From an uncultured Gemmatimonadales bacterium (GTDB lineage Bacteria > Gemmatimonadota > Gemmatimonadetes > Longimicrobiales > RSA9), in the NCBI GenBank assembly GCA_963741945.1, contig CAVUKA010000001.1, positions 288,001-352,000 on the forward strand: DNA of 64,000 bases, read 5' to 3'. A program made the translations under genes and the position numbers. Each line of letters starts with the position of its first letter. Within the stretch, counting starts at the first letter, position 1. Shown here piece after piece: positions 1 through 64,000 of the stretch. The notes below the pieces were generated by a model. The model ran no database searches. It was given only the letters and a program-made list of their open reading frames with translations, and was not told where the DNA came from.

Positions 1-736
1 GCCCACTGACCTTCTTGAACACGGAGCCGGCGGACGGATACAGCCAGAGGTCGGGGTGCCGATCGTCGCGCCAGCGAAGGTTCTCACGGATGACGTGCCG
101 GAGCTCGTCGTCGGGGGTGGGCCGGAGCCGGAACGTGGCGCTGAGGACTACGTCTTCCCGATCGTGCAGGATGCTGTAGTCGTAGTCGAAATGGAAATAG
201 TCCGCTCCCACGGAGCGCCGCTCGCCCTCCGCAGTGAGCAGGTCACAGGACTCCAGAAGCTCCTCGATGAAGACCGTTCGCTCCCGGTCCGGAGGGGCGC
301 TGAGGAAATGGAGGTTCTGCCAGATCGCTCCCCCTACCGTGCTCGGGATCCCCACGAAGTGGTGCAGACCCCCGAGGCCACGGTCGGCGCACGCCTGGAT
401 GAGGTCGTGGAACACCATGACGCCGCTCTCTGCGCGCACGCGGTGGTCGGGGAGGAAGGCCACACCACGCGCCTGATTGCGCATCACGAGCCCGCGGAAG
501 CCGCCGTCGCCGACCAGAATGTTGGCCCCGGCACCGAGCAGGAAGTGCGGGACGCCCAGCTCCCGGGCGGTGGTGACCGCAAGAGCCAGCTCCTCGGCGC
601 TACGCGGCTCGAAGAACAGGTCGGCTGGACCACCGATCCGGAACGTGGTGAACGGTGCCAGGGGCACGCTCCGCGCCAGACGGTGGGCGCCCAGTCGCCG
701 CTCGAGCTCCGCCAGCGGCAGCGAGCTGGCCGGCAT
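1..736 (-). CDS. murB: UDP-N-acetylenolpyruvoylglucosamine reductase (3' end runs off the window)
   Basis: Manual translation from ATG at 736: MPASSLPL...PFTTFRIGGPADLF...LLGAGANILVGDGG...PSAGSVFKK, the MurB motifs. Not in the ORF track because there is no stop inside the window. Confidence 0.93.
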   Translation of the reverse strand, partial: MPASSLPLAELERRLGAHRLARSVPLAPFTTFRIGGPADLFFEPRSAEELALAVTTARELGVPHFLLGAGANILVGDGGFRGLVMRNQARGVAFLPDHRVRAESGVMVFHDLIQACADRGLGGLHHFVGIPSTVGGAIWQNLHFLSAPPDRERTVFIEELLESCDLLTAEGERRSVGADYFHFDYDYSILHDREDVVLSATFRLRPTPDDELRHVIRENLRWRDDRHPDLWLYPSAGSVFKKVSG

Positions 737-742
737 CCGGCT

Positions 743-1090
743 TCAGTCTCCGGAGTCGACGCTCGAGACGGGCGTCCAGGAAGGCGCATCGCTGGCCGGG
801 AATGACTCCATCGAGGCTTCCTCCACCACGTCCACCAATGCGCGGTCTTCCTCTTCCGTATGACGGCCTCGCGGCGATTCCGCTCCGAGGACTCCGCGGA
901 TCGCGGCGAACAGGCTGCGGCCACCGCTGAAACCCCGGTACACCATCGCACTCCCGCTCAGGGCGAAGAGGGTGCCTGCCAGCGTGTCCCGCCGGCGCAG
1001 GCTCGACAGGATGAGCATCCCGCCGATGATGACCGACATCCATCGCTCGGACTCGCCGATCTCGTGCTCGAAACGGTCAGTGGCGTCCAT
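743..1090 (-). CDS. small membrane protein (DUF2892/YgaP-like) with C-terminal [16 protein letters not shown] motif
   Basis: Start moved to MDATDRF because the longer ORF runs through the tRNA. Two hydrophobic segments plus the conserved ESFPASDxP tail. Confidence 0.7.
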
Positions 1091-1134
1091 GGTCCTGGAA
1101 GTTGGGGTGCGTATCTGCGTTCGGTGAACATCCC

Positions 1135-1150
1135 GGCAAATACGACACCA
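1135..1150 (-). promoter_or_regulatory. candidate sigma54 -24/-12 promoter
   Basis: TGGTGTCGTATTTGCC (GG-N10-GC with TTGC), 45 nt upstream of the ATG at 1090. Confidence 0.45.
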
Positions 1151-1183
1151 GCGCGAGCGGCGACCGGTCAGCCGCCCGGAGAA

Positions 1184-1266
1184 TGCCGAGGGTGGGATTC
1201 GAACCCACACGGGCTTGCGCCCAGCGGATTTTGAGTCCGCCGCGTCTGCCATTCCGCCACCCCGGC
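1184..1266 (-). tRNA. tRNA-Leu(CAA)
   Basis: GCCGGGGTGGCGGAATGGCAGACGCG GCGGA-CTCAAAA-TCCGC, long variable arm, GGTTCGAATCCC, acceptor CTCGGCA; CCA not encoded. Confidence 0.97.
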
Positions 1267-1368
1267 TCATGCCCCCACGTGGGAGGGAGCGGCAATATAA
1301 CCTGCACGCCGATCAGCCTCCACCCCGCGCCGAGGGGGACCCGGGCGGCCGGGCGGATCCGCCCGGCG

Positions 1369-2040
1369 TCAGGGCCCGGCAGCCCCCCTGGGCGGCCCCA
1401 GGATCTCGGCGAGCACCACGGCGCGTCGCAACCCGCCCGGGCGGCGCAGCCATCGGCGCAGTGCCGCCCGGTGAACAGGGGAATGCGAGTCGGGCTCGGT
1501 TGCGTGGAGTCGCGCGTGGAATGCCGCTTGCCGGATTTCCGGCTCCGGAGGCAGCGTTTCCAGTGTGATCGCCTCCGGTCCGACGTACTCCAGCGAGACC
1601 GGCTCGGGAGGGGCCGGGCGAGACCGGTACTCGTCCCTGTCCAGCGCGTCACTCCAGGACGTATCCGGCCGCGCGGGTTCCGCGGCGGGAGCTTCGAGCC
1701 ACGGCTCAGGCCCGGCGCTCGCCGGGCGCGGGTCCGGCTCATCCGACCACGGCGAGGGAGGGGTGGAGGGAGACCTGCGCGTTCCGGGCCGGGGCTCGCC
1801 CGTGAGAATCGCCCAGAGGTCCTCGGGGATCATGTCCGCGGCGGAGGTCGGCCCGTCCCGGTTCGCCTGTGAGGCGCGGAGATCCTCCGGCTCCTCCGCC
1901 CCTCCCGTTCGATCGCCCACCCCCGGTCGCGGGGAGCCGGGCCGCTTGGGCGGCCCTGTCTTCTGTCCCTTCCCCAGGATCGCCTGGAGGAGGGGAAAGA
2001 GGATGAAGATCAGGAGGAGCAGGATCTCGAAGCCGCTCAC
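1369..2040 (-). CDS. membrane-anchored Pro/Glu-rich protein, third gene of the nfeD-floA operon (YqfB position)
   Basis: N-terminal TM helix, disordered middle, C-terminal [14 protein letters not shown] motif; 3 nt from floA. Confidence 0.7.
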
Positions 2041-2043
2041 GGG

Positions 2044-3042
2044 CTAATCCTTCCCGTTGCCGGCGCCGGGCGCGCTCTGGGAATCCTTGGCAATGGAGTT
2101 CCGCATGTCGGTGTCGGCGTTGAGGTTCCGATAGCGGACGTAATCCATGATCCCGAGATTGCCCGACCGGAACGCTTCCGCCATGGCCAGCGGGACCTCG
2201 GCCTCCGCCGCGACCACGCGGGCACGCATCTCCTCGACCGTGGCGCGGTTCTCCTGCTCGGCGGCCACGGCCATGGCGCGTCGCTCCTCCGCCTTGGCCT
2301 GCGCGATCCGCTTGTCGGCTTCCGCCTGGTCCGTCTGGAGCTCGGCGCCAATGTTCTTGCCGACATCCACGTCGGCGATGTCGATGGAGAGGATCTCGTA
2401 CGCGGTGCCGGAGTCGAGTCCCTTGCCCAGCACCGTCTTCGATATGGCGTCCGGGTTCTCGAGCACGGCCTTGTGGGACACGCTGGACCCGATGGTGGAG
2501 ACGATCCCCTCACCGACCCGGGCAAGGATCGTGTCCTCCCCCGCCCCGCCGACCAGGCGGTTGATGTTGGCACGGACGGTCACGCGGGCAATGGCAATGA
2601 GCTGAATCCCATCCTTGGCCATGGCCGCGACTTTCGGCGTGTTGATCACCTTCGGGTTGACCGACACTTTCACGGCTTCCAGCACATCCCGCCCGGCGAG
2701 GTCGATGGCGGCCGCCTGCTGGAACGGGAGCTCGATGTTGGCCTTGTCGGCACTGATCAGCGCCTTCACCACCCTGTCCACGTGCCCCCCTGCCAGGTAA
2801 TGCGCCTCGAGCTGTTTGGTGGTGAGCGAGAGACCCGCCTTCGTCGCCGCGATCAGTGGCCGGACCACGCCGGCCGGGTTCACTTTCCGCAGCCGCATGC
2901 CGATCAGGTCGCCGAGCCCGACGGTCACGCCGGCGAAGACGGCCTCGATCCAGAGTCGAACGGGAACGGCCCAGAAGAGGAGGATCACCACAAGGGCGAC
3001 CCCGACCAGCAGCAGGGGCGTCAACAGTGCTACGCCTTCCAT
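2044..3042 (-). CDS. floA: flotillin-like protein FloA (YqfA)
   Basis: [51 protein letters not shown] motifs. Confidence 0.93.
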
Positions 3043-3087
3043 ATCGGACTCTCCATCGAACGGGTCAGTGCCAGGAAAACAGTCGGC

Positions 3088-4566
3088 TCAAGAGGTCCCG
3101 CCGGTCCCCGGATCGGTCATGGCACGGACGACGTGCCGGTATCCTTCGGAACGCACCACCTCGATCGGTGTCCCTGCGGCCAGCCACCCTTCCTCGGCCA
3201 CGATGTCCAGGCGCTCGTCGCCGAACAGGCCCACGCCAGCGGGCCGCAGGTCGGTGGCCGCGGTGCCCTGGCGGCCCACGAGGTCGGCGCGCATGGCGGC
3301 GGACGTGTAGCCCGTCTCCCGGGTCGTGGACTCGCCCAGCATGATGCCGGAGCGGAGCAGCCGTCGGTTCCTGGGCAGGGTGCGCAGGAGCGCCCAGGCG
3401 CTGACCAGCACGATCAGAACGGAAAGGGAAAGGATCATGGCTGCATGACTGTAGTCCACAGCCGTCGAGAGGTTCCCGACCAGGCTCAGGTAGATGCTGC
3501 CGAGCACCCCGAGGATGCCCAGGATTCCGAACACGCCGAAGCCAGGAATCAGGAAGACCTCGATTCCGAGGAGCGCCACGCCAGCGGCGAGGAGAATGAT
3601 CTCCTCCATGCCCGCGAGCCCCACGAGGTAGTGGCCGCCGAAGAAGAGCGCGAGCGCGATTCCGCCGGCGGCGCCCGCCAGCCCGAACGTCGGTGTCTTG
3701 ATCTCGATCAGGAGGCCGAGGAACCCGAGGGAGAGCAGCAGTGGGGCCACCATCGGGTGGGTGATGAACCGGACCAGCCCTTCGGCCCAGTTGACCTGCA
3801 TGTCCACCACGCGGGCATCCGGCAGGCCGATGCGAGAGAGCACGTCCTGGAGATCGGTCACCGGCTGGGCGAACCCGACCTTCTCGGCTTCGTTCGTGGT
3901 CAGCGTCAGCAACTGCCCGCTCTCGACCACGCCATCCACCGCCACGTTCTCGTCCACCATGGCCTCGGCCACCCGCGGATCGAGCCCGCGCCGCTCCGCC
4001 AGCGCCCGCATCTCGCTGCGCATGGCGCTCACGATCTTCTCCGGCGCCTTCTCGCCCTGCCCGTTCACAGGTGTGGCAGCGCCGAGGACGGAGCCGTCGC
4101 GCATGAAGATGCCGTCCGTCGCCAGCGCGATCATCGCCCCAGCCGAGAGGGCCCACGGATTGACATAGGCGTACACCGGGACTTCCGCGTCCTGAATGGC
4201 GGTCACGATCTTCTGCGCCGCATCGACGCGACCGCCCGGCGTGTCCAGCTCCAGGATCACGGCATCCGCGCCCGCGGCCGCAGCCTCATCGAGGCTCCGC
4301 TCGACGAACGGGGCGAGGCCCAGCTCGATGGTGTTCTTCACCGGCACGCGGTACACCACGGCTTCGGTGGGAAGCTCGGTCGGGGCCTTCGCGCATCCGA
4401 TCGCCGCGATCGCTCCGGCCAGAAGCGACAGAACGGAAGCCCGGCCCAGCCAGGTGGGCCGCCGGCTGGCGGGAGACCCCGGAGGCGCGGGGCACACTTC
4501 ACCGGAGCGACGCCGCGCGGGAGTCGCCGACGCAGCGGGCAGCGCTGCAGACTTCTGTATGCTCAT
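3088..4566 (-). CDS. nfeD: NfeD family membrane-bound serine protease (long form, YqeZ-like)
   Basis: ClpP-like LDTPGG...ALSAGAMIALA domain, TM bundle, C-terminal TDLRPAG OB-fold. ATGA overlap with the upstream gene supports a start at 4566. Confidence 0.9.
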   Translation of the reverse strand: MSIQKSAALPAASATPARRRSGEVCPAPPGSPASRRPTWLGRASVLSLLAGAIAAIGCAKAPTELPTEAVVYRVPVKNTIELGLAPFVERSLDEAAAAGADAVILELDTPGGRVDAAQKIVTAIQDAEVPVYAYVNPWALSAGAMIALATDGIFMRDGSVLGAATPVNGQGEKAPEKIVSAMRSEMRALAERRGLDPRVAEAMVDENVAVDGVVESGQLLTLTTNEAEKVGFAQPVTDLQDVLSRIGLPDARVVDMQVNWAEGLVRFITHPMVAPLLLSLGFLGLLIEIKTPTFGLAGAAGGIALALFFGGHYLVGLAGMEEIILLAAGVALLGIEVFLIPGFGVFGILGILGVLGSIYLSLVGNLSTAVDYSHAAMILSLSVLIVLVSAWALLRTLPRNRRLLRSGIMLGESTTRETGYTSAAMRADLVGRQGTAATDLRPAGVGLFGDERLDIVAEEGWLAAGTPIEVVRSEGYRHVVRAMTDPGTGGTS

Positions 4567-5303
4567 GTCGATTCCGCCAGCTCGATGGCGTAATAGGCCC
4601 GCTGAATGGCCAGCAGGTAGTCTCCGGCCTCTACGGCTCTGGCGGACCAATCCTTCAGACGACGAGCGCGCTCCAGCGCGGCCTCGCCCCCGCCGGACTG
4701 CGGCCGCTTCGCTTCCGCGGCCTCCACGGCCGCCGCAGCCTCGCCCGACAGGCGGCGAGCCAGATACCGCGGCGTGGTCTCTACGAGCTCGGAGGTGGCG
4801 AGCAGAAGGTAGTACGCCCGGCCGCGCGCATCGCCGCTCGCGTCCGACCGCTCCAGGAGCGAGCGCGCGGCGTCGAGTCGCTCATCGATCGCCGGGATCT
4901 CGACGTGCCGGAGCATGGCATCCGCAGTGACCATCCATGCATCCATCCGCTCGCGCGCGGCGCTCCACTGTGTGCTGTCGAGCGAAGCACCGAGGATCGG
5001 GGCGGCGTAGCTGGCGGCCAGGCGGCGGCGGGCGCGACCACGCCCGTCCATGGCGGCCGTTCCGGCGTCCCACAGCTCCCGGGCGCGGAAGAGGGATGCC
5101 TGGTCGGCACCCTCCACCTGGATTTCGGCGGCGAGATCGGGGAGGAACGGCAGTGACGCGGCCGAGCGCATCACGGCCTCCGCCTCGGCCGAATCCACGA
5201 GGGCGTCGGGATCGGTGATCTCGTCGCCGCACCCGGCCAGAAAGGCCGTGGACAGGGCGAGCGAGAACATCGCGGGCAGCCACAAGGGACGTCGCAAGGC
5301 CAA
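4563..5303 (-). CDS. hypothetical helical lipoprotein
   Basis: Lipobox-like FLAGC after a hydrophobic stretch; stop overlaps the nfeD start. Confidence 0.65.
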   Translation of the reverse strand: MALRRPLWLPAMFSLALSTAFLAGCGDEITDPDALVDSAEAEAVMRSAASLPFLPDLAAEIQVEGADQASLFRARELWDAGTAAMDGRGRARRRLAASYAAPILGASLDSTQWSAARERMDAWMVTADAMLRHVEIPAIDERLDAARSLLERSDASGDARGRAYYLLLATSELVETTPRYLARRLSGEAAAAVEAAEAKRPQSGGGEAALERARRLKDWSARAVEAGDYLLAIQRAYYAIELAEST

Positions 5304-5370
5304 CTTCCGGAGGCGGTGGATAGTGGGTGAAAGCTATTCCTGCGCGCGACTCCGGGCAAGACGGCAGGGG

Positions 5371-5400
5371 TTGACCCGCGGTTCCAGGGGCCCGTACGTT
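5371..5400 (+). promoter_or_regulatory. candidate sigma70 promoter for the acyl-CoA operon
   Basis: TTGACC-18 nt-TACGTT, about 95 nt upstream of ATG 5496. Confidence 0.4.
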
Positions 5401-5495
5401 GCGGCCGGTTCCGGCGACGGACGCGCCTCTCGGTTTTGCCCCGGGGGCGCGTCCGCGTTTCCACGCGAGACACCTACCCAATCCGGAGGAACGGC

Positions 5496-6332
5496 ATGGC
5501 CGAGGATCCCCACAGGGAGGACCAGGAGGGCAGCAAGAAGAAGACGCTCGTGCACTTCAGCGTAAAGAACGGCGTCGCGCTGATGACCCTCGATGACCCG
5601 CCCGCGAATACGTACACCTACGCTCTGATGCGGCAGCTGGACGACGGCATCCTGCGCGCCCGCATGCGTGACGACGTCCACGTGGTGGTCATCACCGGGC
5701 AGGGCGAGAAGTTCTTTTCCGCCGGTGCCAACATCCAGATGCTGGACGAGGTGACAGCCGGGTTCAAGTACTGCTTCTGTCTGCACGCGAACGAGACGCT
5801 GCAGCGGCTGGAGCAGACGCCCAAGCTGGTGATCGCCGCGCTGAACGGGCACACCGTGGGTGGCGGTCTCGAGATCGCCATGGCTGCGGACATCCGGGTC
5901 GCGCGCAAGGATGGCGGCAAGATCGGCCTGCCGGAAGTCACGCTGGGTGTGCTTGCCGGTACGGGCGGCACGCAGCGCCTGGCGCGGATCGTGGGCAAGT
6001 CCAAAGCCATCGAGATGATGGTCACCGGCACCACGTTCGATTTCGACACGGCCAAGGAGTACGGCCTGGTGAACGATGTCTGGGAGGCGGAGAGCCACGA
6101 GGCGTTCATGGACCGGGTCATGGAGTACGCCGAGTCGTTCGCGCCGCCGAACCGGGCCGGGAAGGCGGTTGGCATGATCAAGCGGGCCGTGCAGACGGGA
6201 TGGGAGCTTCCCCTGGCGGAGGCGCTGGCCGTGGAGCGGGAACTCCAGCAGCAGCTTTTCCAGAGCCAGGATGCCCGGGAGGGGATCGCCAGCTACCTGG
6301 AGAAGCGGAAGCCGCAGTTCAAGGGCAAGTAG
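5496..6332 (+). CDS. enoyl-CoA hydratase/isomerase (crotonase) family
   Basis: FFSAGANI, GHTVGGGLE, GLPEVTLGVLAGTGGTQRL; GGAGGA RBS before the ATG. Confidence 0.9.
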   Translation: MAEDPHREDQEGSKKKTLVHFSVKNGVALMTLDDPPANTYTYALMRQLDDGILRARMRDDVHVVVITGQGEKFFSAGANIQMLDEVTAGFKYCFCLHANETLQRLEQTPKLVIAALNGHTVGGGLEIAMAADIRVARKDGGKIGLPEVTLGVLAGTGGTQRLARIVGKSKAIEMMVTGTTFDFDTAKEYGLVNDVWEAESHEAFMDRVMEYAESFAPPNRAGKAVGMIKRAVQTGWELPLAEALAVERELQQQLFQSQDAREGIASYLEKRKPQFKGK

Positions 6333-6440
6333 CGCCGGATTCCCGCCAGGACTGCCGCCGGGCGCCCGCCGTCGGGCCCCGGGGGCGGTCCGCGGCGCCC
6401 TTCCCTGCCCGAACTCTATCACCCTGATCCCGAGGACTCC

Positions 6441-7910
6441 ATGGCCATTGACCCACCGACCGACCGCCTGGCCCCCGACCGACTCTTCATCGCTGGCGAG
6501 TGGCGCGACGCCGCGGACGGCAGTGTCTTCACCACCTGGAACCCGGGTACGGGCAGCGTCCTGGCCGAAGTGGCGGAAGCCGGAGCCGCGGATGTTGATG
6601 CGGCCGTGCGCGCGGCCCGCGATGCGGCGGCGCCTGATGCCGAATGGCGGCGCATGGACGCGCTGGACCGGGGGCAGGTGGTGGGGCGGATCGGGCGCGC
6701 GATCCGCGAGCGCGCCGAAGCGCTCACGCAGCTCGAGACGCTGGACAACGGAAAGCCGCTGCGGGAGGCCCGGATCGACATCGAGCAGGCCGCGGACGCG
6801 TTCGAATACTACGCGGGGTGGGCCTCGAAGCTGGAGGGCGAGACCGTTCCGGTCCGGGGTCGCGTCCTGAACTACACGGTGCGCGAGCCGGTCGGCGTGG
6901 TCGGCGCCATCATTCCGTGGAACTTCCCGCTGCTGATGGCCGCCTGGAAGGTGGCGCCGGCCCTGGCCTGCGGCAACGCGGTGGTCCTGAAGCCCGCGGA
7001 GCAGACGCCCCTGGCCGCGCTGGAGCTGGCGGCCATCGCGGCGGAGGCCGGGCTGCCGGGTGGTGTCCTGAACGTGGTCCCGGGATACGGCCAGACTGCC
7101 GGTGCGGCACTCGTGCGTCACCCGGACGTGGACAAGATCAGCTTCACCGGCTCCACCGAGGTTGGGAAGCAGATCATGCGGGAGGCGGCGGACTCGCTGA
7201 AGAAGGTTTCCCTGGAGCTGGGGGGCAAGTCGCCGAACATCGTGTTCGACGACGCGGACCTCGACGCCGCCGTCCGGGGCGCCTTCAACGGCATTTTCTA
7301 CAACGCGGGGCAGTGCTGCACCGCGGGCTCACGCCTGCTGGTGCAGTCCTCGATCCACGACGCGTTCATGGAGCGGCTGGTGGAGCGCGTGGACCGGCTG
7401 CAGCCGGGCGAGCCGCTGGATCCGAAGCGCCGCTACGGGCCCGTGATCTCCGAAGAGCAGCTGGCCCGGGTGCTGGGCTACATCGAGAAGGGGCGTTCCG
7501 AGGGGGCGAAACTGCTGACGGGCGGCAACCGCGCGGGGCCAGCCGGGAGCGGGTACTGGGTGGAGCCCACGATCTTCGACGCGGTGGACCCGGAGACCAC
7601 CATCGCCCGGGAGGAGATCTTCGGTCCCGTCCTCGCCACTCTGACGTTCGACGACGAGGCGGAGGCGGTCGAGCTGGCGAACCGCACGATCTACGGCCTG
7701 GCCGCGGCGCTCTGGACTTCCGACGTCAAGCGGGCACACCGCGTGGCCGCGCGGCTCCAGGCCGGCACGGTCTGGGTGAACACGTACCACCCCCTGGACG
7801 CCGCCTCGCCCTTCGGCGGCTACAAACAGTCCGGGTACGGTCGTGAGCTCGGCAAGCACGCGCTGGAACTCTACACCCAGGTCAAGTCCATCTGGGTGGA
7901 TCTGCACTGA
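6441..7910 (+). CDS. NAD-dependent aldehyde dehydrogenase
   Basis: IIPWNFP, FTGSTEVG, LELGGKSP, NAGQCC, EEIFGPV, PFGGYKQSG. Confidence 0.95.
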   Translation: MAIDPPTDRLAPDRLFIAGEWRDAADGSVFTTWNPGTGSVLAEVAEAGAADVDAAVRAARDAAAPDAEWRRMDALDRGQVVGRIGRAIRERAEALTQLETLDNGKPLREARIDIEQAADAFEYYAGWASKLEGETVPVRGRVLNYTVREPVGVVGAIIPWNFPLLMAAWKVAPALACGNAVVLKPAEQTPLAALELAAIAAEAGLPGGVLNVVPGYGQTAGAALVRHPDVDKISFTGSTEVGKQIMREAADSLKKVSLELGGKSPNIVFDDADLDAAVRGAFNGIFYNAGQCCTAGSRLLVQSSIHDAFMERLVERVDRLQPGEPLDPKRRYGPVISEEQLARVLGYIEKGRSEGAKLLTGGNRAGPAGSGYWVEPTIFDAVDPETTIAREEIFGPVLATLTFDDEAEAVELANRTIYGLAAALWTSDVKRAHRVAARLQAGTVWVNTYHPLDAASPFGGYKQSGYGRELGKHALELYTQVKSIWVDLH

Positions 7911-7947
7911 GGCCGATGGCCGACTACGTTCGGAAAGGGAGGCTGTC

Positions 7948-9150
7948 ATGCCCGAGCCGGTGATCGTGTCGGCCGTGCGGACGCCGGTGGGGCGCGCAGG
8001 CGGCGCTCTGGCTTCCGTGCGCCCCGACGACCTCGCGTCGGTCGTGCTGCGCAGGGTGGTGGATGACGCGGGACTCGAGCCGTCTCTCGTGGAGGACGTG
8101 ATCCTGGGCTGCGCGAACCAGGCGGGGGAGGACAACCGCAACGTCGCCCGCATGGCGGCGCTTCTCGCCGACTACCCGGTGGAAGTGGCCGGGCAGACGG
8201 TCAACCGCCTGTGCGGGTCGGGACTCCAGGCGGTCAACAGCGCTGCCCACGCTGTGGCCGCCGGTGAGGGCGACATCTTCGTGGCGGGGGGCGTGGAGTC
8301 CATGAGCCGGGCGCCCTGGGTGCTGCTGAAGCCGGATCAGGGCTACGCCCGCGGTGCGCCCGCGATGGCGGACACCATTCTCGGGTGGCGGTTCGTCAAT
8401 CCTCGCTTCCCGGACCACTGGACGGTGCAGCTCGGCGCCACGGCGGAGAACGTGGCGGAAGCGCGGGCTGTCGGGCGTGAAGCCCAGGACCGGTTCGCGC
8501 TCGAGAGCCAGCGCAGGGCGGCGGCAGCAATGGCTGCCGGGCGTTTTGACCCCGAGATCGTGTCCGTGGAGGTGGCGCGGCGGAAAGCGCCTCCGGTGCA
8601 GGTGACCACGGATGAGCATCCGCGCCCGGACACGACGCTGGACAGACTGGCGAGCCTCCGCCCGGTCTTCCGCGAAGGAGGTACCGTGACGGCTGGCAAT
8701 GCCTCCGGCCTCAACGACGGGGCGGCCGCGCTGCTGGTCACGTCATCGGAGCGCGCCGCCTCGCTCGGGCTGCGTCCCATTGCGCGCTACATCACCAGCG
8801 CCGTGGTCGGGGTGGAGCCCGACTACATGGGCCTGGGACCGGTCCCGGCCGCGCGGAAAGCGCTGCAGCGCGCCGGGCTGCGCGTGGAAGACCTCGATCT
8901 CGTGGAGCTGAACGAGGCGTTCGCGTCACAGAGCATCGCGTGCATGGATGAGCTCGGGCTCGACCCCGAGATCGTGAACGTGAACGGCGGAGCCATTGCC
9001 CTCGGGCACCCGCTCGGCTGTTCCGGAGCCCGCATACTCACCACTTTGATCCATGAGCTGCGGCGGAGGGGGGGCGGTATCGGGATGGCCACCATGTGCA
9101 TCGGCGTGGGCCAGGGCATAGCCACGATCGTGGAAGTAGAAGGGGCATGA
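7948..9150 (+). CDS. acetyl-CoA C-acyltransferase (PaaJ/PcaF-like thiolase)
   Basis: GCANQAGEDNRNVARM, NRLCGSG, NEAFA, GHPLGCSG, CIGVGQG. Confidence 0.92.
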   Translation: MPEPVIVSAVRTPVGRAGGALASVRPDDLASVVLRRVVDDAGLEPSLVEDVILGCANQAGEDNRNVARMAALLADYPVEVAGQTVNRLCGSGLQAVNSAAHAVAAGEGDIFVAGGVESMSRAPWVLLKPDQGYARGAPAMADTILGWRFVNPRFPDHWTVQLGATAENVAEARAVGREAQDRFALESQRRAAAAMAAGRFDPEIVSVEVARRKAPPVQVTTDEHPRPDTTLDRLASLRPVFREGGTVTAGNASGLNDGAAALLVTSSERAASLGLRPIARYITSAVVGVEPDYMGLGPVPAARKALQRAGLRVEDLDLVELNEAFASQSIACMDELGLDPEIVNVNGGAIALGHPLGCSGARILTTLIHELRRRGGGIGMATMCIGVGQGIATIVEVEGA

Positions 9151-9938
9151 ACGAGAAGAAGCAGATCCTCGTGGAGCGGTCGGGCAACCTCGGCTGGATC
9201 CGAATCAACCGTCCGGAGCGCCTGAACGCGCTGGTCGGCGACATGCGCGAGCTGCTCGACCGTGGGCTCCAGGAGCTCGACGAGGATCCGGCCGTCCGCT
9301 GCGTGGCCATCATCGGTGTGGGGCGGGCCTTCTGCACCGGGGGCGACGTTCAGCACATGGCGGAGCTCGCCGAACGCGACGACGGCGAGGCGTTCGAGGA
9401 GCTCGTCCGCGCGGGCATCCGGATCGTCAAGCGGATCGACGAGATGCGGAAGCCCGTCATTGCCGCCGTGAACGGCGCGGCCGCCGGCGCCGGCGCATCG
9501 CTGGCGCTGGCCTGCGACATGAGGATCGCCAGCCAGGCCGCGTCCATCGGGCTCACCTTCACGCGCATCGGGCTCCATCCCGACTGGGGCGGCGCGTACT
9601 ACCTCCCCCGACTCATCGGGTCGGCGCTCGCGGCCGAGCTGACGTTCACCGGCGGCATGATCAGCGCCCGCCGCGCGGAGCGGCTCGGGCTCTTCAACCG
9701 CGTGGTCCCGGCGGACGAGCTGGAGGGCGCCGTCCGCGGCCTCGCGGGCCAGATCGCCGGTGGGCCCGCGCACGTGATCGCGGACGCCAAGCGCACGCTC
9801 CGGCGCAGCCTGGCAGCCGAGCTCGACGAGATCCTCGAAATGGAAGCGGCCGCCCAGCTGCGGGCGTTCCAGTCGACGGAGTTCCAGGAGGGCGTACAGG
9901 CGTTCCTGGAGAAGCGCGCACCGCAGTTCGGGCGATGA
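9147..9938 (+). CDS. enoyl-CoA isomerase/hydratase, PaaG-like
   Basis: AFCTGGD, NGAAAGAGASLALACD, GLHPDWGG (Asp at the PaaG-type catalytic position); ATGA overlap. Confidence 0.85.
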   Translation: MNEKKQILVERSGNLGWIRINRPERLNALVGDMRELLDRGLQELDEDPAVRCVAIIGVGRAFCTGGDVQHMAELAERDDGEAFEELVRAGIRIVKRIDEMRKPVIAAVNGAAAGAGASLALACDMRIASQAASIGLTFTRIGLHPDWGGAYYLPRLIGSALAAELTFTGGMISARRAERLGLFNRVVPADELEGAVRGLAGQIAGGPAHVIADAKRTLRRSLAAELDEILEMEAAAQLRAFQSTEFQEGVQAFLEKRAPQFGR

Positions 9939-10843
9939 GCGAGGGCGCGGTGGCGGCGGCAGGCCAGCCGGGGGAGGCGCGGCGAGTCGTCGTGGTGGGG
10001 GCGGGTACCATGGGGCATGGGATCGCCCAGGTAGCCGCCATGGCCGGGGCGCAGGTCACACTGGTGGATCGGAGCGCCGACCTGGCCGAGGAAGGGCTCC
10101 GGCGCCTCCGTGCGAACCTCGACGCTGGTGTCGAGAGGGGCAAGGTGGAGCCCGAGCTGCGGGATCGGACCGCGGGTCGGGTCACGGGCGGGACGGACCT
10201 GGAAGCGGCCTCGGCGGACGCCGACCTCGTCGTGGAAGCGGTTCCCGAACGGCTGGAGCTGAAGCGGGAGGTCTTCGCCCGGGCGGAGCAGGCCGCGCCG
10301 GCAGGCGTGCTCCTGGCGAGCAACACGAGCAGCCTGAGCATTACCACCATGCAGCGAGGGCTGGCACACCCGGATCGCCTGATCGGGCTCCATTTCTTCA
10401 ATCCCGTCCACATCATGAAGCTCGTGGAGGTGGTCCGGGGGGAGGCATCGTCCGCGGAAGCGGTCGGGGCGGGCGCCGCGTTCGCGCGCTGGATCGGGAA
10501 GGAGCCGATCGTCGTCCGGGACTCGCCCGGGTTCGCGTCGTCCCGGCTCGGCGTCACCCTCGGGCTGGAAGCCATGCGGATGCTGGAAGAGGGCGTGGCC
10601 AGCGCGGAGGACATCGACACGGCCATGACTCTCGGCTACCGCCATCCCATGGGGCCGCTCCGCCTCACCGACCTGGTGGGGCTCGACGTGCGCCTCCACG
10701 TGGCCGAGTACCTCCACGAGTCGCTCGGGGCCGAGCGCTTCCGACCCCCGGAGATCCTGCGTCGGAAAGTGGCCGCGGGGGAGCTGGGCCAGAAGAGCGG
10801 ACGCGGTTTCTACCACTGGCCCGCCACAGGGGAGGGGGGATGA
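9935..10843 (+). CDS. 3-hydroxyacyl-CoA dehydrogenase (PaaH/Hbd-like)
   Basis: GAGTMGHGIA, EAVPE, SNTSS, HFFNP, PMGPL. Confidence 0.93.
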   Translation: MSEGAVAAAGQPGEARRVVVVGAGTMGHGIAQVAAMAGAQVTLVDRSADLAEEGLRRLRANLDAGVERGKVEPELRDRTAGRVTGGTDLEAASADADLVVEAVPERLELKREVFARAEQAAPAGVLLASNTSSLSITTMQRGLAHPDRLIGLHFFNPVHIMKLVEVVRGEASSAEAVGAGAAFARWIGKEPIVVRDSPGFASSRLGVTLGLEAMRMLEEGVASAEDIDTAMTLGYRHPMGPLRLTDLVGLDVRLHVAEYLHESLGAERFRPPEILRRKVAAGELGQKSGRGFYHWPATGEGG

Positions 10844-11622
10844 CGGAGCTCGAAACCGTGCGCGTCGCCGCGGACGAGGGCGTGGCGACGGTCACCGTGG
10901 ACCGGCCGGAGCGGCGGAATGCGCTGAACGCCGTGGTGCGCCGCGAGCTCACGCGCGTGGTGGAGAGGCTGGCGGGCGAGGACCACGTGCGCGTGGTGGT
11001 GTTCACGGGCGCCGGCGAGAAGGCCTTCATCGCAGGCGCCGACATCGGTGAGTTCGCCGAGCGCACGCCCCTCCAGCAGCGGGCGGCGATGGAAGGGCTG
11101 CGAGTCTACGACGCCATCGCCGCGTTCCCGAAGCCGACGATCGCGTCGATCAACGGCTACGCCCTGGGCGGCGGGTGCGAGCTGGCCCTGGCATGCGACC
11201 TGCGCATCGCCGCCCGCTCCGCCCGGCTCGGTCAGCCCGAAGTCAATCTCGCCCTGCTCCCGGGCGGCGGCGGGACGCAGCGGTTGCCGCGGCTCGTGGG
11301 CCTCGGCCGCGCCATGCGGCTGATCCTCACCGGCGAGATCATCACTGCGGAGGAAGCCGAGCGGATCGGGCTCGTGGACGAGCTGGTGGACGACGACGCG
11401 CTCGCCGCCCGCACCCGCGAGCTGGCCGCCTCCATCGCCGGCCATTCCCCGGTGGCGCTCAAGCTCATCAAGGAAGCGGTGCGCGCGTCCGCGGAGCTGC
11501 CGCTGAGCGCGGGACTGGCCCTCGAGCGAGAGCTCTTCCTCTCGGCGTTCGCAAGCGAGGATCGTGTGGAAGGAGTGGCCGCGTTCCTGGAGAAGCGGGC
11601 AGCCGTGTTCAAGGGGAGGTGA
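10840..11622 (+). CDS. enoyl-CoA hydratase (PaaF-like)
   Basis: AFIAGADI, ALGGGCE, GQPEVNL, GGTQRLPR. Confidence 0.92.
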   Translation: MTELETVRVAADEGVATVTVDRPERRNALNAVVRRELTRVVERLAGEDHVRVVVFTGAGEKAFIAGADIGEFAERTPLQQRAAMEGLRVYDAIAAFPKPTIASINGYALGGGCELALACDLRIAARSARLGQPEVNLALLPGGGGTQRLPRLVGLGRAMRLILTGEIITAEEAERIGLVDELVDDDALAARTRELAASIAGHSPVALKLIKEAVRASAELPLSAGLALERELFLSAFASEDRVEGVAAFLEKRAAVFKGR

Positions 11623-11624
11623 CC

Positions 11625-11882
11625 ATGCCCAGGAATCCGTTCGGCGACGATCGCGGCGACGCACCGCGGGCCGCCAACCCGTTCGGCGAGGAGACGCCGG
11701 CGTCGCCCGACCCCGACGCGGACCCGGCCGACACGATCGCGTACTCCGCCGCTCGTATTCGGCGGTTGAAGTCGCTGGTCGGTGCGGAGGGGCTCACGCT
11801 GTCCGCCACGAGGGAGCTCCTGGATCACGTGAGCGCCGCGCTGGACGCGGCAGCCCGTGCGCTGCGGGGGCGCGAGCGCTAG
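11625..11882 (+). CDS. small hypothetical protein (85 aa)
   Basis: GGAGGT RBS; ATG 2 nt after the upstream stop; MPRNPFGDD...ANPFGEE followed by a helical C-terminus. Confidence 0.6.
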   Translation: MPRNPFGDDRGDAPRAANPFGEETPASPDPDADPADTIAYSAARIRRLKSLVGAEGLTLSATRELLDHVSAALDAAARALRGRER

Positions 11883-11921
11883 AAGGGGCTGGGCCCCGGC
11901 GTTCCGGAGCCGCCGGGCGGA

Positions 11922-12383
11922 TCAGGCCGCCGGGCTCGCGTCCTCCGGTGCGGGCTGGCCGTTCTGCTGCAGCTCGGCCGCCCGGGCATCCAGCGCTGCC
12001 GCCTCGGCCTCTTCCTCATCCAGCTCATCGGGCACCATGTCGGGATGAGCTTTCCTCGGGGTGCGACTGAGGAGACGGACCATCAGGATTCGCTGCGCCC
12101 GCACGTCGTGCCCCATGTCGACTACCAGCCGCACGAGGTCGCCACCCCCCCAGAGCACCACCGCCACGACGGCGGTACGGGCCGTTTCCCCCAGGAGCGC
12201 CGGGAGCGAGCTGGCCCCCGTCATGCGCAGACCCGCAATGAACTCCGCGGCCAGCGCGACGAAGATGAACACGGCCGCGGCCTTGAAGATCGTGGCCACC
12301 CACCGCAGTCCGGTGTACGGCTCAAGGTCCGTGCTGCGGATCGCGCCGGTCCTGCGCACCCGCGATCTCTCCTGATCTGCCAT
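11922..12383 (-). CDS. hypothetical two-TM membrane protein
   Basis: Two hydrophobic helices and an acidic tail; sits downstream of the rpmA terminator. Confidence 0.7.
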   Translation of the reverse strand: MADQERSRVRRTGAIRSTDLEPYTGLRWVATIFKAAAVFIFVALAAEFIAGLRMTGASSLPALLGETARTAVVAVVLWGGGDLVRLVVDMGHDVRAQRILMVRLLSRTPRKAHPDMVPDELDEEEAEAAALDARAAELQQNGQPAPEDASPAA

Positions 12384-12452
12384 GCCGACCGCCCTGTTCC
12401 AGTTGCCGGGTCATGCGCCCGGGATGCACGTTCGGGGCCACGCACGGGCCTG

Positions 12453-12485
12453 AAAAAGCCCCCCGCGGCCATCACCGCGAGGGGC
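12453..12485 (-). terminator. intrinsic terminator after rpmA
   Basis: GCCCCTCGCGG-TGATGG-CCGCGGGGGGC followed by TTTTT on the minus strand. Confidence 0.8.
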
Positions 12486-12509
12486 CTCCAGCGCCCGGTC
12501 CGGCCGGCG

Positions 12510-12767
12510 TCACTCCGCCGGGTAGACCGATATCTGCTTGCGGTCGCGGCCCCGCCGCTCGAACGTTACGATCCCGTCCGACAGCGCGAACAGGGTGTCA
12601 TCCTTCCCCCGGCCGACGTTCCGGCCCGGATGGAACTTGGTCCCGCGCTGCCGCACCAGGATGTTTCCCGCCAGAACGCTCTCGCCGCCGTACTTCTTCA
12701 CGCCCAGATACTGCGCATTCGAATCGCGGCCGTTCCGGGTCGAGCCGACGCCTTTCTTATGTGCCAT
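12510..12767 (-). CDS. rpmA: 50S ribosomal protein L27
   Basis: [16 protein letters not shown]...ILVRQRGT. Confidence 0.99.
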
Positions 12768-12781
12768 ATGCTACCTCCCGC

Positions 12782-13096
12782 TCAGCCGGCGTTGATCTGA
12801 TCGATCCGGACCGCCGTGAACTTCTGACGGTGGCCCTGCTTGCGACGGTAGTTCTTCCGCCGCTTCCACTTGAACACGATCACCTTCTTGCCCTTCCCGT
12901 GCTCCACCACCTCACCGGTGACGGAAGCACCTTCCACGCTCGGCGCACCCACCTTCACGCCGTCGTCGGTCTGGGCGACGAGGACGTCATCGAACGTCAC
13001 CGTCTCCCCGGGCTCCGCCTTGAGCGACGGGACCTTGATCGTCTGTCCGGGCTCGGCCCGGAACTGTTTCCCGCCAGTGCGGATAATCGCGTACAT
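12782..13096 (-). CDS. rplU: 50S ribosomal protein L21
   Basis: [11 protein letters not shown]...KQGHRQ. Confidence 0.99.
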
Positions 13097-13198
13097 ATCG
13101 GCTTGTCTTCAGGTTCGTGTACAGACGGAGGAAGTTGGGTCCTCGATCCGGTTTCGTCAACCCCGGGAACGGCGTGGGTCCATGGACCCGTGGGCGCG

Positions 13199-14728
13199 TC
13201 AGACGGCGTAGCGGGTGGTCACATCCGTGTGGGCGGGCCCGGAGAGGAGGCGGAACTCGTCCGCCTTCATGAGCGGGTCGTCGCGCATGTCGAGGTCGAG
13301 CTGGAGGCGACCGGCCAGGCGCCGGAGGAAATCGGGCTCGTCCTCGAGGATATGGAGCGCCACCTGGGGGTGCAGCCGGATGGAAAGGCGCCGGTCGGCG
13401 CCATTCACGGCGGCCCTGCGGAGCGCCCGCTCGATGCGCCGCACCACGGTCTCGGGGGTGAAGACCCGGCCAGCGCCCTGGCAGTGGGCGCACGGCTCGG
13501 TCAGCGAGTAGTAGAGGCTGGGGCGGACGCGCTGGCGCGTCATCTCCACCAGTCCGAGCTCGGAGACCTGGAAGGCGCGGGTCCGTGCGCGATCGCGGTT
13601 CAGGTAGGTACGGAGCTCCTGGAGCACCCGGTCCTGATTGGTCTTCGTCTCCATGTCGATGAAGTCGACCACGATGATGCCGCCGATGTCGCGGAGTCGG
13701 AGCTGGCGGGCGACCTCCCGGGCGGCGTCGAGGTTGGTCTTCAGGATGGTCTTCTCGGGATCCTTCTTCCCCGTGTAGCGGCCCGTGTTCACGTCCACGG
13801 AGACGAGGGCCTCCGTGGGCTCGATGATCAGGTACCCGCCGGAGGGGAGGTCGACGCGTCGCTGGAACGCCTCCCGGATCGCCTCCTCGACGCCGTACTC
13901 GTCGAAGAGAGGGAGCGGTTCGTCATAGAGATGGACGCGGGACATGAGGTCGGGATCGATCCCGTCCAGGTAGCGCTTGATCTCCTCGTGGACCTCCCCG
14001 CTATCCACCTTGAGGGAATCCACCTTGTTGGTGAAGATGTCCCGGATGATCCCCTTGGTGAGGCCGGCCTCGCGGTGGACCAAGGCTGGGGCCCGCACGC
14101 TGCGGGCCTTCTTCTGGATCTGCTTCCACGTGCCGAGGAGTGTCTTGAGCTCCCGCTTGAAGAGCTCCGGCGTGAGCTCCTCCCCGGCCGTCCGGATGAT
14201 CAGGCCGCCGGCGCCGTCCGGGAGATTCTCCCTGGCCATGCGACGCAGCCGGGCGCGCTCCTCGCGATCATCGATCTTGCGGCTGACGCCGACATGATCG
14301 GACTGCGGCATGAGGACGAGGAACCGTCCGGGCAGGGAGATCTGGCTGGTGACGCGGGGGCCCTTCGTGGAAATGGCCTCCTTGGTCACCTGCACCAGGA
14401 TCTTCTGCCCCTTCTTCAGTACTTCCTGGATGGGCGGGTGGCTGCGCCGGCCGTTGCCGCCGTTGCCGCCGTTGCCATTGCCGTTTTCGTCGTCATCCTC
14501 CTCCTCGGCCAGATCGGAGCCGTGGAGGAAGGCGGCCTTGTCCGTGCCGATCTCGACGAAGGCCGCCTGGATCCCGGGGAGGACCGCCTGCACCTCCCCG
14601 AGGTAGATGTCACCGACAATGCGGCCGGCGTCCGGCCGTTCGACCAGGAACTCGACGAGGACGTCGTCCTCGAGTATCGCCACGCGCGCTTCCTGCGGCG
14701 CGGACGAGATCAAAATTTCTCGCTTCAT
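13199..14728 (-). CDS. ribonuclease E/G family
   Basis: GDIYLG, S1 domain, KGPRVT, DVNTG, GGIIVVDFIDM, CAHCQG zinc link. Confidence 0.95.
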   Translation of the reverse strand: MKREILISSAPQEARVAILEDDVLVEFLVERPDAGRIVGDIYLGEVQAVLPGIQAAFVEIGTDKAAFLHGSDLAEEEDDDENGNGNGGNGGNGRRSHPPIQEVLKKGQKILVQVTKEAISTKGPRVTSQISLPGRFLVLMPQSDHVGVSRKIDDREERARLRRMARENLPDGAGGLIIRTAGEELTPELFKRELKTLLGTWKQIQKKARSVRAPALVHREAGLTKGIIRDIFTNKVDSLKVDSGEVHEEIKRYLDGIDPDLMSRVHLYDEPLPLFDEYGVEEAIREAFQRRVDLPSGGYLIIEPTEALVSVDVNTGRYTGKKDPEKTILKTNLDAAREVARQLRLRDIGGIIVVDFIDMETKTNQDRVLQELRTYLNRDRARTRAFQVSELGLVEMTRQRVRPSLYYSLTEPCAHCQGAGRVFTPETVVRRIERALRRAAVNGADRRLSIRLHPQVALHILEDEPDFLRRLAGRLQLDLDMRDDPLMKADEFRLLSGPAHTDVTTRYAV

Positions 14729-14739
14729 ACCTCACGTGT

Positions 14740-15960
14740 TCATCTCCCGTCGAAAGTCTCATCGAAGAGCTGGCGCGCAATGACGAGGCGCTGGATCTCG
14801 TTCGTGCCTTCGCCGATCTGACAGACCTTGGCATCGCGCATGTGCCGTTCAACGGGATACTCGTTCGTGTAACCGTAGCCGCCCAGGACCTGCACGGCCT
14901 GGGTGGTGATGTCCATTGCGGCATCGCTCGCGTACAGCTTGGCCATGGAGGCCTCCTTCGTGTACGGGCGACCCGTTTCCTTCAGCCACGCGGCATGATA
15001 GACCAGGTGCCGCGCGGCCTGTATTCGTGTGGCCATATCGGCCAGCCGGAACTGTATACCCTGGAAGTCCCGCAGAGGTCTGCCGAACTGCCTGCGTCGG
15101 TCGGAGAAGCGGAGCGCGGTCTCATACGCGCCCTGCGCGAGCCCGAGTGCCAGCGCCCCCACGCCGATGCGTCCGGCGTCCAGGGTCTTCATGAAATTGA
15201 CGAACCCCCGCCCTTCCTCGCCCAGCCGGTTTCCGGTCGGGACCCGTACGTCGTCGAAGAGGAGCTCGCGCGTGTCGGACGAGCGCCAGCCCATCTTGTC
15301 CTCTTTCTTTCCCGCGCGCACGCCGTCCATGAACGGCTCGAGCTCCGGTGCGTGCCCAACGCCGACGCGGTCCGCGTCCGCGCGGTCCGTGGTCTCCTTG
15401 GTCACGATGAAGCTCGTGATCCCGCGCGGGCCCTGGCTGCGGTCGGTCACGGCCGTGGCCACGAAGATCTCACCCACACCGGCGTGGGTGATGAAGATCT
15501 TGCTTCCATTGAGCCGATAGTGCCCGTTCTCCCGAACGGCGGTGGTGCGGCTGCCACCGGCATCGGAGCCGGCGTCGGCCTCCGTGAGTCCGAACCCGCC
15601 CAGCACCCTCCCGGCCGCCAGCAGAGGCACGTAGCGCTGGCGCTGCTCCGGAGTGCCGAAATTGAGGATCGGCGAAAGCGCGAGCGTGCTGTGGGCGCTG
15701 ACCGTGATGGAGTGGCTCGCATCGATCCGGGCGAGCTCTTCCACGGTCAGGATATAGGTCAGGTAATCGCGGCCGAGACCGCCGTACTCCTCCGGCACGT
15801 TCACCCCGAACCAGCCGCGCTCCGCCATGCTGGCCACGTTGTCCCAGGGGAAGCGGCTCTGCTCGTCCAGCGCTCCGGCCACGGGCGCGATTTCCGCCTC
15901 GGCGAAAGCGCGAACGTCGCGGCGGTGGGCCTCGTGCTCGTCGGTCAGATAGGGCTGCAT
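14740..15960 (-). CDS. acyl-CoA dehydrogenase
   Basis: GLTEADAGSD, LNGSKIFIT, KMGWRSS, RRQFG, GGYGY, IGEGTNEIQR. Confidence 0.95.
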   Translation of the reverse strand: MQPYLTDEHEAHRRDVRAFAEAEIAPVAGALDEQSRFPWDNVASMAERGWFGVNVPEEYGGLGRDYLTYILTVEELARIDASHSITVSAHSTLALSPILNFGTPEQRQRYVPLLAAGRVLGGFGLTEADAGSDAGGSRTTAVRENGHYRLNGSKIFITHAGVGEIFVATAVTDRSQGPRGITSFIVTKETTDRADADRVGVGHAPELEPFMDGVRAGKKEDKMGWRSSDTRELLFDDVRVPTGNRLGEEGRGFVNFMKTLDAGRIGVGALALGLAQGAYETALRFSDRRRQFGRPLRDFQGIQFRLADMATRIQAARHLVYHAAWLKETGRPYTKEASMAKLYASDAAMDITTQAVQVLGGYGYTNEYPVERHMRDAKVCQIGEGTNEIQRLVIARQLFDETFDGR

Positions 15961-16013
15961 AGGGCAGTTACGCCTGGTTCCATCGCCTGGGCCATGGCCG
16001 GCGGACCGGCACG

Positions 16014-16057
16014 AAAAAACGCCCCCGCCGGGCAGCGCCCTGCCGGAGCGGGCGGCG
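16014..16057 (-). terminator. intrinsic terminator-like hairpin between recQ and the acyl-CoA dehydrogenase
   Basis: GC-rich imperfect hairpin followed by TTTTTT on the minus strand. Confidence 0.6.
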
Positions 16058-16179
16058 CCGACCGCGCCGCGGGGTCTATTGTTCCAGCGTGCAACTTATT
16101 ACGACGGCCCATGGACGGCCAGCCTGCGTCCACCGCTGCCCCGGAACGGGACCGAACGGAAGGCGGGAACGCCGGGATC

Positions 16180-17958
16180 TCAGCGTGGGGCGCGGAGCCT
16201 GCGCCGGGGAGCGGGCCAGCCGGGGATGATGCGGCGATCGGCGGGGAGACACCGATCGCAGCGGCCGCATCGCCAGGGTGCCGACTCGCCGAAGTACGAC
16301 AGGATGTACTTCCTGCGGCAGCCGCTCTGGAACGCGTAACCCTGCATGCGCCGGAGCTTGTCCAGATCGTGGTGGTGCTTGCGGGCCTGACCACTCCAGT
16401 CGATGCCGCGGCCGGGGGTGTGGAACGGCTCGAGCAGGCGGAATCGTGCTCCCATGCCGCGGGGTCGCCATTCGAGGAAGCCATCGGCGGCGAGGCGATC
16501 GAGGAGGCGACGTCGATCGGCGGCGGGTAGCGCGGGGAGCAGCTCTTCGGGCGGGAGCGGACTCCAGCGGTGGCTGAGCTCGGGCTCCAGCGCCGCGCGC
16601 ACGGACTCGATCATGTCGCGGGCAGTGCGGTCGTCAGGGAGCTCGCGGGCGACGCGTGCCGGGGAGGCGATGACCCGGATCCAGGCGCCGGAGGTGGCGC
16701 TGCCCTCGCGGGCGATGGCGCCACTGGAGGACAGGAGTCGCAGCACGGCCTCGAGGCGGCGGGCACCGCCGGCGAGGCGAGCCGCCTGTCGGAAGAGGTC
16801 GCCATGGAGGAGGACCGTATCGGCGTCGCAGGGCTCGCGGCCGGCGGCGGCCGCCATGGTCAGCAGGCGCGCCACGGATTCAGTGATCTGCCGGTCCGGG
16901 TGCGCCTGTTCCAGGAGGAACTGGTTCGTGAATCGGTCGGCATAGGCGTACAGGAGCACGCAGTCGGCGTCCCTGCGGTCCCGACCCGCGCGGCCAGCCT
17001 CCTGGTAGTAATCCTCCATGGTGGAGGGGGTGTTGTAGTGCACCACGAGCCGCACATCGGGCTTGTCGATCCCCATGCCGAATGCGTTCGTCGCGGTCAC
17101 GGTCCGAAGCTCTCCGCCCATGAACGCGTCCTGCAGCCGCTCGCGCTCCGGGGCCCCGATTCCCGCGTGGTAGCCGCCCGCGGGGATGCCATGCCGATTG
17201 AGGAGATTGGTGACGGAATCGACCTGCTTCCGGGTGGTGGCGTATACGATGGCACTCCCCTCCCCACCGCCCCGCCGGCGATCGCCCAGGAGGCGAACCA
17301 GGAGGTCGTCCTTCTCGGCGTCGTTCCGGGCGGCGAGGACGTGCCAGCGCAGGTTCGGCCGGTCGAACCCCTTCGCCACGACGAGGGGTGCGCGCAGGTG
17401 AAGGTAGCGGACGATGTCGTCGCGTACCTCGGGCGTGGCGGTGGCGGTCAGGGCCATGGTCCGGCAGGCGAGGCGATCACGGATCTCCCCCAGGCGCAGG
17501 TAGCTGGGGCGGAAATCGTGCCCCCACTGGGATATGCAATGCGCTTCGTCGACGACGAAGAAGCCCACGTGGAGTCGATCGAGGCGGTCCATGAATGAGC
17601 GACTGGCGAAGCGCTCGGGGGCGATGTACAGCAGCCGGATTTCTCCCGCCTCGACGGCATCCAGGCGGCGGCGGACTTCCGGGGCCTCGAGCGTCGAGTT
17701 CACGTACGTGGCGGCGAGCCCCGCCCGCCGCATGCCGTCGACCTGGTCCTGCATGAGCGAGATGAGGGGGCTGACCACGAGGGTGGCTCCGCGGACCAGC
17801 TGTGCGGGGACCTGGAAGCACAGGCTCTTGCCCCCGCCCGTGGGCATGAGGACGAGAACGTCGCGGCCGCCGAGCGCGGCTTCCACGGCCCGGCCCTGGC
17901 CGGGGCGGAAGTCCGGGTACCCGAAGTGGCGGCGCAGGATCTCGCGGGCGGCATCCAT
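16180..17958 (-). CDS. recQ: RecQ family ATP-dependent DNA helicase (no HRDC domain seen)
   Basis: [44 protein letters not shown]-terminal CRR...CGRCDRC zinc site. Confidence 0.93.
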
Positions 17959-18109
17959 GGGCAATGGCGGAACGTGAAGCCGGAGCCGGCGCGGCACCGT
18001 TCGGCGACGCAGCGGCCCGGTCCGGGCGTAGACTCCGAGCCGAAGATCCTGCCGGCGCCGGGGCAAGGGAATGGCGGAGCGGGACGGAGCGGGGAGCCAC
18101 CGGCAGGGG

Positions 18110-18125
18110 CGGCACCGGCCTTGCG
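18110..18125 (+). promoter_or_regulatory. candidate sigma54 promoter
   Basis: CGGCACCGGCCTTGCG, about 50 nt before ATG 18177. Confidence 0.6.
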
Positions 18126-18176
18126 CGGCCGGAGCCGGGGACCGAGCGAACGTGAACACGACCGGAGTCACAGCGG

Positions 18177-18470
18177 ATGAGCATGATCGAGGATGTGGTG
18201 AGCGAGGAGCGGGTCTGGGACGCGGTGTCGCTGGCCACTGCGGCACTGGCCGGCATCGCCGTCCGTCGCCTGCTGGAAACGGCATGGGAGGAGTGGCGCG
18301 ACAGTGAACCGCCGAAGAACCCGGCAGCGCGCTCCGTGGACTGGGGGGATGCGGTCGCGTGGACGATCGCGTCCGGGGTGGCCGTAGGGCTGGCGCGCCT
18401 GCTGGCGCGGCGCGGTCTCGCGGAAGGCTGGCGCCTGTGGAGGGGCCACCGCCCCGAAGGGATGGCGTGA
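18177..18470 (+). CDS. DUF4235-like small membrane protein
   Basis: W...EPPKNP...[12 protein letters not shown] pattern. Confidence 0.75.
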
Positions 18471-18471
18471 G

Positions 18472-19602
18472 CTAGGTGCTGGAAGCCGCCGCGCGCGACG
18501 GAGGGCCGCTCATCGCCGCGTGGATCTCCTCGAGCTGCTGCGCGCGATGCTCGCAGGTGTGGCCGGCGAGGATCGTGCGACGGCCGTGCTCGCTCAGCCG
18601 CTGGCGCGCTTCGGCGTCGGACGCCAGGACGCGGATCGCCGCCCGCATCTCCGCCGGCGTTTCCACGCGAAGATAGTCCTCGCCCGCGCAGAACAGCCCT
18701 TCGGTGTCCGGCCACGGCGTCGAGATGAGTGGAATGCCGGCGGCCAGCGCCTCGAAGGGCCGGATGGTGGGGATACCCGGGAGGCGGTCCAGGTACGGGC
18801 CTCGGGGAATGTGGATGGTCATGCGTGCGCGGGAGAACGCGTCGGGCACGTGGTAGTTGGCGATCCAGCCGCGGAAGTCGATTCCGGCGTCCTCGAGCTC
18901 CGCGCGCGCTTCCTCGGGATAGCGCACCCCGTGCACGGCAAAGCGAAGCTCCGGCAAGGCGCGGGCGGAGTCGACGAGGAAGGCGCGGATCTCGGCGCTG
19001 CGCTCCTCGTCGCCCCAGTTGCCGATCCACACCACGTCGTCCGTCTTCTCGCGGTCGCGGGGGAAGAAGAGGGTGGTGTCGGCGGCCTCGTGGAACGTCC
19101 AGACCCGGTCCATGCCGTAGCGCGTGCGCCAGACGTCCGCGAGCGAGTCGCCGAACGCGAGCACACCGTCATAGTGCTGGAGGTTCAAGCTGGCCATCAC
19201 CCCCGGCGCGCTGACGGCGCGGTGGTGGGTGTCGTGAAAGAGGAGCGTGAAATCGTCGCGCCGCCGCCTCACCAGGCCGACCGCGGCCACGAGCCGGGGA
19301 TCGTTGAACTCATGGACGAGAACCAGGTCAGCGCCGCGGGTGAGCTCGTCCACCTCATCGACGATCCCCTCCCATGGCCCGTACATGCGGACGTCCAGGT
19401 CGTGGAAGACGCGGGCGAATTCCACGATCGGGCCATGGCCGTGATCCTCCATGAGGCTGTCCGTGGACCAGTTCCTCCAGCGCTCGCACGCCGTGACATC
19501 GTGCCCCCGGGCCGCCAGGGCCCGCATGAGACCACGCAGGAAATGGGCGTTCCCGTGGCTCCAGTCGCTCACGACCGAGTGGACGAAGAGGACGATCTTC
19601 AA
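18472..19602 (-). CDS. CgeB-family (spore-maturation-like) glycosyltransferase
   Basis: SDWSHGNAHFLRGL, HDTHHRAVS, FHEAAD, WIGNWGDEER, GIPTIRPFEALAAG (GT-B, Glyco_trans_1_2-like). Confidence 0.88.
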   Translation of the reverse strand: MKIVLFVHSVVSDWSHGNAHFLRGLMRALAARGHDVTACERWRNWSTDSLMEDHGHGPIVEFARVFHDLDVRMYGPWEGIVDEVDELTRGADLVLVHEFNDPRLVAAVGLVRRRRDDFTLLFHDTHHRAVSAPGVMASLNLQHYDGVLAFGDSLADVWRTRYGMDRVWTFHEAADTTLFFPRDREKTDDVVWIGNWGDEERSAEIRAFLVDSARALPELRFAVHGVRYPEEARAELEDAGIDFRGWIANYHVPDAFSRARMTIHIPRGPYLDRLPGIPTIRPFEALAAGIPLISTPWPDTEGLFCAGEDYLRVETPAEMRAAIRVLASDAEARQRLSEHGRRTILAGHTCEHRAQQLEEIHAAMSGPPSRAAASST

Positions 19603-19645
19603 GGCACCTCGCCTGTGGTTCGTGCGTTGTCCGGGCGCCGCGACG

Positions 19646-19661
19646 TGCAGGACTCAGGCCA
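19646..19661 (-). promoter_or_regulatory. candidate sigma54 promoter
   Basis: TGGCCTGAGTCCTGCA, about 45 nt upstream of the CgeB-like start. Confidence 0.4.
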
Positions 19662-19738
19662 GCCAGAACGCCGGACGGAGGATCCGGACGCGGTATGCGT
19701 CGCCCGGGCGCCGCTCCCCGCCCGGTCCGCGCCCCCGT

Positions 19739-20413
19739 TCAGAGGGCGCCCCAGGGCGGCCTGATCGTGCGATTGACACCCAGCACACGCCCGCCGCCCG
19801 CGCGTAGCACCACCGTGCTGACGGAACCGGGGGCGACATCGAAGCGGAGGATGTGGTCGAAGGAGAGGCCCAGGAAGTGGGCGATGAGGGGACGAATCAC
19901 GTCGCAGTGGCTCACGACGACCACCGCCGGGTTCGCCCGACGGGCAGCAGCCTCATCGGTCACACCGCTCACCCCGGGAGCGTGCGTCCGGGACGGCTCC
20001 CATTCGGCATCAATGGCCCGGAGCCCGGCCAGGGCGCGCTCCACGACGTCCGCCATGCTCTCACCACCGGGCGGGCGGGCGCTCCCACGATGCTCGTTCC
20101 ATCGGCGCCAGTCCTCGCGACCCTCGAGCTCGTCGAAGCGCCCGCCCGTCCAGGCTCCGAAGTCCACTTCGTCGAAAGCAGGGTCGATGCGTACCGGGAG
20201 TCCGTGGACGGCGGCGATGGGCTCTGCGGTCTCGCGGGCCCGCTCGAGCGGGCCGGTGTGGACGGCGACGATGGGCGCGGGAGCGAGATGGAGGGCGAGG
20301 TCACCGGCCTGGCGACGCCCCTCGTCGTCGAGCCCGAACCCCGGCGCGCGTCCGGCGAGCATGCGGCCGACGTGCGCGGCGCTGGCGTGGCGGGTGAGCA
20401 GGAACCGTGTCAC
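19739..20413 (-). CDS. histidine phosphatase family protein
   Basis: LTRHA, GPLERARETA, EVDFGAW, PGGES, VVSH. Confidence 0.88.
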   Translation of the reverse strand: MTRFLLTRHASAAHVGRMLAGRAPGFGLDDEGRRQAGDLALHLAPAPIVAVHTGPLERARETAEPIAAVHGLPVRIDPAFDEVDFGAWTGGRFDELEGREDWRRWNEHRGSARPPGGESMADVVERALAGLRAIDAEWEPSRTHAPGVSGVTDEAAARRANPAVVVVSHCDVIRPLIAHFLGLSFDHILRFDVAPGSVSTVVLRAGGGRVLGVNRTIRPPWGAL

Positions 20414-20427
20414 GAGGGCCTCGCCGG

Positions 20428-20443
20428 AGGAACAATCCTTGCG
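20428..20443 (+). promoter_or_regulatory. candidate sigma54 promoter
   Basis: AGGAACAATCCTTGCG, about 65 nt before ATG 20509. Confidence 0.45.
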
Positions 20444-20508
20444 CTTTTCCAGGGCCGATCCGGACGGGCAGCCGCGCCGGTCCGTCGTTCCTTCAAGCGG
20501 GGCGCTGG

Positions 20509-21408
20509 ATGCTGACGTCGATCAAGATCTGGAACGAGCCGAACAACGCTTCCCACTGGGACATCGAGCTGGACGAGGGATGGCCGCGGTTCGCGGAGCT
20601 GCTGAAGCACGGCGTAGCAGGTGTGCGGTCGCACTCGGACCTGCCGATCGTTCTGGGAGGCATGTCTCCCATCGACCCGCGCTTTCTGCGGCGCCTGGAC
20701 GAACGGGGAGCGCTGGACGGCGTCGACGTGCTGGCGGTGCACGGCTTCCCGCTGGACTGGAACCTGTGGCCGCTCGAGGAATGGCCCGCCCAGATCGAGC
20801 GCGTGCGGCGGGAGTTCGGGCGCCCCGTATGGGTCACCGAGACGGGCGTGTCTTCCTTCGCCAGTGGCGAGAAAGCCGCGTGGGGGATGCGTCGGATGAA
20901 GGAAGTACTGTCGGGCGAGCGCGTCTACTGGTACACCCTGCTGGACCTCGAGCCGGCGATCGAAGCGACGACGCGCCACAAGCAGGCGGAGGGAAGCGGC
21001 TACTTCCGGCATTTCCATTTCGGTCTTCTGACGCATGACGGCAGGCCGAAGCCGGCGCTCCCGGAATACGATCCGACACTGGGGATCTGCCAGTGGTTCC
21101 AGTACCGGGACGAGCGCTCGCTGGAGCTGGCGGTGGAATGGCTGCATCGGCTCGGCGTCCAGCACGTGCGGACGGGACTGAGCTGGGCGGAGAGCCATAT
21201 GGAGGAAGGGTGGGCGTGGTTGGACACCGTGATGTCGGCGCTCGAGCCGTTCGACGTCTGCGCCACCCTCTGCTTCACGCCGCCGAGCATCGGTGTGCGG
21301 CCGCACCACACCAGCCCGCCCCGCGAGGCGTCGGCGTTCGGCGATTTCGCGGCCAGGGTGGCGCAGCGGTACGCGCCGGAAGCGGTTGCCCAGGTCGTCA
21401 TCCCGTGA
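20509..21408 (+). CDS. clan GH-A glycoside hydrolase-like protein ('beta-xylosidase'-type), apparently circularly permuted
   Basis: IWNEPNN (acid/base) at the very N-terminus; AVHGFP; VWVTETG (nucleophile). Confidence 0.82.
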   Translation: MLTSIKIWNEPNNASHWDIELDEGWPRFAELLKHGVAGVRSHSDLPIVLGGMSPIDPRFLRRLDERGALDGVDVLAVHGFPLDWNLWPLEEWPAQIERVRREFGRPVWVTETGVSSFASGEKAAWGMRRMKEVLSGERVYWYTLLDLEPAIEATTRHKQAEGSGYFRHFHFGLLTHDGRPKPALPEYDPTLGICQWFQYRDERSLELAVEWLHRLGVQHVRTGLSWAESHMEEGWAWLDTVMSALEPFDVCATLCFTPPSIGVRPHHTSPPREASAFGDFAARVAQRYAPEAVAQVVIP

Positions 21409-21720
21409 GCGCCGCCGTGCGCGCGTCGTAGGCGCTGCGGGTGGCCTCGATGCGCTGGTCCACCTCGTCGGCGTAGACGCCGGCTACCATGCGCTGGGCG
21501 AGTCGCACGCCCAGCCGGCGATCCTCGAGGCGGGCGGCGTCCTCGTCGTCGCCCCGATCGACCGCCGCGGCGGCCTCCATCTCGAGAGCGAACGCCAGGC
21601 GATCCAGCCCCGTGAACAGCTCGCCGCGGAGCCGCTCCGCCCCTTCCCCGGTCCCTTCCCCGCCGCATCGTCGGCGCCGTCCGGGCCCGCGGCTTCGCCC
21701 GCATGCTGCTCTTCCGCCAT
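21398..21720 (-). CDS. small helical hypothetical protein, probable single-base frameshift near 21660
   Basis: GGAGGT RBS and ATG at 21720 (MAEEQHAG...) join the AERLRGELFTGLDRLAFALE frame if one G is added to the G run. An alternative TTG start exists at 21736. Confidence 0.5.
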
Positions 21721-21732
21721 TCCATACCTCCT

Positions 21733-22434
21733 TCAATCCGTCCGGATCAGCTTGAGTCCCACAGACGTGTACGGATACCCGTGATAGTCGCGCATGCGCG
21801 GCTTCACGGCTTCCCAGTCCACATCCAGGTCCAGCTCGCCTGCCAGCCGCCAGCCGGGGGCATCCAGGATCAGGCGACGGAGGCGTTCTTCATCGAACAC
21901 CCGCCACTCCACCCTGAACTCCAGCCCGGGGCTGCGGTGCCAGATCTCGGCGTCGGCGTCGTCGTAGAAATCGGTGGTGAGGAGCAGCGGCGCCCCCGGT
22001 CGGACGACGCGCCGCAACTCGGCGAGCGCTTTCCGTACCTCCGGCTCCGGCAGGTGCTCGATCACCGAGATGCAGAACACCGCGTCGAACGCCGCATCGG
22101 GCAGAGGCAGCCGGGTCATGTCGGAGCGGACGTACTCCACCTCCACGCCATGTCGCTCCCCGAGGCTGCCGTCCATGTGCAGGTCGATGGCCGTCACCCG
22201 GTGGCCCTGCCGCGCGAGGTATACGGGAAAGATGGAATCGCCGGCGCCCACGTCGAGGACGCGCGACGCCGGCTGCAGGGCCGCGCGCTCCAGCGCCCAG
22301 GGGTACTCCCAGCGCTTTCCCGGGTGCAGGTAGGAGACCGGATCGGCCGCCACCAGAGCATCCATCTCCTCGAGGACGGCGCGGAAGTCGTCGCGTCGGA
22401 GCTCGTCGAGATCCAGCAGGCGATTGGTGGTCAT
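21733..22434 (-). CDS. class I SAM-dependent methyltransferase
   Basis: KRWEYPW, VLDVGAG, FDAVFCISVIEH, RPGAPLLLT. Confidence 0.88.
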   Translation of the reverse strand: MTTNRLLDLDELRRDDFRAVLEEMDALVAADPVSYLHPGKRWEYPWALERAALQPASRVLDVGAGDSIFPVYLARQGHRVTAIDLHMDGSLGERHGVEVEYVRSDMTRLPLPDAAFDAVFCISVIEHLPEPEVRKALAELRRVVRPGAPLLLTTDFYDDADAEIWHRSPGLEFRVEWRVFDEERLRRLILDAPGWRLAGELDLDVDWEAVKPRMRDYHGYPYTSVGLKLIRTD

Positions 22435-22504
22435 GATCCCGGGTGCGCCTTGCAGCGGGGAGCGGCTTCGGGCCGGCGAGGGCTGCTTCGAGGACACGGG
22501 CGAG

Positions 22505-22520
22505 TGCAAGAGGCGCGCCG
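22505..22520 (-). promoter_or_regulatory. candidate sigma54 promoter for the methyltransferase
   Basis: CGGCGCGCCTCTTGCA, about 70 nt upstream of ATG 22434. Confidence 0.55.
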
Positions 22521-22560
22521 GCCACGGGCCGGCGCCCGCCCGACCGCCGTGCGCAGGTGC

Positions 22561-22576
22561 CGGCACTCCGGTTGCG
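22561..22576 (+). promoter_or_regulatory. candidate sigma54 promoter for the phosphatase-HAD-kinase operon
   Basis: CGGCACTCCGGTTGCG, about 70 nt upstream of 22647; divergent from the previous site. Confidence 0.6.
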
Positions 22577-22646
22577 GTACGGAGGATGGTAACCACGAGA
22601 TGGGAGGTGTTTCATCGAAACGGAAGCGACGGTCCGGGGGCGGGGG

Positions 22647-23255
22647 GTGTTGAAGACGCGGTCGGCGGGGCCGCCAAAGACGCTCTACCTGGTGCGGCAC
22701 GCCGTCACGGCGGCGAACCTGGCGGGGCGCAGGCTGGGCACGCTGGATGAGCCGCTCGGCCCCGACGGACGCCGGCAGGCGCGCGATCTCGGGCGCCGGC
22801 TCCGGCATCTGCGGGTGGACGCGCTGTGGAGCAGCCCGCTCGCGCGGGCGCTCGAAACGGCGCGGATCCTTGCGCCCACGCTCGGCTGCGAAGTCCGGGT
22901 GGAGCCGGACCTCCGGGAAATGGCCCTTGGGCCGTGGGAAGGTCTCGATGATGAGCAGATCGCGGAGCAGTACCCGCTGGAGCACGCGCGCTGGCAATCC
23001 GATCCGGCGGGGCTGGACATGCCCGGCCACGAGGGTCTGGCGGCCACGCAGCGACGCGTGGTGCGGGCGCTCGATCGGGTGATGGAGGAAGCGAATCGGG
23101 TGTTGTGCGTGACGCACCTGGCCGCGATCCGGCTGGCCTGGGCCCATTACGAAGGGCGTGACCTGAACAGCTACGCCAGCATCACCCCCGACCACTGCTC
23201 TCTGATGGTGCTGGAGCGGGACGGCGACGGGACAGCCTGGCGCCGCGTGGCGTGA
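22647..23255 (+). CDS. histidine phosphatase family protein
   Basis: LYLVRHA, WSSPLARALETA, LREMALGPWEG, CVTH. Confidence 0.88.
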   Translation: MLKTRSAGPPKTLYLVRHAVTAANLAGRRLGTLDEPLGPDGRRQARDLGRRLRHLRVDALWSSPLARALETARILAPTLGCEVRVEPDLREMALGPWEGLDDEQIAEQYPLEHARWQSDPAGLDMPGHEGLAATQRRVVRALDRVMEEANRVLCVTHLAAIRLAWAHYEGRDLNSYASITPDHCSLMVLERDGDGTAWRRVA

Positions 23256-23275
23256 AGCGAGGAGGCGAAGCGGCC

Positions 23276-23635
23276 ATGGAGAAGCGGATCTGTGTGGACC
23301 TGAACGGCGTGCTGGACACGTACCACGGGTGGCAGGGCGAAGTGACGTGGCACTCCCCTCGTCCCGGTGCCGCGGAGTTTCTCGAGGCGCTCGCCGCCCG
23401 TGGGCACGAGGTCGTGATCCTGACGACCCGGGACCCGGATACCGCCCGGGCGTGGCTGGCCCGTCACGGGCTGGCCCGGCACGTGTCGCTGGTGACCGAT
23501 CGAAAGCTGCCGGCGCTGGCCTACGTGGACGATCGCGCGGTCCCCTTCCGGGGTGACTTCCGCGAGACGCTCGCCACGCTGGAGCGTTTCCGTCCGCACT
23601 GGTGGGACGGAGGAGAGGCGGTGGGATCGGGATGA
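23276..23635 (+). CDS. minimal (capless) HAD-superfamily protein
   Basis: ICVDLNGVL (motif I, DxN variant), ILTTR, K, YVDDRA; GGAGG RBS. Confidence 0.78.
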   Translation: MEKRICVDLNGVLDTYHGWQGEVTWHSPRPGAAEFLEALAARGHEVVILTTRDPDTARAWLARHGLARHVSLVTDRKLPALAYVDDRAVPFRGDFRETLATLERFRPHWWDGGEAVGSG

Positions 23636-24639
23636 GGGGGCGCCGTCCGGCTTCCGCGGAAGTGCACGAGGCCGCGGGCGTGGTCCTGGATCACATCGGA
23701 GAAGCGGCGGATGGCCCGGCCGACTACCACGTGATCCGGCGGGACCGCCACAGCAACAGCGTGGACGAAGTCCATCTGGGCGATGGCCGGATCCTCGTGA
23801 TCAAGCGTGCCAGGGATCCGATGAACATGTACCGCTTCCGTGCATCCCGCCTGGCCGCACAGCTGCTGGCCGATGTGCCGGGGCTGCGCACACCCCGCTA
23901 TGTCCCCACGCCCGACGAGCTGACGCATGAGGCCGTGCTCGTGTACTGGTGGGTGTCCGGCCCGACCCTGCACGAGCTGTGGCCGGAGGTCGCGGAATCG
24001 GAGCGAGGCCGGGTGGTCGAGAGCTGGGGGCGGCTGATGCGTCGCATGCAGACCGTGGCGCTGCCCGGTCACGGCCCGATCGTGGAAGCGGCGCAGTCGG
24101 ACACCACGCTGGAGCGCTACATGACGCGCGACCTGCGCGAGCGCCTGCGTCCCGCCGTAGCGGAGAAATGGCCGCACGGAGTGGAATCCGTGGACCGCCT
24201 GCTGGAGGCGGTGGGGGCGCTGGGCCGGGCCACGGACGGGCGGCCTCCCGTCCTCGTCCACAACGACCTCTTCGACCAGAACGTGATCTGCCGGAACGAT
24301 CCGGTGATCGAGTGCGTGGGGGCCATCGACTTCGAGGACGCGTTCGCCGGTCCCCCCGAAGCGGAGCTGGCGAAGACCGAGATCCTGCACGGTCCGCTGT
24401 TCGGCCAGCCGTGGGAGTGGGACTGGCTCCCGCACCTGGTGGCCGGCTGGGGGCGCACACCTGATGCTCTCGTCGTCTCGTTCTTCCGCGCGTACCAGCT
24501 GGTGAACATGGGCTTCCACGCGGCGCTCACCGGTCTCGACCACCACGCAGCGGCGGTGGCGTCCACCGCAGCGGCCGAGAGCAGGAGCCTGGGATCCGGG
24601 CTCAGCCACCGGGAGGTCCACCAGCGGGCGTCCGGGTGA
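23632..24639 (+). CDS. aminoglycoside-phosphotransferase/choline-kinase-like kinase
   Basis: LVIKR, VLVHNDLFDQNVI, AIDFEDA, GPPEAELA. Confidence 0.82.
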   Translation: MRGRRPASAEVHEAAGVVLDHIGEAADGPADYHVIRRDRHSNSVDEVHLGDGRILVIKRARDPMNMYRFRASRLAAQLLADVPGLRTPRYVPTPDELTHEAVLVYWWVSGPTLHELWPEVAESERGRVVESWGRLMRRMQTVALPGHGPIVEAAQSDTTLERYMTRDLRERLRPAVAEKWPHGVESVDRLLEAVGALGRATDGRPPVLVHNDLFDQNVICRNDPVIECVGAIDFEDAFAGPPEAELAKTEILHGPLFGQPWEWDWLPHLVAGWGRTPDALVVSFFRAYQLVNMGFHAALTGLDHHAAAVASTAAAESRSLGSGLSHREVHQRASG

Positions 24640-26339
24640 TCGTCTACCGCGACGTGGTCCGGACGGTCGCCACCGACTCCTTCATCCACGCGCTCCACCG
24701 TCTGGCACGGGATCACCGGGCCACGAGCTTCCTCGTGGAAGTGGGTCGACTGGAGCAGGCCGCCGTGGATGCGTCGAGCGCGGAGCGCGACGACACCGGT
24801 GCCGTCGAGCGCGCCCTCCGATCCGCGAGCCTCGCGGCCGGACGGGCGCTCACCGCCGCGACCCTGGGGCAGTCGCGCCAGGCGATGGCGGCGGCGCTGG
24901 ACCGCGTCGACTCCGTCCGCGCCCACCTGCCGGCAGCGCTCGAGCTGCGCGAGCCCGAAGGATACGCCCATTACGCCCTCGATCCGCTGGCCTACGCGGA
25001 GGCCGCCCGCTCGTACAGTCGTTGGGCGGGGGCGCGGTGCTCCCGCGCGGTGGTGGTGGGGATCCGGAGCATCGGCACGAGCCTCTCCGCGGTTGTGGCC
25101 GTGACGCTGAACACGGCGGCCTCCGCGACGGTGCGCCCGCGGGGTGAAACAGGAGAGCGCCACATCCGCGCATCGGAGCGTCTCAGCGCCCTGGTCCGGG
25201 AGGCTGTCGAAGCGGGCGGCGACGCGCTGCTGGTGGACGAGGGGCCCGGCGTCACGGGCGAGACGTTCGAGTGCGCCGCCCGCTGGCTCCGCCGGATCGG
25301 GGTGCCCGCCTCCCGGATCGTCCTCTTCCCCAGCCACGACGGGGCGATGCCGCTGGCGCCGGAGTCGCGCCGGCGCTGGTTTCGCAGCACGCTCCGCTTC
25401 CCGCCACCGGTCGCGGACGAGCGCATGACCCGCATCGCGGAGCGCAGGGGCTGGGCGCCCCCGATCGACCTCTCGGCCGGATCCTGGCGGCGGAAGGTGC
25501 CCGGGGCGGAAGAGCTGCCGGCGGTCCCGCATTTCGAGCGAGTGAAGGCCCGCGTGCCCGGCGACACCGGTCTCGGCCACATGCTCCGCTACGCCGGCCT
25601 CGGCGCCTCGCTCGACCGGTGGCTGCACCGGGCCGGGGTGCTCGGGGAGCTGGTCCCGGGTCCCGTCGAACCGACAGGATCCGGGTTCATTGTCCGCCCC
25701 TGGGTAGACGGCGCCCCTGTGGCGCGGCGGCGCGAGCTGCCCGGCGACCTCGCGGCCGCCATGGTTTCGTACGTCGGGGCGCGGGCGGACCGGCTCGCGA
25801 CCGGTGAGCCGGTAGACCGGGACTGGTGGGTACGACTGCTCCTCGAAAACGGCGCCGAGTCCGGTGCACCCTCCGCGGCGCTGGCATGCGCCGCCCGCGC
25901 CCTCGAGCGCTTGCCCCAGCGCGAGGCCGTGATTCCCGACGGCCGCCTCCAGCCATGGGAGTGGATCCGCACGCCCGCAGGCACCCTGCGGAAAGTGGAC
26001 GCCATGGATCACGGGGACGGGCTGCGCGTGCCCGGGCCGACGGACGGAGCGTGGGACGCGGCCGGAGCCACCATCGAGCTGGGACTGCACGGGCCGGACG
26101 CACGCGCGTTCCTCCACGCCGCGTCCCGCGAGCGCGGCATGCCAGCGGGGGAGGAGGAGAACGTCCTGAGCCCGCGGGCGCTGGCCGCCTATCGGCCGGT
26201 CTACGCCGCCGCGTGCTATGGTGACGCGGAGCTGGCGGCGCGGGAATCGAGCGATGCCGAAGACAGGGTGCGACTCCGCTGCGAGGCCGCGTTCTACGCG
26301 GCGGCGCTCGAAGCCGCGCTGATCGAAGGGTTATCCTAG
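24636..26339 (+). CDS. uncharacterised PRTase-like plus kinase-like fusion protein
   Basis: PEGYAHYAL, VVGIRSIGTSL, LLVDEGPGVTGET (PRPP-loop-like), then DGRLQPWEW...KVDAMDH...AWDAAG. Confidence 0.7.
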   Translation: MIVYRDVVRTVATDSFIHALHRLARDHRATSFLVEVGRLEQAAVDASSAERDDTGAVERALRSASLAAGRALTAATLGQSRQAMAAALDRVDSVRAHLPAALELREPEGYAHYALDPLAYAEAARSYSRWAGARCSRAVVVGIRSIGTSLSAVVAVTLNTAASATVRPRGETGERHIRASERLSALVREAVEAGGDALLVDEGPGVTGETFECAARWLRRIGVPASRIVLFPSHDGAMPLAPESRRRWFRSTLRFPPPVADERMTRIAERRGWAPPIDLSAGSWRRKVPGAEELPAVPHFERVKARVPGDTGLGHMLRYAGLGASLDRWLHRAGVLGELVPGPVEPTGSGFIVRPWVDGAPVARRRELPGDLAAAMVSYVGARADRLATGEPVDRDWWVRLLLENGAESGAPSAALACAARALERLPQREAVIPDGRLQPWEWIRTPAGTLRKVDAMDHGDGLRVPGPTDGAWDAAGATIELGLHGPDARAFLHAASRERGMPAGEEENVLSPRALAAYRPVYAAACYGDAELAARESSDAEDRVRLRCEAAFYAAALEAALIEGLS

Positions 26340-27483
26340 GCGGTGCCCGTGAGCGCGCCGCGGCGGTGCGGCAATCGCTCCACGCGCCATCGGACATCCT
26401 CCACTCCAATGCGGTGAATGCAGCCGCGATCCGCAATGAGACAGCGTCCCGCGTGCCAGCATTCCGGTGGCGAAAGTGAGTGGTGGTCGCGGTATCCGCA
26501 CTGGAGTGCTCGCGGCTCCACGGCCATGATGTCCCTGCCGGGTGGCAGGAAGATCGAAGCCCGGGTCGGCCCGAACACCGCCACCGTCGGGACCGCCACG
26601 GCGCCAGCCAGGTGCATGAGACCCGTGTCGTTGCAGACGAGGCCGCGGCAGCGGCGAAGGAGGGCGGCCGTGCGGAGGAGGTGCTCGGCGCCGACCCGGA
26701 TCGCGCGCTCCCCGTGCCGCATGGCATCCTGCACCGCCCGCCCCGCTCCCGCCTGCGGTCCCTCGATCAGCAGGACCGGGACGTCCTCCCGCTCGATGAC
26801 GTGATCCGCCACGGCGGCGAAGTGCTCGAGTGGCCAGCGCTTCAGCGCCGTGGAGGCCACCGGCGAGACGGCGAAGGGGCGGCGTGTGATCCGTGGCCGG
26901 CGAGGAACGATGCCGCGAAAAGCTCGTCGCTCTCTCGCGGGTGCACTGCCGGCGTGATGCCGCGGGGCACGTGGAGGCCCCAGCCCGAGCGCACGCCGGC
27001 ACGGATCGCCTCGGTCCCGCTTTCACCGGATGCCAGCGCCGCTTCCTCAGCGCAGGGATCGCCCTCCAGCGAGCGGATCCCGAGCGACCAGACCGCGCGG
27101 CCCACGGCCGTAGGGGCATGCGTGGCATCGAGCACGAGGTCGAAACGCTGTTCCCTGATCCAGGCGGCAAGGGCTTCTCGCGTGCCCGGTTCGCCGGAAT
27201 CCCACCGGTGGCTCAAGCGCCAGCGGCTCGTGCCGAGAACCGCGTCCACGCGGGCATCTCCGTCCAGGATCTCATCGGCCGGAGGATTGCCGAGTGCCAC
27301 GATCCGGGCGCCGGGGATCGCCCGCCGCAGCGCGCTGATGGCCGGGAGCGCCATGACCACATCGCCGATTCCGTAGCGCAGGCAGACCAGGACGTTGCGG
27401 GAGTGCAGAGGGAGCACGAGTGCCGTGGCGTTGGAGGCATGTCCGACCGGTGCAGGACACCGCCCGATCGCAGTGATTCCCAC
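26336..27483 (-). CDS. glycosyltransferase family 9 (heptosyltransferase-like), split by a 1-nt frameshift near 26890; start uncertain
   Basis: N-half YGIGDVVMALPAI...FDLVLD; C-half KRWPLEHF, CNDTGLMHLAGAV, VFGPT. The frames join if one base is added at CAC-GG-ATC. Confidence 0.8.
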
Positions 27484-27494
27484 GGTCGGGAGCG

Positions 27495-27510
27495 CGCAAG
27501 CGACGTGCCC
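27495..27510 (-). promoter_or_regulatory. candidate sigma54 promoter for GT9
   Basis: GGGCACGTCGCTTGCG, close match to TGGCACG-N4-TTGC. Confidence 0.6.
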
Positions 27511-27718
27511 GAAGGTGCCTCAAAGCCGGACCACCACCTCCGCCCGCCAGCAGCGGGATCCCGTCAGAACGCGTGCGCGGGCCGGCTGGCGACGACGGGC
27601 CGCGAGGCGGATCTGGACTCACGGACGGGCGCGGTTTACGATGGAGGCGATGACCCGTCCGGCGTGCGTCGCGGGTCGCTTCCGCAGGCCCGCCCACCCG
27701 GCATACCCTGGACCGATC

Positions 27719-27883
27719 ATGCCCACCTATCGATACCGGTGTCTGGACTGCGAGGACGAGTTCGAGCAGACCGAGCACATCGAAGACCACGGCGGCGCGC
27801 GCCCCGAGTGTCCCGGATGCGGGAGCAAGCGGGTGGAGCAGGTCTTCAGCTCGTTCTTCGCCAAGACGACGAAGAAGAGCTGA
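27719..27883 (+). CDS. FmdB-family zinc-ribbon protein
   Basis: MPTYRYRCLDC...CPGCGS. Confidence 0.88.
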   Translation: MPTYRYRCLDCEDEFEQTEHIEDHGGARPECPGCGSKRVEQVFSSFFAKTTKKS

Positions 27884-27990
27884 CGACGCCGGCTCCCTCC
27901 GGGTGCGTGGCGTGGCTCAGTCCGCCTCGTGCGCCCCATACCCGTCCATGGTCCGGCCGCACCGCTCCTCCGGCGCGACCGGAGGCCGCA

Positions 27991-28254
27991 TCACGCAGCC
28001 ATCCGGGAGATCTGGACGCGCCAGACCTCGGGCCCCTGCTCCAGGTACTCCCACCCGAACTCGCCCTCGTGCTCGAACTGGAACTGGTAGCGGAGCGGCT
28101 TCGGATCGTGGTCGTTGACCAGGATGAACGCGTCCCCGGGTTCCAGCGCCCGGAACGTGTCGAAGATCGTGGGATGCTTCTCCCTGGGCGGGATCGGCCT
28201 CACGTCCAGGACCTTCTCGGCATTCTCCTCGTTCCGGCTCGCTGCTTCAGTCAT
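27991..28254 (-). CDS. DUF2249 domain protein
   Basis: LDVRPIPPREKHPTIF...LVNDHDPKPLRYQF...GPEVWRV. Confidence 0.88.
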   Translation of the reverse strand: MTEAASRNEENAEKVLDVRPIPPREKHPTIFDTFRALEPGDAFILVNDHDPKPLRYQFQFEHEGEFGWEYLEQGPEVWRVQISRMAA

Positions 28255-29146
28255 CGGTCTCTTTCCCTTCCCTGTGTCTGATGAACACCCGGACCAGGTC
28301 CGGCTGCTGTTCGCGCGTTTCCCACGTGAACCCGCGCTCCTCCAGCGTCGGCAGAAGGAAGCGCGGCTCACGGACGTTCACCTGCACCAGCGTATGTCCG
28401 ACGGGGAGACGCTCCAGCGCCGCGAGCGTGCGCACCATCGGCTCGGGCGGCTCCAATCCCCGCACATCCAGGACGACCACGCCACCGTCCGCGACATCCG
28501 CATCGGCTTCCGGCCGCCCGTCGGTGCCACCCTCCGCCGCGTGCGGAGGAGAGCCGGACGTCTCCGTCGAGGGGTCGGCTGCCCAGAACCAGATCACCCA
28601 ATCGTCGTCCGCCCGCCGCTCGGTCCAGTTTTGCAGGCCCTGCTTCTCGAACACGGCGTAGAGCGGGGCGGGCTCGAAGATCGCCCGCAGTCGCAGCGCG
28701 CCATTTTCCGGGATCTCACGTTTCGCAGCCATGATCCGGCTGAAGGGCTCCTCGCCCCGGCGCAGCGCGTCCCGGACGTCGAGGTCGACGATCCGGTCTT
28801 CCGGGATCGCCGCCAGCGCGGCCGGTGTCCGCCCCTCCGGGTCGCCCGCGCCGGCGTCCGGTCCGTCCCGGTCCGGGGATGCCGGCGCTGCGCCCTCCGG
28901 CGAGGCGGCCTGGCCGCCGTCCGCCCCGGCCCGGCGCTCGACAGCGGCATTGAGGCGGGCGACGAGGCTCTCCGCATCCATGCCGGCCACCCTCGCCGCC
29001 TGGTTCACGGTGACGAGCCTGGCCATCACCTTGCGCATGGCCGGGCTCCGCAGGCGCCCGAACGCGGGGGAGGCCGCAACGAAGACGTCGATCAGCGACT
29101 CGTCGCTCGCGAGGACGTCGGCCACGCGGTCCGTCCCCCGGATCAC
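28247..29146 (-). CDS. DUF1858-like plus two DUF2249 domains
   Basis: N-terminal F..LRSP.MR...[35 protein letters not shown] overlap with the upstream stop. Confidence 0.8.
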
Positions 29147-29481
29147 CACGCCCCCTCCCGAATCATCCCCGGGTTCCACGCGGGCTCCCACACCAGCCGG
29201 GCATCCACGTCGCGGACACCCTCCAGGGCGGAGACCACGGCCACCACCGCATTGGAGATGTGGGCTTCCATCGGGCAGCCACGCGTCGTGAGCGTGTAGT
29301 CGATCGCGACCACCCCCGCATCGATGCGCACGCCGTACACGAGCCCCAGCGTCACGATGTCGAGCCCGATCTCGGGATCCACCACCTGCCCGAGCGCCGA
29401 TCGCACCGCACTCTCGGTGACCGCGGGCGCGGGACTCCCCCCCGAGAGCGCCGCGAGGGCGCCTTCGAACGATTCGGTCAT
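29143..29481 (-). CDS. DUF59/SufT/PaaD-like metal-sulfur cluster assembly factor
   Basis: [31 protein letters not shown]. Confidence 0.9.
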
Positions 29482-30770
29482 GGCCTCCTCCATGCCAGTT
29501 TCCACATCTGCACGGCCTCCACCAGGCCTCCCCCGAGCGCCACGACGGCGAATACCCGGGCCACCGCGCCGGCGCCCACCGTGGTAGCGGCCACCACGCC
29601 CGTGGCCCCCAGCCCCAGGAGCATCACCGCGACCGTGGCCCCGGTCGCCGAATAGAGCTCCGAAACCCGGGGCACCTGGCGCTCCGCCACCAGTGGACCG
29701 AAGCGGTGGAACCAGACCAGAAAAGGGACGATCTTGTAGTAGTGGGCCGCGACGAACAGCGTCAGCGACAGCACCATCGCGGCGATGTAGGCGGTGGACA
29801 GCCGCGGGACGGCAAAACCCGTGGCCAGGCTCACCGCCCCGAGCCCCAGCGCGACAGCCAGCAGCATCAGCGCTCCACCCGCCAGGCGGAGCCCCGGATC
29901 GAGACTCGGCTTGACGCGGTGGGTGAAGAAGAGCCGCGTCTGCACAAGGAACGAGGCCGCGCCGCCCGCCAGCAGGATCCCGGGCAGCCAGTGGGACAGG
30001 AGAGGGGGAGCATGGTGCAGCAGCGCCAGCGCCAGCACACCCGTGGCAACGAGCCACGCCGCGGCACGCCCCCAGCGCTCAGGCGCGCCGTGACTCAGGA
30101 GGAACATGGGGAGCAGCCGGTGCGCCACCCCGATCACCACCATGAGCACCCACCCGGCCAGCGCCACGTGCATGTGCACGCCCAGCGCCGTCCAGCGGTG
30201 CACGCCCAGGTACCCCAAGCGCAGGTTCCCCGCCAGCGTGAAGCCCAGGATCGCCGTAAGCACCAGATAGACGTCCGCCGCCAGAAGGGACCACCACGTC
30301 AGGTCCCGCCGTTTCGCAGCCGCCAGCGTGGCCCCGAGGTTGGCCGCGAACAGCAGCACCGCCGTCCCGAACGTCGCCGCCCCACCCAGCATCAACGGCC
30401 CCGTGCCCGTGGCCAGCCCGGCCACGAACGCCAGCAGCCCCGGCACGAATAGCACGAACGTCGCATGCGCCACACCCGTCCACCGGATCGGATGGTCCAG
30501 CGCCACCGGCAGGAACTGGTACAGCGCTCCGAAGATCGACATCGTGATCCACCCGAGCGTAAACAGGTGCGTCACCGCCGCCACCCGCGCCGACGGATAC
30601 CATCCGGCCGCCACCTGCGGCGCTACCACCACGAGCCCCGTCAATCCCAGCAGCAGGAACACCATCCCCGCCACGAAATGCTCCCCCGGCAGCAGGAACG
30701 CGGGCGCCTTCCCGGCGGCGAGGGCGGAGGGCCCGATGGCGGGCGCGGTGGATCGGGCCGTAAGCGACAT
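29478..30770 (-). CDS. polytopic membrane protein with conserved histidines (NnrS/heme-copper-oxidase-subunit-I-like)
   Basis: About 12 TM segments; [41 protein letters not shown]. Confidence 0.72.
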
Positions 30771-30804
30771 GTCCTATTCTGGACATTCGTATGATGTTTG
30801 TCAA
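30769..30804 (-). promoter_or_regulatory. sigma70 promoter (probably leaderless mRNA) with overlapping operator palindromes
   Basis: TTGACA-17 nt-CAGAAT-5 nt-ATG; ATGTCC-N6-GGACAT inverted repeat; FNR/Dnr-like TTGAC-N4-ATCAT. Confidence 0.65.
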
Positions 30805-30833
30805 CGGGGGGGGCCAGCGCGGGGACGACGAGG

Positions 30834-31379
30834 TCAGGGGAGGAGGGTTCGACGGCCTTCCGCGAGGACGCGGTCGTAGAGGCGCTCGAGGGGGGAGCAG
30901 ACGCCACGGCAGCCGTTCACGACGCGCTCGGTCCAGTCGAGATAATCGAGGCGGCGCTCGAGGCTCCAGTCCGGGGGGTGGTGGGTCACATCCCGGACAT
31001 TGGCGATCTTGTCTGCAATGCGGATGAGCTTGGCCGCATCGGAGAGGGTGGGGGCGCCGCGGACCTGGCGCTCCTTGCGTTCGAGCCTGGCGAGTGCCTT
31101 CTCGTCGGTGACTTCGAGAACGAGGTCGCGAACGGCGGGACCGAAGGCGGCGGCGAGCTCGCGGGGAGAAGTCTCGGTGTCCTCGAGGGTGTCGTGGAGC
31201 ACGGCGCCCTGCAGGGTGGTGATATCCGTGACACCGTGGGCAGCGAGGAGTCTGGCCACGGCGATGGGGTGATTGATGTAGGGTGAGGCTTCCCTGCCCT
31301 TCCGTCGCTGGTCGCGGTGCTTGTCGGCGGCGAAGGCGAGCGCTTCGAAGAGGAGCGCTTCACGGGTGTCCGGGGTCAC
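30834..31379 (-). CDS. HD-domain small alarmone hydrolase (Mesh1-like)
   Basis: HRDQRRK, PYINHP, LHDTLEDT, VTDEK, ADKIANVRD; no synthetase domain. Confidence 0.87.
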   Translation of the reverse strand: MTPDTREALLFEALAFAADKHRDQRRKGREASPYINHPIAVARLLAAHGVTDITTLQGAVLHDTLEDTETSPRELAAAFGPAVRDLVLEVTDEKALARLERKERQVRGAPTLSDAAKLIRIADKIANVRDVTHHPPDWSLERRLDYLDWTERVVNGCRGVCSPLERLYDRVLAEGRRTLLP

Positions 31380-31570
31380 GGCTCACCATCGCGCCCGGGG
31401 AGCAGCCGCAGGAGGAAGCCGACGGCCAGGATGAGGATCGCGGCGCCAATGACGCGATCATCATCGAGGGCGATGCCGGCGAGCGCGATGGCCGCTCCGA
31501 TGCCGAACAGCCAGAGTCGGGCGTGGAGCCAGGGTGCACCATCGTCGCTACGGCGGAAGAAGAGGCTCAT
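31376..31570 (-). CDS. small two-TM hypothetical protein
   Basis: 4-nt overlaps with both neighbours; hydrophobic. Confidence 0.6.
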   Translation of the reverse strand: MSLFFRRSDDGAPWLHARLWLFGIGAAIALAGIALDDDRVIGAAILILAVGFLLRLLPGRDGEP

Positions 31571-32361
31571 TCTCCCCGGCGTCGCTCGAGGAATCGCCGC
31601 ACGCCGGCCCGGGTGTCGGGTGTGAGGCGGGCGAGGACGTTGACTTCTGCGCCGCGTGCCACGGCCTCCTCGAAGCTGAGTCCGTCCATGCCGTAGAGGA
31701 GGCGCTTGATGAGGGAGACGGCGGAAATGGAGCGTCGAGCGATCTCGACCGCGTACGACGTGACGCCCTCCTCCCAGGCTTCGGCGGCGATGACGCGATT
31801 GACGAGGCCGAGGGCGGCGGCCTCGCGGGCGTCGATCTGCTCGCCCCGGACCACGAGCTCGAACGCCACCGTTTCGCCCACTGCGCGACGGAGGAGCGCC
31901 ATCACCATGGCCGGCACGAAGCCGAGGTGCACCTCGGGGTAGCCGAACACGGCGTCATCGCGGGCGAGGACGAGGTCGCAGGCGGTGGCGAGGCCCGCGC
32001 CGCCGGCCAGGGCGTGGCCGTGAACGGCCGCGATCACGGGGCGGGGATGGCGACGCATGGTGACGAGCAGGGCGCCGAGCGCCTCGGCATCGGCGAGGTT
32101 GGCTGCGGGATCGGCGTTCTCGGCCATGCGCTCGAGCGCGGCCAGGTCCGCGCCCGCGCAGAAGTCCGGCCCCTCGGCGCGGAGGAGGATCACATGGGTG
32201 TCGGGATCCGCGGCCGCGTCGATGAAGGCGTGGCGGAGCGCGGCCACGAGCGCGGGGTCCAGGGCGTTCCGCTTGTCGGGCCGGCTGAGGGTGAGCGTGA
32301 GGACGCCGCCGCTGCGGTCCACCGCGAGCGGACCGGTGCGACCCGGCTCGGCGGACGACAT
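31567..32361 (-). CDS. enoyl-CoA hydratase (methylglutaconyl-CoA hydratase/LiuC-like)
   Basis: KRNAL, FCAGADL, ALAGGAGLATACD, YPEVHLGFVPA. Confidence 0.85.
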   Translation of the reverse strand: MSSAEPGRTGPLAVDRSGGVLTLTLSRPDKRNALDPALVAALRHAFIDAAADPDTHVILLRAEGPDFCAGADLAALERMAENADPAANLADAEALGALLVTMRRHPRPVIAAVHGHALAGGAGLATACDLVLARDDAVFGYPEVHLGFVPAMVMALLRRAVGETVAFELVVRGEQIDAREAAALGLVNRVIAAEAWEEGVTSYAVEIARRSISAVSLIKRLLYGMDGLSFEEAVARGAEVNVLARLTPDTRAGVRRFLERRRGE

Positions 32362-32693
32362 CAGACGCCCATGGCGTGTGGGAGATCGATTTCCATGCGG
32401 AGCATGGCAGTGGAGAAGGTCTTCCCCTGGGCGTCGGTCATGAGCGACACGGTGCCGCCGCCGCCCAGGGCGTTATGGAGCAGGAAGTTCAGCGCGCCGA
32501 GGTTCGGCAGCTCGAAGCGCTCCACGCTCCCGCGGACCATGTCGCCGAAATGCTCCTTGACGCGCTCGGTCGTGAGCTGCTCCACGAGCAGGTCGTAATG
32601 GGCGGGGTCGTAGGCGATGACGCCCACGTTGACGGTGTCGCCCTTGTCGCCTGAGCGGGCGTGGGCGATGTCCTTGAGCTGGATCCTGGGCAT
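32361..32693 (-). CDS. AtuA-related small protein (stand-alone AtuA C-terminal domain)
   Basis: AHARSGDKGD, VERFELP, ALGGGG..SL..DAQGK. Confidence 0.88.
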   Translation of the reverse strand: MPRIQLKDIAHARSGDKGDTVNVGVIAYDPAHYDLLVEQLTTERVKEHFGDMVRGSVERFELPNLGALNFLLHNALGGGGTVSLMTDAQGKTFSTAMLRMEIDLPHAMGV

Positions 32694-32811
32694 CTGTACA
32701 AGCCTCGGTTGTTCACGCGTTCTCGTAGCCGCCGGCGCGAACGCTCGCGCCGGGGGGCGCGGGCTTTCGGCGCCGTCCCGCCCGATCTGTTCCCCTGCTC
32801 CCGCCGACGCG

Positions 32812-34200
32812 CTACGCCTCGGTCACCTCCACGCGGAGTCCCGCCTCGATCTCTTCCCGATCGATGAGGGCGGGCCAGAAGGCCATGATCTCCTGGACGC
32901 GCGGGCGGCCGCCCGCGAAGCCGGTCACGGACGGCGGCCCGGAGAGGATGAGCGGGGCGATCTCGCGGGTGAAGCGCTCCACGAGCTTGCGCCTGTCGCT
33001 GCGGACGGCGATGCGGAGCTGCACTTCGGGGAGATTCTCCGGCGGCGGTCCGGCCAGGTGGCCGTGTGTGGCGTTCCAGCCCACGAACTCGGTGAGGATC
33101 TCGTCGAACTCGAGCCCGAGCCGTTCGAGGCGCTCGCGCAGCACGCGGTCCGCGGCCCTGGCCTTCTTGATGGCGTCGGGCCACGAATAGACGAGGGTTC
33201 CCACGGCTTTCCATCCGGCCTGGTAGGCGATGGAAACCTTCAGCTTGTCCGTCTTCGGACGCCCCTTCACGCCCCGGACGCGGACCCGGTTCTCTCCCTC
33301 CTGGTTCAGGCGGATGGTGGTGAAATCGGCCACCACATCGGGGGTGATATACTCCCGCGGGTCGCCCATCTCGTACAGGAGCTGCTCCTTCACGACGGCG
33401 GTCGTGATCCGGCCGCCGGTGTTCTCGTGCTTGGTGACCACGAAGCTGCCGTCGGCGAACGCCTCGATGATGGGATAGCCGATCCCGGCCAGGTCGGGGA
33501 CGAGCTCCCAATCCACCAGGCAGTTGCCGCCGCTGGCCTGGGCCCCGCACTCGTTGATGTGCCCCGCCACGACGCCCGCCGCCAGGCAGTCCCACGCGTC
33601 GGGGGCCCAGCCGAACTCATGCATCATCGGGCCGTACGTGAGCGCCGTGTCGGTGGACCGTCCGGTGACCACGACGGTGGCGCCGCGCTGTAGCGCGGTG
33701 ACGATGGGCTCGGCGCCGATATAGGCGTTCGCGGAGGCCACGCGGTCCAGAACGTCGGCGAGCGGCGCCCCGGTTTCCATGTGCCGGAGCTCGTGTCCCT
33801 GGTCGATGAGGCGATCGAGCCGCCCGAGCAGGTCGTCCCCCATGACCACGCCGATCCTCGCCCGCTCGCCGCTCGTGCCCGTGGTGCCGCGCGCGGCCTC
33901 CACGAGGGCGTCACGGCACGCCTCGAGGTTCACGCCCCCGGCGTTGGTGACCACGCGGATGCCCCGGGCGAGGAGGTCCGGGAACAGCTCCTCCATGAGC
34001 GGGACGAAGTCGCGGGCGTATCCCTGGGAGGGATCACGGGACTTCTGCTTCTGGAGGATGGACATGGTCACTTCCGCCAGGTAGTCCATCATCAGGTATT
34101 CGATGGGCCCGTTCCGGACCTGTTCGACAGGGGCGTCGAGGCGGTCGCCCCAGAAGCCCTGCCCGCTCGCGATCCGCACCCGTTTCTGGTCCCTCGTCAT
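32812..34200 (-). CDS. acyclic terpene utilization AtuA family protein (DUF1446)
   Basis: [48 protein letters not shown]. Confidence 0.92.
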
Positions 34201-35591
34201 GCCACCGCCCTCTCTTCCGTCTCCGCCCGAGCCGACGGGATGGCTCGCAGCAACAAATAGCCCACCACGCCGGCAACCAGCGACGCGCAGAGGATTCCCA
34301 CCTTGACCTGCTCGAGCACGGCGCCATCGAATGCCAGGTCGGCAATGAAGAGCGACATGGTGAAACCGATCCCCGCGAGCAGCCCCGCGCCGGCAATGTG
34401 TCCGCCTCCGATGCCTTCCGGCAGTCCTGCCATGCCGACGCGCACGGCCAGCCATGCGAGGGCGCCGACGCCGAGGGGCTTGCCGATGAGGAGCCCGAGC
34501 GCAACGCCGACGACGACCGGGCTGGTCAGCCCCCGGACGACTTCCGATTGGAGCGCCACGCCGGCGTTGGCCAGCGCGAAGAGCGGCATGACGCCGAACG
34601 CCACCCAGGGGACCAGGGCGTGCTCGATGCGGAGCAGAGGCGACTGGACGTCCTCGGCCGCGCTTTCCAGCTGCTCCAGCGCCACTTCCTGCCGCTCGGT
34701 CAGCGGGTGGGCGGGATCCGGGCGCAGCCCGTCCGCCTCGAACTGCCGCAGGTAGTCACGCGCGCTGGCGACGAAATGCGGCACGTCGATGCGGGTGCGG
34801 GCGGGGATCGTCGTCGCCAGCAGCACGCCGGCGATGGTCGCGTGGACGCCGGAGCGGAGGAAGAAGAACCAGAGTACGACGCCGAGGAGCCCGTACACGG
34901 CCGGTCGGCGGACGCCGCCCCGATTCAGGCCGATGAGAACCACGAAGGTCATCAGACCATAGGAGAGGGCGGCCCAGTCGACGCCCTGGGAGTAGAAGAG
35001 GGCGATGACCAGGACGGCGCCGAGGTCGTCGACAATGGCGAGCGCAGCCAGGAAGATGCGGAGCCCCGGCGGAACGCGATCGCCGAGAATGGCGAGGACG
35101 CCGAGGGCGAACGCGATGTCCGTGGCCATGGGCACCCCCCATCCCCGCACTTCGGGGGTGCCGGCGTTGAACGCGACGAAGATCAGCGCGGGCACGGCCA
35201 TTCCGCCGATGGCGGCGGCGATGGGGAGCGCGGCCTTGCGCGGCGAAGCGAGCTCGCCCACCTGCACTTCGCGCTTGATCTCCAGCCCCACCATGAAGAA
35301 GAAGACGGCCATGAGGCCGTCGTTGATCCAGTAGTGGAGGGAGTAGTCGAGGTGAACGGGCCCGCCGCCGACCGTCAGGTGCGTCTCCCACAGGTGGAAA
35401 TACGACGGGGCCCATGGCGAGTTGGCCCAGAGCAGCGCGACGGCCGCGCAGCCCAGAAGCACGATGCCGCTGGCCGACTCCGCGTGGAAGAACTCCTGGA
35501 ACGGGAGGACGAGCCGGCGCACCAGTGTGGGCCGACTGCGGCCCGTGGGGGCCGGAGGGATCGGCGGCCCCGGGGCCGTGGGTCCGCTCAT
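34197..35591 (-). CDS. nhaA: Na+/H+ antiporter NhaA
   Basis: [48 protein letters not shown]. Confidence 0.95.
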
Positions 35592-37204
35592 GCGCCTTCC
35601 AGCGCGCCGAAGGGGCCAATGTGCGGGCCCGCGTTGTGCAGCGCCGCCCGCAGCACGAACGCGAGCGTGGGCCGGACCTGCTCCGGGCGGAGGATGGAAT
35701 CGACGAAGCCGCGGGCGGCGGCGTGGCGAGCATCCAGCTGGCGCTCGTAGTCGGCCCGAACGGCATCGAGCCTGGCCTGGAGCTCCGCATCGGGCTGCCG
35801 CTTCTCCTTCTTGAGCTCTTCGAGCTGCGGACCGAAGAGCGCCACGACCGCGCTCTCCCCCTCCATCACTCCCATGCGGCCCGTCGGGAGGGTGAAGATG
35901 AAGTCGGGATCGAAGCCCTGCCCGGCCATGGCGTAGTAGCCGGCCCCCGACGCGTGATTCAGCGTGAGCACGACGATGGGCACGGGCGCCGTGGCCATGG
36001 CCTCGACGAAGCGGGCGCCCGCGCGGATGATCCCGGACTGCTCCGCTTCGATCCCGACCATGAAGCCGCTCACGTCCTGCACGAACAGGATGGGCGTCCC
36101 GTGACGGCTCATGGTTTCGATGAAGTAGGCGGACTTCTCGGCACTCTCCGTGTAGATGATCCCGCCGAACCTGGGCGCCCCGCCCTTCACGTTCTCGATC
36201 ATCCCGCGCCGGTTCGCCAGCACGCCCACGGCCACGCCATCCAGGCGGGCCGTGGCGCACAGCATCTCGGGCGCGCGGTCGGCCTGGAACTCATCGTAGT
36301 CGCCACCGTCGAGGAGAGCCCGGAGCACAGCATCGATGTCGTACGGCTGTCGGTGGTCCTCCGGGAGGACATCATAGAGGGAGTGGGCGGGCGCGGCCGC
36401 GGGCTCGTCCTCCGCGACGGCCGCGCGTGGAGGCTCGTACGGGATCTCCTCCACGAGCTGACGGATGCGATCGAGGCATGCGCGGTCGTCCGGGGTCCGG
36501 TAATGGGCCACGCCGCTGAGCGCGTTGTGCGTCCACGCCCCGCCCAGCTCCTCCGACTCCACGGTGGCGCCGGTGGCGCCCTTGACGAGGTTGGGGCCGC
36601 CGAGCCCCATGAAGCTGGTGCCCTCCACCATCAGGATGACGTCCGAGAGCGCCGGGAGGTAGGCGCCGCCGGCGATGCACGGTCCCATGACGGCGGCGAT
36701 CTGCGGCACGTTCAGGTAGTGCCGCATGATGGAGTTGTAGTAGAAGAGCCTGGCCGCGCCGTACTGCCCCGGAAAGACACCGCCCTGGTAGGGCAGGTTC
36801 ACCCCCGCGCTGTCCACCAGGTAGATGATGGGGATGCGGCAGCGCATGGCGATCTCCTGCGCCCGCAGCATCTTCGTGATGGTCTCCGGCCACCAGGAGC
36901 CCGCCTTGACGGTGGCGTCGTTGGCGATGACCACCACCGGACGGCCCTGGACGGAGCCCAGGCCGGTGACCACGCCGGCGCCGGGAGCCTGGCCATCATA
37001 GCGGTCATGGGCCACGAGGAGGCCCACTTCGTGGAAGGGGGTTCGCGGATCCAGGAGCAGCGCGATCCGCTCGCGCGCGGTCAGCTTGCCAGCCGAATGC
37101 TGGCGCCGGATCTTCGCCTCGCCACCACCCTGCCGGAGCTTCGCCTCGAGCTCGTCCAGCTCCGACGTCAGGCGGCGCAGCCGCGACTCGATCCGCTGCG
37201 CCAC
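35588..37204 (-). CDS. acyl-CoA carboxylase carboxyltransferase subunit (MccB/LiuB-like)
   Basis: GKLTARERI, ANDATVKAG, LVDSAG, GPCIAGGAY, EELGG, QDVSGFMVG. Confidence 0.92.
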   Translation of the reverse strand: MAQRIESRLRRLTSELDELEAKLRQGGGEAKIRRQHSAGKLTARERIALLLDPRTPFHEVGLLVAHDRYDGQAPGAGVVTGLGSVQGRPVVVIANDATVKAGSWWPETITKMLRAQEIAMRCRIPIIYLVDSAGVNLPYQGGVFPGQYGAARLFYYNSIMRHYLNVPQIAAVMGPCIAGGAYLPALSDVILMVEGTSFMGLGGPNLVKGATGATVESEELGGAWTHNALSGVAHYRTPDDRACLDRIRQLVEEIPYEPPRAAVAEDEPAAAPAHSLYDVLPEDHRQPYDIDAVLRALLDGGDYDEFQADRAPEMLCATARLDGVAVGVLANRRGMIENVKGGAPRFGGIIYTESAEKSAYFIETMSRHGTPILFVQDVSGFMVGIEAEQSGIIRAGARFVEAMATAPVPIVVLTLNHASGAGYYAMAGQGFDPDFIFTLPTGRMGVMEGESAVVALFGPQLEELKKEKRQPDAELQARLDAVRADYERQLDARHAAARGFVDSILRPEQVRPTLAFVLRAALHNAGPHIGPFGALEGA

Positions 37205-37208
37205 CGCC

Positions 37209-37625
37209 CTACGCCTGGCCCGCGTGCCGCTCCGCGAACCACTCGCGGATGTACTCGATCGGCTCACCCGTGGGCGTGCCCGGACCGAAGAGGCGCCCCA
37301 CGCCCATCTCCCGCAGCGCCTCCATGTCCTCCTCCGGGATGATGCCGCCACCCGACAGGAGGATGTGATCCGCGCCCTCCTCGCGGAGCAGCTCCAGCAC
37401 GCGCGGGAAGAGCGTCATGTGGGCACCCGAGAGAATGCTGAGCGCCACGACGTCCACATCTTCCTGCACCGCGGCGCTCACGATCATCTCGGGCGTCTGG
37501 TGCAGCCCCGTGTAGATGACCTCGAACCCCGCATCGCGCATGGCGCTGGCCATCACCTTCGCCCCGCGGTCGTGGCCATCGAGCCCCGGCTTCGCCACCA
37601 GCACCCGGATCTTCCGTTCCACCAT
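37209..37625 (-). CDS. cobalamin-binding small subunit of an acyl-CoA mutase
   Basis: [12 protein letters not shown] (DxHxxG), SILSGAH, GGGIIP, FGPGT. Confidence 0.95.
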
Positions 37626-37698
37626 TGTCCCCGCCTCCATGCTGCCGGAATCGCTGCCGGAAAGTATAGGCGACGGGAACGCCTCGGCAACGTCGTGG

Positions 37699-38466
37699 TC
37701 AGCGTCGTTCCGCCCGCAGGATCAGCCGCTCCGCCCCGGGAGTGAACGGCTCGCCGTCCCAGTCGCCCCACGCCGCGGCCGGACGGAGCCCGACGGAAGC
37801 CACCAGGGCGGTCAGCTCCGCGGCCGTGCGCAGGCGGAGCGAATGCCGGAGTCGACCGCCGCCGCCGGGGCCATCCCAGCGGAGGACCTCGTGGCTGATC
37901 CCGCGCTCCCGGTCCAGGCGACGCCGTGCCCGCACGACCGTCCCATCGTCCAGCCGCCACCGGTCGCGGGGAGCGAAGTGCGGCTCCACGTCCTCCCGGT
38001 GCATCCCCTCCAGGAGCAGGCGGCCGCCGGGGCGGAGGACGCGGGCAGCCTCCGCCAGCGCCGTCCGGGCGGGAGCGTCATCGAGGAAGAGGCCGAGGCT
38101 GGTGGCGAGGTTCAGCACCGCGTCGAAGGACGCGTCAGCGAAGGGGAGGGCGAGCATGGTGGCGCAGCAGAGCTGTGGGTGGGAGTGCTCCGCGGGATGC
38201 GGGCCCGGAGTGCGGGTAAGGGCAGCGGCCGCCTGGCGGAGGAGGGGCTCGGAGAGATCGAGCCCGACCACCCGGTGACCGGCCTCCCGGAGCAGCGCCA
38301 GGTGACGGCCCCAGCCGCAGCCGAGGTCGAGGAGGCGGTCCTCCTGAGAAAGTGCGAGCATCTCGCGCAGCCCGGCCACTTCCCGGCGCGCCTCCGCTTC
38401 GGTGTGGAACGGGGCGAGGACGCGGGCGTAAGCGTCGCCGAAGAACGATCGACCGGTAGCGGTCAC
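37699..38466 (-). CDS. class I SAM-dependent methyltransferase
   Basis: [31 protein letters not shown]. Confidence 0.87.
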
Positions 38467-38470
38467 GGGC

Positions 38471-39841
38471 TCAATCCGAGCCGGTCTCCGGACCGGGCGT
38501 GTCCAGGGGGGGCCGGGGCTCCAGGATGAGCGCCAGTCGCACGATCCGGCGACCGTCCATGGCCAGGACCCGGAACCGCCCCTCGTCGAAGCGGACCTCG
38601 TCGCCGGGATGGGCAATACGCCCGAGCCGGCTCATCACGTACCCGGCCACGGTCGTATAGTCGTCCTCGGGCACAGCGATGTGGAAGCGCTCGTTGACCT
38701 CCACCACCGTGACCGCGCCCGAAATGAGAGCCGCCCCCTCTTCCGTTTCCAGGATCTCGTCCTGTTCCTCTTCGTGCTCGTCGCGGATCTCGCCGACGAT
38801 CTCCTCGAGCAGGTCCTCGATGGTCACGATGCCCGCGGTGCCGCCGAACTCGTCCACCACCACGGCAAAATGGATCCGCTCGCGCTGCATGTCGCGCAGC
38901 AGGTCTTCCACGGACTTGCTCTCGGGGATGTAGCGGGCGGGCCGCATGACCTCCTTCAGGTCCACCACGCCGTCGCGCTGGGCTCGCCAGACCTCACGGG
39001 CCAGGACCATTCCCAGGACGTGATCCAGGTTCTCCTCGTAGACCGGCAGACGGGAGTGGCCCTCGGCGATCATGACGTCGCCCACCTGATCCACCGTGAA
39101 GTCCACCGGCACGGCCACCACTTCGGTGCGCGGCGTCATCACTTCGGCCGCGCTCGTCTCGGAGAGGTCGAACACGCCCCGGATCATCTCCACCGGCTCC
39201 TTGGAGAGGAAGCCGGACTCGTAGGTCTGGTTCAGGATCATCTCGATCTCCTCGGGACGGTGCACCCTCTCCATCTCCGTGGCCGCGCGAAGCCCCATCA
39301 TGCGCAACAGGAGGTTGGCGGAGCCGTTGAGAACATGGATGACCGGGGTGAAGACGCGGGAGAAGATGATCAGGGGCGGCGAAGTCCAGAGGCTCACGGT
39401 CTCCGGGAAGAGCAGCGCCACGGACTTGGGCGCGAGCTCGCCCAGGACGATGTGCATGACCGTGATCAGGCTGAAGGCCAGCGTCCCCGCAACGGTGTGG
39501 GCGGCCAGCGCATCGAACGGCGACGGCAGTCCATGGAACGCCTGCATGAACACGACGGACAGCGTGCTCTCGCCCACCCACCCGAGCCCGAGCGACGCCA
39601 GCGTGATACCGAGCTGAGTGGCCGAGATGTAGTGATCCAGGTGGGTGAGGACGTGGGCGGCCATTTTCGCCCGCCGGCTCCCCTCCGCGGCCATGTGCTC
39701 CATGCGTGTCCGGCGCGCGCCCACCAGGCCGAACTCCGCGGCCACGAAGAACGCGTTGCAGCCGACGAGGAGGAGCGCGGCTGAGAGCCGCCAGGCCACC
39801 TGGGCAGCAGTGAGCGTGGCGACCGGGTCCGCTTCCATCAC
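38471..39841 (-). CDS. HlyC/CorC (CNNM) family transporter-associated protein
   Basis: FFVAAEF, QLGIT, GELAPK, CBS pair ([13 protein letters not shown]), CorC domain. Confidence 0.93.
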
Positions 39842-40518
39842 GGCACGCCGAGGAGCGTCGGGAGCTGCGTGATGCGGTCTATGCAGGCGACGTCGTCCCG
39901 AGGCTCATCCACGAGCAGGACCGCTCGGATCCCGGCCCGCCTGGCACCCACCACATCCACTTCGAACGTGTCTCCCACGTACACGGTCTCCTCCGGCGCC
40001 ACACCCATGGCGTCGCACGCCATTCTGAAAATCCGGGAGTCCGGCTTCTCGATCCCCACCACGGCGGAATCCAGGATGACCTCGAACAGGTCGGCGAGGC
40101 CAGCGGCTTCGAGGAACTCGGCCACGCGACCGTCCGCGTTCGAGATCACGCCGAGGCGAAGCCCTGCGGCCTTCAGCCCCTCGAGCATCGCGCGGGTTCC
40201 GGGGACGGGACGGATCCACAGCCGGCCTTCCGCGTGACGCTTCCGGATGTCCCCGGCCACCGCCTCCAGCCGCTCCGCCGGCAGCCCGAGATGGTCGAAC
40301 AACGCCGTGAACCAGGCACGCGCCCGTGTCGCATCGGTACCGGGGTCGTCCGACCGCAGGATGTCACCCACGGCCGCCTGGGCGTGGCGTCGGGCCGCGG
40401 CAAACGCCGCCGCGTCCGCCTGCACACCTTCGCGGGCGAGGCGGTCCAGGATGAATTCGTGATCCGGATGGATGAGCGTGCCCCCGGCGTCCAGGAGCAC
40501 GGCTCGGAGCGCGGGCAT
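39838..40518 (-). CDS. HAD-IA family hydrolase
   Basis: LLDAGGTL, VISNAD, EKPD, YVGD...DVVGA. Confidence 0.9.
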   Translation of the reverse strand: MPALRAVLLDAGGTLIHPDHEFILDRLAREGVQADAAAFAAARRHAQAAVGDILRSDDPGTDATRARAWFTALFDHLGLPAERLEAVAGDIRKRHAEGRLWIRPVPGTRAMLEGLKAAGLRLGVISNADGRVAEFLEAAGLADLFEVILDSAVVGIEKPDSRIFRMACDAMGVAPEETVYVGDTFEVDVVGARRAGIRAVLLVDEPRDDVACIDRITQLPTLLGVP

Positions 40519-42246
40519 CAGAAGAAGACCGGCTCCCGGAAGCTGCCGTAGACCGACTCGAGGGCGTTGCGGATCTCGAACAGCGTACAGTAGGCGCGCA
40601 CGCACTCCAGCATCGGCTCCACCACGTTCTCCTCCCCGCGCGCGGCCTGGCGGAGGCGCTCCAGCGTGGCCTCCACCCGGCCATCGTCGCGCGCGCCCCG
40701 GAGCTTCGCCAGGCGCTCGTCCTGCGTGCGCGCGGCCTCCTCGCCCACTTTCAGGATCTCGATATCCGTCTCGTCGTTGCCGCCCAGGAAATCGTTGACT
40801 CCCACCACCACGCGCTCGCCACTGTCGATCTCCCGCTGCTGCCGCTCGGCGCTGCGGGCGATCTCGCGCTGAAAGTACCCCTGCTCGATGCCCGGCACCA
40901 CGCCGCCCATGGTCTCGATCTCATCGAAGATCGCTTCGGCCTCCGCCTCGAGACCGTCCGTGAGGCTCTCCACGAAATAGGAACCCGCCAGCGGGTCGAT
41001 CGTGTTCGCGACGCCGGTCTCGTAGGCGAGCACCTGCTGCGTCCGGAGCGCGATCCGCACGCTCTTCTCCGTGGGCAGCGCCAGCGTCTCGTCCATGGAA
41101 TTGGTGTGCAGGCTCTGCGTCCCGCCCAGTGCGGCCGCCATGGCCTGATAGGCCACGCGCACGATGTTGTTCTCCGGCTGCGGTGCGACCAGGCTCACGC
41201 CCGCGGTCTGCGCGTGCGTGCGAAGGCGCCAGCTCTCCTCCTTCTTCGCCCCGTACTCCTCCTTCATGCGCCTCGCCCAGATCCGGCGCGCGGCGCGGAA
41301 TTTCGCGATCTCCTCGAAGAAGTCGTTGTGGACGTCGAAGAAGAAGCTGAGGCGCGGCGCGAAGTCGTCCACGTCGAGCCCCCGCTCGATCCCGCGGCGG
41401 ACGTACTCGAAGCCGTTGCGAAGCGTGTACGCCAGCTCCTGGCCCGCGGTGGAGCCGGCCTCGCGGATGTGGTAGCCGCTGATGCTGATGGGGTTGTACT
41501 TGGGCGCGTTCGTGGCGCACCACTCGAACATGTCCACGATCAGCTTGAGCGCCGGCTCCGGCGGGTAGATCCACGCGTGCTGCGCCTGGTACTCCTTCAG
41601 GATGTCGTTCTGGACCGTGCCCCGGAGCTTGTCGGGGGACACGCCCTGCTTTTCCGCCGCCACGACGTAGAAGCAGAAGGCCATGATGGCCGGGCCGTTG
41701 ATGGTCATGGAGACGCTCACCCGGTCGAGCGGGATGCCGTCGAAGAGCGTCTCCATGTCGGCCAGGCTCGAGATGGCCACACCGCACTTCCCCACCTCGC
41801 CCAGCGAGCGCGGGTGGTCGCTGTCGTAGCCCATGAGCGTGGGGAAGTCGAACGCCACGCTGAGCCCCGTCTGTCCCTGCTCCAGCAGGTACTTGTACCG
41901 CTGGTTCGTCTCGAGCGACGTGCCGAAGCCCGCGAACTGCCGTTTCGTCCACAACCGGGTCCGGTACATCGTGGTGTACGGCCCGCGCGTGAACGGGTAT
42001 TCCCCGGGGAAGCCCAGCTTCGCCAGATAGTCCCAGTCGACCCCGAGGTCCGCCGGCGTGTACAGCGGGTTCACGGGCGTCCCGGAGATCGTGCTGAACC
42101 GCACATCCCGCTCGCCCACACCTTCGTACGCCCGCTCCCACTCCGCCAACCGGGCGCGGAGCGCGTCCAGCTCGCGCTCCTGCGCCTCGAGTCGCGCCTC
42201 GAGCTCAGCACCGTCCGCCGGCAGGTCCTTCTCGACTGTGTCCCAT
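40518..42246 (-). CDS. B12-dependent acyl-CoA mutase large subunit, isobutyryl-CoA-mutase-like (IcmA); extra G just after the ATG
   Basis: GEYPFTRG, RQFAGFG, GLSVAFD, QNDILKEYQAQ, SGYHIREAG. Removing one G restores MDTVEKDLP... from ATG 42246; otherwise the start is TTG 42149. Confidence 0.9.
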
Positions 42247-42503
42247 TCAGCTTCTCCGACCTGGATTCCGGGTCTCCGGGATCGAACGGGGATTTCCTAC
42301 CCGTGTGTGGCGCGCACGATCCGGACCTCGCGGGGCTCGGCCTCGCCGGACAGCCACAGCCGCGGCGCCGGCTCACGCAAAGGTCGGCCGGGGCGGGGGC
42401 CGCCGCAAGCGGATCACGCACGGAAACCCGGGGACGCGCCCGGCGATCCGCGTGTGGATCCGGGCGTCACCGCCGCGCCAGCCGGTGCTCCGCTCCCCTC
42501 AGC

Positions 42504-43654
42504 TCAGCGCACCGCGGCGTCGACCACGCGCGTCGCCACCTCGTAGGGCGAGACCTTCCCCGCGGCCAGGTCGTCGAGGGCGGCGTCCAGGACCGCAGTC
42601 CCCTCGGACTCCTTCCAGACGCGGGCGAGGAGCTGCTGCTGGACCGACATCGCGGACGCGCTCCTTCAGGCGCTCCAGGCGACGCCGGGCCAGCTCCCCG
42701 CTCTCCTCCAGCCAGCTCCAGTGGGCATCGAGACGCTCGAGCAGCTCCGGTACGCCGTCGCCGGTCTCGGCCGTGGTCAGCAGCACGGGGATCGGCCACG
42801 TCTCGACGCGCGACGGGTCGGCGGGCGAAGGCTCCGCCTCCGGCCGGGAGCCGGGTTCCGGGATCGGTTCGCCCTCTCCCGCCCGTCTCGCTTCCATCTT
42901 CGCCCTCGCCGTCTTCGCGCGGTTGAGCTGCACGCCGTGGTGCGCGGGGATGTTCTTCATGGCGTCGCCCAGGCGGAGGTGGAGCATCATCTCGACCTCC
43001 TTGGCGAGGCGGGGAGCGCCCGGGCGATCCGCCTTGTTGATGACGAAGGCGTCGGCGGCTTCCATGAGCCCCGCCTTCATGGTCTGGATGGCGTCGCCGG
43101 ACTCGGGGACCAGGACGACCACGGTGGTGTCCGCTGCGGCGGCGATGTCCAGCTCGCTCTGGCCGACGCCGACCGTCTCGACGAGGATGACGTCGAAGCC
43201 GAACGCGGCGAGGACGTCCATGGCCTCGCGGGTGGTGGCGGCGAGACCGCCGAGTGCGCCCCGCGTCGCCATGGACCGGACGAACACGCCCTCGCCCTGC
43301 GCCACCTCGTTCATGCGGATGCGGTCGCCGAGGAGCGCGCCGCCGGTATACGGGCTGGTGGGGTCCACGGCGATCACCCCGACGGTCTGTCCGCGCTCGC
43401 GGAAACGACGGATCAGGTCGGCCGTGAGCGTCGACTTCCCCGCCCCGGGCGGCCCCGTGATCCCTATGCGGCGGCTGCCGCGGATCCGGGAGTGCAGCGC
43501 GTCCAGGACCGCCTGGAACCCGGGCTGCTGGTTCTCGACAATGGAGATGACGCGGGCCAGCGCGGCACGCTTCCCGTCGCTGAATTTCTCGAGCAGGTCT
43601 TCCTGCGCTGGGGCTGAGCGGCTCGGCCGCGGCCCGGGACTGCTGTGTGTTCAT
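42504..43654 (-). CDS. meaB: MeaB/ArgK G-protein chaperone of the mutase; two apparent +1 frameshifts (~43610 and ~42645)
   Basis: GITGPPGAGKST, AVDPTSPYTGGALLGDRIRM, ETVGVGQSE, NKAD. The N- and C-termini lie in shifted frames. Confidence 0.88.
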
Positions 43655-43765
43655 GGGCGGAAGGTCGGGGGAAGGGAGGGAATCGTCAAACAGTGCGTGA
43701 GGACGGGAGCGGGGACCACCGGCCAGATCGGCGCACCCGTCCTTCCCGCCGCTCACGGCGGGCCG

Positions 43766-44875
43766 CTACCTCGCCCGGTTCACGTCCCGCTCGAAGTCGG
43801 AAACGGTCCGGGCCAACAGGGGGCCATAGACCTCGCGGGCGTTTGCCACGGTCTGGTCGCGCAGCAGCGCGCGGAATCGGTCGGGGCCGCCCGCCGCCCG
43901 GAGCCGGTCGAGGAACGCAGCGGCGACAGGGTAGAGGAGCGGCTCGGGCGCGCCTCTTCCGTCCTCCCACAGCGCGAGAACATCGACCGGTTCATCCGCA
44001 TCCGCGGCGGCGGCCCGGGCGACGGCCATGCGGTCGCGGCCGGAGAGATCGAGCAGAACGGCCACGCCCTCGTTCACGAACCGGGTGCTGCGGACGGGGT
44101 GGAGCGCGCTGAAGATCACCACGTGCGCCAGCTCGTGGCCGGGCGTCTGGTCCAGGCGACTGTGGACCACGCCGAGCTCCGGGGTGGCGAAACCGAGCGA
44201 CGGAAAGCCGGCCCTCCGGGCAGCCTCGCGGCCGGGCCACACGAAGATGTCCACGCGCTTCCCCAGGCTCACCGGGAACTCCGCCTGCAACACCCTGAAC
44301 GCACGCTCGCGGGACGCGGCAAAGGACGCGGCCGTGGCGTCGTCGATCGACGGCGGGTAATGCACGCGGACGTGCGCCTCCTCGATGGCCCGCCAGTCCC
44401 CGTACAGCGGGTCCAGCCCGGTGACACGGGCGAACCCGGCGGCGGAGCGGGCGGCGTTCGCCGTGAGCGAGGCCCGGGCGCTGTCCAGGGCGATGGCCGC
44501 CTCGGCGGTGCGGCCGAGGGTGAACAGGGCTACCGCGCGGTCGTGGTAGCACCAGTCGGACAGCCAGGTCCGCGCCGGCTCCGACGCGATCACGGAATCC
44601 AGGTGCGGCAGAGCCTCTTCCGACCGGCCCAGGGCGACGAGGGAGCGGCCCACGAGGCTGTGGTGGCGAACGTCCGCCGGATAGGCGGCCAGCGCCCGCT
44701 CCGATGCCCGCACCACCTCCTCGAATCGCCGGGCGCGAAAGAGCGAATAGAGGCTGTCCAGGTCCTGCGCCGCGGCTGTACGGGGGGCTCCCACGGCCGC
44801 GACGGCCGCCATCCACAACACGATGATGCAGACGGCGCCGACCGGACGGCGATGAGCGCTGCCATGGTACGACAT
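43766..44875 (-). CDS. secreted TPR-repeat protein with a gluzincin-like (peptidase MA) domain
   Basis: Signal-like N-terminus, TPR helices, HELAH...FVNEG. Confidence 0.7.
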   Translation of the reverse strand: MSYHGSAHRRPVGAVCIIVLWMAAVAAVGAPRTAAAQDLDSLYSLFRARRFEEVVRASERALAAYPADVRHHSLVGRSLVALGRSEEALPHLDSVIASEPARTWLSDWCYHDRAVALFTLGRTAEAAIALDSARASLTANAARSAAGFARVTGLDPLYGDWRAIEEAHVRVHYPPSIDDATAASFAASRERAFRVLQAEFPVSLGKRVDIFVWPGREAARRAGFPSLGFATPELGVVHSRLDQTPGHELAHVVIFSALHPVRSTRFVNEGVAVLLDLSGRDRMAVARAAAADADEPVDVLALWEDGRGAPEPLLYPVAAAFLDRLRAAGGPDRFRALLRDQTVANAREVYGPLLARTVSDFERDVNRAR

Positions 44876-45044
44876 GGTGGTTCCCGGACCCAGGTACGAC
44901 GTGCAGCTGCCTCGAGTGCGGCGCCAGCCGCGCGCAGCAACCGGCGGTTCGGCCGCGGGAGGGGCTCGCCTGCACGATAGCCCGCCTGGGGCGGCCCGCC
45001 AACTGCGGGCGCGATGGGGGGGGTGGAGCGCCGCGCCGAGTTGA

Positions 45045-45126
45045 CCACGGAAACCGCCGGGAAGTCGACATCACCCCCCGCAGGAGGAGCCGACCTGTCG
45101 AGTCGACCTCCCGGGGAACGGTGTGG
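45045..45126. repeat. long imperfect intergenic inverted repeat
   Basis: CCGGGAAGTCGAC (45057-45069) pairs with GTCGACCTCCCGG (45102-45114), extended by ACCG/CGGT and CCAC/GTGG. Confidence 0.55.
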
Positions 45127-45253
45127 AAGGTCCGGCCGCGCTCGCGGCGAGGGGGTCCGGCCGACGCCTGGTGCGCTCGAGGGGCGAATCCGGGTCGGGG
45201 CCGCACGGCTTCCGGAGCCGCACTGGCTTCGAGGCGGAGACCTCGCCGGCCGC

Positions 45254-46918
45254 CTACTCGCCCCGGCGCAACTCCTCGCCGACGCCGCGCGCGTGGCGCA
45301 GGGGGTTTTCCAGCAGGTGTGTGGGGACCACGATGGCGACCATGAAGAGCACGAGCGCCATGAGGAAGCCAGCGGCGAGGACCCACCATCGCGTGAAGGC
45401 GAGGAAGACCACGGCGGTGATGAGCGCCATGGTGGCGGCGAACAGGGAGATCTGGATGCGGCGGATCTGGAGCGAAAGGAACCGCTCGAGCTGGACCATG
45501 TCGCGGGGGTGTACGCGAACGCGCATCTCCTCGCGGTCGGCGCGGCGGATGAGGTCGCGCACGCCGGTGAGGGTGGCCCGGGCGTCGTCGAACAGGGACC
45601 TGGCCACTTCGGACGGCTCACGGGCGGCCACGCGCAGGAGCTCGGGGCGCATGCGCTCGACCACGACCCGGGAGACGTCCATGCCGTTGAAGGCGGGGTC
45701 GTAGCGGAGCCCGATCCCTTCGAGGAGCGCGGCGGCGCGGAAGAAGTAGACGAGCTCGCGCGGGAGCATGAGCGGCCACGTGTAGAACGTGTCCATGATG
45801 TCGCGAACGGCGTCCTGGACGCGGTCGACCCCCATCTCCCGCATGCGATCGAGGACGCCCATGATCTCGACGGCCGCATCCCGGATCTCGGCGCGGGAGA
45901 TGTCAGGGTCGATCATCCCGAGCTCGTACATGCCGTTGATGATCCCGTCCACATCCTCGCGCGCGGCGGCCATGGCGACGCGGATGATCAGGTCGCGGGT
46001 CGGAGGCCGGAGCTGGACCACCATCCCCCAGTCGAGGAGGACGATGCGCCCCTGGCGGTCCACCAGGATGTTGCCGGGGTGGGGATCGGCGTGCATGAGC
46101 CCCTCGACCAGGAGCATGCGGAGGTAGACTTCGGTGAGCGTCTCGAGGAGGTCGCGGAAGTCCAGCTCGCCGGATGCGAAGCGGGGGGCGAGCGTGTCGA
46201 CGCGGTCGCCGTCGATCCACTCCATGACCAGCACTCGCCGGCGAACGAATCCCTCCACGGCCACCGAGCCCCGCACGCGCGGGTCGTCACCGAAGTGGGT
46301 CTGGAACAGCTCCATGTGGCGCGCCTCGTCCCGGAAGTCCATCTCCACGCGAACGCGCGCGCTGAACTCGCGCACGGCGTGGGTCAGGGCTTTCACGTGG
46401 TGGTTCCGGAAGAGGATGTTCAGGAGGAACAGGATCCGGAAGCTGATCTCGAGGTCCACGGCGACGAGGGCTTCGACACCGGGCCGCAGCACCTTCACGG
46501 CCACATCCCTGCCCGCGAGCCGTGCCCGGTGGACCTGGCCGAGGCTCGCGGCGGCCACGGGTTCGCGATCGAACTGCTCGAACACCTCGTCCACGCCGCC
46601 GCCGAGCTCCGCCTGGATCACGCCCTCGATCTGCTCCGGCGGGTCCGGCGGAACCCGGTCCTGCAGACTGGCAATGGACGAGAGATAGGGCTCCGGCAGG
46701 ATGTCGGCCCGGGCCCCGAACACCTGCGCGAGCTTGATGAACGTGGGCCCCAGCCGCGCGATCGTGGCCGTCAGCTTCCTCGCCCGCCTGTCGTGCACCT
46801 CGTACGGCAACCGCCGCGGCCTGCCGAAGACGATCCACCGCCGGCGATCGCGCAGGAACGCAACGACGAACGGGACCAGCCGGAGCACGATGGTGAGTCC
46901 CCGGCGCCAGCGTCTCAT
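45254..46918 (-). CDS. ABC1/AarF/UbiB family atypical kinase
   Basis: LGPTFIKLAQ, LQDRVPP, AAASLGQVH, VAVKV, HADPHPGN, LDWGM. Confidence 0.93.
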   Translation of the reverse strand: MRRWRRGLTIVLRLVPFVVAFLRDRRRWIVFGRPRRLPYEVHDRRARKLTATIARLGPTFIKLAQVFGARADILPEPYLSSIASLQDRVPPDPPEQIEGVIQAELGGGVDEVFEQFDREPVAAASLGQVHRARLAGRDVAVKVLRPGVEALVAVDLEISFRILFLLNILFRNHHVKALTHAVREFSARVRVEMDFRDEARHMELFQTHFGDDPRVRGSVAVEGFVRRRVLVMEWIDGDRVDTLAPRFASGELDFRDLLETLTEVYLRMLLVEGLMHADPHPGNILVDRQGRIVLLDWGMVVQLRPPTRDLIIRVAMAAAREDVDGIINGMYELGMIDPDISRAEIRDAAVEIMGVLDRMREMGVDRVQDAVRDIMDTFYTWPLMLPRELVYFFRAAALLEGIGLRYDPAFNGMDVSRVVVERMRPELLRVAAREPSEVARSLFDDARATLTGVRDLIRRADREEMRVRVHPRDMVQLERFLSLQIRRIQISLFAATMALITAVVFLAFTRWWVLAAGFLMALVLFMVAIVVPTHLLENPLRHARGVGEELRRGE

Positions 46919-48321
46919 AGCAGGAAGTGGGTGGCCAGGCCGAGGAGGAGGAAGAAGCCGGTGATGTCCGTCGTCGCCGTGATGAAGACGGAGGAAGCGA
47001 CGGCGGGATCGAAGCCGATCCGCTCCAGGAGCACCGGGACGAAGGAGCCGGCGAGGGAGGCGACGATGACGTTGCCCCACATGGCCAGCATCACCACCAA
47101 CCCGAGCACGGAGCTGGGCGGCGGGTTGGTCGGTCCGATCCCCACCACGTGGAAGAGGACGTAGGCGAGGGCGCCGACGATGAGCCCGAGCGCGGCACCG
47201 TTGATCAATCCGACGAGCGCTTCCTTCGCCGCCACTCGCCACCGCCGTACCGCGCTCTCGCGCGTGAGCGCCAGTCGGCGGACGGTTACGGCCAGCGCCT
47301 GACTGCCGGCGTTGCCACCCAGGCCGGCCACGACGGGCATGATGGCCGCCAGAAAGGCCATCGCCTGGATGGTACTGTCGAACGTGAGGACCACGATGGC
47401 GCCAAGGGACGCGGTGATCACGTTGAGCGCCAGCCAGGGGAGCCGGCTGCGCACCGCCTCGTGCCAGGCGCCCTGCACCTCTTCCTCCGAACCGATCCCG
47501 GCGAGGCGCAGGATGTCCTCGGTCTGCTCGGCCTCGATGACATCCATGACATCATCCCACGTGATGCGGCCGAGCAGGATGTTGTTCGGCCCGACCACGG
47601 GGATGGACGGGACGTTGTAGCGGGCGATGAGCCGGCCGACCTCCTCCTGATCCATGGCGACGGGGACGATCACCACGGGAGGCTTGACCAGCGTGCCGAT
47701 GCGCGTGTCTGGGTCCGAGACAATGATGTCCTGCAGGCTCACCTGGCCCTGGAGCCGGCGCAGGAGATCGACCACGAAGATGTGGTAGAAATCACTGCCC
47801 AGCTCGCGCGCCTGCCGCCGGATCTCGCCGATGGCCTCCGCGACCGTCAGGTGCACGGAGATGGCCACCAGCTCGGTGCTCATGATCCCGCCGGCGGAGT
47901 CCTCCGGGTACGACAGCAGCTCCCGCAGCTCGACAGCGTCCATCGGCGCGAGCGTGGAGAGAACGCGCGCCTGCTCGTCCGGCGGGAGCTCGCCCACGAG
48001 GTCGGCGGCGTCGTCGCTGCTCAGCTCCCCGAGCAGCTCGCTGATGCGCTCCGGCTCGAGCGCGGCCAGGATCTCCTCGGGGTGCTGATGCGCCTCCATC
48101 TCGGCCAGCGTTTCGGACGCCAGCTCGGCGGGGAGCATGTCGAGGATCCGGACCCGGTCCTCTTCCTCCGCGGAATACTCGACCAGGTCGGCGATGTCGC
48201 TGGGGTGCAGGTCGGCCAGGAACTCGCGCAGCGCCCCGCCATCGTCGCCCGCCAGCAGCGCCCGCAGCCGGGCGAGGCGGTTCTGGAACTCGTCCACCTG
48301 CTGCAGCTCGGGCGAGCTCAC
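46915..48321 (-). CDS. mgtE: magnesium transporter MgtE
   Basis: MgtE_N, YPEDSAGGIM, CBS pair, RLPWL, GGNAGSQ, DPAVAS, TDITG. Confidence 0.95.
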   Translation of the reverse strand: MSSPELQQVDEFQNRLARLRALLAGDDGGALREFLADLHPSDIADLVEYSAEEEDRVRILDMLPAELASETLAEMEAHQHPEEILAALEPERISELLGELSSDDAADLVGELPPDEQARVLSTLAPMDAVELRELLSYPEDSAGGIMSTELVAISVHLTVAEAIGEIRRQARELGSDFYHIFVVDLLRRLQGQVSLQDIIVSDPDTRIGTLVKPPVVIVPVAMDQEEVGRLIARYNVPSIPVVGPNNILLGRITWDDVMDVIEAEQTEDILRLAGIGSEEEVQGAWHEAVRSRLPWLALNVITASLGAIVVLTFDSTIQAMAFLAAIMPVVAGLGGNAGSQALAVTVRRLALTRESAVRRWRVAAKEALVGLINGAALGLIVGALAYVLFHVVGIGPTNPPPSSVLGLVVMLAMWGNVIVASLAGSFVPVLLERIGFDPAVASSVFITATTDITGFFLLLGLATHFLL

Positions 48322-49010
48322 GGCGCCTCCGGAGCCATGTCGGAAGACGCGTCAAGCTTCATGGCGGCCGCTTCCGCGGTGGCGGCCGCGGCTCGCGCTC
48401 GCGCCGACGCCCCCGCCCCGTCCGGGGGGACGGCGCCCGCCGAGAGGATGTAGGTGAAGCCCTCCTCCACGGTGACCGGAAGGCGGATGATGCGGGATTC
48501 CGGCACGATGATGAGGAACCCGGTCACCGGATTGGGCGCGGTCGGCAGGAAGACGGTGACCCCGTTCTCGACCCGCCCCTCGAGCGCGCGCGGTGCCGTG
48601 CCGGTGATGAAGCCGAGCGTCCATTGCCCCGGCGACGGGTATTCGAAGAGCACGACCTCGCGGAAGAAGCGCCGCTCCTCTCCGCCGAACACGCTCCCGA
48701 TGATGCGCCGGGTGGCGCCGTAGAGGCGGCTGACCACGGGGATGCGGTCGAGCGTAGCGTGCCACCACTGCACCACCTGGGTGCCCACCATCTTCTCGGC
48801 GAGCCAGCCCACCACGAGCAGGAGGGCCAGGAGGAGGAGGAGTCCGAGGCCGGGAATGCGAAGCCCGATGACGGCATACAGCGAGCGGCCGAGGATGCCG
48901 TCCACGGCATTGAACAGCCACCAGAGGACGTACACCGTGACGGCCAGCGGGGCGAGAACGATGAGCCCCGCGATGAGGCGACGTCGAAGCAGGCGGCCCA
49001 CCGTGTTCAT
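48318..49010 (-). CDS. DUF502 membrane protein
   Basis: GLIVLAPLAVT, RIPVVSRLY, FEYP, FLPTAPNPVTGF. Confidence 0.9.
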   Translation of the reverse strand: MNTVGRLLRRRLIAGLIVLAPLAVTVYVLWWLFNAVDGILGRSLYAVIGLRIPGLGLLLLLALLLVVGWLAEKMVGTQVVQWWHATLDRIPVVSRLYGATRRIIGSVFGGEERRFFREVVLFEYPSPGQWTLGFITGTAPRALEGRVENGVTVFLPTAPNPVTGFLIIVPESRIIRLPVTVEEGFTYILSAGAVPPDGAGASARARAAAATAEAAAMKLDASSDMAPEAP

Positions 49011-49447
49011 TCGATCTCCAGCCCTTCCAGAATCCGCTCCTGGTGCTGCCACATCCCGCTCGACTCCCGCTCCTCCTCCGGGTGATCCCAGCCGAGGACG
49101 TGCAGCGTGCCGTGGATGGCGAGTCGCGCCAGCTCGCGGGCGGCCGCCTCGCCCAGCTCCGTCGCCTGGCGCACGGCCTGCTCCACGCCCAGGTACACAT
49201 CCCCGAGCGGCGGCTCCTGGTCGCCGTGCAGCGAGAACGCCAGCACGTCGGTAGGCGCGTCCTTCCCCTTCCACTCCCGGTTCAGCGACGCCATCCCGCC
49301 ATCATCCAGGAGTGTCACGGACAGCTCCGCATCCTCGACGCCCCGGTCCCGGAGCGTGGCCCGCACCGCGCGCTCCACGACGTCTTCATCCGCCGCCCCC
49401 GCCAGATCCCCGGAGACGTCCCGCTGGACGATGACGGTGGCCGGCAT
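49007..49447 (-). CDS. ybeY: rRNA maturation RNase YbeY
   Basis: LNREWKGKDAPTDVLAF, HGTLHVLGWDH. Confidence 0.95.
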   Translation of the reverse strand: MPATVIVQRDVSGDLAGAADEDVVERAVRATLRDRGVEDAELSVTLLDDGGMASLNREWKGKDAPTDVLAFSLHGDQEPPLGDVYLGVEQAVRQATELGEAAARELARLAIHGTLHVLGWDHPEEERESSGMWQHQERILEGLEIE

Positions 49448-51786
49448 CAGCGGGCGGGCGTCCCGGCCGCCGGGCCGGCCGGCTGGTCGGAGGAGTCTCG
49501 CGCGGTGCCGTCGCCGAGCGAGGGGGACGGATCTCCGTTGCCACTCTCCCCATTGCCCCCGTTCGGCGCCCGGTCAGGCCCCCGCGGCGGGTAGTCGATG
49601 CGCTGGTGGTACATGCCCGTGAGAACGGTGACGAACTGCTCCTTCACCGTGGTGATCTCGGCGATCGTGATGGGCGTCTCGTCGAGCTGTCCCGCGTCGA
49701 TCTTGGACTGGACGATCCTGTCCACGAGATCGCGGATGCTGTCGGGGCTCGGGTCGGGGAGGACGCGCGCGGCCGATTCCACCGAGTCGGCCAGCATGGC
49801 GATGGCCGTCTCACGGGACTGCGGCCGCGGTCCGGGATAGGCGAACTCGGCGGGGTCCAGCTCGGCGCCCGGATCGGTCTCCTTCGCCCGGTCGAAGAAG
49901 AAGCTGATGCCCTGCGTCCCGTGGTGCTCGACGATGAAGGCCTTGACGCAGTCGGGCAGTCCCTCCTCCTCAGCGAGCCTGAGCCCTTCCAGCACGTGGT
50001 TCCGGATCACCTGGGCGGAGAGCGCCGGCTTGAGCCGGTCGTGCGGGTTCCGCCCTCCGGGTTGGTTCTCGATGAAGAACTGGGGCCGCGCGATCTTGCC
50101 CACATCGTGATAGTAGACGCCCACGCGCACCAGCAGGGCCTGCGCGCCGATGGCGTCCGCCGCCGCCTCGGCCAGGTTGGCCACGGCGATGGAGTGGGCG
50201 TATGTCCCGGGCGCCTCCATGGACAGGCGTCGCAGGAGCGGGCGATTGGCGTCCGCCAGCTCCAGCAGCGTCTGGTCGGTGGTGATCCCCGTATACGTCT
50301 CGAACAGCGGGAGGAAGCCGAGTGCGGCGAACGCGCTGGCGACGGCGTTCACCGCACCCCATCCGGCGAAGCCGGCGAACTCCTGGAACGACCAGCTCCG
50401 GAGCAGCCCGAGCACGATGGCGACCACCACGTACGTGCCGGTGATCAGGGCGATGAAGACCCACGTTTGCGAGCGGCGCCGGACCACGCGCACGCTGAGC
50501 GAGGCCACGGCCCCGGCGGCCACGAGACTGAAGAGCGCGACAATGCCGAGGAAAGGCGCCTGCCCGCTCAGGAGCACGGCGGTGACCAGGGACAGGTTGA
50601 GCGCGAGACGCCCATCCCAGAGTGTGGCGACGACCAGTGCCGGGAACGCGATGGGGATGAGCGCCACGGGCCAGTCGTGCGACGCCAGCAGCGCGGCAAT
50701 GCCCACCACGGCAGCCAGCAGGAACGCGAGCAGCGACACCTGGCGGATCGCGGCATACACGCGCTGCCGATAGTAGAACAGCAGTGCGCCGAACAGGCCG
50801 ATGGTGATCAGGTTGAACAGCAGCACGCCGGTGGTCCGGGCAAAGCGCACGCGCAGGTTCTCACCCAGCTCACCCCGGCGGTCCAGCTCCGCCGTATACG
50901 CCCGGAGCTTCTCCATCTGCTCGTCCGTGACCCGCTCCCTCGCCGCAATGATGCGCTCGCCCTGGAGCACGTCCGTCTTGACGAGCGGGACGGCGGCGCG
51001 GGCACGGGTGCGCGCGGCCTGGGTCGCTTCCCAGTCGGGGCGTATGCTCGGGACGAGGAAGCGTACCAGGAGCAGGCGCTGCAGCTGCTCGTACCCGGCG
51101 GGCGCCGTGGCGGGGACGTAGAAGCGGGACCGGTTGTAGAAGTCGCGGCTGGTGCGGATCGAGTCGGCGGAGACCACGCGGTCCCGGCCCTGACCCAGCA
51201 GGCGCAGCTGGTCCGACTCCGCCTCATCCAGCTCCGAGGCCGCAGCGATCCCGCGCGGGAGCTCGTCGAGGATCAAGCGGCGGACCGTGCGCTCGAGATC
51301 GTTCCGATCGCGGGCGTTCAGCAGCAGGTCCACGTCGTCGGTCGAGTTCCCGGCGGGCGGCTGGAGCGCGTACGCCCCCAGCAGGTCCCGCATCCGACGG
51401 CGCTTGATCGACGCGGGCTCTGCCGCCGCGGCCACGCTGTCCACGCGCGCGAAGAAGCGATTCACGCCGCTCAGCATGGAATCCACGGCCGTGGAATCGA
51501 ACACGAAGATCGGCGTGATGCTGGCGGCCGCGTCCTGTCTCGCCCGCTCCAGCTCCTGCTCGCTGCGGTAGACCGGGAACGGGATCTCCGCGATCACGTC
51601 CTTGTCGGGCACCATCCCCTTCTCCACCACGGGGAAGTCGGGGAGCGGCGCAATGGGGAACAGGAGCGCTGTTGCCACGGCGAGGAGCACCAGGAGCAGG
51701 ACGCGCGCCCCATGATGGAGGACGCCCTCCGGCCAGGCCCGCTCGGGCGGGCGGCTCAGCACCCGGGTGAACTCGCGCCACGTCAT
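49447..51786 (-). CDS. 7TM-HDIG phosphohydrolase (PgpH/YqfF-like)
   Basis: Extracellular domain, TM bundle, APGTYAHS, YYHDVGK, EHHGT, LADSVES. Confidence 0.92.
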   Translation of the reverse strand: MTWREFTRVLSRPPERAWPEGVLHHGARVLLLVLLAVATALLFPIAPLPDFPVVEKGMVPDKDVIAEIPFPVYRSEQELERARQDAAASITPIFVFDSTAVDSMLSGVNRFFARVDSVAAAAEPASIKRRRMRDLLGAYALQPPAGNSTDDVDLLLNARDRNDLERTVRRLILDELPRGIAAASELDEAESDQLRLLGQGRDRVVSADSIRTSRDFYNRSRFYVPATAPAGYEQLQRLLLVRFLVPSIRPDWEATQAARTRARAAVPLVKTDVLQGERIIAARERVTDEQMEKLRAYTAELDRRGELGENLRVRFARTTGVLLFNLITIGLFGALLFYYRQRVYAAIRQVSLLAFLLAAVVGIAALLASHDWPVALIPIAFPALVVATLWDGRLALNLSLVTAVLLSGQAPFLGIVALFSLVAAGAVASLSVRVVRRRSQTWVFIALITGTYVVVAIVLGLLRSWSFQEFAGFAGWGAVNAVASAFAALGFLPLFETYTGITTDQTLLELADANRPLLRRLSMEAPGTYAHSIAVANLAEAAADAIGAQALLVRVGVYYHDVGKIARPQFFIENQPGGRNPHDRLKPALSAQVIRNHVLEGLRLAEEEGLPDCVKAFIVEHHGTQGISFFFDRAKETDPGAELDPAEFAYPGPRPQSRETAIAMLADSVESAARVLPDPSPDSIRDLVDRIVQSKIDAGQLDETPITIAEITTVKEQFVTVLTGMYHQRIDYPPRGPDRAPNGGNGESGNGDPSPSLGDGTARDSSDQPAGPAAGTPAR

Positions 51787-51811
51787 CAGCGTCGCCTCCG
51801 GAGAGAGTGCA

Positions 51812-52894
51812 TCAGCGGCCCTTCAGGCCTCCATCGACCCGGTCATCCGCCCCTCCACCCTCCTGCTCGCCACCCGCCGCCGCGTAGGCGTCGATGATGT
51901 CCTTCACCAGTCGGTGCCGCACCACGTCCGCCGCCTCGAGGTAGATGAAGCTGATCCCCTCGATCCCCTTGAGGATCGCCTCCACTTCGAGAAGTCCCGA
52001 GTCGCTGCGCCGCACCAGGTCGATCTGGGTCTTGTCCCCCGTGATCACCGTTCGGCTGTTCAGCCCCAGTCGCGTCAGGAACATCTTCATCTGCGCCGTC
52101 GTGGCGTTCTGCGCCTCGTCGAGGATGACGAACGCATCCGAGAGCGTGCGGCCACGCATGTAGGCCAGCGGCGCGATCTCGATGGTGCGCATCTCGAGGT
52201 AGCGCCGCACCCGGTCGTGCGGGAGCATGTCCTCCAGCGCGTCGTAGAGCGGGCGCAGGAAGGGATCCACCTTCTCCTGCAGGTCACCCGGCAGAAAGCC
52301 GAGGCTCTCACCGGCCTCCACGGCCGGGCGCGCCAGGATGATGCGCTTCACCCGGTTCTTCAGCAGCGCGTCCACGGCCATGGCCACGGCCAGGTACGTC
52401 TTGCCCGTGCCCGCCGGGCCGATGGCGATGACGATGTCGTTCTTCGCGATCGCCTCGAGGTAGCCCTCCTGCCCTTCGCTGCGCGGCTGGATCACCTTTC
52501 GGACGCCCGGAAGCAGGATCCGCAGATCCTCCCGCCGGAGCCCACCATCCCTCTCGCCGGCCGTCAGCGCGGCCGTGCCGGGCAGTTCCAGGCCGGTGCG
52601 GTCCGCGTCGTTGTCGACATCGATCGCCGCGTTCGCCACCAGACGGCGGACGTCATCGACGTTGAAGGGCGACTGGAGCTTGGCCAGGTCGATGAGCTGC
52701 TGGGCCACGGGGATGGCGCGCTCGACGTCGTCGAGCTCGCCGGACAGGATCAGGTAGTCGCCACGCAGGATCACGCGACACCCCGTGAGGCTCGCCAGCT
52801 CCTGGAGGTGCGCGTCGTTGACTCCCGCGAGCAGGAGATAGTCGGCCCCCTCGGAGGGCAGCCTGTGCTGGATCACCGTCGGTTCGTCCGCCAT
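51812..52894 (-). CDS. phoH: PhoH family ATPase
   Basis: [44 protein letters not shown]. Confidence 0.95.
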
Positions 52895-52967
52895 TCCACT
52901 CCCGTTCATGCGTTGAAAGGTCGGCGCTCCGGGCGGCGAGGGGAAGGGACGGCCGCGGCCGCCCGCT

Positions 52968-54869
52968 TCACCTGTCCCTGGCCACCTGGACGTGGATCTC
53001 CCGCAGCTCGGCTTCCGCCACGGGCGCTGGCGAGCCCTCGAACAGGGCGCGCCCCGTCGTCGTCTTCGGGAACGCGATCACGTCGCGGAGGCTCGGCAGC
53101 CCGGCCATGACCATCACCAGCCGGTCGAAGCCGAACGCGAACCCGCCATGCGGCGGTACCCCGTAGCGGAACGCTTCCAGCAGGAAGCCGAACTTGGCGT
53201 CCGCTTCCTCCTGGTCCATGCCGAGCGCCCGGAACACCGCGCGCTGCAGCTCCGCGTCGTGGATCCGGATGCTCCCACTGGCCAGCTCGTTCCCGTTGTA
53301 GACCGCGTCGTACGCCCGGGAGCGCAAGGCGAGGTCGAACAGCCGCCGCCCGCGGGCGGCGTCCACCGGGCCGGCCGCCGTGGCCTCCAGCAGTGCCGGG
53401 ACGTCCTCCGGGTGGGCCATGGTGAACGCGTGGTGCGCGGCCACCAGCCGGTCGGCCTCCACGTCCCACTCGAACATCGGGAACTCGGTGATCCACACCC
53501 AGGCGTGGGCGCCGGGGTCCCGCAGTCCCAGCGCATCCCCGAGGTGCCGGCGCAGCGCGTCCAGCGCGGCCTCGGCCCCGTGAACGAGCGCCTCCTGCGA
53601 CGCGCCCCCGTGGCTCCCGGTGACCCGCGGCCGGCTCCAGAACCTGCCGATCACCACGACGAACACGTCCCCGGGCTCGATGCCGGCCGCCTCCGCCAGT
53701 GCGCTCCCGACAGCATCATCGAGGAACTTCGCGAACTGGCCCGACCAGCCCTCATCGGAGCGCTTCACCCACAGGCAGCCCGGCGCGCCCGCGCCCTGGG
53801 CCACGGGATTCAGCGCATCCAGGTCCTTGCGGCTCAGGACGTCCGCCCCGCCTTTCGCCACCACGCCCCGGACCCGATCCCCGCTCTCCCGCGTCCCCGC
53901 GAACAGGCGGAAGTCCGTTCTCTGGAGGATCTCGGTCACATCCACGAACGGCATCCCGAAGCGCAGGTCCGGCTTGTCCGTGCCGTACCGCTCCATGGCC
54001 TCGGAATGCGGCAGGCGGGGGAACGGGGTCTCCAGCTCGACGCCGAGGACATCGCGCCAGAGCCCGGCCAGCATGCGCTCGGCAGCCGCGAACACGTCCT
54101 CCTCGTCGACGAACGACATCTCCGCATCGATCTGCGTGAACTCCGGCTGCCGGTCCGCGCGCAGGTCCTCATCGCGCAGACACTTCGCGAGCTGGAAATA
54201 GCGATCGAAGCCGCTCACCATGAGCAGCTGCTTGTACAGCTGGGGGCTCTGCGGGAGGGCGTAGAACTCCCCCGCGTGCAGCCGACTCGGGACCAGGTAG
54301 TCCCTCGCCCCCTCCGGGGTCCGCCGCGTGAGCATCGGCGTGTCCACTTCCCAGAACCCCTCCGCCGTCAGGTGGCGACGGACGGACTGGAGCGCCCGGT
54401 GCCGGACCGCCAGCGCACGCTGAAGCGTCTGACGTCGCAGGTCCAGGTAGCGGTAGCGCAGCCGGAGGTCCTCGGCCGGGGGCTCCTCGCCCGGAACCTG
54501 GTAGACCGGGATGGGCGGCGTGTCGGCCCGCGCCAGGATCTCCAGCCCCGTCACGTGGACCTCGACCTCCCCCGTCACGAGATCGGGATTGGCCTGACCC
54601 TCCGGGCGACGCGCCACCTCGCCTTCCACGGCGATCACGCTCTCCGTCCCGACCGATGCCGCACGCTCCAGCGACACCGCGTCCGTGGTCTCCGGCCCGA
54701 GCGACAGCTGCACCAGTCCCGAGCGGTCCCGGAGGTCGATGAAGATCAGGCCTCCCAGGTCCCGCCGCCGGTGCACCCAGCCGGCGAGGCGTACGCGCTC
54801 ACCCACGTCCCGGGCCCGCAGCGAGCCCGCCGTGGTGGTGCGAAAGGCCGTCGGCAATTCCTGGCTCAT
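52968..54869 (-). CDS. aspS: aspartate--tRNA ligase
   Basis: [56 protein letters not shown]. Confidence 0.98.
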
Positions 54870-55219
54870 CCCCTTTGTCCCCTTCCCAGCAGCCGGCGTG
54901 TGGCGAACAGGAACGTCCCCGCCCCGAGCACGTCGGCCGCCCAGTCCCGGATATCGGATTGGCGAAACGGCACGGACCGCTGGTGCAGCTCATCCAGCGC
55001 GCCCGTGAGCGCCACGGCGAGGAACGCGACGAGCGCCGCGCGTCGTCCCCGCCCCCGCACCGCCCACGCGGCCAGTGCCCCGCCAGCGCCATACATGAGA
55101 AAATGCGCCGCCTTGTCCGAGCCGGACGGAAGCGACGCCGTATGGATCTCCAGTCCGCCGATGAGGAGCACCACCGCGGCCCAGACGGCCAGCGGCAGGT
55201 AGGCCGCGGCGGTGCGCAT
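54866..55219 (-). CDS. VanZ family protein
   Basis: DKAAHFLMY, DELHQRSVPFR, DWAAD. Confidence 0.88.
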   Translation of the reverse strand: MRTAAAYLPLAVWAAVVLLIGGLEIHTASLPSGSDKAAHFLMYGAGGALAAWAVRGRGRRAALVAFLAVALTGALDELHQRSVPFRQSDIRDWAADVLGAGTFLFATRRLLGRGQRG

Positions 55220-55680
55220 CACGCGCTTTCGGCCTCCCTCAGCGCCCGGAAGAACTCCTCTTCGTTGCTCGCCGCCGCGAGGCTCTCGCGCAGCTGTGGC
55301 TGGCGGACCAGGCGCGAGATGCGGCTGAGCGCCTTGATGTGGGGCCCGGCCTCGACTTCCGGTCCCACGAGCAGGAACACGAGCCGGACGGGCTCGCCAT
55401 CCAGCGCATCGAACGGGACCGGCTCCTTCGTCACGCCCGCGGCCAGCGACAGGGCGTGACAGGCGCCGGAGCGGCCGTGGGGAATGGCAATGCCGTTCCC
55501 GATGCCCGTGGAGAGCACCGCCTCGCGCTCGCGCACGACGCGCAGGACTTCCGGCCCATTTCCCACGCACTGGTCCTGCACGAGCAGGTCCACGAGCTCG
55601 GAAAGGAGCGCGTCCTTTGTCCTGGCCTCGAGCGGCACCTTCACGCGTGCCGACGTCAGCAGATCAGTAAGACGGACCAC
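55219..55680 (-). CDS. PTS IIA (PtsN/fructose-type) domain protein
   Basis: EREAVLSTGIGNGIAIPH, FDALDGEPV, HIKALSRISR. Confidence 0.92.
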   Translation of the reverse strand: MVRLTDLLTSARVKVPLEARTKDALLSELVDLLVQDQCVGNGPEVLRVVREREAVLSTGIGNGIAIPHGRSGACHALSLAAGVTKEPVPFDALDGEPVRLVFLLVGPEVEAGPHIKALSRISRLVRQPQLRESLAAASNEEEFFRALREAESA

Positions 55681-55737
55681 CGCTTGCACCCAAGGGCTAC
55701 AACGGACCGATGAATCCGCGTAAGTTAACCGGCGCCC

Positions 55738-56838
55738 ATGACTGCGACAACCGAACGTCCCGACCTGAGCGGGCTGGTCCCCGACCATGCCCTCGCCGCG
55801 CTCCAGGCGCACTTCGAGCGCCGGGGGGTGCGCCCGTACCGCGTGCGCCAGACTCTCTCGTGGCTGTACGACAAGGTGGCCCTCTCCTTCGACGAGATGA
55901 CGGAGCTGCCCACCGCCGAGCGCGCCGCGCTGGCCGACGCCTTCGAGCTCACGGCCCCGGAGCTGGCGCGAGCCCAGGTGTCGCGCGATCACACGACCAA
56001 ACACCTGTGGCGCCTGGGGGACGGCGAGCTGGTGGAGAGCGTGCTGATCCCTGCTCCGGACCGCCTCACCCTCTGCCTCTCCAGCCAGGCCGGGTGCGCC
56101 ATGGCATGCACGTTCTGCGCGACCGGCTGGTCCGGGTACCGGCGGAACCTGACCACCGGCGAGATCGTGGCGCAGTACCGCGGCGCCCGGCGCTGGGCGG
56201 CGGACAACGGCTACGGCGCCATCACCAACATCGTCTTCATGGGAATGGGCGAGCCGCTCATGAACGCCGATGCGGTGCTGGACGCGCTGACGCTCCTGAA
56301 CCAGGGCTACGACGTGGGCGCGCGCCGGATCACCGTATCCACCGTGGGGATCGTCCCGGGGATCGATGCCCTGGCGGCGAGGCCGGAGCAGTTCAAGCTG
56401 GCCGTGAGCCTGCACGCCCCCACCCACGAGCTGCGGAAGAAGCTCGTTCCCGTGGAGAAGAAGTACCCGATCCCCGAGCTGCTGGAGGCGCTCCGCCGCT
56501 TCGAGACCGCCGGCGGACGGCGGATCACGTTCGAGTACGTCATGATCGATGGCATCAACGACGACCCGGAGCTCGCCGACCCGCTGGCGTCCATCGCCCG
56601 GGAGTTCCACGCCCACGTGAACCTCATCCCGTTCAACGCCGTGCCCGGCACCGGCTGGAGCGCTTCACCGGAGGGGCGGCTGCGCGCGTTTGCCGATCGT
56701 CTCGAAGCCCGCGGCGCCAACGCCACCGTCCGGGCCTCCCGGGGCCAGGACATTGCCGCCGCCTGCGGCCAGCTCGCGGCCGAGCACGGGCTGACGGCGC
56801 CGAAGCCGTTCGTGGCGCTGACGTCCGGCGCCAGCTGA
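55738..56838 (+). CDS. rlmN: 23S rRNA/tRNA m2A methyltransferase RlmN
   Basis: CLSSQAGCAMACTFCATG, FMGMGEP, SLHAP, NLIP, AACGQL. Confidence 0.97.
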   Translation: MTATTERPDLSGLVPDHALAALQAHFERRGVRPYRVRQTLSWLYDKVALSFDEMTELPTAERAALADAFELTAPELARAQVSRDHTTKHLWRLGDGELVESVLIPAPDRLTLCLSSQAGCAMACTFCATGWSGYRRNLTTGEIVAQYRGARRWAADNGYGAITNIVFMGMGEPLMNADAVLDALTLLNQGYDVGARRITVSTVGIVPGIDALAARPEQFKLAVSLHAPTHELRKKLVPVEKKYPIPELLEALRRFETAGGRRITFEYVMIDGINDDPELADPLASIAREFHAHVNLIPFNAVPGTGWSASPEGRLRAFADRLEARGANATVRASRGQDIAAACGQLAAEHGLTAPKPFVALTSGAS

Positions 56839-56842
56839 AGGT

Positions 56843-57382
56843 TCAGCCGCCGCCGGCACCACCGCGCTGCCCGCCCGCCGCCTCCGTTTCGGTCAGTACC
56901 ACCTCGGCCAGCAGCCACGCGCCGTCCTGGCGGACGAAGGCGTGGCGGTAGCGAACGGGGATGTCGAACCCGTTGCCGTGCCACTCCCCGATGTAGGCGG
57001 TGCGGCCCGTGGCAATGGCGCTGTCACCCCGAACTGTGACCTGGCGCTCCTCCAGCACGAGTGGCCTCAGCGTTCGGTCGGGCAGGGCCACCGAAGCCAC
57101 GTACTGCGCCCGCGTCTCGGGTTCCGGGGAATCGGCGGCCCGCAGGACGAAGTCGGGCGCGAGGAGCACGGCCACGCCGGCGCTGTCCCGGGCGACGAGG
57201 GCCGCCAGCCAGCGCTCCTCGACCGCGCGGACCGCGGCTTCCACGCCCGACGCGGCGGCGGCGTCACCGCCGGAGTCTGCGCCCGGACCTGCGTCGCGGC
57301 AGCCGGGGACCGCCAGCAGCCAGGTCAGCGCGACCACGGCGGCCAGTGCCGTGGAGCCCGATACCGCCGACCCGCGCGTCAC
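56843..57382 (-). CDS. NTF2-like (DUF4440) protein, probable lipoprotein
   Basis: Signal ending VPGC; LLAPDF, VRGDSAIATG, FVRQDGAW. Confidence 0.75.
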   Translation of the reverse strand: MTRGSAVSGSTALAAVVALTWLLAVPGCRDAGPGADSGGDAAAASGVEAAVRAVEERWLAALVARDSAGVAVLLAPDFVLRAADSPEPETRAQYVASVALPDRTLRPLVLEERQVTVRGDSAIATGRTAYIGEWHGNGFDIPVRYRHAFVRQDGAWLLAEVVLTETEAAGGQRGGAGGG

Positions 57383-57693
57383 GGCGCGTACCCCTCCACC
57401 AGCAGCATGCGCGTCGACGCGCTCGCCTGCCGGAGCGCTTTCGCCGGGGCGTAGTCCCCCGACTCCCACCACTCCCTCGCCCGTGCCACACTCGGGAACT
57501 CAAGCACGACGAAGCGGTGCGTCGGCCACTCCCCCTCCAGCACCTCCGTCCGCCCCCCGCGCACGATGTAGCGGCCGCCGAACGCTTCCACCGACGCTTG
57601 CGCCATGGCCTTGTAGCGCTCGTAGCTGTCGGCGTCCTTCACCTCGATGTCCACCAGGACGTAGCCCGGCCCTGCACTGGTCTGTTCGCTCAT
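57379..57693 (-). CDS. DUF1330 protein
   Basis: FGGRYIVRGG, LEGEW, VVLEFPS, WWES.DY. Confidence 0.92.
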   Translation of the reverse strand: MSEQTSAGPGYVLVDIEVKDADSYERYKAMAQASVEAFGGRYIVRGGRTEVLEGEWPTHRFVVLEFPSVARAREWWESGDYAPAKALRQASASTRMLLVEGYAP

Positions 57694-57776
57694 GGCGCGA
57701 AGGTAGCGCGGCGCGAGGGAGGCGGCTACGGGAATGGCCGGCCGGGGCGCCCGGGGTCGCCCGCAGGGCGTCAGGA

Positions 57777-58151
57777 CTACTCCGCCGGATACACTTTCAC
57801 GGTGTCGAACCGCCGCAGCACCACTTCGCCCGCGGGCGCGCCCCGGCGCTTGCTCACGTCGGCCACGCGGCAGACGTGGACGGCCACCTTGCCGCGGGCG
57901 TTTCTCGCCTTGGAATGCCACGCGGCCAGGGCGGCCGCGCGCTCCACCACGTCCTTCGGCACATCGCCGGTCCTCCCGTCCATGGCGCGCACGAGGACGT
58001 GGCTGCCCGCATGACCGCCCGCGTGCAGCCACAGGTCGGTGGGCCGCCCCTCCCGCAGCGTGAGGCGGTCGTTGTCCCGGGCCGCCCTGCCCACCAGGAT
58101 CTCGAACTCCCCGGTGTCGCCCGCGGGGTACGTGCGCCAGCCTGCCGCCAT
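57777..58151 (-). CDS. stand-alone NFACT RNA-binding domain protein (DUF814)
   Basis: ILVGRAARDNDRLT, DLWLHA...GSHV, AAALAAWHSKAR. Confidence 0.88.
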   Translation of the reverse strand: MAAGWRTYPAGDTGEFEILVGRAARDNDRLTLREGRPTDLWLHAGGHAGSHVLVRAMDGRTGDVPKDVVERAAALAAWHSKARNARGKVAVHVCRVADVSKRRGAPAGEVVLRRFDTVKVYPAE

Positions 58152-58180
58152 GTGGTTTCGGCTCCCGGTGCGCTTCCCTG

Positions 58181-58642
58181 TCAATCCGGGAGCGACGAAT
58201 AGTCGCGGTGGAACGTGTGCACGAAGCAGTCCGCGCAGTCCTCGCCCAGCACCAGGAGGTCGTCGGTCGGACGCGTGGTGATGCTGGCGAGGTAGAAGGG
58301 CTCGAGGAGCTTCAGGTCGCGCACCGCGAACACCGGCTCGTCCGTATGCAGCACGTCGCCGTTCTCCCCGTGGGTGATGTGGAAGCGGGTGCGCTTCACG
58401 AGCGTGCGGTCCCCGGACGCGTCGGTCCGGTAGAGGAACAGGTCGCCATCGGCGTCGAGGACGAGCTGCTGCCCGTGTCCTTCGCTTTCGGGCGTGAGGG
58501 TGATGCCGGCAATGCCGCCCGTGGACTCGACCCACAGCCAGCTCCCGAACACCCACTTCGCGGTGTCCGGGGCCACGGGATCCGAGCAGGCCGTGAGAAG
58601 CGCGGCCAGGGCTAGGGCGGGGAGCGTGCGAGCTGCGCGCAT
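58181..58642 (-). CDS. hypothetical lipoprotein
   Basis: LLTAC lipobox; GSWLWVESTGGIAG; C-terminal DCADC. Confidence 0.7.
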   Translation of the reverse strand: MRAARTLPALALAALLTACSDPVAPDTAKWVFGSWLWVESTGGIAGITLTPESEGHGQQLVLDADGDLFLYRTDASGDRTLVKRTRFHITHGENGDVLHTDEPVFAVRDLKLLEPFYLASITTRPTDDLLVLGEDCADCFVHTFHRDYSSLPD

Positions 58643-58679
58643 GATCCAGGTCCTGCGTCGAGCCCCGTTCATGGCAGCC

Positions 58680-59012
58680 TCACTTCCCCTCGCCGATCTC
58701 CAGCAGCTCCACGGGCGCGCCGTTCTCCAGGATGAACGCCACGCGGATCCCGGGAGACGGCGAGTTCGGCTGGATGATCACGTTCTTCCCCTCCAGCGCG
58801 GCGTCCAGGTCCTCGACCTGGAAGGCGACGTGAGGCACCGTCCGCACCAGGGCCGGGAGCGTGCATTCCGGGCCGAAGCGCATCCACTCCACGCCGTACG
58901 CGCTGGTCTCGTAGCCGGAGACGTAGAGGTCGAAGCCCGGCACCTCGCGCTCGCCGGCGCGCCGCTCGGTGGTGGGGATGCCGATGTGGTGGTAGCGGAG
59001 CTCCGGCTTCAC
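58680..59012 (-). CDS. VOC/glyoxalase-like protein
   Basis: YHHIGIP, HVAFQVEDL, PVELLE; GGAGG RBS before GTG. Confidence 0.8.
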   Translation of the reverse strand: MKPELRYHHIGIPTTERRAGEREVPGFDLYVSGYETSAYGVEWMRFGPECTLPALVRTVPHVAFQVEDLDAALEGKNVIIQPNSPSPGIRVAFILENGAPVELLEIGEGK

Positions 59013-59273
59013 TGCGTGCCTCCCGTGCTGTCGTGACCCGAGCCGAGGGCGGCGCAGCCGGCGAGCACGGACGGGAGCAGCGTCGCGAGAGGACTGCGCA
59101 TGATTCCTTCCCTCCAGCTCTGCGTGACCGGAAGCGCGGTGGGGCCGAAGACCAAGATGCACACCGCCGGAGCCGCAGGTCCAGGGTCGCGCGGCGCGCG
59201 GTCGAGCGGCCCGCCCCGGCCGTCGGCCCTTGCGAGCCCGCCGCCCCGCTCCCATCCTCCCGGTCCAGACGTT

Positions 59274-59357
59274 GGCGAAGGGGTTCGCCCGGATCGCGGC
59301 CGCGTGCCGCTGATGACTCCTCCCACCGGCACAGGCGCCGGGCGGGGGGCTTTTTTT
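59274..59357 (+). ncRNA. fluoride (crcB) riboswitch with terminator expression platform
   Basis: GGCGAAGGGGTTCGCC...GCTGATGACTCCT, then a hairpin ending GGGGGGC-TTTTTTT, directly before crcB. Confidence 0.88.
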
Positions 59358-59366
59358 GGAGGCTGG

Positions 59367-59750
59367 ATGACGCTGCTCTTCATCGCGCTCGGCGGCGCCG
59401 CCGGAGCGCTGGCACGATACGGCCTGGCCGGCTGGGTGCAGGACCGGGCCGGCTTCGGGTTCCCCGCGGGCACCATGGTCGTGAACGTGCTCGGCTGCCT
59501 GCTCATCGGCTTCGCCATGCGCTACCTCGAAGCCGTGCGCCTTGCGCCCGACGTACGCGCGCTCGTAACCGTAGGAATGCTGGGCGCGTTCACCACGTTC
59601 AGCACGTTCAGCTACGAGACGGTGGCCCTCCTGGAGGACGGCGCGTGGACCCGCGCCGCGGGGTACGCGGCGGGGAGCGTCGTGCTCGGACTGGCCGCCG
59701 TGTACGCGGGCGTCTTCCTTTCCGCGTACGTCCTCCAGGCCAGGGGTTGA
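59367..59750 (+). CDS. crcB: fluoride efflux channel CrcB/FluC
   Basis: GGAAGALARY, GTMVVNVLG, GAFTTFSTF. Confidence 0.96.
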   Translation: MTLLFIALGGAAGALARYGLAGWVQDRAGFGFPAGTMVVNVLGCLLIGFAMRYLEAVRLAPDVRALVTVGMLGAFTTFSTFSYETVALLEDGAWTRAAGYAAGSVVLGLAAVYAGVFLSAYVLQARG

Positions 59751-59752
59751 TG

Positions 59753-60115
59753 ATGACGGAGCGATTCGAAGGCGAGCGCACGCTCATGCGCATCTTCATC
59801 GGCGAGAGCGACCGCTGCGCCGAGGGGCCCCACAAGGGGCGGCCGCTCTACGAGGCGCTGGTCTCCATGTTCCGCGAGCGTGGCTTCGCCGGCTGCACCG
59901 TGCTGCGCGGCATCACCGGCTTCGGCGCCAGCGCCAAGGTCCACACCGACCGCATCCTGCGCCTGTCCATGGACCTCCCCATCGTCGTGGAGGTGGTGGA
60001 CACCGAGGCGAAGATCGAGGAGGTGCGCCCCGAGCTGGCGCGCATGATTGGCGGCGGACTGGTCACCCTCGAGCGGGCGCACGTCATCCTGTACCGGCCG
60101 GCGGAGAAGGGCTAG
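59753..60115 (+). CDS. DUF190 (PII-like) protein
   Basis: MRIFIGESD, TVLRGITGFG, LSMDLPIVVEVVD, GLVTLE. Confidence 0.92.
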   Translation: MTERFEGERTLMRIFIGESDRCAEGPHKGRPLYEALVSMFRERGFAGCTVLRGITGFGASAKVHTDRILRLSMDLPIVVEVVDTEAKIEEVRPELARMIGGGLVTLERAHVILYRPAEKG

Positions 60116-60164
60116 CGACGGCCCACCGCCCCGGCCAATCGCGCCGGCCCTCGGACGGCGGCGC

Positions 60165-61841
60165 CTACGGCCGCCGCGCGCCCGAGTCGGAGCGATCGCC
60201 CTGTCTCAGCGTCACTTCCTCCGCGCGCCCGCCTCTGACCGTGAACGCCACGCGGATGCTCGGGTTGTACACCACAGTGAACGCGTCCTCGCCCGCGGGA
60301 ACCAGGCGGCTCGGGGTGCCCGCGAATTCGGTCATGAGCCGCCCCGAGGAATCCGCGCCGTAGACCGTCAGCTCGAGGGTCTGCGAACCGACGGGCACGT
60401 CGTAGACCCCCTCGTACCGGCCCACCGCCCCGCCGTCCAGCGGCAGCCCTTCGTTCCCCGCGATCGCTCGCGACGGCGGGCACTCCGCGGACGCCCGCCT
60501 CCCGCGTCTGGCCCTTCCGTTGACGAACATGACGATCTCGGGCGCCTCGCCGGCCGGCTGCCTCGGGAACGCGAAGCTCCACTCCTCCCGCTTCGTGAAG
60601 AACAGCGTGTCCGTGGCGGCGTAGAGCCGCATCCGCACGTCCGTGGTGGGCTGGACCGTGAGAAAGCCATCGTCTTCCATCCGCACGTACCACGGGATGA
60701 AGTCGATGTAGTAGGTGCCCGCGAGGCGGGCGAGGTCCGCGGCCGGCACGTCCTCCTCCTCGATGGCGGACATCGGTGCATGGACGAGCAGGTCCGGGAC
60801 CAGGCTGTTGTCGAACTCTCTCGAGCTGGCGAGAAGGACCATCCCGACGCCACGCTCGGGATCGAACGCCATCCGGGCCGTGAAGCCATCCGTGTCGCCG
60901 CCGTGCTGGACGAGGCGGCGACCGTTGAGCGTGTAGCTCCACCACCCCAGACCCACGCTCCTGTCACCGGCCCCCATCGGACGCAGCGGCCGCTGCGTGT
61001 CGCGCATGGCGCGCCCGAGCTCGGTATCGGCGTCGCCGACGTTCGCGGCCAGGAACCGCAGCAGGTCCTCGACAGTCGAGCGGAGGCCGCCGGCCCCCTC
61101 CAGCGCCTCCGGGGCCTTCATCGGGGGGGCCACTCTTATCCCGTAGTGTCCCTCCACGAGCCGCTCCGCCGGCGTGCCTTCCGACCCGTAGTGGGTGTCG
61201 GCCATCCCCAGCGGGCCGAGAACGCGCTCCTCGATCAGCGATCGGAAGTCCGCCCCGGCCGCCCGGGCCAGCGCGAGGCCGAGGAGGCCCATCCCCACGT
61301 TCGAGTACTCGAACTCCACGCCTGGCTCCCTCTCCAGCCTGTAGTCGGAGAGAAGCGCGTACGCGTCGCCGACGGTCAGGTCGAAAGGGTCGGCCACGCC
61401 CCGTGCCGAGAGCAGCCCGACCATTGTCGCATCCGAAAGGCCGGACGTGTGGGTGGCCAGGTCCTCGAGGGTGATGGCCCGGCCATGGAACGCCCGCGCG
61501 CGGACCCCCGGCGGCAGGTACCTGGAGACCGGGTCGTCCAGCGCCACCTCTCCGCGCTCCACCATCTCCGCCAGGAGCGTGGCCGTGAAGACTTTCGTCA
61601 GCGAGCCGATCTCGAACGACGACCGGCTGTCCAGCGGCGCTCCTCCGTCCGCGACGCTCCCGTAGCTGACCACTCGCGTCGAGCCGTCCGCCTCGAGAAC
61701 GCCCAGAACGATGCCCGGCGCCTCGCCGTCTTCGACGAGGTAGCGGAGCATCAGCGCCAGGTCCGCGTCGCCGGGAAACGCCCGCGTCGGGCCGGCCGGC
61801 GCGCAGGACAGCGCCAGAAGACACGTCGCCGCGGCGATCAT
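60165..61841 (-). CDS. serine hydrolase, beta-lactamase class C-like (start uncertain)
   Basis: EIGSLTK (SxxK), LATHTSG, YSN, GAGGLRST, HGG; possible lipobox LALSC. Confidence 0.88.
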   Translation of the reverse strand: MIAAATCLLALSCAPAGPTRAFPGDADLALMLRYLVEDGEAPGIVLGVLEADGSTRVVSYGSVADGGAPLDSRSSFEIGSLTKVFTATLLAEMVERGEVALDDPVSRYLPPGVRARAFHGRAITLEDLATHTSGLSDATMVGLLSARGVADPFDLTVGDAYALLSDYRLEREPGVEFEYSNVGMGLLGLALARAAGADFRSLIEERVLGPLGMADTHYGSEGTPAERLVEGHYGIRVAPPMKAPEALEGAGGLRSTVEDLLRFLAANVGDADTELGRAMRDTQRPLRPMGAGDRSVGLGWWSYTLNGRRLVQHGGDTDGFTARMAFDPERGVGMVLLASSREFDNSLVPDLLVHAPMSAIEEEDVPAADLARLAGTYYIDFIPWYVRMEDDGFLTVQPTTDVRMRLYAATDTLFFTKREEWSFAFPRQPAGEAPEIVMFVNGRARRGRRASAECPPSRAIAGNEGLPLDGGAVGRYEGVYDVPVGSQTLELTVYGADSSGRLMTEFAGTPSRLVPAGEDAFTVVYNPSIRVAFTVRGGRAEEVTLRQGDRSDSGARRP

Positions 61842-61980
61842 CAGGCGACGACGACGCGGGCGGCGAACCCGCTCGCCCGTCTCCACCGTCACGAGCCGGC
61901 CTCGCCCGCCACGATGCGCGACGGCCGTGGACGCCAGCACCGACGGCACCGGATGAGCCGCAGCGATTTCAACCGGCGAG

Positions 61981-62520
61981 TCACGAGAGCCGGGCCGGAA
62001 CGTAGGTCAACCGGATCACGTCCTCGCCGATCCGATCACTGGTCATGAGGCGCAGCCGCGGCCGCGGTCCCGCGAAATACGGAGTGCCGTGCCCGAGGAC
62101 GACCGGGTGCAGGTAGATTCGATACTCGTCGATCAGCCCGAGCTCGGTGAGGCTCTGCGCCAACGCCGGGCCGGCAACTTCGATCTCCCCGTCGCGCTCG
62201 GCCTTGAGGTCGCGGATCGCCGCCTCGAGATCATCACCGAGGAGCCTGGCGTTCGGGCCGACCGACTTCAACGAGCGCGATACCACCCATTTCGGCTGGC
62301 GCCGCCACGCCGCGGCGAAGGCGTGTTCGTCTGCATCCCATTCGGGATGATCGTCGTCCCAGTAACGCATGATCTCGTACATCGTCCGACCGTACACACT
62401 GCCCGCCTGCCCCTGAGCCTCCTCGATGAAGTGGCGGAAGAGCGTCGGGCCGGGCGCAAAGGCCGCATGGTCGACGTAGCCGTCCAGGGACTGGTTCATT
62501 CCGAACACGAGCCTGACCAT
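61981..62520 (-). CDS. dihydrofolate reductase/RibD C-terminal family protein
   Basis: QSLDGYV, YGRTMYE, KWVVSRSL, GLIDEYRIYLHPVVLG. Confidence 0.9.
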   Translation of the reverse strand: MVRLVFGMNQSLDGYVDHAAFAPGPTLFRHFIEEAQGQAGSVYGRTMYEIMRYWDDDHPEWDADEHAFAAAWRRQPKWVVSRSLKSVGPNARLLGDDLEAAIRDLKAERDGEIEVAGPALAQSLTELGLIDEYRIYLHPVVLGHGTPYFAGPRPRLRLMTSDRIGEDVIRLTYVPARLS

Positions 62521-62732
62521 GCTACCTGCCCTCCTTGCGCGCAATGAATGGTAGGGCTTCATCACTGACGCGTGCGCCTGGCAATTCCGACACAAGCGCC
62601 TGAACCAACGTGCACTTCCCTACAGCATGAGCGCCGCAGACTGCGTCGAAACTGCGATCACCTCACCAGCTTCAACACGGCCGCGGCGGGTTCTCCGAAG
62701 CGACCGAAGGCCGCGAAGGCGCTCACCGTTTG

Positions 62733-63678
62733 ATCTTACCAACAAGTCCCCTGGGTTCAGATAATGTCCTCAACTGTCAACCTGGAGGCGCACCATGCTG
62801 CACACGGGGATCGATCTGCATAAGCGCACCTGCGTCCTGGCTACCGTGGACGCGGACGGCGAGGTCGTAGCCGAAGCGGAGCTCCGCACCCGTCGGCCGG
62901 CCATCGCCCGCTACTTTGCACAGCTCCCGGGACCCCACCGGGCCACCGTAGAAGCCACCAGCGGCTGGTACTGGATCCGGGACCTGCTGGTCGCGGAAGG
63001 CGTGACGCTGACCCTCGCGCACGCCAAATTCCTGAAGGCCATCGCCTACGCGAAGGTGAAGACGGATGCCGTCGATGCCCTCACGCTGGCCCAGCTTCTC
63101 CGCGTCGGCATGATCCCGGAGGCGCACATGATCTCCGCTGAATTCCGACCGCTCCGCGACGTGATGCGGACCCGGCTCCGCCTGATCCAGAAAGAGGTCG
63201 GGACCCGCAACAGCATTCACCGGCTCCTTGAGAAGTACAACGTTCGGGGCGTCGCGGACCTGCCGCCCATGGCCCAGCTCCAGGCCGCCTGTCACCGGGA
63301 GCGGAGGGAGCTTCTCCGGGAGCACGTCCGCCGACTCGAGAAGAGCCTCCACCCGCACCTGGTGCCTGACCCCGACGTCCAGCGCCTGCTCGCGATCCCC
63401 GGGATCGGCAAGGTCGGGGCGTTCACGATTCTCCTGGAAGTGGACGGGATCGAGCGGTTCCCGAGCGAGCGACACTTCTTCTCCTACTGCCGCTTGGTAC
63501 CGGGGGCCGCGAACTCCGGTGGCAGGGACCGCCACGTCCGATTCGATACCCACTCCGGCCCGGCCAGACCTGCCGTCGCTCGCGGACTCGAGAAGCGTCG
63601 CACGATCGAAAAGCGAATCAGAATCTCTGATTCCGCACAGGATCATCGTGCTCCTTGACGAAGGACTTGTTAATGGTG
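62733..63678 (+). mobile_element. IS110-family (IS1111-like) element, internally deleted; ends inferred
   Basis: Subterminal inverted repeats AACAAGTCC (62741-62749) and GGACTTGTT (63663-63671) flank the transposase; TTGACG lies just inside the right repeat. Confidence 0.6.
62795..63658 (+). pseudogene. IS110 family transposase, C-terminally truncated
   Basis: GIDLHK, VEAT, KTDAVDA (DEDD), IPGIG, PGAANSGG. Resemblance ends near 63540 in all three frames. Confidence 0.88.
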
Positions 63679-63739
63679 TTAAGTGACGTGGCGCCCAGCC
63701 AGCTCCATGGCGCTGACCGAACGGGCGGTTCTGCTGTTC

Positions 63740-63964
63740 CTATAGCAACGCCACGAACTCGTCCACCGACAGTCCAGCCTGTCGGATCAACGCGCGCAAC
63801 GTTCCCTTCCGCAGCTCTTTGTGGTCCGGAATCGTCAGGCGGCGATGAGGGGGTTCCGCCTGTCTCAGTATGATGTGACTTCCTCGCTGGCGATCGACAA
63901 CGTATCCGATCCTGCCGAACGCCTTGACCGCCTCGCGTCCGGAGACGACTGGCAGTTCGGCCAC
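63740..63964 (-). CDS. hicA: HicA family toxin
   Basis: LPVVSGREAVKAF, RQRGSHIIL, TIPDHKELRKGTLRALI. Confidence 0.93.
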   Translation of the reverse strand: MAELPVVSGREAVKAFGRIGYVVDRQRGSHIILRQAEPPHRRLTIPDHKELRKGTLRALIRQAGLSVDEFVALL

Positions 63965-64000
63965 CTAGACCTCCACGATCTCCTCGTGAATGGAGGGAGG
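63965..64000 (-). CDS. C-terminus of a probable HicB antitoxin (partial)
   Basis: ...PPSIHEEIVEV* ends immediately before the hicA GTG. Confidence 0.6.
   Translation of the reverse strand, partial: PPSIHEEIVEV

What the first reader, a model, noticed from the sequence alone, without database searches (positions are those of the whole stretch)
24636..26339. PRTase-fold domain fused to a degenerate APH-like kinase
Seen: VVGIRSIG and LLVDEGPGVTGET resemble the PPi loop and PRPP-binding loop of type I phosphoribosyltransferases. Further on, FIVRPWVDG, DGRLQPWEW, KVDAMDH and AWDAAG line up in order with the hinge, HGDLxxxN, IDxE and xWDLA elements of APH kinases, with the catalytic loop rewired. 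It is translationally coupled to a canonical APH-like kinase. Inference: a novel bifunctional enzyme or a pseudokinase.
Basis: partly seen in the sequence, partly recalled or inferred. Interest (0 to 1): 0.7.

Follow-up and report, generated by a model that had tools for sequence, protein, structure and literature searches.

The report
PRTase-fold plus rewired kinase-fold glycan enzyme
This gene encodes a real, widely conserved but unstudied enzyme that joins a phosphoribosyl-transferase-like domain to a kinase-like domain with a changed catalytic loop, and it probably makes a phosphorylated sugar intermediate that neighbouring phosphatases then trim during synthesis of a bacterial glycan.

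Summary
ORF 24636-26339 (+, 567 aa) folds with high confidence (pLDDT 94.5, pTM 0.93). It has an N-terminal helical part (aa 1-108). It has a type I PRTase/PRPP-synthetase-like core (aa ~109-262; Z 12.9/12.8 in the whole model, 9.3 for the domain alone). It has a choline-kinase/APH-fold domain (aa ~259-567; Z 16.7). The kinase catalytic loop is rewired: HxDxxxxN has become D435-G-R437-x4-E442, invariant in 57 of 57 aligned homologues. None of 238 relatives has a canonical loop.

It is not an orphan. It has 1938 cluster representatives at E<=1e-3 and relatives in at least 555 species genomes across many phyla. Pfam and NCBIfam have no model for it.

It sits in a conserved glycan-synthesis cluster. 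Phosphatases of five unrelated kinds abut it in 24 of 80 loci, and a GmhB-like HAD is fused to it in 5 homologues.

Best reading (0.4): a PRPP-using phosphoribosyl transferase whose kinase fold holds the acceptor, with the 5-phosphate then removed. Main rival (0.25): an atypical ATP-dependent sugar-phosphate (pyro)phosphokinase. Function is inferred, not shown.

The parts
24636..26339 (+). Target ORF, 567 aa, GTG start overlapping the upstream stop (GTGA)
   Evidence: homologues share the start; single copy in the window's genome
24636..24959 (+). N-terminal helical part (aa 1-108) with invariant E40, D45 and E108-G109; no fold match of its own
   Evidence: secondary structure; invariants; PDB matches start at about aa 109
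24960..25421 (+). Type I PRTase / PRPP-synthetase-like alpha/beta core (aa ~109-262)
   Evidence: VIA Z 12.9 (3mbi_A), 12.8 (4trb_A); Z 9.3/9.3/9.0 for the domain alone; Foldseek best APRT E 9.3e-3; one homologue (P0010) hits PF00156 at 24.3 bits, below the 26.3 cut-off
25059..25088 (+). G142-x-R144-S-I-G147-T-S-L150-S151: loop after the first core strand, at the place of the PRTase PPi loop
   Evidence: G142, R144, G147, L150 and S151 invariant in 57 of 57; the other positions vary; strand 139-143 then helix 146-157
25134..25160 (+). R167-P168-x-G170-x4-R175: invariant basic loop at the place of the PRTase/PRPP-synthetase flexible loop
   Evidence: 57 of 57 for R167, P168, G170 and R175; placement inferred from strand order
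25236..25265 (+). D201-E202-G-P-G-x-[ST]-G208-x-[ST]: acidic pair plus phosphate loop, like the PRPP/ribose-5-phosphate motif but one residue longer
   Evidence: DEGP[GD] present in 235 of 238 relatives of 500 aa or more
25422..26336 (+). Choline-kinase/APH-fold domain (aa ~263-567)
   Evidence: VIA Z 16.7 to 4r77_B and 15-16 to other ChoK/APH/sugar kinases; Foldseek E 3.4e-6
25938..25964 (+). D435-G-R437-L-Q-P-W-E442-W443: rewired catalytic loop (His->Asp, catalytic Asp->Arg, Asn->Glu)
   Evidence: D435, R437 and E442 in 57 of 57. Register taken from strands 430-432 and 443-445 and from the hhalign pairing with HNDLFDQN of the neighbouring APH family, which is not significant on its own. In 210 of 238 relatives the strict motif is present. 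The 28 exceptions were shown as a window before their first [AS]WD: 16 show R/K/H at that place, 3 differ only at another motif position, and in 9 the window missed or cut short the loop
25992..26012 (+). K453-V-D455-A-M-D458-H459: equivalent of the IDxE / DFG metal-binding Asp segment
   Evidence: K453, D455 and H459 in 57 of 57; K.D..[DAGS]H in 222 of 238
26052..26078 (+). W473-D474-A-A-G-...-E481: equivalent of the xWDLA motif of ChoK/APH
   Evidence: The only stretch that aligns to choline kinases by sequence (E 0.13 and 0.34); invariant W473, D474 and E481
23632..24639 (+). Canonical APH-family gene (335 aa from the ATG at 23632; the ORF opens at 23602), translationally coupled to the target
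   Evidence: PF01636 E 4.4e-17; 26 homologues, all with PF01636; invariant H210, D212, N217 and D233; stop overlaps the target start
23252..23635 (+). Small HAD-like protein (127 aa), overlapping its neighbours by 4 nt at each end
   Evidence: PF00702 E 1.8e-6; coordinates; relatives in 7 of 80 loci
22647..23255 (+). Histidine phosphatase (branch 1), first gene of the four-gene overlapping chain
   Evidence: PF00300 E 1e-52; best NCBIfam hit alpha-ribazole phosphatase CobC at 131.8 bits, below the 162.9 cut-off; relatives in 20 of 80 loci
21733..22596 (-). SAM-dependent methyltransferase
   Evidence: PF08241 E 7e-20
20509..21408 (+). PslG-like GH-A TIM-barrel protein, circularly permuted (the ORF opens at 20407; homologues are about 295 aa)
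   Evidence: relatives at 45-56% identity in 34 of 80 loci, plus the syntenic L007 at 71% (35 of 80 in all); profile positions 2-156 match PslG 131-304 and positions 197-293 match PslG 21-128
19739..20413 (-). Second histidine phosphatase
   Evidence: PF00300 E 5e-44
18472..19602 (-). Glyco_trans_1_2 (CgeB-like) glycosyltransferase, upstream edge of the glycan cluster
   Evidence: PF13524 E 2.2e-35. Beyond it lie a RecQ-like helicase and beta-oxidation genes
26336..27483 (-). GT9 heptosyltransferase-like gene, convergent with the target and split over two frames here
   Evidence: PF01075 E 1.7e-20 for the C-terminal piece; heptosyltransferase I 4.8e-7 for the N-terminal piece; one open frame in the syntenic locus L007

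Best explanation
The protein is one enzyme with two ligand-binding lobes, working in the cytoplasmic part of a glycan or glycoconjugate pathway.

Inferred steps:
1. The PRTase-like lobe binds a 5-phosphoribosyl donor, most simply PRPP. The D201-E202 pair would hold the ribose hydroxyls through Mg2+. The G-P-G-x-[ST]-G-x-[ST] loop would hold the 5-phosphate. R144, R167 and R175 would hold the diphosphate.
2. The kinase-fold lobe no longer acts as a classical kinase, because the catalytic Asp is an invariant Arg. Instead it holds the acceptor, a sugar or a phosphate-bearing glycan or lipid-linked intermediate. It would use the retained metal-ligand pair E442/D455, several invariant basic residues (R285, R302, K304, R437, K453) and three invariant tryptophans.
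3. Ribose-5-phosphate is transferred to the acceptor.
4. A dedicated phosphatase removes the 5-phosphate. That phosphatase is encoded next to the gene or fused to it.

Shown here: the folds, the invariant motifs, the cluster and the phosphatase linkage. Inferred: the donor, the acceptor and every chemical step.
For: 1. Both lobes are under strong constraint. There are 36 invariant columns in 57 sequences that are 31-60% identical to the window's protein. They are concentrated in the PRPP-type loops and in the kinase cleft.

2. The PRTase core is confirmed by fold. In the whole model the scores are Z 12.9 to PRPP synthetase, 12.8 to APRT and 12.0 to HGXPRT. With the domain alone, the 30 best rows are PRTase-fold proteins. 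The acidic pair plus phosphate loop is present in 235 of 238 relatives.

3. The phosphatase link is strong.
- 38 of 80 related loci hold a phosphatase ORF.
- In 24 of 80 a phosphatase abuts the gene within 150 nt. These come from five unrelated groups: histidine phosphatase 4, GmhB-like HAD-IIIA 6, small HAD 6, DSP/PTP 5 and PHP 3.
- 5 homologues carry the GmhB-like HAD as a C-terminal fusion. That domain is 47-56% identical to the free-standing neighbour.
- In the window, two phosphatase genes, the APH gene and the target form a chain of 4-nt overlaps.

4. The setting is glycan synthesis. Recurrent partners are GT4, three to four Glyco_trans_1_2, a PslG-like hydrolase, a sugar-1-phosphate nucleotidyltransferase, a TIGR04290 methyltransferase, a PIG-L deacetylase and a GNAT.

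5. There is a precedent. PRPP-dependent glycan ribofuranosyltransferases pair a PRTase-like transferase with a phosphatase that removes the 5-phosphate. Examples are CriT/CrpP of Bcs3 (passages of PMC10299916) and gPRT/PRP (passages of PMC11127046).

6. The cationic residue at the catalytic-base position fits an anionic or non-deprotonated ligand better than a hydroxyl acceptor of a kinase. It is R in 57 of 57 and R, K or H in the 16 divergent relatives where one search shows the position changed.
Against: - No assay or ligand model was possible. The model coordinates could not be inspected, so I do not know whether the two clefts face each other.
- The N-domain resembles classical PRTases and PRPP synthetase. 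It did not bring up the solved glycan ribofuranosyltransferases among the 50 rows shown, and the N-domain profile finds no PDB sequence. Kinship with gPRT/CriT is therefore not shown.
- The PRPP-type loop is one residue longer than the classical motif and has G-P-G where PRTases have hydrophobic residues. (The classical motif is recalled, not taken from a call.)
- Retention of both metal-ligand positions and of the strand-3 basic residue is just what an ATP-using enzyme would keep.
- A sugar-1-phosphate nucleotidyltransferase in 18 of 80 loci and a GmhB-like partner would fit a kinase-phosphatase-nucleotidyltransferase route equally well.
- In 6 of the 10 best-listed loci (L001, L002, L003, L004, L006, L008) none of the window's neighbour genes lies within 6 kb; four of the ten have at least one.
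Confidence: 0.4

Rival explanations
1. Atypical ATP-dependent sugar-phosphate kinase or diphosphokinase. The kinase fold binds Mg-ATP. The PRTase-like lobe binds a sugar phosphate, as the C-terminal domain of PRPP synthetase binds ribose 5-phosphate. The anomeric hydroxyl (or a phosphate) is phosphorylated or pyrophosphorylated. The partner phosphatase removes the distal phosphate. The nucleotidyltransferase of the cluster then makes the NDP-sugar. This is the logic of the heptose route (kinase, GmhB, nucleotidyltransferase).
For: - E442 and D455 (metal-ligand positions) are invariant, and the strand-3 residue is R or K in 54 of 57.
- The best-fitting PRTase-fold matches include PRPP synthetases, with the lowest rmsd (3mbi_A rmsd 2.5 over 126 residues; 4twb, 1u9y and 7pn0).
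- The R167-P-R-G...R175 loop lies where PRPP synthetase has its basic flexible loop. (That placement is recalled knowledge.)
- The fused or adjacent HAD scores best against heptose-1,7-bisphosphate phosphatase (65.6 bits, below the 178 cut-off).
- An RmlA/GalU/HddC-like nucleotidyltransferase recurs in 18 of 80 loci.
- Anomeric sugar kinases of this fold (NahK, glucosamine kinase, maltokinase) are among the structural matches.
Against: - The catalytic Asp is replaced in all 238 relatives examined, the alpha-C Glu is absent (R332 in 52 of 57), and the glycine-rich loop is replaced by a 20-residue insert.
- The window's genome already has a canonical heptose set: gmhA-like at 176 bits, an HldE-kinase-like gene at 330 bits and a GmhB-like gene at 121.8 bits. 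It is therefore not the missing heptose kinase.
- Nucleotidyltransferases are common in any glycan cluster.
Confidence: 0.25
2. Non-catalytic sensor or scaffold. The PRTase-like lobe senses PRPP or a nucleotide (as in PurR, PyrR and ppGpp-binding PRTase-fold proteins). The pseudokinase lobe then regulates partner enzymes of the cluster, for example the coupled canonical APH kinase in this clade.
For: - PRTase-fold regulators and ppGpp-binding proteins are among the matches (5vog_A, 1o57_A, 1w30_A; PurR and PyrR).
- The canonical catalytic Asp is lost.
- The gene is translationally coupled to a canonical APH gene.
- In L004, L005 and L008 an ECF sigma factor gene and a zf-HC2 (anti-sigma-like) gene lie beside the gene; in L001 only the sigma-factor gene does.
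Against: - Invariance of about 36 polar or glycine positions over several phyla is more typical of an enzyme.
- The APH partner occurs in only 1 of 80 loci.
- The recurrent partner is a phosphatase of changing superfamily, which argues for a shared small-molecule intermediate rather than a protein-protein regulator.
Confidence: 0.1
3. True bifunctional enzyme with two independent reactions (a PRTase reaction and a separate phosphorylation).
For: Both clefts are conserved. Two-activity fusions are common in sugar-nucleotide pathways, such as HldE. (This is recalled, not taken from a call.)
Against: - The catalytic base is missing in all 238 relatives.
- The two domains are predicted as one rigid body (pTM 0.93).
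- No split forms were identified. The short hits are 283-386 aa and may be fragments of short contigs.
Confidence: 0.1

Closest known systems
Bipartite PRPP-dependent glycan ribofuranosyltransferases: gPRT + PRP (Kelly et al. 2022 as summarised in PMC11127046) and CriT + CrpP of H. influenzae Bcs3 (PMC10299916)
   Same: A PRTase-like alpha/beta domain flanked by helical parts, set in a glycan locus and coupled to, or fused with, a phosphatase that would remove a ribose 5-phosphate.
   Different: This family has a 300-residue kinase-fold domain between the transferase and the phosphatase. Its partner phosphatase comes from five different groups. Its PRTase core looks closer to classical PRTases and PRPP synthetase than to the solved glycan enzymes, which were not among the rows shown. 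No sequence relation was detectable.
Type I phosphoribosyltransferases and PRPP synthetase C-terminal domain (PF00156 clan)
   Same: Core fold (Z 9-13, rmsd 2.5-3.4 over 118-140 residues). Acidic pair plus phosphate loop after the third strand. A glycine-rich loop with Arg after the first strand. A basic loop between them.
   Different: Below Pfam's cut-off: no hit for the window protein, and 1 of 57 members at 24.3 bits. The phosphate loop is one residue longer, with G-P-G. There is no nucleobase hood; a helical N-terminal part and a kinase fold stand in its place.
Choline kinase / APH / anomeric sugar kinases (LicA 4r77, NahK 4ocj, glucosamine kinase 6hwj, maltokinase 4u94; PF01636)
   Same: Bilobal kinase fold over about 256-278 aligned residues (Z 15-16.7). 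A metal-binding Asp after strand 8 (D455). An xWDLA-like motif (the only stretch alignable by sequence).
   Different: HxDxxxxN is replaced by D-G-R-x4-E. There is no alpha-C Glu. The glycine-rich loop is replaced by a 20-residue insert with invariant W284-R285 and E301-R302-x-K304. No Pfam APH hit for the window protein, and 1 of 57 members at E 0.0053.
Heptose-nucleotide route (HldE/HddA kinase, GmhB phosphatase, HddC/HldE nucleotidyltransferase)
   Same: The gene set kinase-like + GmhB-like HAD-IIIA + sugar-1-phosphate nucleotidyltransferase recurs around the family. A GT9 heptosyltransferase-like gene lies next to the target in the window.
   Different: The kinase folds are unrelated (PfkB/GHMP there, ChoK-like here). 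The window's genome has its own gmhA-, HldE- and GmhB-like genes elsewhere. GT9 adjacency is seen in 1 of 80 loci only.

Membership tests
Type I phosphoribosyltransferase (PF00156) | Five-stranded parallel alpha/beta core | tested here: met
   VIA Z 12.9/12.8/12.0 and 9.3/9.3/9.0 for the isolated domain; Foldseek best APRT E 9.3e-3, prob 1.00
Type I phosphoribosyltransferase (PF00156) | PRPP-binding motif: hydrophobic strand, two acidic residues, then a [ST]-G-x-[ST] phosphate loop (motif recalled from PROSITE PS00103) | tested here: inconclusive
   L-L-V-D-E-G-P-G-V-T-G-E-T: the acidic pair and the T-G-x-T loop are present, but the loop is one residue longer and G-P-G replaces the hydrophobic residues
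Type I phosphoribosyltransferase (PF00156) | Score above Pfam's gathering threshold | tested here: not met
   No hit for the window protein at E<=0.1; 1 of 57 members hits at 24.3 bits against a 26.3 cut-off
Type I phosphoribosyltransferase (PF00156) | PRPP-dependent transfer | not testable with these tools
   Needs an assay
APH / choline kinase family (PF01636) | Bilobal protein-kinase-like fold | tested here: met
   Z 16.7 to 4r77_B, 256 aligned; Foldseek E 3.4e-6
APH / choline kinase family (PF01636) | Catalytic loop HxDxxxxN (Brenner motif) with the Asp base | tested here: not met
   D435-G-R437-x4-E442 in 57 of 57; 0 of 238 relatives have HxDxxxxN before the KxD segment. The register is inferred from strand positions and a non-significant hhalign pairing
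APH / choline kinase family (PF01636) | Metal-binding Asp of the IDxE / DFG segment | tested here: met
   D455 in 57 of 57, directly after strand 451-453
APH / choline kinase family (PF01636) | Strand-3 Lys paired with an alpha-C Glu | tested here: inconclusive
   Position 318 is R in 38, K in 16 and S in 3 of 57. The conserved alpha-C residue is R332, not Glu
APH / choline kinase family (PF01636) | Score above Pfam's gathering threshold | tested here: not met
   No hit for the window protein; 1 of 57 members at E 0.0053
Bipartite glycan ribofuranosyltransferase (gPRT-PRP / CriT-CrpP) | PRTase-like transferase domain related to the solved examples | tested here: inconclusive
   PRTase fold met, but the solved glycan enzymes are not among the 50 rows shown, and there is no PDB sequence hit with the N-domain profile
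Bipartite glycan ribofuranosyltransferase (gPRT-PRP / CriT-CrpP) | Dedicated phosphatase fused or adjacent | tested here: met
   24 of 80 loci with an abutting phosphatase and 38 of 80 with one nearby; 5 HAD fusions; two histidine phosphatases and a small HAD in the window
Bipartite glycan ribofuranosyltransferase (gPRT-PRP / CriT-CrpP) | Location in a glycan biosynthesis locus | tested here: met
   GT4, Glyco_trans_1_2, PslG-like hydrolase, nucleotidyltransferase, methyltransferase, PIG-L and GNAT recur
Bipartite glycan ribofuranosyltransferase (gPRT-PRP / CriT-CrpP) | PRPP donor and a ribofuranose-containing product | not testable with these tools
   Needs an enzyme assay and glycan analysis
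PRPP synthetase | Two tandem PRTase-like domains with ATP bound between them | tested here: not met
   Only one PRTase-like core (aa ~109-262). The rest is a helical part and a kinase fold

The most novel reading that the evidence does not exclude
A kinase fold has been re-tooled (Asp base to Arg, Asn to Glu) into the second lobe of a composite active site shared with a PRTase fold. This would define an undescribed enzyme class. It is either a third, independently evolved type of PRPP-dependent ribose-5-phosphate transferase for glycans, or a kinase-fold/PRTase-fold sugar diphosphokinase that makes a PRPP-like activated sugar. In either case it is always followed by an interchangeable phosphatase, and it is present in hundreds of soil and sediment bacterial species.
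Probability: 0.3. Interest if true: 0.8.

Novelty: new variant of a known kind. Interest (0 to 1): 0.6.

Why it matters
The family is large: 1938 representatives at 50% identity, and at least 555 species across Gemmatimonadota, Acidobacteriota, Myxococcota, Proteobacteria, Chloroflexota and others. It has no Pfam or NCBIfam model, and I found no paper on it.

It joins two very well-studied folds in an arrangement not described so far. It also shows an invariant replacement of the kinase catalytic base, which makes it a clean test case for how the kinase fold acquires new chemistry.

If it installs ribose, or makes a new activated sugar, it would explain a step in a conserved and uncharacterised glycan pathway of soil bacteria. 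It would also add a new enzyme type to glycoengineering tools.

Tried and rejected
- Sequence-level family assignment. Pfam, NCBIfam and PADLOC give nothing for the target.
- PDB by sequence. The full-length profile gives only E 0.13-0.34 to choline kinases over the WDLA stretch, plus a spurious ribosomal hit. The N-domain profile gives nothing real.
- Profile-profile comparison with the neighbouring APH family is not significant (probability 0.07, E 0.72). I used only its local pairing, together with strand positions.
- Complex prediction of the target with the coupled APH protein returned 'no answer' (score 0.00, mark 0.32). This is neither support nor evidence against binding.
- 'Missing heptose kinase' idea: set aside, because the genome has gmhA-, HldE-kinase- and GmhB-like genes elsewhere.
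- Defence-system reading: no PADLOC hit.
- Search for fused forms longer than 993 aa found none. The tool itself calls this weak evidence.
- The solved glycan ribofuranosyltransferases did not appear among the rows shown by Foldseek or VIA for the N-domain. This does not exclude a relation.
- Literature searches for TIGR04290/Rta_06860 and for PRTase-kinase fusions found nothing relevant.
- Look-ups of earlier notes by place and by sequence found nothing.
- Minimal contexts in Rubellimicrobium and Azospirillum showed only GlgX-like, nucleotidyltransferase and GT genes, and did not narrow the substrate.

Full report
**What is there.**
The window is GC-rich (0.69-0.75 around the site). ORF 24636..26339 on the + strand encodes 567 residues from a GTG. 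The start is credible.

**A real, large family.**
- A word-indexed search found 431 proteins at E<=0.001 among 8000 scored candidates. Nearly all are 540-620 residues long and match over the full length.
- An exhaustive HMMER search of 1.84 billion representatives found 1938 at E<=1e-3, 1409 at <=1e-10 and 605 at <=1e-30.
- Record titles name Gemmatimonadota (Longimicrobiales, Gemmatimonadales), Acidobacteriota, Myxococcota (Archangium, Corallococcus, Pyxidicoccus), Alpha- and Gammaproteobacteria (Rubellimicrobium, Azospirillum, Microvirga, Methylocaldum), Chloroflexota, Nitrospirota, Planctomycetota and others.
- The window's genome has one copy.
- Pfam and NCBIfam have no model that reaches the protein. 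Of 57 aligned members scanned one by one, 1 touches PF00156 (E 2.2e-5, 24.3 bits, below the cut-off of 26.3) and 1 touches PF01636 (E 0.0053).
- The ESM Atlas look-up gives only 'hypothetical protein' clusters at scores of 0.96 or more, one of them with PF00156 on 35% of members.

**Structure.**
With the 57-sequence alignment, AlphaFold2 gives pLDDT 94.5 and pTM 0.93. The model has three parts.
- aa 1-108 is a helical part with one short strand. None of the rows listed is centred on it: most alignments start near aa 109, and the rows whose range begins at aa 1-31 align only 128-142 residues. It was not folded and searched alone, so a known fold is not excluded.
- aa ~109-262 is a Rossmann-like core.
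- aa ~259-567 is a bilobal kinase fold.

Every-chain alignment against 48,161 PDB representatives gave the following for aa 259-567: choline kinase LicA Z 16.7 (rmsd 4.4, 256 aligned), other choline/ethanolamine kinases Z 16.1-16.3, homoserine kinase 16.1, glucosamine kinase 15.5 and N-acetylhexosamine kinase 15.2. For aa ~109-261 it gave PRPP synthetase 3mbi_A Z 12.9 (rmsd 2.5, 126 aligned), adenine PRTase 12.8 and HGXPRT 12.0. Foldseek on the whole model found 86 matches at E<=0.001, led by macrolide phosphotransferases (3.4e-6).

I folded aa 1-262 alone from 32 sequences (pLDDT 94.5). Its 30 best VIA rows are PRTase-fold proteins (Z 9.3 to 7.6). Foldseek's best is APRT at E 9.3e-3 (none at <=0.001). 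So both folds proposed from sequence alone are confirmed.

**The motifs.**
In the PRTase-like core:
- Strand 139-143 is followed by G142-x-R144-S-I-G147-T-S-L-S.
- Strand 163-166 is followed by R167-P168-x-G170-x4-R175.
- Strand 197-200 is followed by D201-E202-G-P-G-x-[ST]-G208-x-[ST].

All the named residues are invariant in 57 of 57. This is the layout of PPi loop, flexible loop and PRPP/ribose-5-phosphate loop in type I PRTases and PRPP synthetase. (The layout of those families is from established knowledge, not from a call.) The phosphate loop is one residue longer here.

In the kinase fold:
- Strands 430-432, 443-445 and 451-453 frame D435-G-R437-x4-E442-W443 and K453-x-D455-x-x-D458-H459.
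- If E442 is placed at the start of strand 7 and D455 after strand 8, as in APH and choline kinases, then H, D and N of HxDxxxxN correspond to D435, R437 and E442.
- The hhalign pairing with the neighbouring APH family gives the same register: H210/D212/N217/D233 against D435/R437/E442/D455, and K58 against R318. That comparison is not significant overall (probability 0.07), so the register is an inference.
- D435, R437, E442, K453, D455, H459, W473, D474 and E481 are invariant in 57 of 57.
- The strand-3 position is R in 38, K in 16 and S in 3. The conserved alpha-C residue is R332 (52 of 57), not Glu.
- Among 238 relatives of 500 residues or more, 210 keep the strict D[GAS]R-x4-E[WV] motif. 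The other 28 were shown only as a window before their first [AS]WD. In 16 of them the loop shows R, K or H at the Arg place with the neighbouring residue changed (for example D-N-R, D-G-K, D-G-H), and 3 differ only at the Glu or Trp place. In 9 the printed window missed or cut short the loop, so nothing can be said for those.
- None of the 238 has a canonical HxDxxxxN before the KxD segment.

The loop is therefore rewired rather than decayed. The base is lost, a cation is gained, and the two metal-ligand positions stay acidic.

**Neighbourhood in the window.**
- Four genes are chained by 4-nt overlaps: a histidine phosphatase (22647-23255, PF00300 E 1e-52), a small HAD-like protein (23252-23635), a canonical APH-family gene (23632-24639, PF01636 E 4.4e-17, with HNDLFDQN and IDFED) and the target.
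- Upstream lie a methyltransferase (-), a PslG-like TIM-barrel gene (+), a second histidine phosphatase (-, PF00300 E 5e-44) and a Glyco_trans_1_2 glycosyltransferase (-).
- Further upstream are a RecQ-like helicase and beta-oxidation genes, which mark the edge of the cluster.
- Downstream, convergent, lies a GT9 heptosyltransferase-like gene split over two frames.

**Neighbourhood elsewhere.**
I compared the window's neighbours with 80 related loci (about 6 kb each side) by tblastn. Hits: PslG-like gene in 35 of 80 (45-56% identity outside the syntenic L007, which is 71%), histidine phosphatase in 20, small HAD in 7. The APH gene, the window's methyltransferase and GT9 each appear in 1 (the syntenic locus L007).

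All ORFs of 90 aa or more were clustered by all-against-all blastp. This ORF calling is crude, and antisense shadow ORFs had to be recognised and set aside (clusters 2, 3, 6, 14, 15). Cluster representatives were then scanned. Recurrent partners, counted over 81 sources (the 80 loci plus the window):
- Glyco_trans_1_2 in 27 sources, often three or four copies.
- A methyltransferase that meets NCBIfam TIGR04290 (389.7 bits, cut-off 300) in 27.
- A sugar-1-phosphate nucleotidyltransferase in 18.
- GT4 in 14.
- An NAD-dependent epimerase/dehydratase in 9 (10 ORFs).
- A GNAT of the Acetyltransf_6 type in 8.
- A second GT4-type transferase in 8.
- A PIG-L deacetylase in 7.
- Myo-inositol-1-phosphate synthases in 4 + 4.
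- A GFO/IDH/MocA oxidoreductase in 9.
- An ABC exporter in 5.

This is a glycan or glycoconjugate pathway. Its product cannot be named from these data.

**The phosphatase link.**
Five unrelated phosphatase groups occur next to the gene: histidine phosphatase, a 166-residue GmhB-like HAD-IIIA, the small HAD, a DSP/PTP phosphatase and a PHP phosphoesterase.
- 38 of 80 loci hold at least one.
- In 24 of 80 one lies within 150 nt of the target ORF (4, 6, 6, 5 and 3 loci respectively).
- Five homologues of 748-779 residues carry a C-terminal HAD. That domain is 47-56% identical to the free-standing GmhB-like neighbour.

Replacement of one phosphatase type by another at the same position, plus fusion, indicates that the protein and a phosphatase act on the same intermediate.

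**How it most likely works.**
Known biology offers one close precedent. [quoted passage not shown] Examples are CriT/CrpP in Bcs3 (passages read) and gPRT/PRP (passages read). The present family has the same three signatures: a PRTase-fold domain with an intact-looking phosphoribosyl site, an obligatory phosphatase partner and a glycan locus. It adds a kinase fold.

My best reading (0.4) is that the kinase fold serves as the acceptor-binding, and perhaps base-providing, lobe. Its retained Mg2+ ligands and its many invariant Arg/Lys residues suggest a phosphate-bearing acceptor. Its three invariant Trp residues are compatible with a sugar.

The main rival (0.25) keeps ATP in the kinase cleft and puts a sugar phosphate in the PRTase-like lobe, as in the C-terminal domain of PRPP synthetase (the best-fitting structural match by rmsd). 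The product would be a bisphosphate or diphosphate. It would then be trimmed by the phosphatase and activated by the nucleotidyltransferase.

I tested one concrete form of this rival, a missing heptose kinase. I set it aside because the genome has gmhA-, HldE-kinase- and GmhB-like genes elsewhere (176, 330 and 121.8 bits).

A sensor/scaffold role (0.1) and two independent activities (0.1) remain possible.

**What weakens the best reading.**
- The solved glycan ribofuranosyltransferases did not appear among the rows shown for the N-domain, and no sequence relation is detectable.
- I could not inspect model coordinates, so the relative position of the two clefts is unknown.
- Six of the 10 best-listed loci (L001, L002, L003, L004, L006, L008) have none of the window's neighbour genes within 6 kb. 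In three of them (L004, L005, L008) the gene sits beside an ECF sigma factor gene and a zf-HC2 gene, and in L001 beside a sigma factor gene only.
- The APH pairing seen in the window recurs only in the nearest clade: L007. In addition, six target/APH homologue pairs share the same longest-contig length, which I take as a hint of co-location, not proof.

**Comparison with earlier notes of this scan.**
Three notes describe 940-983-residue PRTase/kinase-like/HAD fusions in polysaccharide loci of other genomes, and they reached a similar ribose-adding reading. I had formed the idea before reading them. I tested here only the parts that concern this family: folds, phosphatase fusion and glycan locus. 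The notes are not independent evidence.

**Novelty.**
No Pfam or NCBIfam model covers the family, and three literature searches found nothing on it. The library lacks most subscription journals, and supplements were closed. The architecture and the D-G-R...E loop appear undescribed. I rate it a new variant of a known kind (PRPP-type glycan chemistry and the kinase-fold superfamily), with a 0.3 chance that it is a new enzyme class.

Noticed in passing
window 20509-21408 (+); also L010-L080 homologues: The highly conserved PslG-like TIM-barrel protein of the cluster appears circularly permuted. Its N-terminal 156 profile positions (starting at the W-N-E-P-N acid/base motif) align to PslG residues 131-304. 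Its C-terminal positions 197-293 align to PslG residues 21-128. The family has 80 invariant columns in 20 sequences and no NCBIfam hit.
   Followed up: partly
window 26336-27483 (-): The GT9 heptosyltransferase-like gene is split into two overlapping ORFs in different frames (26842-27483 and 26336-26860). The syntenic locus L007 has a single open frame of about 430 codons. This is a frameshift, a pseudogene or an assembly error.
   Followed up: partly
window 22647-26339 (+): Four consecutive genes (histidine phosphatase, small HAD, APH kinase, target) overlap by 4 nt each (GTGA/ATGA). This suggests one translationally coupled unit.
   Followed up: partly
window 23252-23635 (+): The 127-residue HAD-like protein has D-L-N-G-V at the place of the usual DxDx[TV] motif I (second Asp replaced by Asn). 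It is unrelated at the BLAST level to the GmhB-like HAD that is fused to other family members.
   Followed up: no
L011, L012, L017, L020, L039, L041 (Gemmatimonadales loci): A fixed gene order recurs: GFO/IDH/MocA oxidoreductase, GT4, three Glyco_trans_1_2, TIGR04290 methyltransferase, target, PslG-like gene, nucleotidyltransferase, Glyco_trans_1_2, histidine phosphatase. In other phyla a block of PIG-L deacetylase, GT4 and GNAT precedes the target, and myo-inositol-1-phosphate synthase genes occur in 8 loci. The product may contain an inositol- or GlcN-based unit.
   Followed up: partly
window 27991-29191 (-): Two DUF2249 genes lie just beyond the cluster, one also with DUF1858 and a TusA-like domain. 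They are probably unrelated to the finding.
   Followed up: no
window 7843-15960: A beta-oxidation gene set lies upstream of the cluster: thiolase, two enoyl-CoA hydratases, 3-hydroxyacyl-CoA dehydrogenase and acyl-CoA dehydrogenase. An 802-codon ORF at 12413-14821 (+) has no Pfam hit, but a 509-codon ORF on the opposite strand overlaps it, so it may be a GC-rich shadow ORF.
   Followed up: no
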